64,000 nt of DNA from Anaeramoeba ignava BMAN (Eukaryota; Protista; Anaeramoebae): assembly GCA_028826165.1 (NCBI GenBank), contig JAPDFW010000100.1:62001-126000 (forward strand), given 5' to 3'. A program made the translations under genes and the position numbers. Below the pieces are notes generated by a model. That model had not been told where the DNA came from, searched no databases, and was given only the letters and a program-made list of their open reading frames with translations. This document shows, piece after piece, positions 1 through 64,000 of this stretch. The first letter of the stretch is position 1, and every line of letters starts with the position of its first letter.

Positions 1-1255
1 CAAAATTCAAAATTCAAATAATTAATAAATTGAAATAATAATAAAATTTTCAAATAAAAAACAAAAAAATAAATATGTATTCTCTTTAATTTCATAAAAA
101 TATAAAATTATTCAAAAAAAAAATATTCTTTTATTCAATAAATAAATGAAAATAAATTTAAAATATAAAATTTATTTATTTATTTAAATTATATTTGAAA
201 TATTTAATTAAAAGAAAAAAAGAAAATATTATTATAAAAATATAAATTAAAAATCCAAAAAATTCAAAATTCAAAATTAAATTCAAATATAAATTAAAAA
301 GAAGAAAATATTTCTAAAAAAATTTGGAAAATTTAAATAAATAATTTGAAAAAAAAAGAAAAGAAAAGAAATTAATAAGAATAATTAAATAAATCAAGAG
401 AAAAAAAAGAAATGAAAATAAAAATATTTTTACTTTCCAATTTAAATTTAATTTAAATTTAATTTAATTTAATTTAAAAATAAAAATATTTACAAATAAT
501 AAATAAGATAAATATGAATAAATAAGATAAATATTGATAAATTATTTCTAAAAATCAAAATTTTTGTAAAAATATTTTTATTTTATTCAAAAAGAAAAAA
601 AAAATTTATTAATTAATTAAATCAATAATATAAAAGTGATATCAATTAATAAATATATTTTATAAATATTTATTTATATTTATTAAATAATTTATTAATT
701 AAATAAATAATATAATTTTGTTTTAATTTTTTTTAAATTTTTGAAAATAAATTAAATATTTTATATTTATTAATAAATAAAATAAATGAAATCAATAATA
801 ATAATAATATAAAATGATATCAATTAATGAATATATTTTATAAATATTTATTTATATTTATTAAATAATTTATTAATTTATTTTACATTTAAAATTGAAA
901 AAAAAGAATAAGAATGAAAATATTAATAAATCTAAAAATATTGAAAATAAGAATAAAAATAAACTATTATAAACAAAGAATTAAATTCAAAATAAAAAAT
1001 AAAAGTGATAAATTTCAAAATTTGAAATGATAAATAATTTTTTTTTTGATTAATTTATTCTTAATATTCCTTAAAGAAGATATTTACAATCAAATAAAAA
1101 TAAATTTAATAAAATAAAACCAAAAATAAAAATAAAAATAAAAATAAAAATAAAAATAAAAGAAGATTTGATTTTGTTTTGTTTTTTTTGATTTAAAATA
1201 ATTTTATTTAATAAAAAAAAAGAAAAAAAAATAATTAGAATTGTTTTATATTCCA
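1..1255. repeat. Segmental-duplication block Z, copy 1 (homologous to ~16320-17940 and ~23165-24770); contains a ~180-bp internal repeat marked by GATATCAATTAAT
   Basis: Shared anchors such as AAATATGTATTCTCTTTAATTTC, TACTTTCCAA and TTAATATTCCTTAAAGAAGATATTTACAATC occur in all three copies. Confidence 0.9.
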
Positions 1256-1915
1256 AATCAAAATCAAAATTAAATCAAAATTAAATCAAAATCAAAATTA
1301 AATTAAAATTAAATCAAAATTAAAATTAAATTAAAATTAAATCAAAATTAAATCAAAATTAAATCAAAATTAAATCAAAATTAAATCAAAATTAAATCAA
1401 AATTAAATCAAAATTAAATCAAATCAAAATTAAAATTAAATCAAAATTAAATTAAATCAAAATTAAATCAAAATTAAATTAAAATCAAAATTAAAATAAA
1501 ATTAAATCAAAATTAAATCAAATCAAATCAAAATCAAAATTAAATCAAATTAAATTAAATCAAATTAAATCAAAATCAAAATCAAAATCAAATTAAATCA
1601 AATTAAATTAAAATTAAAATCAAAATTAAATTAAATTAAATTAAAATTAAAATTAAAATTAAATCAAAATTAAATCAAAATTAAATCAAAATTAAATCAA
1701 AATCAAAATTAAATCAAAATTAAATCAAAATCAAAATTAAATTAAAATTAAATCAAAATTAAATTAAATCAAAATCAAATTAAATCAAAATTAAATCAAA
1801 ATTAAATTAAATTAAATCAAAATTAAAATTAAATCAAAATTAAAATCAAAATCAAAATCAAAATTAAATTAAATTAAATTAAATTAAAATCAAAATCAAA
1901 ATTAAATTAAATTAA
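1255..1915. repeat. AAATT/AAATC(A) microsatellite
   Basis: Continuous AAATCAAAATT/AAATT units. Confidence 0.95.
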
Positions 1916-2454
1916 AAAATATTTCCCAAAAAGAAAAAATTAATTATTTCTTTTATTTTTTTTATTTAATTATTTATATTTTTTTTTGATTAAATTTAAG
2001 AAATAAAAAAGATGAAAAGAAAAAAAAAACAAAAAATTTAATTTTGATTTTTATTTTGAAATTATTATTTATTTTTGATAATTTAAATTAAAAATTTTTT
2101 TTTAAAATTAAATTAAAAAATAATCAATTCAAAATTTTTATTAAAAAAATAAAAATAAAAAAAAAGGAATAAATTTAAATTTTGGAATTTTGAAATTTTA
2201 ATAATTTAATTTTATTTATAAATTTTTGAATTTTTATAATTTTTAAGAATAAATTAATAAAATAAAACAAAATAATTTTAATTTTAATTTTAATTTTTCT
2301 TTCCATTTTTTTTTTAAAATAAAAATTAAAAAAGATTAAAAAAAGAAAAAAAAAGGAATTTGATTTATTTTTATTCAATTTAAATTAAACAATTAAAATT
2401 AATTTTTCAAATAAATAAAAAATGATCTAAAATAAATAATTAATCAATGTCAAT

Positions 2455-5400
2455 TTAAAATAAAAAAAAAGTGGAATAAATAAATTTAAATAAAATTAAA
2501 TAAAAATAAATTTGATCAAAAAATAAAAAAGAAATAAAAATAAATATCGATATTTTGCTTGATGGAGTGTTTAAACGGAATAAAGTATATTCTTGTTCAG
2601 TTTTTTCAACTTCATCTTTTATTAATTCCTCAATTAGCTTCTTGAACAAATTATTATGAACAGCTAAATAAGTAACAGCTCTACAAACAGAATCCATATC
2701 ATATACTTTGACAACTTTCAACATCCCACTAATAAATCTTAAACTATCTGCTGTAGTAAAAATCAATTCTTCAAGATCTCGAATCGATTCCATTTTCTTG
2801 GCATTTTCACCTTTAAATTGCAAATTATACAATTTCTCTCCATAAACGTAAGGCCCAAAATCATCAGGAGGAGGTGGTGCTTTTACTTCGTTTTTCTTTC
2901 TTCTCACAACCAAAACCACCAAAACAACAATCAAAACCAATCCAAATCCTCCAACACTTGCTCCAACAGCAATAGGAATCGTGTTGTTTACATTGTTGCT
3001 TGTTGTTTGTTGCGGAACAGAAATCTCATACTTCACCAAATAGAAATCTTCTGGCTTCTCTGTATTCGTCAAATTCACAACCAAATAATCAGTCTGCGCT
3101 CCTTCATTCCCTTCATTCGTTATGATCGTGAAGTTTGCTAATTGCTCATCAATTTCCTTCTTGCTTCCGTTCAACATCTTGTTTTGCGTCTCGTTGAAAC
3201 TTGATGATTTCATCTCAAATACTGTTAATGAAAGTCTTATTATAAGTTCTGTTTCGTCAGGATCAAAAATATCAAACGAAATCATGAATTGGTTTCCTTG
3301 ATAAATGAATTCTTTGTTGTTGTTTTTGTTTTCACAATCATCATAGCAAATTGCTTGAATTGTTGATTGATGATAAGTTTTTGTAATATCAAAAACAATT
3401 GTGAAGTTTTTAACTGCTTCTCCATTCTTCATCATAAAACTCAACTCCAATGGATAAAAATAGTAAAGTGGTGCTCTGATATAAACCAACAAAGGATTCG
3501 CTTCATTGATTGATGTTCCATCTCCTTTTGTGATTACATCCCCAATAAAAATATCACTGTTGTTTACTCGAATACTTGAATTTGAAATGTTCTCTCCAAT
3601 CCATACAATTTCCCAAATAGAACTTAAATTTCCTGAAAATAAATCTGTAAATGTAAGATTGATTGGTGAATAATAATCTTCAGTTATGTTCCCTTCTCCT
3701 TTATTCATTTCAAGATTAGATGAATTAAGTTTCAATGTGATTTGATTTGTTCTTGAATATCCACTATCTGATCCTAATGTTAGATTAAAAGAAATATCTG
3801 GAGAACTATCATTGTTTTGAGATGTCATAATATAATCAAATGTAATATTTCCTGAATTTGAAGCAGAAGAAATATTAGATGTAATCCCATTCGAAACAAG
3901 TTTTCCATTATAATAAATGATTCCATTCGTGATAGGTGATGATATTGTGAAATTAATAACATTATTTCCTTTTCCATCTTTATAATCTATCGCAAAACTT
4001 TGATTTTCTGAACTTGATAAATTTAATTCAAAATAAAAAGGATAAAATCCAGGACCTCCTGTTACATTTCTAACATCAATTATCAACTCAGATTGATGTT
4101 TCCATGATGATTTATAATTCAAATCAACAAAAGTAATTGTATATCCAAACAAACATTGAACACTTTGATTTGGTTGAATTGGAGCTAAAATATTAATTTT
4201 TGAAGAATTGATTGGCAAAGTATAATTAAGTTTAATTTGATCACCTGAATCTGCTGAATACAAATTACAATAATAATATGAAGAATTTGAATTATTTGAA
4301 GTTATACTAATTTCATAAATTGAAGAATTTGATAAAAGATAAAAATCATTAAAATCAAATAATGAATATTGACTATCATTTAATGTAAGTGTATTTCTTG
4401 ATTGATTAAACCAAGCAGGAATTCCAGCTTCATAATTTCCTTTAATTTCTTCACTTGTTAATATTCTTTCATAACTTCCTACATAATAAACCAAATGTTC
4501 AAATTTTAGAGTATCCATTGGAAAAACATTTGAAATATTTTTAGAAAGATTTCCAAAACCAATTTTAATATTATTAAGATAAACAGATTGATTTCCAATT
4601 TCCCAATTTACAATTAAATGATAATAATCTCCATTTGATAAATCAGGTGTTAATACTGTAAATTCTTCAACTGGAGAATAACCTTGATAAATTTGAATCA
4701 AAAGAGAAGAAGTATTTGAACCTATTGAAATTACTGGATAATAACTTCCTCTAAAAGATGATTCATCATTAATCAAAATATTATTAGATTGATTAATATT
4801 TGAAAACCAAATCTCAATTGAAAAAGAAGAAGAACTCAAATTAAGATTAACTTTATTAGGCTGAGATCCAGTTGAAGATTCAATTCCTTTTTTTTTTAAA
4901 ATTAAAATTAAAATTAAAATTAAAATTAAAATTAAAATTAAAATTAAAATTAAAATTTAAAATTAAAATTAAAATTAAAATTAAAATTAAAATTAAAATT
5001 AAAATTAAAATTAAAATTAAAATTAAAATCAAAATTAAAATCAAAATTAAAATTAAAATTAAAATTAAAATTAAAATTAAAATTAAAATTAAAATTAAAA
5101 TTAAAATTTAAAATTAAAATTAAAATTAAAATTAAAATTAAAATTAAAATTAAAATTAAAATTAAAATTAAAATTAAAATTAAAATTAAAATTAAAATTA
5201 AAATTAAAATTAAAATTAAAATTAAAATTAAAATTAAAAAAAATTAAATTTAAAATTAAAATTACCTGTATGAGTAACATTATTTTCAATATACCACCAA
5301 TTTGAATTTTGAGTTGAAATATTTACATTTACTTCAGATCCATTAGCAAGAAAACAAGGAATTAAATTTCCAGAATATTGATTTTGAAAAGTAAATGAAA

Positions 5401-5503
5401 TATTAGAAGGAATTACTCTTGAACAAAATGAATTTGATAAAAGAAAAAAAATAAAACAAATTGAAAAAGAAAAAGAAAAAGAAAAAAGATTAAATTTAAT
5501 CAT
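2455..5503 (-). CDS. Type-I membrane protein: signal peptide, LamG/ConA-like domain, Ig/cadherin-like stalk, TM helix, N-terminal part of a RasGAP domain; appears 3'-truncated (possible pseudogene)
   Basis: Exon1 5503-5266 (hydrophobic N-terminus), GT-AG intron 5265-4887 filled with AAAATT, exon2 from 4886 in frame (HTG|IESSTGSQP). LamG-like motifs SFSIEIWF, YHLIVNW, SVYLNN, ERILTSEEIKGNY. TM IAVGASVGGFGLVLIVVLVVLVV-RRKK. RasGAP-like LIKDEVEKTEQEYTLFRLNTPSSK. Coding character ends at ~2548; the rest is T-rich read-through. Confidence 0.75.
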
Positions 5504-6394
5504 TTCTTTTTTTTGATTGATTAATTGATTAATTGATTGATTAATTGATTGATTGAAAAATTAAATCAAAAAAAAAAATCCAAAAAAAATTTTTCAAATG
5601 AAAAATTAAAAAAAAAAAAGTGAAAAATCAAAATTAAAAAAAAATTTTTTTTTATTTTAAAAAAATCTCAATAAAAATAAATTAAAAATAAATTAAAAAA
5701 AAAGCAAATTTATTTTTAATTTGACTTTGACTTTGATTTTTAATTTTAATTTTAATTTTAATTTTTAATTTTAATTTTAATTTAAATGTGGTTATTTAAT
5801 CAATAAAATAAAAATAAAAAAATCCAAAAAAAAAAAATTAAATAAAATTAATAAGGCAAAATAAAAGCAAATTTTAATTTTAATTTTAATTTTAAATTTT
5901 AAAATAAAAAAATAAATTTAAAATTTGATCTCTTTTTTTTTTGATTTTTAAATTAAATTAAATTAAATCAAATTAAATTTAAATTAAATTAAATTAAATT
6001 AAATTAAATTAAATTAGATCTGATTAAATTAAATTAAAATAAATTAGATTAAATTAAATTAAATTAAATTAAATTAAATTAAATTAAATTAGATCTGATC
6101 TTTTTTCTTTTTTTTTTCTTTTTTTATTTTGATTGTTTGAATTATTTTTTATTTATTTTTTTTGGATTTAAAATTAAAATTAAAAATTAAAAAGAAAATA
6201 AAAAGATTTTTTGTTTTTGTTTTTGTTTTTATTTTTGTTTTTATTTTTGAAATTCATTCAATTGAAAAAAAGAAAAAGAAAAAGAAAAGAAAAGAAAAAT
6301 ATTTTCCTTTTTTCTTTTTGATTGATTGATTGATTAATTGATTGATTGGTTGATTAATTGATTAATTGATTGATTGATTAATTGATTAATTAAT

Positions 6395-8368
6395 TCAGAA
6401 AAAAAGAAAAAAAGAAAAAAAGAAAATTGAAATTGAAATTGAAATTGAAAGAGAATTGAAAAGAAAAGAAGGTGAATTAGAAAAAGGTGAATTTGGAATT
6501 GAGATATTAAGTGTTGCAGTTGTTGAATAATAAATTGTTGAATTGATTTCTTCATAAATTGAATAATTAATTGTAATTATTGTTTCTTTACCTCCAAGAA
6601 TATAAATCATTTTAGAATTTTGAGGTAATGTTGAGCCAGTTTTAATAGTAATATATCCTTCTGAATCTGAATAGAAATTTGCACCATTTGCTTCTAAAAT
6701 ATTCTCAATTATTACAGTGAAATTATATTCTTTTAAAATACTTTCACATTCAAGTTCAATTCCTTCAATTTTTCCAGTTTCTAAATTTACTTTTTGATTA
6801 TTAACTTGAAGAAAATTTTGAATTATAATATTTTCATTACAATTTGTTGAATTTTTTCCTCTATCATTTGTAACAAAATATGAAAAATTAATTAATTGTT
6901 GAGATGAATGATTTAAATTTTCTTCATATTCATAAATAACACTCCAATTATCAAAAGATCTATAATCAACAATAGTATCATTTGAAATAATTTTTGAACC
7001 TTTAGTTTGATTTGAAAGAATTTGATAAATTGATCCATTTAAAGGAATTGAATTAATTATTGCATTATTAAGATTTGAATATTGATCATTTCCAATTAAA
7101 GAAATTTGACAAGATTTATCAATATTAATACAATAAGTTGATAAAGAAGAACAATATGGATTTGGAGGATTGATTGAAACATTAAATTGAATTGAATAAG
7201 GAGGATTTGGAAATGTTGAAAAATTATTAGTTTTATCAAAAAGTGAAATATTCCATTTAGTAATATAAGAATCATGTTCAAGATTTCCTTCAAAAAGAAA
7301 TTGAGAAGATAAATTAACATTTAATTCTTGTTCATTATAAATCAAATTTGTTTTTATTCCATCAAAAAATGTGTAAATATATCCATAAAGTGGTTCAAAA
7401 ATATCAATTGTTTTCAATATAAATGTATCATTTGTTTCATTTGTAAAAGATTCAAGACTAATAATATCTATTTATTTTATTTTCCAAAAAATTATTTTTA
7501 ATTCAAATTCAAATTCAAATTCAAATTCAAATTCCAAATAAATAAAAATAAAAAATAAAAAAATACCTTTTAATTGAAAAGTTTTGTTTGTTTGAACATT
7601 TAATGAATTAATTAAAATTGATGGAGGAGCAGGAGGTGGTCCATTATTAAATCTACTTAAAATATATGAAGATGAAAGTTCACTTCCATAAACTCCTAAA
7701 TACATAAATCTTGATCCTACAGAGATATACATTCCTACATTTTGACCTTCAGGAATTGTTAAATAATTATTCCCATCAGAATGAATAATTGAATTAATCA
7801 AAGTTCCATTATAATAAGTTGAAAAATTTCCATTTTTTTTATAAGTAAAAACAATATGATTTAAGAATCCAAATGATGAAATATTGGAATAAAGAGTTTT
7901 ATAGTTTTGATTTTGATCAAAAATAGTAATTTGAATTTGAGGAGGAGATTGAGATGTATCAGTTACTGCATAAAAAAAATAATTTGCAGCCTCCATGTAA
8001 AATAGAGTATAAAATGAATTATTTGCAGGAGGTTGAAGAAACCAATATTCAAAAGAAGCTTGCTCAGTATATGAAGTTGAATTTAATCCACATCCTTGAG
8101 TTAAATCAGAACAATTACAATATATTGGATTAGATTGAATAATATTAATTTGAGTCATATTAACACCAGAACTAAAAAGTGAAGGATAAAGCCAATTTCC
8201 AGAAACACCAGAGAAAAAGAAAGTTTGATCAGGTAAAGAAGCAGCAATATCACCTTTTCCTTCATTAAATTTAAATTCAAATTGTTTATTAACTTGAGAT
8301 AATCTAATTTCAATTAAAAAAATCAAAAAAATAAATTGAAAAAGATTAAATTTAAAATTATTTGCCAT
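6395..8368 (-). CDS. LamG/ConA-fold surface glycoprotein, copy A (624 aa), probable GPI anchor
   Basis: Exon1 8368-7567, GT-AG intron 7566-7468, exon2 7467-6395 in frame (QLKD|IISLES). Signal peptide; FKFNEGKG, ASFEYWF, NHIVFTY, STYYNG motifs; Pro linker GPPPAPP; many N-x-S/T sites; hydrophobic C-terminus with no cytosolic tail. Confidence 0.8.
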
Positions 8369-11300
8369 TTTTGTTTTGTTTTGTTTGTTTGTTTTTGATT
8401 AATTAAAATTTTGTTTTTGTTTTTTGTTTTGGAAAAGAAAAAAAAAATGGATTTTTTAATTTAAAACATTTTTTTTTCTTAAAAACTCATTAATTAATTA
8501 GTCATTTTATTTTAATATTATTTATTATTTAATATTATTTAATTTAATTAAAAATATATAAAAAAATGGTAAATTTAATCAAATCAAGATCAAATCAAGA
8601 TCAAATTTAAAACAAAATTTAAAATTAAAAATAAAAACAAAAAAAAATTCAAACAAAAAAAAATTTTTTTTTTCAATATAAAATTTAATTTTGATCAATA
8701 AATAAATTAAATAAATTAATTAAATAAAAAGAAAAATTAATTATTTTAAATTTAATTTTAAATAAAAAGAAAAAAGGAAATTAAAATTGCTTTTTTTTGG
8801 ATTTTATTTTTTTTTGTTTGGAAATTTAAAATTAAAATTAAAATTAAAATTAAAATTAAAATTAAATATTATTTCTATTATTATTATTATTATTATTTTA
8901 AATTTAATTTATTTTAATTTTCCAAAAAAATCAAAATCAAAATCAAAATAATTTAAATTTAAAAAATTTAAAAATAAAATTAATAAATCTTAATAAAATT
9001 AAATTAAATAAAATGATCTATTTTTTATTTTTTATTTTGATTTTTTTTTTGCCTAATAAATATTTAATTTTAATTTTAAATTTAAATTTTAATTTTGAAA
9101 TGATGAAAATTATCCAAATTTTTATTTTTAAAAAACAAAAAAAAAAAAGAAAATAATTTATTTTAAAAATAAAAAGAAATTAAAATAATAAAAATAATAA
9201 ATTAAATTTAAATTATTTATTTAAATAATTAAATTAAATAAAATATTTATAAATAATTAATCAAAAATTAATCCAAAAAAAAAAGAAGAAAAAAAAGAAA
9301 AAGAAAAAAAATTTATTTTTATTTTTAATTAAAATTAATTAATAAATAAATAAAAACTAAATTAAAAATATCTTATAATAATAAAATATTTAATAATAAA
9401 ATAATAAATTAAAATTAATTATTTATTTAATTAATAATCAAAATAATTATTAATTATTTATTTTTAATTTAATTATTAAAAAATTCTCAAAAAAAAAATT
9501 ATTTTTTTTCTTTCTTTCAAAATAAGAATAAAAATAAAAATAAAAATAAAAATAAAAATAATCTTTTTAATAATTATTTTGATTAATTTAATAATTATTT
9601 AAAATTAAATTATTATTCCAAAATTTATATTTATTTCTTTTTAATAATTTGGAAAATTAATTTTATTTTTTTTTTATTTTTTGGATTTCAAATTTTTAAA
9701 TAAAAATAAAAATAAATTTAAATTTAATCAAATAAAAATAAATATTTATTTTTGTTCCACTTTTTGATTATTTTATTTTTATATTAAAAATTAAATAAAA
9801 ATTTGATAAATTAAATAATAAATATTTATTTTATTCTTATTAAATTTAAATTTAAATAAAGAAAGAAAGAAAGAAAGAAATAAGATAATTAAAATATTAA
9901 ATAAATTTATTATTTGATTTTTATTATTTATTATTTATTATTTATTATTTTAATATTGTTTTTTTTTGTAATTAAGATTTATAAATTTATTTTTTATTTT
10001 TTTTTTGATAAATTTAAAAATAATTTTATTTTCTTTTTCTTTAATTTTTAATTTAAATTTTTAATTTTAAATTTAAATTTCTTTTTATTTATATTATTTT
10101 TGATAAGTTTTAATTATTTTATTTAAATAAATTTTATTTTTATTTTTATTTTTATTTTCATTATTAAATATCAATTTTTATTTTTATTTTTTAAATCAAA
10201 AAAAAATCAAAAATAAATAAATAAATAAATAAAAAGGGGAATTAGGGAAAATTAAATAAATAAATAAATAAATAAAGGAAAATGAAATAATTCTCTTAAT
10301 TATTTTATTTAAATTTAATTATTTTAATTAAATTAATTATTTTTAAAATTTTTTAAAATTTTTTTTGTTATTTTTATTTTGGAATAAAGATTTTTCTTTT
10401 TTATTTTATAAACAAAAATAAATAAAAAATAAAAAATAAGAATAAAAAAAGAATAAATTGGAATTTTTTATTATTAATGTTTTTTAAAATTAAAATTTAT
10501 AAATAAAATAAAATTTCTTAAATTAAAATTTTTGTTTTTTTTGTTTTTTTTGTTTTTTTTGAAAATAAATTTAAATAAAATAAAAAAGAATTTTAAAAAA
10601 AAAAACAAAATTAATTAATTAATTTAAATTTAAATTTAAATTTATTCTTATTTTTTTGTTTTTGTTTTTGTTTTTGTTGTTTATTTTTTTTGTAAAAATA
10701 AATTTTAAAATTTTTGATTAAATTTTTGATTTGGATTTTTTTTAATCTTTAATTAATTAAATAAATAAATTAAAATAAAATTTAATTTAAAATAATTTAA
10801 TTTTTGAAAATAAAATAAATTATTAATTATTATATAAATTAAATCTTTAATTAATTAATTTATTTTTATTCCAAATTTTTATTTTTATTTTTGGAATGAA
10901 AAATAAAAAAATAAAAATAAATTAATCAAAAATAAATTAAATTAAATTAAATTAATAAATATTAAATAAATAAATTAATTTAAAATAAATATTTAATAAA
11001 TATTTTAAATTTTAAATTTAATTTTTATTATTTTAATTTTTGATTAAATTTATATTAAAATTAATTAAATTATTTTATTAATTATTTAATAAGGAAAATA
11101 AATAATTAAATTATATTTTATATTATTAATTTATTTCAAAATAATTTATACATTAAAGTTAATAATTATATTATTATTTAAAATTATTTTATTTTGTTTT
11201 AGAAATTAAATTAATTAAAATTCAAATTAATATTTTTGATTCCAAATTTATATTTGATTTTAAATCAATTTTAAATTAATTTAGATAATAAAATCTTTTT

Positions 11301-11459
11301 ATAAATTTTATAAATAAATAATTTTATATTTTAAATAATATTTTCTTTTTATTTTTATTATTTTTATTTTTGGAATTTATATTTAATTTTTTTCATTTTT
11401 TTTAATTTAGAAAATAAAAAGTGGAATAAAAAGTGGAATAAAAATGAAATAAAAATATT

Positions 11460-12065
11460 TTTAAATTATTTCTTAATTAAATTTATTACAAAATAATAAA
11501 TAAATTATAATTAAAAATCAAATAAAATAATAAATAAAATATTTTAATTAATTTATTTAATTATTTTTAATAATAATAATTTAATATTAATAATAAATTC
11601 ATTTTTAAAATTATTTCTTAATTAAATTTATTACAAAATAATAAATAAATTATAATTAAAATTAAATAAAATAATAAATAAAATATTTTAATTAATTTAT
11701 TTAATTATTTTTAATAATAATAATTTAATATTAATAATAAATTCATTTTTAAAATTATTTTTAATTAAATTTATTACAAAATAATAAATAAATTATAATT
11801 AAAAATTAAATAAAATAATAAATAAAATATTTTAATTAATTTATTTAATTAATATTAATAATAATAATTTAATATTAATAATAAATTCATTTTTAAAATT
11901 ATTTTTAATTAAATTTATTATAAAATAATAAATAAATTATAATTAAAAATTAAATAAAATAATAAATAAAATATTTTAATTAATTTATTTAATTATTTTT
12001 AATAATAATAATTTAATATTAATAATAAATTCATTTTTAAAATTATTTCTTAATTAAATTTATTA
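11460..12065. repeat. Tandem repeat, ~144-bp unit, about 4 copies
   Basis: TAATTAAATTTATTA(C/T)AAAATAATAAATAAATTATAATT and AAATTCATTTTTAAAATTATTT recur at ~143-146 bp spacing. Confidence 0.8.
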
Positions 12066-12209
12066 ATTTATTTTTAATAATTAAATTAAGAAATAAAAAG
12101 GATTTTTTGTTGATTAAAATAATTTTTGTTTTTTTTTTGTTTTTAAGAAATAAATAAATAAATAAATAAATAAAGAAAGAAAATTAATTTTATTTTCAAT
12201 TTTTCCAAT

Positions 12210-13174
12210 GGTCGTTTTTGCGAAAAGATGCTATCTTTCTAAATTTGAGAGTTATTGATAATATATGAAATAATTTCCTTTGTTATCGATTATTTTTCTG
12301 ATAAAAACAAAGAAGAGATTTTTTGACTAAAAATGAAATAACCAAATTCAAAATTTTTTATTGTTTTTTTCATTCTTTATTAAAATTTTCTTTTTCTTTT
12401 TCTTCATATTTTGAATCGATTTTGTCAATTTTAATCAATAATTTCTTTTCTCATCTAATCTCTCAATTCAATTCAATTTCTCTTCTTTATTCTTTCTCTT
12501 CTTTGACAAATAATTTTGGATTTTTTATTCTAACAAATGAATTAAAAGAATAGAATAATCTTTTCATTAGATTTTGAAAATAAATTGTCTCTTCAGATTA
12601 TTCTTTCTTCATTGTATGAAAGGATCTTTGTTTTTAATTTCATTACAATGACAAAATATTTCAAAAAGTTATCAACAATTCTTTATTGATTTCTTTTAGA
12701 TGTCAATTACATACAATGGAAATTTTCTTGTTCATTTTTTATTTGAGTATTTTAGACATCTTCTCCCATTTGGGTTATAAAATCAATACCTTTTTCATCA
12801 ATAAAATATAATTTGAAACTTTTTGCATAGAATGATTTTATAACCCAAATGGGAGAACATATAAATTTTAATAGTTTTGAAAAAGAACTCCTTATATCTC
12901 AACTATAAATTAATTTGATTCAAATTTAAAAACAAAAAACAAATATAAAACTTATTGAGAATAAAATGGTTATTTCAAAATTGCAAGAAGTTATTCAAAT
13001 AAAAGAAAAAAAAAGCAAAATAAATTTGAGAAGTTTTATTTTTGTTATCAATATTATAAACTTTCTCGACCCCTTTCTTCTCAACAATAAACAAAAGAAA
13101 TGGCTTGAAAAGATGTGTTATTAAAGAAAATGATTTTTGGCCAATTTTTCGATCATCTATTCGCAAAAACGACC
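12210..13174. mobile_element. Non-autonomous DNA transposon (MITE-like), 965 bp, 21-bp TIRs, 3-bp AAT target-site duplication
   Basis: Left TIR GGTCGTTTTTGCGAAAAGATG (12210-12230); right TIR CATCTATTCGCAAAAACGACC (13154-13174), one mismatch. AAT immediately flanks both ends. The interior is richer in GC than the flanks and has no intact ORF. Confidence 0.85.
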
Positions 13175-16100
13175 AATTTCTTTTTTATTTTTATTTTATT
13201 TATTATTTTATTTAGAATTAAATTGTGAAAAATAAAGAAAAGAAGAAAGAAAATTAATTTTTTTTTTCTTTTTGGGAATATTTTTTGTTTTGTTATTTTA
13301 AATTAAGAAGAAGAAAGAAAAAAAGAATTAAAATTAAAAATTGTTTTTGTTTTTATTTTTGTTTTTGTTTTTGTTTTAATTTAATAAATAATTTCAAATT
13401 TAATTTATTATTTTTATTTTTTTTGGGAAATAAAAAAAATGATTTAATTTTATTTAATTATTTCTAAAATTAATTAATTAAATAATTAATATTTCTCTTT
13501 TTTATTTTTATTTTTATTTTTATTTTTATTTTTATTTTTAAATTTGGAAAATAAATTTAAATTGATTTATGTTTATTTTCTTTTTGTTTTATTTTTGATT
13601 TTTTGATTTTTTGATTTTTTGGAAATTAAAAAATTTTGAATAAGTAAATAAATAATTAAATAATTTATTCTTCTTTCTTTCTTTCTTTCTTTTTTCTAAA
13701 ATATTCTTTCAATCAAAATAATAATAATAATTTAAATTAATTTGAATAAATTAATAAATATAATTTAATTTATGTAAAAAAAAAACAAAAGAGAAATTAT
13801 TATTTTTATTTTTATTTTTGAAATTATTTAAAAAAAATATTTAGAGAATAAGATAAATTAAGAGAAAATTTATAAAATGAAATAATTTATAAATAAAATA
13901 TTATTTAAATTTAATTTAAAATTTATTTATAATTTAATTAAATAAAATGAAAGAAATTATTCTTAATTTTTCTTTTTCAATAATAAGTAAGAAATAATAA
14001 ATAATAAAAACTTATAAATTAGAACTTTTTGTTTTTTTATTTATTTCTTTCTTTGATTATTTATCAAAACAAAAATATAATTTTTTCTCTCAATTCAAAT
14101 CTTTTAAAAAAAAAAGAAAATTTTTTTTGTATATTTAAAATTTATATTCTTAATTTTTGAATATAAAAATTAAGAATATAAATTTGAAAATTATTTATAT
14201 TCTTTATATAAAATAAAATTTATTTAATTAATAATTCATTCTTATTCTTAAAATTATTATTTTATATTTAAAAACAATTTTAACAAATTTTTCTTTTTAT
14301 AAGTTAAATTTTATTTATTCTTTTTCTAATTTTTTTTCTTTTCAATTTCTTGAATTAAAATTTATTTTAATTTATTTTATTTTATCATAAATTAATTAAT
14401 AATTTTAATTATTTTTTTTTCAATTTAATCTTATTTTATTTTATATTTGAAAATTATTATTTCTGATTATTAAATTATTTATATTATTTTAATTAAATTC
14501 AAAATCTTCTTCTTCTTCTTCTTTTCTTTTTTCATAATTTGAATTATTTCAATTTTTTTCTTCAATTAAATTTTAATTATTTTCTTTTAAATAATTTTTT
14601 TTTCTAAATTAATTAGAAACAAAACAAAACAAAACAAATTTATTTATATTTATATTTATATTTATATTTATATTTTTATTAAGAAAGATAATTAAAAATA
14701 AATAAAAGAAATAAGAAGATACAAAAATATGAAATATAATCACAATATTTAATGTAAAATATTATCTTAGAAAATAAATAATATTTAATTTGAAAAATAA
14801 AATAAACAATAAATAAGTTTTGATATGAAATTTACAAGAAATCTAAAAATATCTTTGATTATTCCAAATAAAAATTAATAATAATTCTCTCTAAAAAGAA
14901 ATTAAATTATTTTCAAAAAGAATTTAAGAAAGATTTATAGATAAAAATAATTATTAAAAATATTTATTAATTAATAATTAAATAAAAATAATTTATAAAA
15001 TATAAGAAAAATCAAAATCAAAATCAAAAAGAATTTTATTTATTTTTATTGTAAATATAATAATAAATAAGAAATTGAAATAATAAAATAAAATATAAAT
15101 TATATTCAAATAAATAAATAGAGAAGAATTCTTTAATTTTATTTGTAAATTTTTATTATAATAAACATAAAAATTAATAAAATAAAATAAAATAACAAGA
15201 AAATATTATTAGAAAAAGTAAAAATTGATTTCAAAATAATATTTTTGAAATTATATTATTATTTATTATTTAAATATTAAGAGAATAAAATTCTTGAAAA
15301 TGAAGAAAATTAAATAATTATAGAAAGAAAATCAAGTTAATAATATAAATAATTAGAAGAAACAAAATAATCATAAATAATAAAATTAAAATTAATTCCA
15401 AAATAATCAATTAGAAACAAAATAATAAATAAATTTAAATTATAAAAATTAAATAAAAATAAAATCAAAAAAACTTAATAATATTAGAAAATAAAAATAA
15501 AGAATATAAATAATTAATTCAAAAAGAAAATAAGAAAAAAAAAGAAAATTTTTTAATATAAATCAATTTTATAATTAAAATTAAATTCAAAATTATTGAA
15601 AAAGGAGAATTTAAATATAAGATAAATTAAATTCTTTTTTTTCTTTTTTTGAAATTCTTATAGAGAAGAAAATTATTATTAATAATAAAATAAGAATTAA
15701 TAATTTAAGAGATATAAATTTCTTAATTTTATTTTTGTTTTTATTTTAAACAAATATAAATATAAATAAAAATAATTTTAAATAATATTTTTCAAATAAA
15801 TTAAAATCAAAAATTTAAATTTTAATTATTTTTCTTTGATTTAAATTTGATAAAATAAACATTAATTTATTTAAAAATGAAAAAAAAAGAATTTAATTTT
15901 CTTTCTTTCTTCTTCTTCTTTTTCTTTTCAAAATTATCAAAATAAGGGAAATATAATTAAGAAGAAAAATATCAAGAATAAATTTATTTAAGAAATTAAA
16001 TTAATTTAAATTAAATAAAATATAATAAAATTAATTATTTTAGAAAAGATATATTAATATCAAGAATAAGTTTATTTTTATTTTTAATTAATTTTAATAT

Positions 16101-17940
16101 AAATAATTTAAATTTTGATAATTTAAAAATGAATAAAAATAAAGAATATTTTTTTTCAAAAGAAGAATATATATTTTTATTTTATTTTCTTATTTTCCTT
16201 ATAAAAATCAAATAAATGAATAATAAATTTTCTCTTAAAAAAAAAGATAAAAAAAATCAAAAATTAACACAATAAAATCTTCTTTTTCAAATTTCAAAAT
16301 TTCAAAATTTCAAAATTTCAAAATAATTAATAAATTGAAATAATAATAAATTTTTCAAACAAAAACAAAAAAAACAAAAAATAAATATGTATTCTCTTTA
16401 ATTTCATAAAAATATAAAATTATTCAAAAATATTCTTTTATTCAATAAATAAATGAAAATAAATTTAAAATATAAAATTTATTTATTTATTTATTTAAAT
16501 TATATTTGAAAATATTTAATTAAAAGAAAAAGAAAATATTATTATAAAAATATAAATTAAAAATCCAAAAATTCAAAATTCAAAATTAAATTCAAATATA
16601 AATTAAAAAGAAGAAAATATTTCTAAAATAATTTGGAAAATTTAAATAAATAATTTGAAAGAAAAGAAAAGAAAAGAAAAGAAATTAATAAGAATAATTA
16701 AATAAATCAAGAGAAAAAGAAATGAAAATAAAAATATTTTTACTTTCCAATTTAATTTAATTTAATTTAATTTAATTTAAAAATAAAAAATATTTAAAAA
16801 TAATAAATAAGATAAATATGAATAAATAAGATAAATATTGATAAATTATTTCTAAAAATCAAAAATTTTTGTAAAAATATTTTTATTTTATTCAAAAAGA
16901 AAAAAAAATTTATTAATTAATTAAATAAATAATATAAAGTGATATCAATTAATGAATATATTTTATAAATATTTATTTATATTTATTAAATAATTTATTA
17001 ATTAAATAATAATATAATTTTTGTTTTTAATTTTTTTTAAATTTTTGAAAATAAATTAAATATTTTATATTTATTAATAAATAAAATAAAATAAATCAAT
17101 AATAATTAAATAATATAAAAAGTGATATCAATTAATGAATATATTTTATAAATATTTATTTATATTTATTAAATAATTTATTAATTAAATAATAATATAA
17201 TTTTGTTTTCATTTTTAAATTTTTGAAAATAAAATTAAATATTTTATATTTATTAATAAATAAAATAAAATAAATCAATAATAATAATAATAATAATATA
17301 AAAATGATATCAATTAATAAATATATTTTATAAATATTTATTTATATTTATTAAATAATTTATTAATTAAATAAATAATAATATAATTTTGTTTTTAATT
17401 TTTTTTTAAATTTTTGAAAATAAATTAAATATTTTATATTTTATTAATAAATTAAATAAAATAAATCAATAATAAATAAATAAATAATATAAAATGATAT
17501 CAATTAATGAATATATTTTATAAATATTTATTTATATTTATTAAATAATTTATTAATTTATTTTACATTTAAAATTTAAAAAAAAAGAATAAGAATGAAA
17601 ATATTAATAAATCTAAAAATATTGAAAATGAGAATAAAAATAAACTATTATAAACAAAGAATTAAATTCAAAATAAGAAATAAAAGTGATAAATTTCAAA
17701 ATTTGAAATGATAAATAATTTTTTTTTGATTAATTTATTCTTAATATTCCTTAAAGAAGATATTTACAATCAAATAAAAATAAATTTAATAAAAAAAAAC
17801 CAAAAATAAAAATAAAAATAAAAATAAAAATAAAAATAAAAATAAAAGAAGATTTGATTTTGTTTTGTTTTTTTTGATTTAAAATAATTTTATTTAATAA
17901 AAAAAAAGAAAAAAAAATAATTAGAATTGTTTTATATTCC

Positions 17941-18515
17941 AAATCAAAATTAAATCAAAATTAAATCAAATTAAATCAAAATCAAAATCAAAATCAAAAT
18001 TAAATTAAATCAAAATTAAATTAAATCAAATTAAAATTAAATTAAATCAAATTAAATCAAAATCAAATTAAAATTAAATCAAAATTAAAATTAAATTAAA
18101 ATTAAAATTAAATCAAAATCAAAATTAAATTAAAATCAAATCAAAATTAAATTAAATTAAATTAGATTAAATTAGATTAAAATTAAATTAAATTAAATAA
18201 GATTAAATTAAAATTTAATTAAATTAAATTAAATAAAATTAAATTAGATTAAATTAGATTAAATTAAATTAAAATTAAATTAAATTAAATTAAATTAAAT
18301 TAAATAAAATTAAATTAAATTAAATTAAATTAAATTAAATTAGATTAAATTAAATTAAATTAGATTAAATTAAATTAAATTAAATAAAATTAAAATTAAA
18401 TTAAATTAAATTAAATTAAATTAAATTAAATTAGATTAAATTAATATTAGATTAAATTAGATTAAACTAAATTAAATTAAAATTAAATTAAATTAAAATT
18501 AAATTAAATTAGATC
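17941..18515. repeat. Hybrid AAATC/AAATT/AGATT microsatellite
   Basis: Starts like the 1255-1915 tract and ends like the 5950-6095 tract (…AAATTAGATCTGATC). Confidence 0.9.
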
Positions 18516-18730
18516 TGATCTTTTTTCTTTTTTTTTCTTTTTTTTATTTTGATTGTTTGAATTATTTTTATTTATTTTTTTTGGATTTAAAATTAAAAAT
18601 TAAAAATTAAAAAGAAATTAAAAAGATTTTTTGATTTTGTTTTTGTTTTTATTTTTATTTTTTATTTTTGAAATTCATTCATTTGAAAAAAAGAAAAAGA
18701 AAAAGAAAAGAAAATATTTTCCTTTTTTCT

Positions 18731-18763
<33 letters not shown>

Positions 18764-18789
18764 ATTGATTGATTAATTGATTGATTGGT

Positions 18790-20759
18790 TCAGAAAAAAA
18801 GAAAAAAAGAAAAAAAGAAAATTGAAATTGAAATTGAAAGAGAATTGAAAAGAAAAGAAGGTGAATTAGAAAAAGGTGAATTTGGAATTGAAATATTAAG
18901 TGTTGCAGTTGTTGAATAATAAATTGTTGAATTGATTTCTTCATAAATTGAATAATTAATTGTAATTATTGTTTCTTTACCTCCAAGAATATAAATCATT
19001 TTAGAATTTTGAGGTAATGTTGAGCCAATTCCAATAGTATTATATCCTTCTGAATCTGAATAGAAATTTGCACCATTTGCTTCTAAAATATTCTCAATTA
19101 TTACAGTGAAATTATATTCTTTTAAAATACTTTCACATTCAAGTTCAATTCCTTCAATTTTTCCAGTTTTTAAATTTACTTTTTGATTATTAACTTGAAG
19201 AAAATTTTGAATTATAATATTTTCATTACAATTTGTTGAATTTTTTCCTCTATTATTTGTAACAAAATATGAAAAATTAATTAATTGTTGAGATGAATGA
19301 TTTAAATTTTCTTCATATTCATAAATAACACTCCAATTATTTAAAGATCTATAATCAACAATAGTATTATTTGAAATAATTTTTGAACCTTTAGTTTGAT
19401 TTGAAAGAATTTGATAAATTGATCCATTTAAAGGAATTGAATTAATTATTGCATTATCAAGATTTGAATATTGATCATTTCCAATTAAAGAAATTTGACA
19501 AGATTTATCAATATTAATACAATAAGTTGATAAAGAAGAACAATATGGATTTGGAGGATTTATTGAAACATTAAATTGAATTGAATAAGGAGGATTTGGA
19601 AATGTTGAAAAATTATTAGTTTCATCAAAAAGTGAAATATTCCATTTAGTAATATAAGAATCAAGTTCAAGATTTCCTTCAAAAAGAAATTGAGAAGATA
19701 AATTAACAATTAATTCTTGTTCAATATAAATCAAACTTCCTTTTATTCCATCAAAAAATGTGTAAATATATCCATAGACTTGGTCAAAAATATCAATTGT
19801 TTTCAATATAAATGTATCATTTGTTTCATTTGTAAAAGATTCAAGACTAATAATATCTATTTATTTTATTTTCCAAAAATTTATTTTTAATTCAAATTCA
19901 AATTCAAATTCAAATCCCAAAAATAAAAATAAAAATAAAAATAAAATAAAAAAATACCTTTTAATTGAAAAGTTTTGTTTGTTTGAACATTTAATGAATT
20001 AATTAAAATTGATGGAGGAGCAGGAGGTGGTCCATTATTAAATCTACTTAAAATATATGAAGATGAAAGTTCACTTCCATAAACTCCTAAATACATAAAT
20101 CTTGATGATACATAAACAGGAGTTGCTCCAGCTTTACCTTGAGTCATTGTTAAATAATTATTCCCATCAGAATGAATAATTGAATTAATCAAAGTTCCAT
20201 TATAATAAGTTGAAAAATTTCCATTTTTTTTATAAGTAAAAACAATATGATTTAAGAATCCAAATGATGAAATATTCAAATAAAACACTTTTGAGTTTTG
20301 ATTTTGATCAAAAATCCAAATTTGAATTTGAGGAGGAGATTGAGATGTATCAGTTCCTGCTACAAAAAACCAATCTCCTGCAAGAATTTGAAATAGATCA
20401 TATAATGAATTATTTTCAGGAGGTTGAAGAAACCAAAATTCCAAAGAAGCTTGCTCAGTATATGAAGTTGAATTTAATCCACATCCTTGAGTTAAATCAG
20501 AACAATTACAATATATGAAATTGCTTGCAATACCATTACTTTGACTCAAATTAACACCAGAACTAAAAAGTGAAGGATAAAGCCAATTTCCAGAAACACC
20601 AGAGAAAAAGAAAGTTTGATCAGGTAAAGAAGCAGCAATATCACCTTCTCCTTCATTAAATTTAAATTCAAATTGTTTATTAACTTGAGATAATCTAATT
20701 TCAATTAAAAAAATCAAAAAAATAAATTGAAAAAGACTAAATTTAAAATTATTTGCCAT
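18790..20759 (-). CDS. LamG/ConA-fold surface glycoprotein, copy B (622 aa), probable GPI anchor
   Basis: Exon1 20759-19958, intron 19957-19857, exon2 19856-18790. Paralog of copy A with the same intron position. Confidence 0.8.
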
Positions 20760-23700
20760 TTGTTTGTTTTTTTGATTAATTAAAATTGTTTTTGTTTTTA
20801 TTTTGGAAAAGAAAAAAAAAATGGATTTTTTAATTTAAAACATTTTTTTTTCTTAAAAACTCATTAATTAATTAGTCATTTTATTTTAATTTAATTTTAA
20901 TTTTATTATTTAATATTATTTAATTTAATTAAAAATATATAAAAAAATGGTAAATTTAATCAAATCAAGATCAAATCAAGATCAAATTTAAAAACAAAAT
21001 TAAAATTAAAACTAAAACAAAAAAACAAAAATTCAAACAAAAATTTTTCAATATAAAATTTAATTTTGATCAATAAATAAATTAAATAAATTAATTAAAT
21101 AAAAAGAAAAATTTATTATTTTAAATTTAATTTTAAATAAAAAGAAAAGGAAATTAAAATTGCTTTTTTTTTTGGATTTTATTTTTTTTTGTTTTTGAAA
21201 TTTAAAATTAAAATTAAAATTAAAATTAAAATTAAAATTAAAATTAAAATTAAAATTAAAATTAAAATTAAAATTAAAATTAAAATTAAAATTAAAATTA
21301 AAATTAAAATTAAAATTAAAATTAAAATTAAAATTAAAATTAAAATTAAAAATAAAATTAAAATTAAAATTAAAATTAAAATTAAAATTAAAAATTAAAA
21401 TTAAAATTAAAATTAAAATTAAAATTAAAATTAAAATTAAAATTAAAATTAAAAATTAAAATTAAAATTAAAATTAAAATTAAAATAAAAATTAAAATTA
21501 AAATTAAATATTATTTCTATTTTTATTATTATTATTTTAAATTTAATTTATTTTAATTCTTCAAAAAATCAAAATCAAAATCAAAATAATTTAAATTTAA
21601 AAATTAAAAATAAAATTAATAAATCTTAATAAAATTAAATTAAATAAAATGATCTATTTTTTATTTTTTATTTTGATTTTTGCCTAATAAATATTTAATT
21701 TAATTTAAATTTATTTTTAATTTTGAAATGATGAAAAATTATCCAAATTTTTATTTTTAAAAACAAAAAGAAAATAATTTATTTTAAAAATAAAAAGAAA
21801 TTAAAATAATAAAAATAATAAATTAAATTTAAATTATTTATTTAAATAATTAAATTAAATAAAATATTTATAAATAATTAATCAAAAATCAAAATCCAAA
21901 AAGAATTTTATTTATTTTTATGTAAATATAATAATAATAAATAAGAAATTTAAATAATAAAATAAAATATAAATTATATTCAAATAAATAAATAAAGAAG
22001 AATTCTTTTAATTTTATTTATAAATTTTTATTATAATAAACATTAAAAAAATTAATAAAATAAAATAAAATAACAAGAAAATATTATTAGAAAAAAAAGT
22101 AAAATTGATTTCAAAATAATATTTTTGAAATTATATTATTATTTATTATTTAAATATTAAGAGAATAAAATTCTTGAAAATGAAGAAAATTAAATAATTA
22201 TAGAAAGAAAATCAAGTTAATAATATAAATAATTAGAAGAAACAAAATAATCATAAATAATAAAATTAAAATTAATTCCAAAATAATCAATTAGAAACAA
22301 AATAATAAATAAATAAATTTAAATTATAAAAATTAAATAAAATAAAATCAAAAACTTAATAATATTAGAAAATAAAAATAAAGAATATAAATAATTAATT
22401 CAAAAGAAAAAGAAAATAAGAAAAATTTTTAATATAAATCAATTTTATAATTAAAATTAAATTCAAAATTATTGAAAAAAAAAAGGAGAATTTAAATATA
22501 AGATAAATTAAATTCTTTTTTTCTTTTTTTGAAATTTATAATTTAGAAAATTATTAATAATAATAAAATAAGAATTAATAATTTAAGAGATATAAATTTC
22601 TTAATTTTATTTTTGTTTTTATTTTAAACAAATACAAATAAAAATAAAAACAATTTTAAATAATATTTTTTCAAATAAATTAAAATCAAAAAATTAAATT
22701 AAATTTTTCTTTTGATTTAAATTTGATAAAATAAACATTAATTTATTTAAAAATGAAAAAAAAAAGAATTTAATTTTCTTTCTTTCTTCTTTTTCTTCTT
22801 TTCAAAATTATCAAAATAAGGAAATATAATTAATAAGAAAAATATCAAGAATAAATTTATTTAAGAAATTAATTTAAATTAAATTAAATTAAATAAAATA
22901 TAATAAAATTAATTATTTTAGAAAAGATATATTAATATCAAGAATAAGTTTATTTTTTAATTAATTTTAATATAAATAATTTAAATTTTGATAATTTAAA
23001 AATGAATAAAAATAAAGAATATTTTTCAAAAAGAAGAATAAATAATATTTTTATTTTATTTTCTTATTTTCCTTATAAAAAAAAATCAAATAAATGAATA
23101 ATAAATTTTCTCCTTAAAAAAAAGATAAAAAAATCAAAAATTAACACAATAAAATCTTCTTTTTCAAAATTCAAATAATTAATAAATTGAAATAATTAAT
23201 AAATTTTTCAAATAAAAAACAAAAAAACAAAAATAAATATGTATTCTCTTTAATTTCATAAAAATATAAAATTATTCAAAAAAAAAATATTCTTTTATTC
23301 AATAAATAAATGAAAATAAATTTAAAATATAAAATTTATTTATTTATTTATTTAAATTATATTTGAAATATTTAATTAAAAGAAAAAAGAAAATATTATT
23401 ATAAAAATATGAATTAAAAATCCAAAAAAATCAAAAATTCAAAATTAAATTCAAATATAAATTAAAAAGAAGAAAATATTTCTAAAAAAATTTGGAAAAT
23501 TTAAATAAATAATTTGAAAAAAAGAAAAGAAAAGAAATTAATAAGAATAATTAAATAAATCAAGAGAAAAAAAAGAAATGAAAATAAAAATATTTTTACT
23601 TTCCAATTTAATTTAATTTAATTCAATTTAAAAATAAAAATATTTACAAATAATAAATAAGATAAATATGAATAAATAAGATAAATATTGATAAATTATT

Positions 23701-24770
23701 TCTAAAAATCAAAATTTTTTTTTGTAAAAATATTTTTATTTTATTCAAAAAGAAAAAAAAATTTATTAATTAATTAAATCAATAATATAAAGTGATATCA
23801 ATTAATAAATATATTTTATAAATATTTATTTATATTTATTAAATAATTTATTAATTAAATAATAATATAATTTTGTTTTCATTTTTTTAAATTTTTGAAA
23901 ATAAATTAAATATTTTATATTTATTAATAAATAAAATAAAATAAATCAATAATAAATAAATAAATAATATAAAAGTGATATCAATTAATTAATATATTTT
24001 ATAAATATTTATTTTATATTTATTAAATAATTTATTAATTAAATAATAATATAATTTTGTTTTAATTTTTTTAAATTTTGAAAATAAATTAAATATTTTA
24101 TTTTTATTAATAAATAAAATAAATAAAATAAATAATATAAAATGATATCAATTAATGAATATATTTTATAAATATTTATTTATATTTATTAAATAATTTA
24201 TTAATTAAATAATAATATAATTTTGTTTTAATTTTTTTAAATTTTTGAAAATAAATTAAATATTTTATAATTATTAATAAATAAAAATAAAATAAATCAA
24301 TAATAAATAAATAATAATATAAAATGATATCAATTAATGAATATATTTTATAAATATTTATTTATATTTATTAAATAATTTATTAATTTATTTTACATTT
24401 AAAATTGAAAAAAAAAGAATAAGAATGAAAATATTAATAAATTTAAAAATATTGAAAATAAGAATAAAAATAAACTATTATAAACAAAGAATTAAATTAA
24501 AAATAAAAAATAAAAGTGATAAATTTCAAAATTTGAAATGATAAATAATTTTTTTTTGATTAATTTATTCTTAATATTCCTTAAAGAAGATATTTACAAT
24601 CAAATAAAAATAAATTTAATAAAAAAAAACCAAAAATAAAAATAAAAATAAAAATAAAAATAAAAATAAAAATAAAAGAAGATTTGATTTTGTTTTGTTT
24701 TTTTTGATTCAAAATAATTTTATTTAATAAAAAAAAAGAAAAAAAAATAATTAGAATTGTTTTATATTCC

Positions 24771-25760
24771 AAATCAAAATCAAAATCAAAATTAAAATTA
24801 AATTAAATCAAAATCAAAATCAAAATCAAAATTAAATTAAATCAAAATTAAATTAAATCAAATTAAAATTAAATTAAATCAAATTAAATCAAAATTAAAT
24901 CAAATTAAATCAAATTAAATTAAATTAAAATTAAAATTAAATCAAAATCAAAATTAAATTAAAATCAAATCAAAATTAAATTAAATTAAATTAGATTAAA
25001 TTAGATTAAATTAAATTAAATAAGATTAAATTAAATTTAATTAAATTAAATTAAATAAAATTAAATTAAATTAAATTAGATTAAATTAGATTAAATTAAA
25101 TTAAATTAGATTAAATTAAATTAAATTAAATAAAAATTAAAAATTAAATTAGATTAAATTAAATTAAATTAGATTAAATTAAATTAAATTAAATTAAAAT
25201 CAAAAATTAAATTAAATCAAATTAAATTAAATTAAATCAAAAATTAAATCAAATTAAATTGAATTAAATTAAATTAAATCAAATTAAATTAAATCAAATT
25301 AAATTAAATTAAATCAAAATTAAATCAAAATCAAAATTAAATTAAATCAAATTAAATCAAAATTAAATCAAATTAAATCAAATTAAATTAAATTAAATTA
25401 GATTAAATTAGATTAAATCAAATTAAAATCAAAATCAAAATTAAAATTAAAATTAAAAAAATTAAATCAAAATTAAATCAAAATTAAATCAAAATTAAAT
25501 AAATTAAATTAAATTAAATTAAATTAAATTAAATTAAATTAAATTAAATTAAATTAAATTAGATTAAATTAAATTAAATTAAATAAAATTAAAATTCAAA
25601 TTAAATTAAAGATTAAATTAAATTAAAATTAAATCAAAATTAAATTAAATTAAAAAATTAAATTAAATTAAATTAAAATTAAATTAAATTAAATCAAATT
25701 AAATTAGATTAAACTAAATTAAATTAAAATTAAATTAAAATTAAATTAAATTAGATCTGA
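24771..25760. repeat. Hybrid AAATC/AAATT/AGATT microsatellite (longer allele)
   Basis: Same start and end as 17941-18515 but about 1 kb long. Confidence 0.9.
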
Positions 25761-26062
25761 TCTTTTTTCTTTTTTTTCTTTTTTTATTTTGATTGTTTGA
25801 ATTATTTTTATTTATTTTTTTTGGATTTAAAATTAAATTAAAAATTAAAAATTAAAAAGAAATTAAAAAGATTTTTTGATTTTGTTTTTATTTTTATTTT
25901 TATTTTTTATTTTTGAAATTCATTCAATTGAAAAAAAGAAAAAGAAAAAGAAAAGAAAATATTTTCCTTTTTTCTTTTTGATTGATTAATTGATTAATTG
26001 ATTGATTGATTGCTTGCTTGATTGATTGATTGATTAATTGATTAATTGATTGATTGATTGAT

Positions 26063-28036
26063 TCAGAAAAAAAGAAAAAAAGAAAAAAAGAAAATTGAAA
26101 TTGAAATTGAAAGAGAATTGAAAAGAAAAGAAGGTGAATTAGAAAAAGGTGAATTTGGAATTGAGATATTAAGTGTTGCAGTTGTTGAATAATAAATTGT
26201 TGAATTGATTTCTTCATAAATTGAATAATTAATTGTAATTATTGTTTCTTTACCTCCAAGAATATAAATCATTTTAGAATTTTGAGGTAATGTTGAGCCA
26301 GTTTTAATAGTATTATATCCTTCTGAATCTGAATAGAAATTTGCACCATTTGCTTCTAAAATATTCTCAATTATTACAGTGAAATTATATTCTTTTAAAA
26401 TACTTTCACATTCAAGTTCAATTCCTTCAATTTTTCCAGTTTTTAAATTTACTTTTTGATTATTAACTTGAAGAAAATTTTGAATTATAATATTTTCATT
26501 ACAATTTGTTGAATTTTTTCCTCTATTATTTGTAACAAAATATGAAAAATTAATTAATTGTTGAGATGAATGATTTAAATTTTCTTCATATTCATAAATA
26601 ACACTCCAATTATTTAAAGATCTATAATCAACAATAGTATCATTTGAAATAATTTTTGAACCTTTAGTTTGATTTGAAAGAATTTGATAAATTGATCCAT
26701 TTAAAGGAATTGAATTAATTATTGCATTATCAAGATTTGAATATTGATCATTTCCAATTAAAGAAATTTGACAAGATTTATCAATATTAATACAATAAGT
26801 TGATAAAGAAGAACAATATGGATTTGGAGGATTTATTGAAACATTAAATTGAATTGAATAAGGAGGATTTGGAAATGTTGAAAAATTATTAGTTTCATCA
26901 AAAAGTGAAATATTCCATTTAGTAATATAAGAATCAAGTTCCACATTTCCTTCAAAAAGAAATTGAGAAGATAAATTAACAATTAATTCTTGTTCAATAT
27001 AAATCAAACTTCCTTTTATTCCATCAAAAAATGTGTAAATATATCCATAGACTTGGTCAAAAATATCAATTGTTTTCAATATAAATGTATCATTTGTTTC
27101 ATTTGTAAAAGATTCAAGACTGATAATATCTATTTATTTTATTTTCCAAAAAAATTTATTTTTAATTTAAATTCAAATTCAAATTCCAAAAAATAAAAAT
27201 AAAAATAAAAATAAAAATAAAAATAAAAAAATACCTTTTAATTGAAAAGTTTTGTTTGTTTGAATATTTAATGAATTAATTAAAATTGATGGAGGAGCAG
27301 GAGGTGGTCCATTATTAAATCTACTTAAAATATATGAAGATGAAAGTTCACTTCCATAAACTCCTAAATACATAAATTTTGACCATACAGAGATATACAT
27401 TCCTGAATCACCTTCAGGAATTGTTAAATAATTATTCCCATCAGAATGAATAATTGAATTAATCAAAGTTCCATTATAATAAGTTGAAAAATTTCCATTT
27501 TTTTTATAAGTAAAAACAATATGATTTAAGAATCCAAATGATGAAATATTGGAATAAAGAACTTTTGAGTTTTGATTTGGATCAAAAATCCAAATTTGAA
27601 TTTGAGGAGGAGATTTAGATGTATCAGTTTCTGCTATCAAAAAGTAACCATTATGTGATTTCATTTCAAATAGAATACTACCGAAGTTATTTGGAAGAGG
27701 TTGAAGAAACCAAAATTCCAAAGAAGCTTGCTCAGTATATGAAGTTGAATTTAATCCACATCCTTGAGTTAAATCAGAACAATTACAATATATTGGATTG
27801 CTTGCAATACCATTACTTTGACTCAAATTAACACCAGAACTAAAAAGTGAAGGATAAAGCCAATTTCCAGAAACACCAGAGAAAAAGAAAGTTTGATCAG
27901 GTAAAGAAGCAGCAATATCACCTTCTCCTTCATTAAATTTAAATTCAAATTGTTTATTAACTTGAGATAATCTAATTTCAATTAAAAAAATCAAAAAAAT
28001 AAATTGAAAAAGATTAAATTTAAAATTATTTGCCAT
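26063..28036 (-). CDS. LamG/ConA-fold surface glycoprotein, copy C (622 aa), probable GPI anchor
   Basis: Exon1 28036-27235, intron 27234-27130, exon2 27129-26063. Paralog of copies A and B. Confidence 0.8.
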
Positions 28037-28724
28037 TTGTTTTGTTTTTTTGATTAATTAAAATTTTGTTTTTGTTTTTGTTTTGGAAAAGAAAAAAAAA
28101 ATGGATTTTTTAATTTAAAACATTTTTTTTTCTTAAAAACTCATTAATTAATTAGTCATTTTATTTTATTTTTATTTTAATTTTATTATTTAATATTATT
28201 TAATTTAATTAAAAAATATATAAAAAAATGGTAAATTTAATCAAATCAAGATCAAATCAAGATCAAATTTAAAACAAAATTTAAAATTAAAACAAAAACA
28301 AAAATTCAAACAAAAAAAAATTTTTTTTTTCAATATAAAATTTAATTTTGATCAATAAATAAATTAAATTAAATTAATTAAATAAAAAGAAAAATTTATT
28401 ATTTTGAATTTAATTTTAAATAAAAAAGAAAAGGAAATTAAAATTGCTTTTTTTTTGGATTTTATTTTTTTGTTTGGAAATTTAAAATTAAAATTTACAA
28501 TACAAAAAAAATATTTCTCAATTTGAAAAATTTGAATAAATCATTTGAACAAGAAAAAAGAAAAAATAATAATAAATAATAAATAATAAATAATAAATAA
28601 TAAATAATAAATAATAAATAATAAATTAAATTATTTGGTTTTGAATAATTTTAATGAATTAGAAATTTGAAATCAATTCAAAATAAAAATGGAAATAAAA
28701 ATTAAAAGGAATTCAAAATAAAAA

Positions 28725-31700
28725 TCATTTCTTTTTCTTTGAATTTTGTTGTTGTTGTTGTTGCTGATAAAATTGTTGTTGTTGATAAAATTGTTGAGGA
28801 TTTTGTTGATAGAATTGTTGTTGTTGTTGTTGTTGTCGATAAAGTTGTTGTTGGTAAAATTGTTGTTGGTAAAATTGTTGTTGATTAATTTGTTGTTGAT
28901 AAAGTTGAGGATTTTGTTGAGTCTTCTTTTGATTTTGATTTGTACTTTTACTTTGATTCATTTGATTCATTTGATTCATTTGTTGTTGATAAAGTTGTGG
29001 GTTTTGTTGATAGTTCATTTGTTGATAATTCATTTGATTTGGATTTTGAATTTGATTTTGATTTAGAATTTTCTTTTGATTTTGATTTGGACTTTTACTT
29101 TTGTTTTGATTTTGATTTTGATTTTGATTTGGACTTTTACTTTGATTTTGATTTTGATTTTGATTTTGAAATTGATAGTTCATTTGTTGATAATTCATTT
29201 GTTGATAATTCATTTGATTTGGATTTTGAATTTGATTTTGATTTAGAATTTTCTTTTGATTTTGATTTGGACTTTTACTTTGATTTTGATTTTGATTTTG
29301 ATTTTGATTTTGATTTTGATTTTGATTTTGATTTTGATTTTGATTTTGAAATTGATAGTTCATTTGTTGATTCATTTGTTGATAATTCATTTGTGGATTC
29401 ATTTGATAATTGATTTGAGTTCATTTTGTTGATAATTCATTTGTGGATTCATTTGATAATTGATTTGATTTGGATTTTGCTGATAATTCATTTGTGGATT
29501 CTTAACTTGAATTTTATTCATAGCTTTTAGGAATTTCTCCACCAGTTTCAATAATTTTCAATAACTCTTTTTTCTCCATTTCTCTTGATAAAACAAAAGA
29601 ATCAACTTTATTACGCAAAATCTTTAAAGAATTCTAAATTTTGAAATTAAAATTAAAATTAAAATTAAAATTAAAATTGAAATTGAAATTAAAATTATTA
29701 CTTGGAATATTGTATAAAAATGCTTTCCATTTCCAAGATCTGTTAGAATTCCTGGATAAGCAGAAATTGCTGTTGAAAAAACTTGCAAAATATTTTCACT
29801 TTGATTCGATTTCTCAACTTCATTCTTTGATTCAAGAAATTTGCCATTTAATTCTTTTAAATTCTCAATCAATTCTTCTTGTTCATCAAATTGGCTTTCA
29901 ATATTTTCAATTAATTCACCATAAATTTCTTGAATTCTAGATAAGAAAATTGAATCATTAATGCTTTGTTCATCAAAATTAAGAAAAAAATTTGCTGAAT
30001 TTTCTTGTTCTTTTTTCATATTAATTTCCATCATTGTTTTTTGTCTTAATTGAATAATTTCTTCTAAATTTTCAAAAAGTGTTTTTAAATTTTGTCCAAT
30101 TTCTCTTGTTTTTTCACTAATTTGTTTTGAAGTTTGCTCTTGAATTTTTTGTTCAATTTCTTCTTTACTTAAATCAATCATTTCAAGTCCAATTTTATTT
30201 TTGGAAATTTTTTTATCAACATAAGAATCTGATTTTGAAGCTTTTTCCAAACCTTCTGAATATTGACCAATTTCTTTCATCAATTTTGCATTTAATTCTC
30301 CTGATGTTGGACTTAATTTTATTCCAAAATAAAATTAAAATTAATTGAAAAATGAATATATTTTTTTTCTTTTTATTTATATTTATTTATATTTATTTAC
30401 CGACTCCATTTTGTTCCATTTTTTAATCTGATTTGTAAATCATCTTCATCTTCTTTTCGTAAAACTTGAAGTGTTTCTGTTAAATATTCTTGGCATTGTT
30501 TTCTTAAATTTTGGTTTGATTTTTGGAATTCTAAAACTGCATTTGATCCACCCTGTTTTAATATTGATTTAAATTTTGATTTAAATTTGATTTAATTTTG
30601 ATTTAATTTTGATTTGAATTTTGATTTAATTTTGATTTAATTTTGATTTAAATTTGATTTAAATTTGATTTAAATTTGATTTAATTTTGATTTAAATTTG
30701 ATTTAATTTTGATTTAAATTTGATTTAATTTTGATTTAAATTTTGATTTAATTTTGATTTAAATTTTGATTTAAATTTGATTTAAATTTGATTTAATTTT
30801 GATTTAATTTTGATTTAATTTTGATTTAAATTTGATTTAATTTTGATTTAATTTTGATTTAATTTTGATTTAGATTTGATTTGAATTTGATTTTGATTTA
30901 ATTTGATTTAATTTTGATTTTGATTTATTTTTAATTTAATTTTGATTTATTTTTAATTTAAATTTGATTTAATTTTGATTTAAATTTGATTTAATTTTGA
31001 TTTAATTTTGATTTAATTTTGATTTAATTTTGATTTAATTTTGATTTAAATTTGATTTAAATTTGATTTAATTTTGATTTAAATTTGATTTAAATTTGAT
31101 TTAATTTTGATTTAATTTTGATTTTAAATTTGATTTAATTTTCTACTTGTGTTTTGCATTGAGAAAGTTTTTCATTCAATTCTTCTGGAATTCCATTTGC
31201 AATATCTAAAGCAAGAAATGAACCAGGTAAGCCTAATTGAGTAAATAATGATTCAATCTCTTGATTTTTTGTAAGAATTTGATTTTCTAATGAATCGATT
31301 TTTTGATTCCAAAATTCATTATATTTTTCAATAGCTTCTTGAACATGAAAAGGAACCAATCCTTCAAATGGATCTCCATCAAGATATTGATTTAAATCTG
31401 GAAATGGAGTTGGTGTTACAAGTGATTGTGCTGGTATTTCTGATAATGAATTCATATCTGGAATTTCTGAATGATAAATTGTATCATTTTCTTTTGTTGC
31501 TAATTCCGTTTCTTTTTGGATTATCTAAGATTACATTTTGAATTTTAATTTTAATTTTAATTTTAATTTTAATTTTAATTTTAATTTTAATTTTAATTTT
31601 AATTTTAATTTTAATTTTAATTATTTTAATTTTAATTTTAATTTTAATTTTAATTTTAATTTTAATTTTAATTTTAATTTTAATTTTAATTTTAATTTTA

Positions 31701-34028
31701 ATTTTAATTTTAATTTTAATTATAAATTTGATTTTAACTTTTTGTAATCTTTCAACTGTTTCTTTTAAATAAGAACAATTCTTTAAATAATTAGACATTG
31801 TTTTTGCAAATGAATTTGCTAGTTGTAATCTTGAAACTCTTTTTCCATATTCTTGAGTTGATTCAAGAAATTTAGCTTCATATTGATTTGCAATAGCTTT
31901 AAAATAAAGTTTCTTAATTTCTAAATGAGGAGTAAAAGACTATTTTATATTTTATAAATTAATTTTAATTTTAATTTTATAAATTAATTTTAAATTTTAA
32001 ATTCAAAAATTTACTTTCTCAACAGAATTATTAATTGGAGATGATTTTAAAAATTGAATTGATTTTTCATAATAAAGAGAAGTTTGAAACGCAAGTTTTT
32101 TAGTAATTGTTGGTTTCATTTCAGATTTTATTGCTTTTTTAACAATGCACTCTTGAGCTTGTGCAAGCATTAAAGAAATAATCATTTCAATTGAATTTAG
32201 TGAAAAATCATTAGTTATTCCTTTTGGAAGTTTGTTTAATAATTCATTTTTAATATAACTAAAAATTCCAGCTGAAAATTGAAAATTTTGTAAAGCTTGT
32301 TTCATTCCATCTTCCGAATCAATATTTTCTAATAAACCTTTTGAGTTTGATAATGCTCCAATATTGAACAATATACTTGCCTTTTCAAACTCAATTTCCG
32401 TTGAAGCTTTTTTATTTTTTATATTTATATTTATATTTATATTTATATATTTAGATTTATATTTATATTTATATTTATATTTATATTTATATTTATATTT
32501 ATATTTATATTTATATTTATATTTATATTTATATTTATATTTATATTTATATTTATATTTATATTTATATTTATATTTATATTTATATTTATATTTATAT
32601 TTATATTTATATTTATATTTATATTTATATTTATATTTATATTTATATTTTATATTTTATATTTATATTTTATATTTTTATATTTATATTTATATTTTAT
32701 ATTTATATTTTTATATTTTATATTTTATTTTTATTTATTTATATTTATATTTATATTTATATTTATATTTATATTTATATTTTATATTTATATTTTATAT
32801 TTTTATATTTATATTTATATTTATATTTATATTTTATATTTATATTTATATTTATATTTATATTTATATTTATATTTATATTTATATTTATATTTATATT
32901 TATATTTATATTTATATTTATATTTATATTTATATTTGTATTATATTTATATTTATATTTATATTTATATTTATTTTATATTTATAATTATATTTATATT
33001 TATATTATATTTATATTTATATTTATATTTATATTTATATATTATATTTTATATTTATATTTATATTTATATTTATATTTATATTTATATTTATATTTAT
33101 ATTTATATTTTGATTTATATTTATATTTATAATTATAATTTATATTTATATTTATATTTATATTTATAAATTTATATTTATATTTATATTTATATTTATA
33201 TTTATATTTATAATTATATTTATATTTATATTTATATTTATATTTATATTTATATTTATATTTATATTTATATTTATATTTATATTTATATTTATATTTA
33301 TATTTTATATTTATATTTATAATTATATTTATTTTATATTTATATTTAGATTTATATTTATATTTAGATTTATATTTATATTTATATTTATATTTATATT
33401 TATATTTATATTTATATTTATATTTATATTTAGATTTATATTTATATTTATATTTATATTTATAATTATATTTATATTTATATTTATATTTATATTTATA
33501 TTTATATTTATATTTATATTTATATTTATATTTATATTTATATTTATATTTATATTTATATTTATATTTATATTTAATTTATATTTATATTTATATTTAT
33601 ATTTATATTTATAATTATATTTTATTCTGTATTTTCTTTTTGATCTATTTTGGAATAGAAAAATTACCAAAAATTTTATTCTTAAAAGCATCAAACCAAA
33701 TCCAATTTATTTTTAAAGCTTTTTTATCTGAACTTTTTGTTGGTAATTTTTTTGTTAGTAAATCCAAAAAGCTATAATACCTTTTAATAATAAAAAATTT
33801 AAATAAATTTTTTTTGCTTTTTTTTTTATATTTTCACAAAAGTTACTTTAAAAAAGAATCAATAGAACTAATTTGAGTACAATTTTGAATATTTTCTCTT
33901 AAATTTTGAATTTGTTGAGCATCTTGTTTATAATTTTCAAAGGAATTATTATAATTTTGATTAATAAATAATTGTAAATTTTGGAATAAATCAATTTTTT
34001 GAGTTTTTTTAAAAGGAATTGAAAGCAT
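28725..34028 (-). CDS. ALIX: ALIX/Bro1-family ESCRT-associated protein (Bro1 + V domain); the Q/N/Y-rich tail is out of frame as given
   Basis: Exons 34028-33847, 33780-33668, 32406-32015, 31939-31739, 31524-31147, 30552-30401, 30311-29702, 29621-29514, all GT-AG and in frame. Motifs MLSIPFKKT, WFDAF, FEKASILFNIGAL, LMLAQAQEC, KENDTIYH, GKHFY. TAA at 29516-29514; the Q-rich ORF 29402-28725 follows in a shifted frame. Confidence 0.9.
30565..31140. repeat. (TTTGATTTAA[A/T])n satellite in ALIX intron 5
   Basis: 11-mer tandem array. Confidence 0.9.
32408..33625. repeat. (ATTTAT)n satellite filling ALIX intron 2
   Basis: About 1.2 kb of hexamer repeat between the splice sites. Confidence 0.95.
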
Positions 34029-34139
34029 TTTTTGTTTTTAAATTGAAAATAAAAAAGAAGAAAAAAAAAAATAAAATTTTAAAAAAGAATAATTTTTTAT
34101 CATTTTTTTTTTCATTTTTTTTTTCATTTTTTTTTAATA

Positions 34140-37100
34140 ATGTCAACTCAACTTCCTAAACATATGGTTCGTTTATCTCAACTTATTCAACTTCCTGAAA
34201 ATCAATATTGTGCTGATTGTCACCAACATGGTAATTTAAATTATTAAAAAAAATTTTTTTATTTATTCAATTTTAACAAAACAAAAAATAATAAATAAAA
34301 ACGTTTTTAAACGTTTTTACACATGAGATCATTTTTTATTAATTTTTGATCTTTTCTTTTTCAAATTTTTTCTTATATTTTTCGTCTTTCAATTAATTTT
34401 AATTTTAATTTCAATTTTATAAATAATTTTATAAATAATTTTATATTTAATTTTATAAATAATTTTATATTTAATTTTATAAATAATTTTATATATAATT
34501 TTATAAATAATTTTATAAATAATTTTATAAATAATTTTATATTTAATTTTATATATAATTTTATATTTAATTTTATAAATAATTTTATAAATAATTTAAT
34601 AAATAATTTTATAAATAATTTAATAAATAATTTTATAAATAATTTTATAAATAATTTTATAAATAATTTTATAAATAATTTTATAAATAATTTTATAAAT
34701 AATTTTATTAATAATTTTATATTTAATTTTATAAATAATTTTAATAAATAATTTTATAATTAATTTTATAAATAATTTTATAAATAATTTTATAAATAAT
34801 TTCATCATTAATTTTATAATTAATTTTATAAATAATTTTATATTTAATTTTAAAAATAATTTTATAAATAATTTTATAAATAATTTTATATTTAATTTTA
34901 TAAATAATTTTATAAATAATTTTATAAATAATTTTTATATTTAATTTTATAAATAATTTTATAAATAATTTTTATATTTAATTTTATAAATAATTTTATA
35001 AATAATTTTATAAATAATTTTATAAATAATTTTATAAATAATTTTATAAATAATTTTATAAATAATTTTATATTTAATTTTACATTTAATTTTATATTTA
35101 ATTTTACATTTAATTTTTATATATAATTTTATATTTAATTTTTATATTTAATTTAATAATTAATTTTATAAATAATTTTATAAATAATTTTATATTTAAT
35201 TTTTACATTTAATTTTATAAATAATTTTATAAATAATTTTATATTTAATTTTATAAATAATTTAATAAATAATTTTATATTTAATTTTATAAATAATTTT
35301 ATAAATAATTTTATAAATAATTTTATATTTAATTTTATAAATAATTTTATAAATAATTTTATAAATAATTTTATAAATAATTTTATATTTAATTTAATAA
35401 ATAATTTTATAAATAATTTTAATTTTAATTTTATATTTAATTTTAAAAAACAAAGGACCAAGATGGGCAAGTACTAATCTTGGAATTTTTATATGTATCA
35501 ACTGTTCCGGAGTTCATCGTTCATTGGGAGTTCACATTTCAAAAGTTCGTTCAGTAACTTTAGATTCTTGGACAGCAGATCAAGTACGGAGTATGGAACT
35601 AATCGGTAACAAACGAGCCAATAAATATTGGGAAGCCAAACTGCCGAAGCAATTTAGCCGACCATCTCCACATGATTCAGCAAATTTGGCACGATTTATA
35701 AGAGAAAAATATGAAAGAAAATTTTATATTGGAGATAAAAAACATTTGATTGACTCAATGTCTGGTTTAAAACAAAAGAAGCCAAAAAGACCTTCAAAAC
35801 CAAAAGATTCTCATAAAGATAAACATAAAGATAAAGGCAATGATAATCATAAAGATGTTGATAATGAATATAAACATAAGCATAAGGATCATAAACATAA
35901 AGATCATAAACATAAAGATAAAAATAAAGATAAACATAAAGATAAACATAAAGATAAACATAAAGATAAACATAAAGATAAACATAAAGATAAACATAAA
36001 GATGTTGATGATAATAAAAATTCCCATAAAAAGTCAAAAAGTCACGATTTTAAAAATAATTCTCTTTTTGATTCAAAACAAAATCCTCAAAATCAATTGG
36101 AATTGGTTTCTATTGATCATGATTCTCCTCAATCTTTAGTTCAAAATGTATTGTTTTCATCTTTTTTTTTTCTTTTCTTTTCTTTTTCTTTTTTTTACTT
36201 AATTTATTTTTTATTATTTTTTTAACAAATTTAGGAAAAATTATTTAGTGGTTTGTGTTCTTTCCTTTTACAGAAAATTATTTATAAAATTATTTATAAA
36301 ATTATTTATAAAATTATTTATAAAATTAATTATAAAATTAAATATAAAATTATTTATAAAATTATTTATAAAATTATTTATAAAATTATTTATAAAATTA
36401 TTTATAAAATTAATTATTAAATTATTTATAAAATTATTAATAAAATTATTAATAAAATTAAATATAAAATTATTTATAAAATTAAATATAAAATTAATTA
36501 TAAAATTATTTATAAAATTAAATATAAAATTATTTATAAAATTATTTATAAAATTAAATATAAAATTATTTATTAAAATTAATTATAAAATTATTTATAA
36601 AATTATTTATAAAATTATTTATAAAATTATTTATAAAATTAAATATAAAATTATTTATTAAATTATATATAAAATTATTTATTAAATTATTTATAAAATT
36701 ATTTATAAAATTATTTATAAAATTATTTATAAAATTAATTATAAAATTAAATATAAAATTAAATATAAAATTAAATATAAAATTATTTATAAAATTATTT
36801 ATAAAATTAATTATAAAATTAAATATAAAATTAAATATAAAATTAAATATAAAATTATTTATAAAATTATTTATAAAATTATTTATAAAATTATTTATAA
36901 AATTATTTATAAAATTATTTATAAAATTATTTATAAAATTATTTATAAAATTATTTATAAAATTAAATATAAAATTAAATATAAAATTATTTATAAAATT
37001 ATTTATTAAATTAAATATAAAATAGAAAATGCTTTTTATGGAAACTCTTTAAAATTCGAAAACCAAGAAGAACCAAGAAAAGATCCAGATCCAGATCTAC

Positions 37101-37534
37101 AAGAAACTAAACAAAATGAAAGTAAAGAAAATGGGAAAAATGATAACAAAGAAGATAACACTGATATATTTACATTATTTTATGATCAAAAAGAGCCATC
37201 AATATCAAGAACAATATCAACACCAGCAGTTTTAAACAAAGATTACATCATGTCTCTATTTGATCATCCTGATTTTTATCCAACAAACCGAAATCCAACA
37301 CAATCAACACAACAAACTCCAATAAAAAAGTCAATAATTCCAAAAGCAAATGGAAATTCCAAAAATCAATCCAAAAATCAATCCAAAAATCAATCCAAAA
37401 ATCAATCCAAAAATCAATCCAAAAATCAATCCAAAAATGATCCATTTGCTGATTTAGACCAATTTGGAATCACTCATTCTATGAAAATATCAAAAACTCC
37501 TCATAGCTTTGATCAAAGTTTTTTCGATTTTTAG
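34140..37534 (+). CDS. ArfGAP (SMAP/AGD5-like) with HKDK repeats and C-terminal DPF/FxDF-type motifs
   Basis: Exons 34140-34230, 35456-36147, micro-exon 36235-36250, 37026-37534. Zn finger CADC…PRWASTNLGIFICINCSGVHRSLGVHISKVRSVTLDSW; FIREKYERK. Confidence 0.9.
34412..35445. repeat. (ATAAATAATTTT / ATATTTAATTTT)n satellite in ArfGAP intron 1
   Basis: 12-mer tandem array with two main variants. Confidence 0.92.
36274..37022. repeat. (AAAATTATTTAT / AAAATTAAATAT)n satellite in ArfGAP intron 3, the reverse complement of the intron 1 satellite
   Basis: Both variants are exact reverse complements of the intron 1 units. Confidence 0.92.
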
Positions 37535-37779
37535 ATTCAATTTTTTTTTTGTTCCATTTTTTTTAATCAATTTTTAATAATTCAATTCTTTTTTTTTTCT
37601 TTTCAAGATTAATTCAAAAAAGAAGATAAATTTTTTTTTTTTGAAAGAATTAATTCATTTCTTAATAAAATTTTTTTTAAAATCATTTCATTTTTTTTTC
37701 ATTTTTTTTTTTAAATAGAATTGAATAAATTTATAAATCTTTTTTTCACTTGTTTTCATTAACTTATTTTCATTTAAAA

Positions 37780-40700
37780 ATGAATTTTTCAACAGAAGAT
37801 GAAATAGAAAATAATTTTGAAAATGGAAAAGAATTAAATTCTAATGAAGAAAAAGAGCATTTGTTATTTAATCAAAAATCTTTTTCACAAAAATTTTCAA
37901 AAATTAAAATTTATGCTTTAATTCTTGGTCAAATTCTTTCTATTAGCCAAACTGCAACTGGAATTTTTAATCAATTTTTAGATACAAAATTTAATATTGT
38001 TCTTCCTATTATTGAAAATTTGTTTAATTATTTATTACTTGGTTTGATTTATTCTATTCCTGTATTTATTTTGGAAATTAGAAAACCAACAAATTTAAAG
38101 AAAAGAATTTGGATTTATTTTATTGCTGGAATAGTTGATAGTTCTGCAAATTTTTTTGGTTTGAAATTTTGAATAAATTTAATAATAAATTTAATAATAA
38201 ATTTAATAATAATTTTAATAATAATTTTAATAATAATTTTAATAATAAATTTTAATAATAATTTTAATAATAATTTTAATAATAATTTTAATAATAATTT
38301 TAATAATAAATTTAATAATAAATTTAATAATAATTTTAATAATAATTTTAATAATAATTTTAATAATAATTTTAATAATAATTTTAATAATAAATTTAAT
38401 AATAATTTTAATAATAAATTTAATAATAATAATTTTAATAATAAATTTTAATAATAATTTTAATAATAATTTTAATAATAAATATAATAATAATTTTAAT
38501 AATAATTTTAATAATTTTAATAAATAATTTTAATAATAATTTTAATAATAATTTTAATAATAATTTTAATAATAAATTTAATAATAATTTTAATAATAAA
38601 TTTAATAATAATTTTAATAATAAATTTAATAATAATTTTAATAATAATTTTAATAATAATTTTAATAATAAATTTAATAATAAATTTAATAATAAATTTA
38701 ATAATAATTTTAATAATAAATTTAATAATAATTTTAATAATAATTTTAATAATAATTTTAATAATAAATTTAATAATAATAATTTTAATAATAATTTTAA
38801 TAATAATTTTAATAATAAATTTAATAATAAATTTAATAATAAATTTAATAATAAATTTTAATAATAATTTTAATAATAAATTTAATAATAAATTTAATAA
38901 TAATTTTAATAATAAATTTAATAATAATTTTAATAATAAATTTAATAATAAATATAATAATAATTTTAATAATAATTTTTAATAATAAATATAATAATAA
39001 TTTTAATAATAATTTTAATAATAAATTTAATAATAAATTTAATAATAAATTTAATAATAAATTTAATAATAAATTTAATAATAAATTTAATAATAAATTT
39101 AATAATAAATTTAATAATAAATTTAATAATAAATTTTAATAATAATTTTAATAATAATTTTAATAATAATTTTAATAATAAATTTAATAATAATTTTAAT
39201 AATAATTTTAATAATAAATTTAATAATAAATTTAATAATTTAATAATTTTAATAATAAATTTAATAATAAATTTTAATAATAATTATAATAATAATTTTA
39301 ATAATAATTTTAATAATAAATTTAATAATAAATTTAATAATAATTTTAATAATAAATTTAATAATAATTTTAATAATAAATTTAATAATAATTTTAATAA
39401 TAATTTTAATAATAATTTTTAATAATAAATTTTAATAATAATTTTTAATAATAAATTTTAATAAATTTTTTGTGAAATTTAATTTGAATATATAATAAAT
39501 TTAATAATAAGAATAATAATAAATTTATAGTAAAGTTTAATAATAAATTTAATAATAATTTAATAATATTTTTAAAAATATCATTAATAATTTTTAATTA
39601 ATAATAAATTTAATAATAAATTTAATAATAAATTTAATAATAATTTTAATAATTTTAATAATAATTAATAATAAATTTAATTTTAATTAAATTTAATAAT
39701 CATTCTTAAGAATTTTAAAAATTAATTTTTAATAATAATTTTTTATTTTCTTAATTTTAATAATAATTTTAATAAATAATTAATTCTGTAAAGCTGTGAA
39801 AACATTTGAATATATTACAATATCAAGAACAACAATTTATAGTAGTTTCAACATACCTTGCATCATGATAATCTCAAGAATATTTTTAAAATATCATTAC
39901 TTTATTAATCAAATATTAGGAGCATTTATGTGTTTTTCAGGTTTAATTATATTAGGAATTTTGGATTCTTACCATCATTCTTCAGAAGAAAAAAATCCAA
40001 TTATTGGAACAATTTATTGTCTTATTTCTGCTTTTCTTTATGCAATTTCAAATGTTTTACAAGAATATATTGTAAAAAAACATGGATCATTAGAATTTCT
40101 TGGAATGATAGGAATTTCAGGTTCAATATTTTGTTCAATTCTTTTGTAAGTTTTAAATTGATATAAAATTGATATAAAATTGATTTAAAATTGATATAAA
40201 ATTGATATAAAATTGATATAAAATTGATATAAAATTGATTTAAAATTGATTTAAAATTGATTTAAAATTAATTTAAAATTAATTTAAAATTAATTTAAAA
40301 TTGATATAAAATTGATTTAAAATTGATTTAAATTTTTATTTTAAAATTGATATAAAATTGATTAAATTTTTGTTCCACTTTTTTAAATTGATTTAAAATT
40401 TTAATTTAAAATTGATTTGAATTTGATTTAAAATTGATTTAAAATTAATATAAAATTGATTTAAAATTAATATAAAATTGATTTAAAATTGATTTAAAAT
40501 TGATTTAAAATTGATATAAAATTGATTTAAAATTGATATAAAATTGATATAAAATTGATATAAAATTGATATAAAATTGATATAAAATTGATATAAAATT
40601 GATTTAAAATTGATTTAAAATTGATATAAAATTGATATAAAATTGATATAAAATTGATTTAAAATTGTTTTAAATTGATTTAAAATTGATATAAAATTGA

Positions 40701-41197
40701 TATAAAATTGATATAAAATTGATATAAAATTTTAATTTAAATTTGTTTTAAATTTGATATAAAATTGATTTAAAATTGATTTAAAATTGATTTTAAATTG
40801 ATTTAATTTTTGTTCCACTTTTTTTAATTTTGATTAAATTTTTGTTCCACTTTTTTAAATTGATTTAAAATTTTAATTTGATAGATTCTCTTTTAGCTTA
40901 AATGAAGTTCACCAATTTCAAAATAATTATAAATTTATTCTTGGAATTTTTGGATTTTCTCTTTGTATGTTTATTCTTTATTCTCTTGTTCCTGTTATGT
41001 TGAAAATAAGTAATGCAACTTTATTTGGACTTTCTTTATCAACTTCAAATTTTTATTCTTTATTTGCAGAACTTTTCCTTTTCCAAAATTCACTTCCTAA
41101 ATTATATTTTGTTGTTTTTGTTATTGTTGTATTAGGAATAATAATTTTTACAATTCCAAAACAATTTTATAAAAGAATTTTATGTAAAAAAAATTAA
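37780..41197 (+). CDS. SLC35F: SLC35F-family (DMT superfamily) transporter
   Basis: Exons 37780-38158, 39794-40145, 40885-41197. Motifs LILGQILS, SAFLYAISNVLQEYIVK, EFLGMIG, LYSLVPVMLKISNATLFGLSLSTSNFYSL. Confidence 0.85.
38172..39780. repeat. (AATAATAA[A/T]TTT)n satellite in SLC35F intron 1
   Basis: 12-mer tandem array of ~1.6 kb. Confidence 0.92.
40155..40875. repeat. (AAAATTGAT[A/T]T)n satellite in SLC35F intron 2
   Basis: 11-mer tandem array. Confidence 0.9.
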
Positions 41198-41508
41198 TAA
41201 AAAAAAATTAATTAAAAAAGAAGAAAAATTTTTTTTTAATTTTGTTTTTTTCTCCTTTTTTAATTAAAAAAAAAATTTTTTTTTTAATTTAATTTTTTTT
41301 TATTTTTTTAATTTACACTAAATTTAAAGTAAGCATTACGCATTTATACAATAATATTGGTCATCGACTAATCATCTTTCCTCAAACTTGTTTTACAAAA
41401 AAAATTTCAATTTAAATTTTTTAAATTTAAATTTAATTTAAAAAAAGATAATTTCGTTTTTGTTCTTTTTTTTTTTTTCTTTTTTTTTTCTTACTTTTTC
41501 TTTAAAAA

Positions 41509-42225
41509 ATGTCTAATCCAAAACATTCACCACAAATTGAACAAGATGATTTTCGAAGTATTTTACCTGATCCTTTTGGATTTCATGAAAATACTCAAAA
41601 CGAAAATGAAAATGAAAATGAAAATGAAAATGAAAATGAAAATGAAAATGAAAATGAAAACGATAATGAAAATGAAAATGAAAACGAAAACGAAAACGAA
41701 AATCAAAATCAAAATCAAAATCAAAATCAAAAACAAAGTGATGGAGAAAATGAAGATAATGAAGATCTTGAAGAACGAGAAGGAGAAGATGATGAAGATG
41801 AAGATGATGAAAATAATGTTGATAAAAAATCTAATCAAAAATCTAATGAAGATGAAATGGAAGATCAAGATAATGAAAAGAAATCCAATAAAAAGCAAAA
41901 AATTCAAACAAAAAAACACAAGAAAAGAAAAGATTCACCTTCCAAAAATATGACCCAACAAGAAAAACAACAACACAGAAAAGAAATTAATCGAAAAGCT
42001 GCTCAAAATTTCAGAAAACGCCAAAGAGAAAGAATAATTGAATTGGAAAAAATTGTTGATAAACTCCAACTAGAAAATATCACTTTGAAAACAACTAATG
42101 AAACTCTTGAAGCTGAAAAAGGTGTTCTTGCAAATCAAGTTCAATTTTATCAAAGTTTTTTAACAAGAATAATTGGTTCTAATTCTGAAAAAGAAACAGA
42201 ATTTCACGATCATAAATTACTTTAA
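41509..42225 (+). CDS. bZIP transcription factor with acidic EN/NQ-repeat N-terminus
   Basis: Basic region RKEINRKAAQNFRKRQR followed by heptad leucines (LEKIVDKLQLENITLKTTNETLEAEKGVL); single exon. Confidence 0.9.
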   Translation: MSNPKHSPQIEQDDFRSILPDPFGFHENTQNENENENENENENENENENENDNENENENENENENQNQNQNQNQKQSDGENEDNEDLEEREGEDDEDEDDENNVDKKSNQKSNEDEMEDQDNEKKSNKKQKIQTKKHKKRKDSPSKNMTQQEKQQHRKEINRKAAQNFRKRQRERIIELEKIVDKLQLENITLKTTNETLEAEKGVLANQVQFYQSFLTRIIGSNSEKETEFHDHKLL

Positions 42226-42374
42226 TTTACTTTAATTAATTAATTAATTAATTTTTTTGAAATTTGGTTTTTTTACTTTCTCTTTTATTTTCTTTTGTTG
42301 TTTTTCTTTTTTTTTTGAGAACAAAAGAAGCAAAAGAAAAAAATTCCTAAATTGTTTTGTTTTGTTTTTTCTTT

Positions 42375-44604
42375 TTAAAAATCTCCAATTTCATTTTCTA
42401 TTTGATCTCCATCATTCATTAAACTTTCTTTCATTGCAAAATTCTCATCTTGATCACCAACTAAATCATTATCATTATCATTATCAAAACCATTATCATT
42501 ATCATTATCAAAATCATTATCATCATCATTCATCATTTCATCTTGATCTCCATTTTGTTCCAATCCCATTTCATCATCAATAGTAGCATCTTGATATTGT
42601 TGATATTCATTGACAAGATCTGTCATGTTATTTTCTGCTTCATTAAATTCCATTTCATCCATTCCTTCTCCCAAATACCAATGCAAAAAAGCTTTTCTTT
42701 TAAACATAACTTTGAATTGGTCTCCAAATCTTTTGAATAATTCTTGAATGGAAGTTGAATTTCCAAGGAAAGTTGCACTTAATCTGTGTCCTTTTGGAGG
42801 AATATCACAAACTGTGCTTTTTATGTTATTTGGGATCCATTCAACAAAATAACTTGAGTTTTTATTGAGAACATTCATCAAGTTATCTTCCACTTCTTTT
42901 GTGCTCATTTTCCCTCTAAACATTACTGAAGCTGTTAGGTATTTTCCATGTCTTGGATCAGTTGCAGCCATCATATTTTTTGGATCAAACATTTGCTGAG
43001 TTAATTCAGGAATAGTTAAAGATTTGTAACCGATTGAAGTTCTACTAGAAAGAGGAGCGAATCCAATTAAGAAGAAATGAAGTCTTGGGAAAGGAACAAG
43101 ATTGACAGCCAATTTTCTCAGATCTGAATTTAATTGACCTATTTTTTTGAAAAATTAATTTAAAAATTCCAAAAAAATTCCAAAAAAATTCCAAAAAAAT
43201 TCTTTACCTGGAAATCTTAAACAAGATGTAATTCCACTCATTACTGATGATACTAAATGATTTAAATCTCCATATGATGGACTTGATAACTTCAATGTTT
43301 TTGTGCAAATATCATAAAGAGCTTCATTATCAATACACATTACAGAATCAGCATTTTCAACAAGTTGATGAACAGATAAAGTTGCGTTATAAGGTTCAAC
43401 AACAGTATCAGAAACTTTAGGAGAAGGAACAACTGAAAAAGTAGCAATCATTCTATCAGGATATTCTTCTTTAATTTTTGATAACAACAAAGTACCAAAT
43501 CCTGAACCAGTTCCTCCTCCAAGAGAATGAGCAATTTGAAATCCTTGTAAACAATCACATGATTCTGATTCCTTTCTAACTGCATCAAGAACATTATCAA
43601 TTAATTCAGCTCCTTCTGTGTAATGTCCTTTTGCCCAATTATTTCCAGCTCCTGATCTTCCAAAAACAAAGTTATCAGGTCTAAATAATTGACCATAAGG
43701 TCCAGCACGAACAGCATCCATTGTTCCAGGTTCAAGATCAATAAGAATAGCTCTTGGAACATATTTTCCTAAAGAATACAAAGCAAATCAAATCAAATCA
43801 AATCAAACCAAAATAAATAATCCAAAATAAATAATTAATCAAAAATAATTTAATTCCAAAATAAATAATTTAATTCCAAAATAAATATTTTAATTTCAAA
43901 ATAAATATTTTAATTTCAAAATAAATAATTTAATTTCAAAATAAATATTTAATTTCAAAATAAATATTTAAATTCAAAATAAATATTTTAATTCCAAAAT
44001 AAATATTTTAATTTCAAAATAATTCAAATAAATATTTTAATTTCAAAATAAATATTTTAATTTCAAAATAAATATTTTAATTTCAAAATAAATATTTTAA
44101 TTTCCAAAATAAATAATTTAATTTCAAAATAAATAATTTAATTTCAAAATAAATAATTTAATTTCAAAATAAATAATTTAATTTTCAAAATAAATAATTT
44201 AATTCCAAAATAAATATTTTAATTTCCAAAATAAATATTTTAATTCCAAAATAAATAATTCCAAAATAATTAATCAAAAATAATTTAATTCCAAAATAAA
44301 TATTTTAATTTCCAAAATAAATATTTTAATTTCAAAATAAATATTTTAATTTCAAAATAAATATTTTAATTTTCAAAATAAAAAATTCAAAATAAATATT
44401 TTAATTCTTAATTTGTTTTTTAGTTTTTTTTTTACCTCCAATTGCTTCATTATAATATACATTAATTCTATCTAATTGTAACTGATTATCTCCATTATAA
44501 ACTCCTGTTGGATCAATTCCATGTTCATCTGAAATTACTTCCCAAAATTTTGCTCCTATTTGATTTCCACATTGTCCTACTTGTAAATGAACTATTTCTC
44601 TCAT
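42375..44604 (-). CDS. TUBB: Beta-tubulin, divergent, with extended acidic C-terminal tail
   Basis: Exons 44604-44436, 43768-43208, 43138-42375. [44 protein letters not shown]. Confidence 0.97.
43810..44405. repeat. ~20-mer satellite (TT[T/C]CAAAATAAATA[A/T]TTTAA) in beta-tubulin intron 1
   Basis: Tandem array visible directly. Confidence 0.9.
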
Positions 44605-44985
44605 TATTTTTATTTAAATTTATTTATAAAAATTTCCAAATGAATTAAATTCAAATGAAAAAAAAAAGATTGAAAATGATCTTTTTGTTTTTTATTTTGA
44701 TCTTTTTCTTAAATACTTCGATCAAAAAAAAAAAATAAAAATTAATTTATAAAAACAAATTTGACATTAACAGTTTTTTTAACAAAATTTAAATTGAAAA
44801 AATTAAAGATTAAAAAAATTCCCAAAAACAAGAAAAATTAATTATTCTTCTTCTTCTTTTTTTTTCTCCTTTTGTTTTTTTTATTTTTGGAAAACAGTAA
44901 GAAAACAAAACGAAAAAATTTTTTTTTTCTTTCATCTAAAATCATTTTTTTCTTTTTCTTTTTTTGAAAAAATTATTTTTTTTAA

Positions 44986-47140
44986 ATGCAATATATTAGA
45001 CTTCTTAAAAAAAATAAACCTTATTTCTGGCTTTGGCTTGCTTTTGTAATTTCTTTATTTGGAGATTGGTTTACAAATATTGCAGCTATTGTTATTGGAA
45101 CTAAAATAAAAAATTCACAATTAGTTGTTAGTATACTTTTTATTTTAGAAATTGCACCATCTTTTTTATTAATTCCAATAACTGGACCTGTAAATAATTT
45201 ATTCAATTCAATTCAATTCAATTCAATTCAATTCAATTCTAAATTTTTTAAATGATAAAAAATAAAAAAGGTTATTGATTATTTTAATAGGAATAATGTT
45301 ATGATTTTTTGTGATTTCTTTAGAGCTGGTTTTGTTTTATTTTATATTCTTGCAGATAAAATTGGAAGTTTAGGATTTTTATTTTTTGTAGTTGCTGTTC
45401 AATTTTCAGCTTCTGCATTTTTTTTACCTGCAAGGATTGCAGTTATTTGTGATGTTGTTACAAAAGAAGAAGCAGTTCTTGCAGATAGTACTTGATTTTA
45501 AATTTAAAAATTTAAAAATTTAAAAATTCAATAAATTATATTTAAAAAAAAAATAGTACTAGATTCTTTAACATATTCATCTGTTTATTTTATTGGTGCT
45601 GCTCTAGGAGGAATAAGTGTAGAAGAAGGTGGAATTATTATTTCTTTTATAATTGATTCAATTACTTTTATTTTATCTGCAATTTCCATCTTTGTTAGTT
45701 TACATCATTTAAAAAAGATTGGAAAATTTCATTATAATAAAGTTAATGAAGATGAAGATGAAGATGAAGATGAAGATGATATTGTATCAAAAAAAATTTC
45801 AGATAATAAAAATATTGAAAAGGATTCTGAAATGAATTCAAAAGATGATGAAAATGAAATTGAATTGGAAAGTCAAAATGAATTTGAAAATGAAAATGAA
45901 TTAGAGAATGAAAATCAAAATGAACTGGAGAATGAAAATGAAAATGAAAATGAAAATGAAAATGAAAATCAAAATCAAAATCAAAATCAAAATCAAAATC
46001 AAAATCAAAATCAAAATCAAAATCAAAATCAAAATCAAAATCTAAATCAAAATCAAAATGAAAGTGAAAATGAATTTGAAATTGAAAATCAGAATGAAAA
46101 TGAATTAGAGAATGAAAATCAAAATCAAAATCAAAATCAAAATCAAAATCAAAAAAATCAAAATCAAAATCAAAATCAAAATCAAAATCAAAATCAAAAT
46201 CAAAATCAAAATCAAAATCAAAATCAAAATCAAAATGAAAATCAAAATCAAAATCAAAATCAAAATCAAAATGAAAATGAAAATGAAAGTGAAAATGAAT
46301 TTGAAATTGAGAAAGAAACTGAACTAAAATATCCTTTCCAAAATTCAATTAATGAAAAATTAATTCAAGATCCAAAAAAAAAGAAAAAGAAAAAGAAAAA
46401 GAAAAAGGAAAAAGTGAACTTTAGTGATGCTATCAGATATCTTCGTAATCATAAATCCTATATTTTTATGATTACATTAAAATTAGAACAAGGAGTTATT
46501 TGGAGTTCAATTTTTGTAATGGCTTTATTAATTTTAAAAACAAAATTTCCATTAGAAAAAAATGGAGCAATTATTATTGGAATTTATTATGCAACAGATG
46601 CACTTGGAGTTATTTTTCCTCCTTGTAATTTTGAAATTTGAAATAAGAAATATTTATTTACAAAAAAAAGAAAAAATTAATTTAAAAATATAAAATTTTT
46701 TTTGTTCAGTAATTGCTAAAAAATTTACAGGGAAAGGGTCACAAAAAAGTTGTTGGATTACTTTATTTGTTGCACTTTGTTTTCTCTTTTTGGGATCTAT
46801 TATTGTTTTTATTGCAAATATTTATACTTCTTTACCAACTTTTTTGATTTCTACTTTTTTTATTGCAACTGGAGCTGGAATAACATGGGTTTATTCAAAT
46901 TTATTAATTCAGTTAAATTTCCCAGAAAAAATGGTTGGAAGAATGGTTGGAATTGATATTGGATTATGTAGTTTTGCTGAAGCTATTGGTTATTTACTTG
47001 CTGGTCTTTTGGTTGATACAGCGAAATTTGGATATTCAGAAACATTTCTCATTATTATAATTTTTTCTTTTGTTATGATTATATATCGATTGATTCATTT
47101 AATTTGGTTTTTAGTGAAATCTAAGAAACAAATTAAATAG
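44986..47140 (+). CDS. Major facilitator superfamily transporter (bacterial DHA3/MFS_3-like) with a long EN/NQ central loop
   Basis: Exons 44986-45189, 45271-45487, 45557-46624, 46710-47140, in frame. LWLAFVISLFGDWF, GPVIDYFNR, AFFLPAR, PEKMVGRMVG, GYLLAGLLVD. Confidence 0.85.
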
Positions 47141-47164
47141 AAAAATGAATTTTAAATAAATATT

Positions 47165-47640
47165 AAATTTTAAATTAAATTGAATTTTTTGAATTGAATT
47201 AAATATTAAATTGAATTAAAATTGAATTAAATTTAAATATTAAATGAATTGAATTAAATATTGAATTAAATATTGAATTGAATTGAATTGAATATTGAAT
47301 TAAATATTAAATTGAATTAAATATTGAATTAAATATTAAATATTATTAAAATTGAATTGAATAAAATTGAATTGAATTGGATTGAATTGAATTAAAATTA
47401 AATATTGAATTGAATTAAATTGAATTAAATTAAAATTGAAATATTGAATTGAATTGAATTGAATTGAATTGATTGAATTAAATATTGAATTAAATATTGA
47501 ATTAAATATTGAATATTGAATTAAATTAAATTGAATTAAATTAAATATTGAATTGAATTGAATTGAATTAAATATTGAATTAAATATTAAATATTGAATT
47601 AAATTGATTTGAATTGAATTGAATTGAATTAAATATTAAA
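47165..47640. repeat. (AATTG)n / ATTAAATATTGA intergenic microsatellite
   Basis: Tandem array between the MFS and AP1G genes. Confidence 0.9.
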
Positions 47641-47707
47641 TAAAATTTTTTTTCATTTTTTTTTTCATTTTCATTTTTTTCTTTCTATTTTTTTTTTCAA
47701 AAAAAAA

Positions 47708-50691
47708 ATGAGTCTTTCTTTAAGAGATTTAATTCGTTCAGTTAGAAACGCAAAAACAATTTCTCAAGCAAGAGAAACAATATCTAATGAAAGTGCTAAA
47801 ATAAGAACATCATTTAGAAGTGAAGATGCAAAATCTCGACCAAAAAATGTTATGAAAGCACTTTTTATTTATTTATCAGGATTTAATGCAAATTATGCAC
47901 AATTAGAATGTCTCAAACTAATAGCGATGCCATCATTTATCTGCAAGAAAGTGGGGTATTTAGGCTTGTCTATTCTTTTGGATGAAACTGAAGATTTTCT
48001 AGTTATGGCAACTAATAATATTAGAAATGATCTCATCTCAGAAAGCAAATACACTATTGGTCTTGCTTTAACTGCCCTTGGAAACCTTGGTTCAGAAGAT
48101 ATGGCACGTGATCTTGCGCCTGAAGTGGAGAATGCAATGCAGCATAAAGATGCTTTTGTTAAGAAAAAAGCTGTTTTATGTGCTTTTAGAATAATTAAAA
48201 AAGTTCCTGAAACTATTGATAGATTTGTTGGAAGAATTAGGTTGCTTTTGAGTGATAAAAATCATTCCGTTGTGATGTGTACATTACAATTAGTTGAATT
48301 AATGGTTGAAAAAGATCAAGAAATTCGAAAAAAATTTGAGAAAGTAAAAAATTTTCAAATAAAATAAATTTAAATTAAAATAAATTTAAATTAAAATAAA
48401 TTTAAATTAAAATAAATTTAAATTAAAATAAATTTAAATTAAAATAAATTTAAATTAAAAAAATTTTAAATTAAAATAAATTTAAATTAAAATAAATTTA
48501 AATTAAAATAAATTTAATAGTTTACAGTAGGTCTTTGTAGAATGCTTAAATCTTTATTAGAAGTCCCTTATTCACCTGAATATGATGTTTCTGGAATAAC
48601 AGATCCATTTTTACAAGTTCATATTATTAAAACATTAGGTTTATTAGGAGAATTTTCACAAGATTCAAGTGAAATCTCAAGTGATTTATTAGGAAAAGTA
48701 TTTTAAAAAAATTGAAAAAGATATTCATATTTATATTCATATTTATTTTTATATTCATTTTAAAAAGGTTATCAATGGAATTAAATCTAATAAAAATGTT
48801 GGAAATGCTGTTGTTTATGAAGCTGTTCTTTCTATTTTAAGAATGAAATCAGAAAATGCAATAAGAATGATTGCTATTAATTCATTAAGTAAATTTCTCA
48901 TGAGACAAACAAACAATTTAAGATATGTTGCATTAAACACATTGGCAAAGATTGTTAAAACAAACCCAAAAGCTGTTCAAAAACACAGAAAAATTATTGT
49001 TGAATGTTTGAGAGATTTCGATACTTCAATTAGAAAAAGAGCATTAGATTTAGTCTTTTTATTAATTAATGAAAAAAATGCAAAAAATTTAATCAAAGAA
49101 TTATTAACTTATTTATTTGAAACAACACATGAATTCAGAAGTGAAATTGCTTCCAAAATTTGTTTTGCTTTAGAAAGATTAGATCAAGACCAAAAATGGC
49201 AAATTGAAACTTTGATTGATGTTTTAACAGTTGTAAATATTCAAAAAAAAAATATTCAAAAAAAAATATTCAAAAAAAAAATATTCAAAAAAAAATATTC
49301 ATCGATAATAATAGGCAGGTCAATATGTTAGTGAAAATGAAACTTCAAAAACTATCAACTTAATTTCTAAATACTCAGAACTTCAAGGATACATTACACA
49401 TAATCTTTTTAATTTATTACTAAAAGATCGTGAACGCTCAGAAAAACTTATTCAAGTCGCAAGTTGGGCTATTGGAGAATACGGTGATCTTCTTCTTGAA
49501 AGAGTTGAAAGTTATGATTCAGTTTCTCCAATCCAAATTCTTGATTTATTGGAATATTTATTATCTAATACAAAAGATGAGTTGACAAGATTTTATATTC
49601 TTAATGCATTGATTAAATTGACAGTCAGATTTCAAACTCAACAAAAAGAAGTTATTGAAAGAGTAAAATCTTTGATCCAAAGATTTGAAACAAGTATTTC
49701 ACCAGAAATTCAACAACGTTCTTCAGAATTTTTAGGGTTGCTTGAAAAAGACGATATTCGATTTGAAATTTTGGATAAAATTCCTCCAATTATAATTCAA
49801 CAAGAACAAGAACAAGAATCAGAATCAGAAACAAAAGAAAAAGAAAAAGAAAAAGAAAAAGCACAAATAATTCCAATAGAAGATCCAAAAAAACAAATCT
49901 TAAATAGTAGCAATAATAATAACAATAATAATAATAATAACATTATTCAAAAAGATCAAGAAACAAAACCAATTCCAAAAGAAAAACCAAAAGATTCAGA
50001 TAATTTAATTACATTTATAACAACACCAACAATAAAAACTACAACCCAAAACACAAATCAACTCCAAAATACAATTTTGACAGGAAATAATATAAATCAA
50101 CCTAAAAATGATTTAGATTTATTAGACACAATTTTCAAAACAACTGTTGAACCGGATAAATCACAACCAAAAGGAATTGAAATGCTTAAAAAACAACTTT
50201 CAGAAGGAATTTTAGAACAAAATCAAAATCAAAATCAAAATCAAAATCAAAATCAAAATCAAAATCAAAATCAAAATCAAAGTCTAAATCAAAATCAAAA
50301 TCAAAATCAAAATCAAAATCAAAATCAAAAGAAAATACCAAGTATAATTGCATTCCAAAAAGATGGATTAACAATCAAACTTGATTTTAAAAAGGGAAAT
50401 GTAATCAATAATACAATTATAACTGCAGTTTTTTCAAATTCGAATCAGCAATCTTTAACAAATTTTAAATTTCAAGTTGCAGTTCCAAAATTTGCTCAAT
50501 TAAAACTTGGTCCTCCATCAGGAAATATAATTCCTCCAAATAATTCAGGAATTATGACCCAACCTTTAAGCGTTATAAATGGAATGTATGGAAAAAAAGC
50601 TTTAATTTTAAGAGTTAGAATTGAATATTTGATTAACAATACTCCTAAAGTAATTCAAACAGATTTTACAAATTTACCAAAAGAAGTTTAA
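47708..50691 (+). CDS. AP1G: AP-1 complex gamma adaptin
   Basis: Exons 47708-48343, 48521-48697, 48768-49232, 49315-50691. LRDLIRSVRNAKT, QLECLKLIA, YSPEYDVSGITDPFLQV, NLRYVALNTL, EIQQRSSEF; ear domain FQVAVPK. Confidence 0.95.
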
Positions 50692-50965
50692 ACAAAAAAA
50701 AATAATTCATTTTCTCTTTTTTTTTTTAAAACATTTCAATTTCATTTTAATTCATTTTAATTCATTTTTCATTTCATTTTCTTCAAATCATTTTTTTTTC
50801 TTTCTAAAAAAAAGCAAAAGAACAAAATACAAATTAATTTCAATTTCAATTTCAATTTCAATTTCAATTTCAATTTTATTTTTTTTATTTTGACATTGAA
50901 AAACAATTTTTATTTTTATTCCACTTTTTTTTTTTATTCCATTTTTTTATTTTTATTTCACAAAA

Positions 50966-52461
50966 ATGTTTCAAAAAAATATTAATTTTTTTCAAAAACA
51001 AAAAATTCCAAAATCAAATTTAAAAGATTTTCAATTAAATTCTTGGTTTTCTTTCTTTTCTTTAAATTCAAATTCAAATTCAAATTCAAATTCAAATTCA
51101 AATTCTTCCTTTTTCCCTTTAAAAATTTCAATTTCAAAAATTCAAAATATTCCTTTTTTTTTATTTAAAGATTTAAAAATGAAAAGGAAAATTTCAATTT
51201 TTTCCTTTTCATTTCTCTTTTTGATCAATCAAATAGATCTTTTTTTGGTTCAACTTGGAAAAAACAAATTTTAATTTCAAAAGAAAAAGAAAAAGAAAAA
51301 GAAAAAGAAAAAGAAAATTCAATTTCAATTTTGATTAAAGAATCAATTTTTGGATTCCTTTCTGAAAATGAAAATTTAGTTATAGTTTTAGAATTTGCTT
51401 TACAGAAAAATTTCAATAAAATTCAAAAAGAAATTTATGGAATTGGATGGTCAATTATCAAACCATTTAGTGAAGAAAATTTATCAATTTGGAATAAAAT
51501 AATTAGTATTCCACTTTTTAATGGAACTCCAAGATCACTTTTAATTCTTCAAAATCCAACAAAATTAATTAAAGATTGTTATATTCATCTTTATTTACAA
51601 AAAACAGAAATGATCAAAGAAATTCTTCATTTAGTTCCAATCAATTTCTTCTTTTCTAAATCAGATAATATTCCTGGAATTAGTAAATCACTTGGGAATC
51701 ATTTCAAATTGAATCCATTAATTAATTTGTCATTTAAAATTCAATTATTTTTCCAAAAAAATTTTGAATTGGAACTTTTGGATTGTTTGATCAATTCCAT
51801 TTTTCTCAATTTTTATCAAGAATTTAATCAAGAAATTTCAAACAAAATCAAAAAATCAATTAAAATAGAACAAAGGAAATTATCAATAGAAGTTCATAAC
51901 GGATTAAAAAGCATAAGGAAATTGGGAGAATTCTTTCTTGATTTGGAAAAAAAAGATGAAAAAATAATTTTAAATTTACCAGGTCCAATTCATGTTATTA
52001 ATCAAATTCGAAAAAATCCTTTTTTTGTTTTAAAATTAGAGTTGATTTACTTGATTGATTTTGGTAATTTTTCTTCAATTCAAAAACATTTGGAAAAGAA
52101 ATCTTGTGAACTTTTTTGTAATTTGATTAATCAAGAAAAAGTGGAATTTCCTTTTTTCATTTCAATTTCAAAAGGAATATTTTTTCCTTTTACAACAAAA
52201 GGAGTTTTAAGAAAAGAAGAAATGATAATTCCTATGTTAACAAATGAACAAATCAAAATGAGAATCCAAACTAATCTAATCAAAAAAGAGAAACAATTTC
52301 CAAAAACCATTTTCCCAATTAAACTTGAAAATTCAGAAGGAAATTTAAATAAAAATTTAGAAGAAAATTTAGAAGAAAATTTAGAAAGAATTCAAAAATA
52401 CAGAGAAGAAATTAAAGAATTGGAAATTAGAAGAAAATTTGAAAATCATTTTTGGAAATGA
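50966..52461 (+). CDS. NPHP4: Nephrocystin-4-like protein, N-terminal C2 region only; one frameshift near 51175 (error or pseudogene)
   Basis: ISLFDQSNRSFFGSTW, LVIVLEF, GIGWSII, LFNGTPRSLL and IEQRKLSIEVHNG resemble NPHP4 motifs recalled from memory (SLFD…FFGRTW, LYHGTPRALL, ERRLRVGVHNG). One extra A in the 51175-51179 run joins the two ORFs. Confidence 0.7.
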
Positions 52462-52559
52462 TTCAATTAACTCTTTTTGAATAAGTTTTGAAAAAAATAT
52501 TAAAATCAACATTTAAATTTTCTAGAAAGAAAGAATTTATTTATTTATTTATCCAAATT

Positions 52560-55096
52560 CTATATTTGATTAGCTGAAAAAAGCAGTTCTAAAGATCCTA
52601 ACAAAACAGAAAGATCTTTTTGTATTGCAACTTCGTTTTTAACTTTAAGAAGAAGTTGGTCGAAAAGATCATCAACTAAGGGAGATTCACCAATAACACG
52701 AGAATATAAATCAAGAATAGTATTTGTTGTATGGATTAGTATTTTGGAATATACTGGAGTTGAAATGTTTTTGATTAAAAAATTGAGGATTGGTTCAAGT
52801 GATCTATCATCTCGACCAGAAAGAGCGCGAGATAAGCCTTCTCTATAAACTAAATCCTCAATAATACTGATTATAATTTCTTTGTTTTTTGTTTCTAGTG
52901 CAGCATCAAGAGCTTGTCCGTATTTGAATTTTTTTAATAGTCGATCAAAACGAGATAATCTTTGTCTTGGTTTTTCAGGTTTATAATCAAAATTATCTGT
53001 TTTAAGAGTTGTATCTTTATTTTGTGGTTTTGCTATTGAAAGACCAGAACCATGGATGAAAAATTGATAATTTTGTTTTTTTTGAAGGTTTTTATTTTGA
53101 AGATCGACAGAATCACTTGATTTTCTATGTCTAATGGAAAGAAGACCGTTTGACATACCTACAACAAGATGACTATCATTTGGCTTTTTAAACGAATTTA
53201 TATTTTCAATTTTGATTTAAATTTATATTTTCAATTTTGATTTAAATTTTCAAATATACATACAGATACTCCAAGTGATAAAATAGGTGCAACAAATTTC
53301 ATTGTATGAAGTGTTTCAAAAGTACTTAAAGAATAAACTTTAACTAATTGGTCAATTCCAGCAGATAAAAGTCTTTCACCAGATTTTGCAAGGGAAAGAG
53401 AAGTAATAGCCTTTTGATGATTAGTAAAACTAGTAAGTTCTTTTCCACCTGCTAAAATATCCCAAATATGAACCTCATTCCCACTTGAAGAAACAATCAT
53501 TGTTGTGGATTTAAAAAGTAAAACACTTTGAACAGGTTCTTTATGTTGAAGAGTCAAAATTGAAGATTTTTTATTTGAACTTTTATCAGAAACTCTGATA
53601 TCCCATAATTTAACAGTATGGTCATAAGATCCTGTTGCAAATATTGCTGGGTTATCTGAGCTTTCATATCCAGATCGAACATAATCTTGATGTTCAATAA
53701 ATTGTTGTGTAGATTGACCTGTTGGAATATCCCAAACACGAACTGTTTTATCATCGCTTCCTGAAATAACTTGGGTATTTGACATTAAAAATTTCGTAAA
53801 ATGAACAGGACTATTAACGAGATATTTTTGAATTAATTTTGAATTGATTTTAATTTTGAATTTAATTTTGAATTGATTTTAATTTTGAATTGATTTTAAT
53901 TTTGAATTGATTTTAATTTTGAATTTAATTTTGAATTGATTTTGAATTGATTTTAATTTAATTTTGAATTTAATTTAATTTTGAATTGATTTTAATTTAA
54001 TTTTGAATTGATTTTAATTTTGAATTTAATTTTGAATTGATTTTGAATTGATTTTGAATTGATTTTGAATTTAATTTTGAATTGATTTTAATTTTGAATT
54101 GATTTTAATTTAATTTTGAATTTAATTTAATTTTGAATTGATTTTAATTTTGAATTGATTTTAATTTTGAATTGATTTTAATTTTGAATTGATTTTAATT
54201 TAATTTTGAATTAATTTTAATTTTGAATTGATTTTAATTTAATTTTGAATTGATTTTAATTTTGAATTGATTTTAATTTAATTTTGAATTGATTTTAATT
54301 TTGAATTGATTTTAATTTAATTTTGAATTGATTTTAATTTTGAATTGATTTTAATTTAATTTTGAATTGATTTTAATTTTGAATTTAATTTTGAATTTAA
54401 TTTTGAATTTAATTTTGAATTAATTTATTAATTTTGAATTGATTTTAATTTTGAATTGATTTTAATTTTGAATTGATTTTAATTTAATTTTGAATTTAAT
54501 TTTGAATTTAATTTATTAATTTTGAATTTAATTTTGAATTTAATTTATTAATTTTGAATTTAATTTATTAATTTTGAATTAATTTAATTTTGAATTTAAT
54601 TTTGAATTACCCTTGATGTCCTGTTAATTTTCTTAATGGTTCACTATTTTTTTGTGATTCAAAAACTTTAATAACTGGATGTTCATCTCCAGCAACAATT
54701 AATTTTCCATCAGATCTAAAACTACCTCCATATGGTATTTTTTTAAATTTAGTAATTGATCTTATTAAAGAATTTGAACTTGAAGAAAAAATGCCAACAT
54801 TTGTTGATGATGCCACTGCAAAATCATAAGGATTTACAGGAGAAAAATGAATATTGGTTACTGGTCCATTTAATTGAGAAACAACGGGAAACTAATAAAT
54901 TTTATAAAAGATAAGTTTAATTTTAATTTTAATTTTAATTTTAATTTTAATTTTAATTTTAAATTTTAATTTTAATTTAAATTTTAATTTGGTTTTGTTT
55001 TACTTGAAATTTTTTCCAATATCTTTCTTCTTTTGTTGGTTGTTTTTTACGAGATCTTTTAGGCATAGTTGCTATTCTTTTAAATTCAACAGCCAT
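52560..55096 (-). CDS. UTP15: U3 snoRNA-associated protein 15 (WD40 + UTP15 C-terminal domain)
   Basis: Exons 55096-55004, 54891-54611, 53810-53264, 53183-52560. EERYWKKF, FRSDGKL, HQDYVRS, TGSYDHTVKLWD, HQKAITSL, ALSGRD. Confidence 0.93.
53826..54608. repeat. (AATTTTGAATTGATTTT)n-type satellite in UTP15 intron 2
   Basis: 11-17-mer variant array. Confidence 0.9.
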
Positions 55097-55224
55097 TTTT
55101 ATTATTCTTTTTAAAAAAGAAAAAAATGAAAAAAATGAAAAAAAAAATGATTTACTTAATTTGTAAAAAAAAATTTTTTTGAAAAGAAAAAAAAAAAGAA
55201 AAGTAAAAATTCCTTATTTTAAAG

Positions 55225-58200
55225 TTAAAATTTAAATTCATAATTTAAATTCATAATTTGTTGTTCAAGATCTTGAAAAATTGTTGACTGACTTGGAAAT
55301 TGGATTTTTAATTCGGATTCTTTTCTTTCTTGAATAATATATTTTAAATATTCAGAATTAAATTGAAAAAAATCATGACAATCAAGAATATCTTGCAAAG
55401 TATTTGAATCAATATTAGTTTCAATTGTTCCTGTATAAATATAATGAATAATATGATAAATTGTTAAATAAGATTTCCCAGTTAAATCAAAATATTCTTG
55501 AATATCAGAATTAGAAAGTAAATTTCTATAATATGGACTTCTTGCAAATAAAATGAGCTTATGAACCTTTATAGATTGTAAATTATTAGTGTTAATAATA
55601 GTAAGTGATTGTTCATTTGATTGTTCATTTGATTGTTCATTTGATTGTTCATTTTTAATTTCAATTTTAATTTCAAAATCACAAAATTCTTTTGATTTGA
55701 AAAGTTTTTCCATATCGGAAATAAATTGTGATTCAGCCATCACTTGAGTTACTTTTTTCTCAATAAAGGGATAAGCATCTCTTCTTGTCATTGCTTCTTC
55801 AATTTTCGTAAGACAACCAGGATTTGTTGTTGCCAAATTTTCAAATGCATCAACATTTGAAAATAATTCTTCTTGATTTCCACGAATATAATTTAAAACT
55901 ATATTAACAGAATTTTCTCTTTTGTATTTCTCGAACAGAATCAGCATTTCAATGCAATTATTTGGGGATAATCTTTCGCGAGTTAAATTATATTCTGCTT
56001 GATCAACAAGAAGATCCAAACCAAGTTCTATCGCCAATTCAAACAAGGAAATCAACTCTTTGTTTGCAAGTTTTGTAATGGTTGAGTTTTCTAATTTTCC
56101 TGAGTAAATATTATCAACCACAAGATGAATAATTTTCAAATCGATTGAACTCATTGTTTCAATAAATTTCTGCTGGTTTTCCGAGTTCCAGTTTCTGCAT
56201 CGCGTTTGCATAATTAAGGAATGAAGATGGAAAGTATTTGTTGTGGTTGTTGTTTCGTTGTTTGTGATATTGAGTTGAATATCGGAAAATTTATCTGTTT
56301 GTAATAGATTTCTGAAATCTTCAAAAATGGGATTTTTTGGCGAGTCTAACTGGAAAAAATGTATTTCATTTGAGCAATCTGTATTATCATTGAGTCGATT
56401 TCCACCAAAGATAACCACCGAATTCTGATAAACATTTGCTGAGTATCCAATAAGACCTGGAGGTTGATTGAATGAATTTCGAATTATTTGTCTCTGTTGA
56501 TCTTTTAAATTGATTGAGATTAAATTATCCGAAATTTGCTTTGTTTTGGGATTTGAACCTCCAAAAACCATCAAGTTATCATTAATAACAACAGGAGATG
56601 TGAATTCAAATTCGTCGAATGAATCTTGGTTATATTTTGCTTCTTGAAACCAATCAAATCCAAACGCATCCAAATCAAATTTTTCGCTTAAATTTTCAAT
56701 TTGAATTGGATTGAAAACAAGATTTTGGTTTTCCAAATGGTTCATTTCAAGGAAATAGAGTTTGTTTTGAGAAAGAAAATATAACTTTTCATCATGAAAA
56801 ATTCTTGGGTTTGTTAATAATGGATTTGGAATTGATTTGGAATTGATTTGCATTGAAGAAAACGATTGATTTTCGAAATTGTAAGAATAAAGTGTGAGAT
56901 TGTTTAATGAATTTTGGCTTCCTCCAAATATAAATAATGTGTCTTTATAAAGAAATAGATAAGGGAATGAAACCTCAGGAATTGGGTCACCACCATTTGG
57001 AAGATTGCTCCATTCAAAACTTGTTAAATCGAGTGAAAAAAGTTGATTTGATAAACCAGCTTTTGTTTTTCCACCAAAAATGATTAACGAATTGTTTCTT
57101 AAAACAGAACCCATTCCAAATCTTGGAGAAGGGATATCGCCTTTTACTTCGTGAGATTCCCATTTTTGGGATTGAAAACCAAATGACAAAAGATCATTGA
57201 AATAATTGTCTTGATTTAATCCTCCAAATACCCATAACTTTTCCTTATAAATAACTGAGCAATGAGCACTTCTTCCTTGGATTTGATGTTGAGTTGGAAG
57301 AGTGAATTCTATTAAATCATTTAAGCATTCAAACTCATTGCAAGCGCCACCAAAAATAATAAGTTTGGTTTCTGTTTCTGATGAGAATTCTACTGCTGTG
57401 TGCTTATCTAATTTACGGAAAAAAAATAAATATATTTATTAAATATTTCTATTTATATATATATATATATATTTTTTTTACATCTTTGAAGTGTTGATTG
57501 AAAATTTCTAATTTCTCTAAAAGTTAATGCTAAAGGATCAAAAATATAAAAACCATTTGTGATTATAGATTCACTTGAACAACCACCAAAAACAACAATT
57601 TTATTGCCAATATTTGTAATACTATGTCCAATTACAGAAGGAGGTTTAGGTCCAAAAATTTGTAGTTGATTTGACCAAGTGTTTTTATTCAAATCATAGA
57701 AATAACACATTTGAAAATTCATATCAAAAATATATAGTTTGTTATTGAAAAAGAATGAAGATAGAGAATCCATTTTTGATGGTGGATTTGAGAGTTTTTT
57801 CCACTTGTTTTCGTTAAATGAATATGAATATAAATCAAATAAGAAATCTCCATCATTATCAAGTCCTCCATAAATAATCATTTGGTTATCTTCTGTAACA
57901 TATGCCGAATGAAGCATCCTTGGTGATGGGATATCTCCAGTAGGATTAATTTGTTGCCAAGTTTTTGATTCTAAATTTTTAATTTTAATATTAATTTTTT
58001 AATTTAATTTGAATTGAATTGAATTTAATTTAATTTAATTTTTACCAAAATTAAAACATGCAATTTCATTTGTATAAATTTCATCAATAGAAGAACCACC
58101 AAAAATCCACATTTGATTAGAATAAATAACAGCTGAATGTCCATTTTTTCCTTCTGGTTTTGCTCCTTCTTGATTTATTAATTCCCATTGATATGTTTCT

Positions 58201-58492
58201 TAATTTCAAAAATTATTAATTTTATTATTAAATTATTAATAAAATTATTATTAAAATTATTATATTTATTATTATTAAAATTATTACTTAAATCTAAAGC
58301 ATAAATATCATTATAAGTTTCTTCAAATAATTTCATTCCTGAATATAAATACATTTTTCCTTTATAAATAACACTTGAATGAGCAACTCTTTGTTTAGGT
58401 AAATTATTGATATCATTTTGATAAATTTGTTGAGATTTAAAACCACTACACCAACGTGGATATGGTGAATAACAATTAGAAAGAAATTCCAT
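55225..58492 (-). CDS. Kelch-repeat protein with two BTB domains (LZTR1-like)
   Basis: Exons 58492-58288, 58198-58046, 57970-57482, 57407-55225. Repeated PxxR.HS…IFGG Kelch motifs; BTB motifs FSDI…HSLIMQTRC and FCDF…VHKLILFARSPYY…YIYTG. Confidence 0.88.
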
Positions 58493-58493
58493 A

Positions 58494-58605
58494 AATGAAA
58501 AATGAAAAATGAAAAATGAAAAATGAAAAATGAAAAATGAAAAATGAAAAATGAAAAATGAAAAATGAAAAATGAAAAATGAAAAATGAAAAATGAAAAA
58601 TGAAA
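58494..58605 (-). promoter_or_regulatory. Tandem (TTTTTCA)n array immediately 5' of the Kelch-BTB start codon; candidate amplified initiator (Inr) elements
   Basis: About 15 copies of a 7-mer. The same TCATTTT motif lies just upstream of most start codons in the window, always in the sense orientation. Confidence 0.5.
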
Positions 58606-58741
58606 AAAATTTTTGAGTTTTTTGGAATTGAATTGTTTTAATAAAAGAAAAAAGAAAAGGAAAAGTTGAAATTTTTTGCTTTCATTGTAGATTTTGAATT
58701 TGATTTTAATTTTGATTTCGATTTTAAATTTGGAATTGGAA

Positions 58742-61472
58742 TTATTTTTTCCTCTTTCCAAGTTTATATCCAGTTCCAGCAAAAGCAACAAAATTGGATT
58801 TTTCAGCTTCTTCTTTCTTTCTTCTTTCTTCTTCTCTCTTTCTATCCTCTTCAGCTTTTTTGATTTTCTCTTCAAACTCTTTTTTCTCTTCTTCAGTCAT
58901 TTTTTTGACACCTCTTCCAAATCTTTTAACAATTTTCTCTTCTTTTTGATCATTCTTTAAATTCTCATTTTCATTCTCCATTTCATTTGTATTTTCTTTT
59001 CCACCAATTTCAATTGATTTTGTTTTAATCATTTTTTGCTTTTTTGCTTTTTCTTTTTCTTTTTCTTTTTGTTTTTCTTCTTTTTCTTCCATTTTTTTCT
59101 TTTGCTCAATTTGCTTCTTGATTTCTTCTTCAGTCAATGGAATAACAGGCTTGTTGCTTATTCTGTAACCAGCACCAGCAAAGGGGACAAAAATCTTTGG
59201 CTCTTCTTTCTTCTGGTTGTCATCATCTTCGGAATCTAGTTCTGATTCTGAAGTCGATTCACTTTCCGAATCACTTTGAGTTTCATCTTTTTTATTTTGC
59301 TTCTCAATTTCCATTTCCTTTTGTTTTTTCTCAATTTCATCCAACTCATTAACAGCAGGAGCGAATTCAACATTACAATCCGCGCCAACAATATTAACTG
59401 CGAGACCTGGTTTGGTTTCCAGGACGTTGAGATAATAATCCTTTTTATTATAATGAATTTTAAAAGTATCTCCAGTTGTCAAACAATTAAATTTTCGAAG
59501 ACTGTGTTCTAATACAACTTTTGGATTCGCAATTCTCCTTACAAAACTTGATGAATGTGGTTGAATTTTTAAAAATGTTCCTTTTGGTAGTTTAACTGAA
59601 TTCAAAACTACTTGATTTCCCATACTTAATCCGATTGTGTCCATCATCCAATCGGGTATGTAACATTTTCCTTCATCTGCTATGAATTCTAATACTCCAC
59701 AATGTGTTTTTTTACCTGTTGTCGGATTTGTTAGTGCGAATTCATAGGGTAATTCAATTCCTGCATCTGTTAATTCGAGTAAAATATGTGGTGAAAGAAC
59801 AACTATTGATTTTTAATTTCAAAATGAATTATAAATTTAATTTCAAAATTAATTTCAAAATTAATTTCAAAATGAATTATAATTTTAATTTCAAAATGAA
59901 TTATAAATTTAATTTCAAAATTAATTTCAATTTTAATTTCAAAATGAATTATAAATTTAATTTCAAAATGAATTATAAATTTAATTTCAAATTGAATTAT
60001 AATTTTAATTTCAAATTGAATTATAATTTTAATTTCAAAATGAATTATAAATTTAATTTCAAAATTAATTATAAATTTAATTTCAAATTTAATTATAAAT
60101 TTAATTTCAAAATTAATTATAATTTTAATTTCAAAATTAATTATAAATTTAATTTCAAAATAAATTATAAATTTAATTTCAAAATGAATTATAAATTTAA
60201 TTTCAAAATGAATTATAAATTTAATTTCAAAATGAATTATAAATTTAATTTCAAAATTAATTATAAATTTAATTTCAAAATGAATTATAATTTTAATTTC
60301 AAAAATAAATTATAAATTTAATTTCAAATTGAATTATAAATTTAATTATAAATTTAATTTCAAAATGAATTATAAATTTAATTATAAATTTAATTTCAAA
60401 ATTAATTATAAATTTAATTTCAAATTTAATTATAAATTTAATTTCAAAATTAATTATAAATTTAATTTCAAAATTAATTATAAATTTAATTTCAAAATGA
60501 ATTATAAATTTAATTTCAAAATTAATTATAAATTTAATTTCAAAATTAATTATAAATTTAATTTCAAAATTAATTATAAATTTAATTTCAAAATGAATTA
60601 TAAATTTAATTTCAAAATGAATTATAAAATTAATTATAAATTTAATTTCAAAATTAATTTCAAAATGAATTTCAAAATTAATTATAAATTTAATTTCAAA
60701 ATTAATTTCAAAATGAATTATAAATTTAATTTCAAAATTAATTATAAATTGAATTATAAATTTAATTTCAAAATTAATTATAAATTTAATTTCAAAATTA
60801 ATTATAAATTTAATTTCAAAATTAATTTCAAATTTAATTTCAAAATGAATTATAATTTTAATTTCAAATTGAATTATAATTTGAATTATAAATTTAATTA
60901 TAAATTTAATTTCAAATTTAATTATAAATTTAATTTCAAATTTAATTATAAATTTAATTTCAAATTTAATTATAAATTTAATTTCAAATTTAATTATAAA
61001 TTTAATTTCAAATTTAATTATAAATTTAATTTCAAAATTAATTATAAATTTAATTATAAATTTAATTTCAAATTGAATTATAATTTTAATTTCAAAATGA
61101 ATTATAAATTTAATTTCAAAATTAATTATAATTTTAATATTAAATTTAATTTCAAATTGAATTATAATTTTAATTTCAAAATTAATTATAAATTTAATTT
61201 CAAAATTAATTATAAATTTAATTTCAAAATTAATTATAAATTTAATTTCAAATTGAATTATAATTTTAATTTCAAATTGAATTATAAATTTAATTTCAAA
61301 ATTAATTATAAATTTAATTATAATTTTAATTTCAAATTTAATTATAATTTTAATATTAAATTTAAAAGGTTTTCTCTTCCAAACTTTTTCCTCCATTAAC
61401 AAAATCTCTATTTGATTTTTTTAAAGTAGATGCAGGATAAGCTCTAATTATTTTCCCAAAACGACGCATCAT
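58742..61472 (-). CDS. UFD1: Ubiquitin fusion degradation protein 1 homolog
   Basis: Exons 61472-61385 and 59802-58742. GGKIVLSP, THCGVLEFIADEGKCYIPDWMM, LPKGTFLKIQP, CLTTGD, two SHP boxes (FAGAGYRI, FAGTGYKL). Confidence 0.93.
59810..61362. repeat. 24-mer satellite (AATTTCAAAAT[G/T]AATTATAAATTT) in the UFD1 intron
   Basis: About 1.55 kb array; gives spurious stop-free ORFs on both strands. Confidence 0.92.
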
Positions 61473-61574
61473 TTTTAAAAATGAAAAATGAAAATGAAAA
61501 AAATGAAAAAAATGAAAAAAATTTTTTTGAATTATTTTAAGAACTTTAAAAAAAAAAGAATTGAAAAAGAAATT

Positions 61575-63072
61575 CTAAATGAAAAAAGTTTCAACTTCAT
61601 CAACTTCAATAAAACTTCCAGCTAAATAATGTTGATTGTCAAATGAATCAGGATCAATTCCTTTAGGAAGTTGATAACTATAACCTAAATTTGAATATCC
61701 AGATGATATGTTATCAGATAAAGCCAAATCAGCACCTCCTCCAAAAATTGGACCATGATAAAAATAATTATATAAAAGAGCAGATGATTCTTTTCCTTTT
61801 TTAATTGGTAATTTTTCAGGTTTTCGATCTCCTTTATCATTTCTTATTGAAAAAATAAATGCTTTTGGATCTTCAATATAGAAGCTTTGTTCATGATTAT
61901 CATCAGATAATTTTAGCATTAGTGGTAAACTGCTTTTAAATCCAACTGATGTATATCCTCCAAAAATAAAATTATCTTTTGTTTTGATAAGAACTAATGT
62001 TTTCCCTTTATTATCACAAATTTCATGCCAAATTTGACAATTATTTCCTTCTTTTTGTAATGAAAACCCTTTTTTCATTTTGAAAAAGAATTTATCATCA
62101 TTTATCCATTTTCTTAATAACTTGAAATACTCTCTTTGTTGAAGTATTGTTGATTCAAGTTTAAATCTTGGTTTGAAAATGATTGAATTGTTCTTTCGAA
62201 TAAATTCTCTCCTTTTTTTTGCATTTTTTCGATCATTTTGAAGTTTTTGGAATTGAATTAATTTTTGTGAAATTTGATTTGGAATTAAATCTTCTTTCAA
62301 AATATCTTTAAGTTCTTTTTTTGAGAAATCAATAAATCTGATTTTATAAATAAGATTTGAAATTTGATTTTGTAATTGTTCTTTTTCTTCTTTTTCAAGT
62401 TTTTGATTTTCTTTTTCTTGATTAATATTTGATTTATGTTTTCCCCATTTTATTATTAATTGGAAAAGTTCAAATTCTTTTTTTGAAATATTTTCATTTG
62501 ATAATATTGAATTTAAATGATTTTCTTCAAGTTCAAGAAAAAAAGGAGTTTCAACAAATTCGTTAAATTTTCGAAAAATAAATTCATAAGAAAGATCCGT
62601 TAATTCAGTCAAGTTCATTGATTCAGATAATTTAAGAATATCAACAACATTTTCAATTTTAAAACGATATTTGAGAAAATCTGTTACAGATTCAATTAAT
62701 TCATCAATTAAATATTTTGATGAAAACATTAAAATTTGAACAACATTTTCTAAACTAATTTCAATTTTTCCTGAATAAAGATAATTCAAAATTGAAGATA
62801 AAATTGAACTTGGAACATCTTTTAGAATTAATTTATTTTCTTGATATTCTTTCATTTTTGAATTTAAAAGAGATTTGAAATATTGACTTCTTGATGAAAG
62901 AATTGCTTTATGAGTTTTAAATGAAGTTTTATCTTGTTCACAAATTATTTCAAAATCAAAATAACTTTCTTCATTTTTCATTTTGATTTTGAAATAAATT
63001 TTTTAAATCATTTGAAAGTTTTTCTAAATTTGGACAAATTTCTGATGGGTCTAGATCTAAATCTAATTCCAT
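61575..63072 (-). CDS. BTB-BACK-TLDc domain protein; the likely true start 63072 is separated by a 1-nt frameshift near 62980
   Basis: DFEI…HKAILSSRSQYF…YLYSG (BTB); IIKWGK (BACK); WHEICDNKGKTLVLIKT…FGGYT, GPIFGGGADL (TLDc). The upstream frame encodes LEKLSNDLKNLF, the usual pre-BTB helix. Confidence 0.88.
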
Positions 63073-63203
63073 TTTTATTTTGAAAAAATGAAAAATGAAA
63101 AAATGAAAAAAATGAAAAAATGAAAAAATGAAAAAATGAAAAAATGAAAAAATGAAAAAATGAAAAAAAATTTTTGATTTGAATTTTAATTTTGATTTTA
63201 ATT

Positions 63204-64000
63204 TTAATTATTAAATTTGTTAATTAATAAATCAAATAAATTTGGATTTGTTTGATTTAATTGAAAATAATCAATTCCAATTTCAATTTCATTAATTATT
63301 TCTTGTGTAATTTGAATTTCATCTTTAATTTGATTTGAATAAATCCAATATTCAAATAATTGAAATGATTTATTACTTAATTCACTATAATCTGTAACTT
63401 TATTAGATTTATCTTCAGTAACAGATAAAAACATTCCTCGATATAATTCACTTCTCATTATTAATATTAATTTTGGAAATTTATATTGTTTTTCTTTTCT
63501 TTCAATAATAAAATCTTTTTCATTTTCATTTTCATTTTCATTTAAATAAATTCTTTTCATTGTTTCTTCAATTTTTTCATTTGAATTTATAATTTCTTTA
63601 ATTTCATAATATAATTTTGGATTTATTTTAGAATTATTTGAATAAATCATTTCAAATATTTGATTTGATTCTTTAATTGATTTTTTTGAAATAATTTCTT
63701 GAAGTTTTTCAATTTGATTTTGATTTTGATTTAATCTATATTTTAATATTAATTTATGAGCTTCAATTATTTCTCCATTTTCTGTTTTAAATGAAATATT
63801 GCAAAATTCTTTTCTTCTAAATAATTTTATCAAATCTTCTTCAAGATTGGAAAAAGAAAGAGGAGAATAATAAAGAAATGAATTTTCATATCCACAAGAA
63901 ATATGATAATTAAAATATTTTCATTAAATCTTAATTTAGGAAGTTTGATTTGAATTGGAATCGATTGTTCATTTGTATTTCCAGTTCCTAATTGACCATA
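63204..64000 (-). CDS. RCC1-repeat plus BTB-domain protein (5' end outside the window)
   Basis: YGQLGTGNTNEQSIP…ISCGYENSFL (RCC1 repeat), then AHKLILKYR and LILIMRSELYRGMF…WIYSN (BTB-like). Confidence 0.85.

Follow-up and report, generated by a model that had tools for sequence, protein, structure and literature searches.

A tandem array of putative surface-protein genes in Anaeramoeba ignava carries four hypervariable patches in a near-invariant scaffold

A tandem gene array in Anaeramoeba ignava looks, as judged from its sequences, like an undescribed protist repertoire of recognition receptors, in which near-identical putative surface proteins differ densely in four short blocks of a single domain. 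Our best reading, to which we assign a probability of roughly 60%, is that diversifying selection on a binding face keeps the blocks different and that concerted evolution keeps the scaffold alike. Repertoires of variable recognition proteins encoded in the germline are a familiar feature of animals, plants, fungi, and social amoebae; to our knowledge, almost nothing is known of such repertoires in free-living anaerobic protists.

Results

The window, a stretch of 64,000 nucleotides, lies on A. ignava contig C101 and contains three array genes (A, B, and C) on the minus strand, each with two exons and a phase-1 GT..AG intron of 99 to 105 nt.

Gene A, 6395..8368, minus strand: exon 1 7567-8368, intron 7468-7566, exon 2 6395-7467 including the stop codon; the phase-1 splice restores the frame; M0811_11333, P0010, 624 aa, product identical to a member of an NCBI protein cluster
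Gene B, 18790..20759, minus strand: exon 1 19958-20759, intron 19857-19957, exon 2 18790-19856; 622 aa
Gene C, 26063..28036, minus strand: exon 1 27235-28036, intron 27130-27234, exon 2 26063-27129; 622 aa

An earlier note on the window had described a tandem array of three copies. The peptides, coordinates, and identical stretches that it quoted are all present in the sequence and the array is real, but it is larger: the contig carries six complete two-exon genes, A, B, and C included, and a seventh copy at the contig end (C101:2433-5000). The units are about 7 to 17 kb long, each with its own spacer, and a region of about 480 bp upstream is the same in all copies. Every copy is a complete gene, and none is a silent cassette. 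The seventh copy is rich in homopolymer indels, and g2, counted among the six intact copies, is frameshifted in its assembled exon 2. NCBI annotates six separate array genes, each labelled only as a hypothetical protein. Searches were run exon by exon, codon alignments were built on joined exons, and full-length analyses used database records P0001 to P0013; the sample comprises seven sequences from one strain.

Indels and a frameshift of this kind are what an assembly artefact, such as mis-assembled haplotypes or a chimeric long-read consensus, might leave behind. We nevertheless regard such an artefact as exceedingly improbable. The units are distinct, and the annotation likewise keeps the six genes apart. 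Moreover, in contigs from public short-read runs, which probably derive from the same culture as the assembly and hence are not fully independent of it, individual block variants occur at single-copy depth and the common scaffold contigs are about 6 to 7 times deeper. The separate units with their own spacers and the single-copy depth of the variants together exclude the mis-assembled haplotypes for which the earlier note had allowed. A comparison of 2,201 letters with four public runs gave contigs only, in which no splice joint was seen and which are no proof of RNA. The protein clusters to which the six genes belong include no transcriptome-derived member.

Within exon 1, variation is concentrated in four blocks, all read on the minus strand; column counts are for the six complete copies, and variable sites are placed in the fold by secondary-structure context.

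V1: gene A 8123..8161 (aa 70-82), gene B 20514-20552, gene C 27791-27829; minus strand; 17 of 39 columns vary
V2: gene A 7949..8053 (aa 106-140), gene B 20340-20444, gene C 27614-27721; minus strand; 51 of 108 columns vary; a loop and a beta-hairpin, one codon longer in gene C
V3: gene A 7883..7927 (aa 148-162), gene B 20274-20318, gene C 27548-27592; minus strand; 15 of 45 columns vary; two strands flanking an invariant DQNQN turn
V4: gene A 7709..7756 (aa 205-220), gene B 20100-20147, gene C 27377-27421; minus strand; 29 of 48 columns vary; a loop and a strand, one codon shorter in gene C

Outside the blocks, only 5 of the 565 nt of exon-1 scaffold vary among the six complete copies. The segments between V1 and V2 (69 nt) and between V3 and V4 (126 nt) contain no variable column at all, and across the inter-block segments (21 to 126 nt) the count is 0 or 1. 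By comparison, 56 of the 80 codons in the four blocks are variable, with about 2.8 residues per site, and half of the codon pairs that differ in amino acid differ at two or three nucleotides. The same contrast appears in pN (0.268 in the blocks versus 0.004 in the scaffold) and in tree length (2.98 substitutions per codon in the blocks, 0.033 in the exon-1 scaffold, and 0.21 in exon 2). The near-invariant framework with four variable blocks that the earlier note proposed is thus borne out: variation is concentrated in a small number of patches, and the scaffold around them is homogenised.

Invariant codons are scattered among the variable ones, and each is the same codon in every copy, even where that codon is rare. 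Among those left untouched, four-fold sites included, are L122 (CTA), T136 (ACT), T138 (ACA), K157, Y160, and the DQNQN island. Because such codons lie inside the blocks, block variation is codon-specific. At the invariant block codons pS is 0.029, near the substitution divergence of the spacers (about 0.02). The blocks also keep their reading frame, hydrophobic periodicity, and glycosylation sequons, and indels occur only in multiples of three. Along the block strands, positions that change radically alternate with hydrophobic ones that change conservatively, and changes are conservative at buried-face positions. We also considered frameshifts with later compensation as the origin of the block differences and rejected them, since the nucleotide alignments need only whole-codon indels and no offset gaps.

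These features bear on whether the patches are simply unconstrained loops that have drifted neutrally since a recent duplication. A block-average omega of about 1 is in keeping with drift, but neutral divergence is capped by that of the units: about 2% in the spacers and 1 to 2% at synonymous sites of exon 2. Average block divergence among copies is 25%, and the block cores exceed 50%. Relaxed constraint would also sit poorly with the preserved frames, length, periodicity, and sequons, and with the presence in the blocks of core strands that are modelled with confidence (pLDDT 78 to 92). We therefore consider it highly unlikely.

Estimates of selection within the blocks depended on the method. 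The NG86 estimate of dN/dS was 1.7 (3.0 for V4 and 2.1 for V2), and maximum likelihood under M0 (GY94+F3X4) gave 0.86 (p=0.58 against 1); for single blocks, the likelihood estimates of 5.3 for V1 (p=0.11) and 2.5 for V4 (p=0.09) were not significant. With the synonymous sites of the invariant codons as an internal control, the ratio rose to about 5 to 10. The earlier note had held that a ratio of 1 or less would speak against its reading; the NG86 and likelihood estimates lie on opposite sides of that value, the lower one indistinguishable from it.

A partition codon model in which the blocks shared the neutral clock and differed only by a higher omega was rejected (LRT 44 to 58) in favour of a 14- to 26-fold increase in overall block rate with omega near 0.7. 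In the blocks, the rate of variation at third codon positions is 70% of that at first and second positions. Kappa is about 1, and the six types of base-pair change all occur at near-equal frequencies, unlike in exon 2. At variable codons, “unnecessary” nucleotide differences reach 63% of saturation. Given the rate increase, the third-position rate, and the kappa, either the lineages of the blocks far predate the homogenised rest of the gene or the blocks receive more mutational input, two histories that single-step codon models cannot tell from recurrent multi-step selection.

Raised mutation would be the whole explanation if the copies were young duplicates in which an active or structural process mutates the four patches and selection only filters the outcome; its source could be error-prone repair at recurrent lesions or a diversity generator of a new kind. 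The better fit of the rate multiplier, the near-equal spectrum, and the degree of saturation all speak for such a process, as do block sequences that are novel and without a template in the genome and the recurrence of the pattern in a neighbouring gene (see below). Against it, the interspersed codons are spared, which disfavours a regional mutator, and the segments between the blocks are nearly free of variation. Neither the conservative changes at buried positions nor substitutions that are not limited to one base are easily reconciled with it, and we found no reverse transcriptase, template repeat, or common flanking motif. On balance, we give targeted mutagenesis little credence.

Exchange between copies is evident. 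A Sawyer-type permutation test on 173 polymorphic sites detected gene conversion (p=0.0005), and block-wise distance matrices are incongruent: gene C, for instance, shares V1 with gene B and V4 with gene A. Relationships among the copies are therefore mosaic from block to block. When the DNA of the whole genome was searched with gene C's unique V2, array members were the only matches, and the 126 kb around the array held no 12-mer donors of block sequence. A mechanism like that of diversity-generating retroelements was rejected, as there is neither a template nor base specificity, all substitution classes being present.

The AlphaFold2 model of the N-terminal domain (pTM 0.70) supports a jelly-roll beta-sandwich of the ConA/LamG/pentraxin type. 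VIA-align superposed the model on CBM40, pentraxin, and LNS domains with Z of 13 to 14 and an rmsd of about 3 Å over 155 to 175 residues, and 113 chains reached Z of at least 8. The Foldseek probability was 1.0, and the structural neighbours in the Atlas belong to PF13385. The LamG fold named in the earlier note thus stands by structure and finds no echo in sequence: in genes A, B, and C, exon 1 gave no Pfam family by hmmscan at E<=1, exon 2 had no Pfam match, and a profile search against PDB sequences gave chance matches only. Homology searches (a representative library with exon 1, a word index with exon 2, and the family profile) recovered the array, one paralogue, and a repeat protein (a spurious match), and nothing else. 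No relative from A. flamelloides was detected in the databases searched, whose cover of that species may be partial. As the earlier note suspected, the family appears undescribed, since we found neither a paper nor an annotation that describes it.

The earlier note had also proposed a glycosylphosphatidylinositol (GPI) anchor. At the N terminus, a hydrophobic signal peptide is modelled as a helix (residues 3 to 23), and the C terminus (...PNSPFSNSPSFLFNSLSISISIFFFSFFLFF) is modelled as a second helix (residues 604 to 623). On inspection, this C-terminal tail is hydrophobic, is preceded by small residues, and lacks cytoplasmic residues. The protein has 25 NxS/T sequons and 8 cysteines, as befits a secreted product, and the genome encodes components of the GPI transamidase (Gpi16/PIG-T, 227.8 bits; Gaa1, 218.2 bits; Peptidase_C13, 80.5 bits). 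An anchor is plausible because signal peptide, tail-less hydrophobic C terminus, and transamidase genes occur together; the anchor itself is a prediction.

Next to the array lies a gene for a putative receptor.

rA, 2455..5503, minus strand: end of exon 1 within 5234-5503, large exon about 2455-4946; M0811_11332, P0013, annotated as “neurofibromin”

Its product has a signal peptide, a LamG-like ectodomain, beta-rich repeats, a transmembrane helix, and the cytoplasmic start of a RasGAP domain; one copy of this receptor retains the RasGAP domain. The ectodomain has hypervariable patches of its own (aa 54 to 207), and variation in the receptor is confined to the LamG-like region, which matches PF13385 below threshold (E 0.016; 15.8 bits versus a cut-off of 27.6). 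Profile-profile comparison aligns the receptor patches with V2, V3, and V4 (probability 75%, E 2.5e-5); by this alignment, the neighbouring receptor is hypervariable at homologous fold positions. The pair of receptor gene and GPI-protein gene recurs at a distant paralogous locus on contig C74, at 33 to 41% identity. This diversified receptor and the recurrence of the pair are the new elements here. A complex prediction for the LamG domains of rA and gene A, made by single-sequence folding, scored 0.00 and speaks neither way on binding.

Alternatively, the exposed protein could be what viruses, predators, toxins, or bacterial adhesins target, and its paralogs would provide escape in the manner of antigenic variation, perhaps with one copy expressed at a time. 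Near-identical tandem surface genes, hypervariable patches, and segmental exchange are the anatomy of variant surface proteins too, and the shared upstream region also speaks for this reading. However, no copy is a silent cassette, relatives of the lectin-type fold of the variable domain use one face to bind ligands, and the diversification of an adjacent signalling-type receptor at matching fold positions is more in line with ligand recognition than with camouflage. We consider evasion unlikely.

Discussion

Under the preferred reading, diversifying selection with concerted evolution, the array would be a lineage-specific tandem family of secreted, N-glycosylated, and probably GPI-anchored surface proteins, each built from a ConA/LamG-fold domain at the N terminus, a beta-sandwich stalk, and a GPI signal. 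Selection on a putative ligand-binding surface would keep about 56 codons different in four patches, which comprise a hairpin, two neighbouring strand pairs, and the loops adjoining these. The remainder of the gene would stay near-identical through purifying selection and exchange between paralogs, and gene conversion or unequal crossing-over would also reshuffle whole patches among copies. The outcome would be a germline-encoded repertoire of 6 or 7 putative binding specificities on one scaffold.

The adjacent transmembrane LamG receptor of RasGAP type may act with the array protein in one cell-surface recognition pathway; we infer this because the receptor is diversified at homologous fold positions and the two genes are also paired at a second, ancient locus. 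The most likely ligands would be variable surface structures of bacteria, whether prey or surface-connected symbionts. Anaeramoeba houses sulfate-reducing symbionts in surface-connected pockets and eats other bacteria (PMC11550330), and therefore must tell bacteria apart. The orphan family is a concrete and testable candidate for this discrimination, joining a lectin-fold scaffold with patches akin to complementarity-determining regions to an adjoining diversified receptor of RasGAP ancestry.

In Dictyostelium, RasGAPs control phagocytic and macropinocytic cups (PMC4374526, PMC7416115). A bolder proposal, which we put forward as doubtful, is that the GPI-linked LamG protein and the LamG receptor form a recognition system at the cell surface, paired and co-diversifying, that would be new to protists and in which recognition of bacteria or self would be coupled to Ras inactivation at the phagocytic cup and hypervariability would perhaps be fed by a dedicated diversification process. 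The receptor's ancestral form would have had a cytoplasmic RasGAP domain, and the bacteria told apart would be prey and surface-housed Desulfobacter symbionts.

Comparison with known systems

The array is an unusually clean natural case of hypervariable codons inside an invariant scaffold and is useful for asking how far selection and gene conversion reach without a dedicated mutator. Vertebrate MHC is a comparable recognition cluster shaped by diversifying selection and intergenic exchange. Plant NLR clusters such as RPP8 evolve under the same two forces and share with the array tandem paralogs, mosaic exchange, and, on the reading preferred here, hypervariable ligand-contact residues in a conserved scaffold and synonymous diversity raised only near selected codons (10.1101/694240). 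The array differs from both in fold, organism, and cellular role, in a within-block dN/dS not significantly above 1, and in a more extreme contrast (no variable columns between blocks versus more than 50% in block cores).

A closer parallel in kind of organism is Dictyostelium, where tgrB1 and tgrC1 are adjacent and extremely variable surface-protein genes and recombination among tgr paralogs gives new variants (PMC13648343). Both cases involve an amoeba, two adjacent variable surface proteins, and recombining paralogs, but the Tgr proteins have IPT/TIG (Ig-like) domains (PMC13648343), not a LamG fold, and no sequence relationship to the array. Both Tgr proteins span the membrane, and they vary as alleles from strain to strain, not as tandem paralogs within one genome; self-recognition, demonstrated for them, is speculative for the array.

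Short variable regions amid invariant ones in one surface protein also characterise bacterial diversity-generating retroelements, Borrelia vlsE, and Neisseria pilS, the latter two being silent-cassette systems with tandem near-identical copies. The array, in a eukaryotic host, differs in having no template repeat, reverse transcriptase, or silent partial cassette, and its variation is not restricted to adenines, as it is in the retroelements. The Entamoeba Gal/GalNAc lectin is an amoebozoan surface lectin with transmembrane and GPI-anchored subunits and small gene families, and it binds bacteria and host glycans; we know of no patch variation of the present kind or RasGAP-type cytoplasmic domain in it, and of no sequence or fold relationship to the array protein.

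The jelly-roll is shared with CBM40 sialidase lectin domains, pentraxins, neurexin LNS domains, and a clostridial toxin lectin-like subdomain (Z 10 to 14 over 150 to 175 residues). These ConA-like/LamG relatives are extracellular binding modules, as the array domain is taken to be by analogy, but the array domain has no sequence match in Pfam or PDB and shows 9 to 20% identity to them in structural alignments; with the clostridial toxins, the fold is in common and nothing more. Neurexins diversify the LNS rim by alternative splicing, whereas the diversity of the array comes from paralogs.

Organization of the LamG gene array

The window maps to G000:C101:62001-126000, on a 237,904-bp Anaeramoeba ignava contig (C101) whose proteins here carry the NCBI locus tags M0811_11326-11335. 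The earlier note had named three copies of a LamG-type surface protein, and these (A, B and C) proved to be real two-exon genes on the minus strand; all peptide strings it quoted for the blocks V1 to V4 were found in the sequence. In each gene a phase-1 GT..AG intron (99-105 nt) separates an 802-nt exon 1 from an exon 2 of 1064-1070 nt, and the products are 622-624 amino acids (aa) long. A six-frame search of the entire 42.8-Mb assembly recovered three more complete copies (g1, g2 and g3), a seventh copy and, on contig C74, one distant paralogue with 34-41% identity to the array.

Array copies
Window 6395-8368, minus strand: gene A
Window 18790-20759, minus strand: gene B
Window 26063-28036, minus strand: gene C
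C101:20426, 36936 and 54085: exon 1 of the three complete copies upstream of the window
C101:2433-5000: seventh copy, 2.4 kb from the contig end

As assembled, the seventh copy contains many homopolymer-type indels; because a short-read contig at single-copy depth reproduced its V2 without indels, the gene is probably intact and the contig end poorly polished. The array may continue past that end. Exon 2 of g2 (C101:35792-36849, outside the window) carries a one-base frameshift as assembled, which the NCBI model P0003 (605 aa) bridges with an artificial intron; either g2 is a genuine pseudogene or the assembly is wrong at this base.

The tandem units measure ~16.5 kb each, the last two being shorter (12.4 and 7.3 kb), and the spacers between them align over kilobases with ~2% substitutions and many indels. 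In public short-read runs, probably from the same culture as the assembly, contigs with individual block variants were at single-copy depth and the common scaffold contigs were 6-7x deeper. The copies are distinct units and not the misassembled haplotypes that the earlier note had considered; separate tandem units, aligned spacers and short-read depths effectively exclude an assembly artefact.

The spacers at window 8400-18700 and 20800-26000 have 5-10% G+C over many kilobases, contain no open reading frame (ORF) of at least 80 aa and are ~98% conserved between units at aligned bases. Directly upstream of gene C, window 28725-29402 (minus strand) holds a 225-aa ORF made up almost entirely of Q/N-rich repeats (MNYQQ, NQNQ); it represents a low-complexity protein or else repeat DNA that is not coding. 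A 2022 run of unspecified library type, from a study that includes a second organism, yielded a low-depth contig (window 7966-8356) that begins close to the start codon, covers V1 and extends into a V2 matching that of the seventh copy; expression of this copy would follow if the library is RNA.

Four hypervariable blocks on a predicted lectin-type fold

Column counts across the six complete copies confirmed four hypervariable blocks in a near-invariant framework. Their positions on the fold were read from the secondary structure of predicted models.

Variable nucleotide columns in the six complete copies, with predicted block positions
Exon-1 scaffold (exon 1 outside the blocks): 5/565
V1: 17/39; N-terminal part, poorly modelled
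V1-V2 segment: 0/69
V2: 51/108; loop and beta-hairpin, aa 119-127 and 129-137
V3: 15/45; next two strands, 144-151 and 156-162, flanking an invariant DQNQN turn
V3-V4 segment: 0/126
V4: 29/48; loop and strand 213-217
Intron: 19/110
Exon 2: 45/1089

At the protein level, 56 of the 80 block codons varied, averaging 2.84 residues per site among the six copies. Where paired block codons encoded different amino acids, half of the pairs showed two or three nucleotide changes, and block indels comprised whole codons. Exon 2 also begins with a variable stretch, though a weaker one (~aa 290-335).

No Pfam family was detected in exon 1 or exon 2, and a family profile search found no solved structure by sequence; the sole detectable relative among 1.84 billion representative proteins was the single-copy C74 paralogue (P0004), which was also present in a transcriptome-derived set. 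Although Pfam gave nothing, the proposed LamG/ConA-type domain was borne out by structure prediction: the model of the N-terminal domain (pTM 0.70, core pLDDT 78-92) matched ConA-like/LamG-type jelly rolls (Z 13-14, 155-175 residues aligned, ~3 Å rmsd), and Foldseek and ESM Atlas concurred. The structural matches were CBM40 sialidase lectin modules, pentraxins, neurexin LNS domains and the lectin-like subdomain of clostridial toxin binding domains, the last reflecting a common fold and nothing beyond it. Residues 370-595 form beta-sandwiches in the model, with Ig/cadherin-like neighbours, a likeness that we treat as a lead only.

Within strands, radical changes fell at positions 124/126/128, 133/135, 148, 156/158 and 214/216/218, alternating with conservative hydrophobic or small residues (125, 127, 131-132, 134, 215 and 217), which is the pattern that one exposed sheet face of the modelled domain would give. 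The protein is hydrophobic at its N-terminus, ends in a hydrophobic C-terminal tail devoid of cytoplasmic residues, and contains 25 N-glycosylation sequons and 8 cysteines; the A. ignava genome contains GPI machinery genes (Gpi16, Gaa1 and C13 peptidase). Together with the lectin-type fold, these features make it reasonable, though tentative, to read the protein as glycosylated and GPI-anchored at the cell surface, its lectin-fold head carried by a stalk.

Probable selection on the blocks and exchange between copies

Nei-Gojobori counting gave pN 0.268 and pS 0.169 for the blocks, 0.004 and 0.003 for the exon-1 scaffold, and 0.022 and 0.018 for exon 2; the corresponding maximum-likelihood (ML) tree lengths (GY94+F3X4) were 2.98, 0.033 and 0.21 substitutions per codon. 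By counting, the average omega in the blocks was 1.7, but a dN/dS above 1 was not formally borne out by ML: the average of 0.86 was no different from 1, the higher values for V1 (5.3) and V4 (2.5) were not significant, and a partition model with a shared neutral clock, in which blocks differ in omega alone (4-5.6), was rejected in favor of one in which their overall rate is raised 14-26-fold with omega ~0.7 (LRT 44-58). Given this preference for a rate multiplier, the block lineages would be either older than the homogenised remainder or given extra mutational input. Kappa was ~1 in the blocks versus ~2.2 in exon 2, and third codon positions in the blocks varied at 70% of the rate of other positions.

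Codons lying amid saturated ones were identical in all copies, including four-fold sites and rare codons (for example, L122 CTA, T136 ACT, T138 ACA, K157 and Y160). Synonymous divergence at amino-acid-invariant codons within the blocks was 0.029, on a par with spacers (~0.02) and exon 2 (0.011), and "unnecessary" nucleotide differences reached 63% of saturation at variable codons versus 1.2% at same-residue codons elsewhere in the gene. Since rate heterogeneity thus reaches single codons, neither regional old age nor regional hypermutation fits. A dedicated or local mutagenic process at the blocks, which would raise their overall rate, is in our judgment highly doubtful beside these untouched codons, and neutral drift is effectively excluded. 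Codon-specific recurrent amino-acid replacement, as these alignments indicate, is the hallmark of selection acting at the protein level; its multi-step paths are probably read as synonymous change by single-step codon models.

The copies grouped differently from block to block: (g1,g2), (g3,A) and (B,C) at V1; g2, g3 and B together at V2; and A, C and g1 versus g2, g3 and B at V4. Outside the blocks no two copies are closer than B and C, but in V2 these two differ at 29 of 108 positions. Sawyer-type permutation over 173 polymorphic sites gave p=0.0005, and the seventh copy joins an A-like V1 with a g2-like V4. No donor for the unique V2 of C was found elsewhere genome-wide, nor were 12-mer donors for novel block sequences found in the 126 kb around the array.

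We favor, with a probability of about 0.6, a germline repertoire of lectin-fold surface proteins. Selection would keep the putative binding face different among paralogs, purifying selection and inter-paralog exchange would keep the scaffold uniform, and the same exchange would shuffle patches between copies.

A neighbouring receptor gene with matching variable patches

Directly downstream, four units carry a gene for a type-I membrane protein (records P0011, P0012 and P0013); a similar gene pair lies on C74.

Receptor genes and the C74 pair
Window 2455-5503, minus strand: receptor rA (M0811_11332, P0013, annotated "neurofibromin")
C101:14749-18148: receptor copy
C101:31081-34491: receptor copy
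C101:~48600-52000: receptor copy
C74:213281-216043, plus strand (= L018:3281-6043): gene of the C74 pair
C74:219752-222826, minus strand: gene of the C74 pair

The receptors consist of a signal peptide, an N-terminal LamG-like domain with a sub-threshold Laminin_G_3 match, beta-rich repeats, a transmembrane helix and a cytoplasmic region. Alone among the four, copy r3 has a complete in-frame RasGAP domain (98.5 bits, C101:48610-49263). In the others (rA, r1 and r2) AT-rich sequence takes over immediately beyond the TLFR(L)N arginine-finger motif (window ~1841-2455 in rA); they look like receptors that have been truncated (decoy-like), unless the NCBI models, which at 889 aa run into AT-rich sequence, are incomplete.

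The receptors are 96-97% identical, and nearly all differences fall in short patches at aa 54-207, in the LamG-like ectodomain, with mosaic sharing; the remaining ~680 residues are almost identical. Profile-profile alignment of the receptor and array LamG-like domains (probability 75%, E 2.5e-5, 128 columns) placed receptor patches 119-124, 141-154 and 195-207 onto V2, V3 and the V4 region. Such diversification of both genes at homologous fold positions argues for a functional cause, the putative binding face, and the pairing suggests that the LamG protein and the receptor work together; complex prediction gave no usable answer, neither supporting nor contradicting it. In Dictyostelium, RasGAPs shape the cups of phagocytosis and macropinocytosis (PMC4374526, PMC7416115), and we infer, by this analogy only, that a RasGAP receptor whose ectodomain varies would couple the recognition of particles to the control of engulfment. 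For the array proteins, a functional rival that we consider unlikely is that they serve to evade an external agent and not to recognise one.

The C74 pair comprises a LamG-receptor that has kept its whole RasGAP domain and shares 33% identity with rA (E 2e-117), and the GPI-LamG paralogue P0004 3.7 kb away, with one unrelated, ADP-ribosylhydrolase-like gene between them. With ~120 RasGAP loci in 42.8 Mb, this proximity is unlikely to be due to chance; C74 carries the same pair as the array, and the LamG and receptor genes thus form an old module.

The MHC is among the closest analogues of the array. So are the Dictyostelium tgrB1/tgrC1 locus (PMC13648343) and plant NLR clusters (10.1101/694240). 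The array is new in its scaffold, its organism and its pairing with a RasGAP-type receptor. We found no annotation or paper describing this family, and the A. ignava genome paper (80.65% A+T, Nanopore and Illumina data, ploidy given as unknown) does not mention it (PMC11550330).

The RasGAP domain (PF00616) is massively expanded in the 42.8-Mb genome, with 149 exon-level matches at 123 candidate loci; several matches lie in long open frames and could be further receptor-type RasGAPs.
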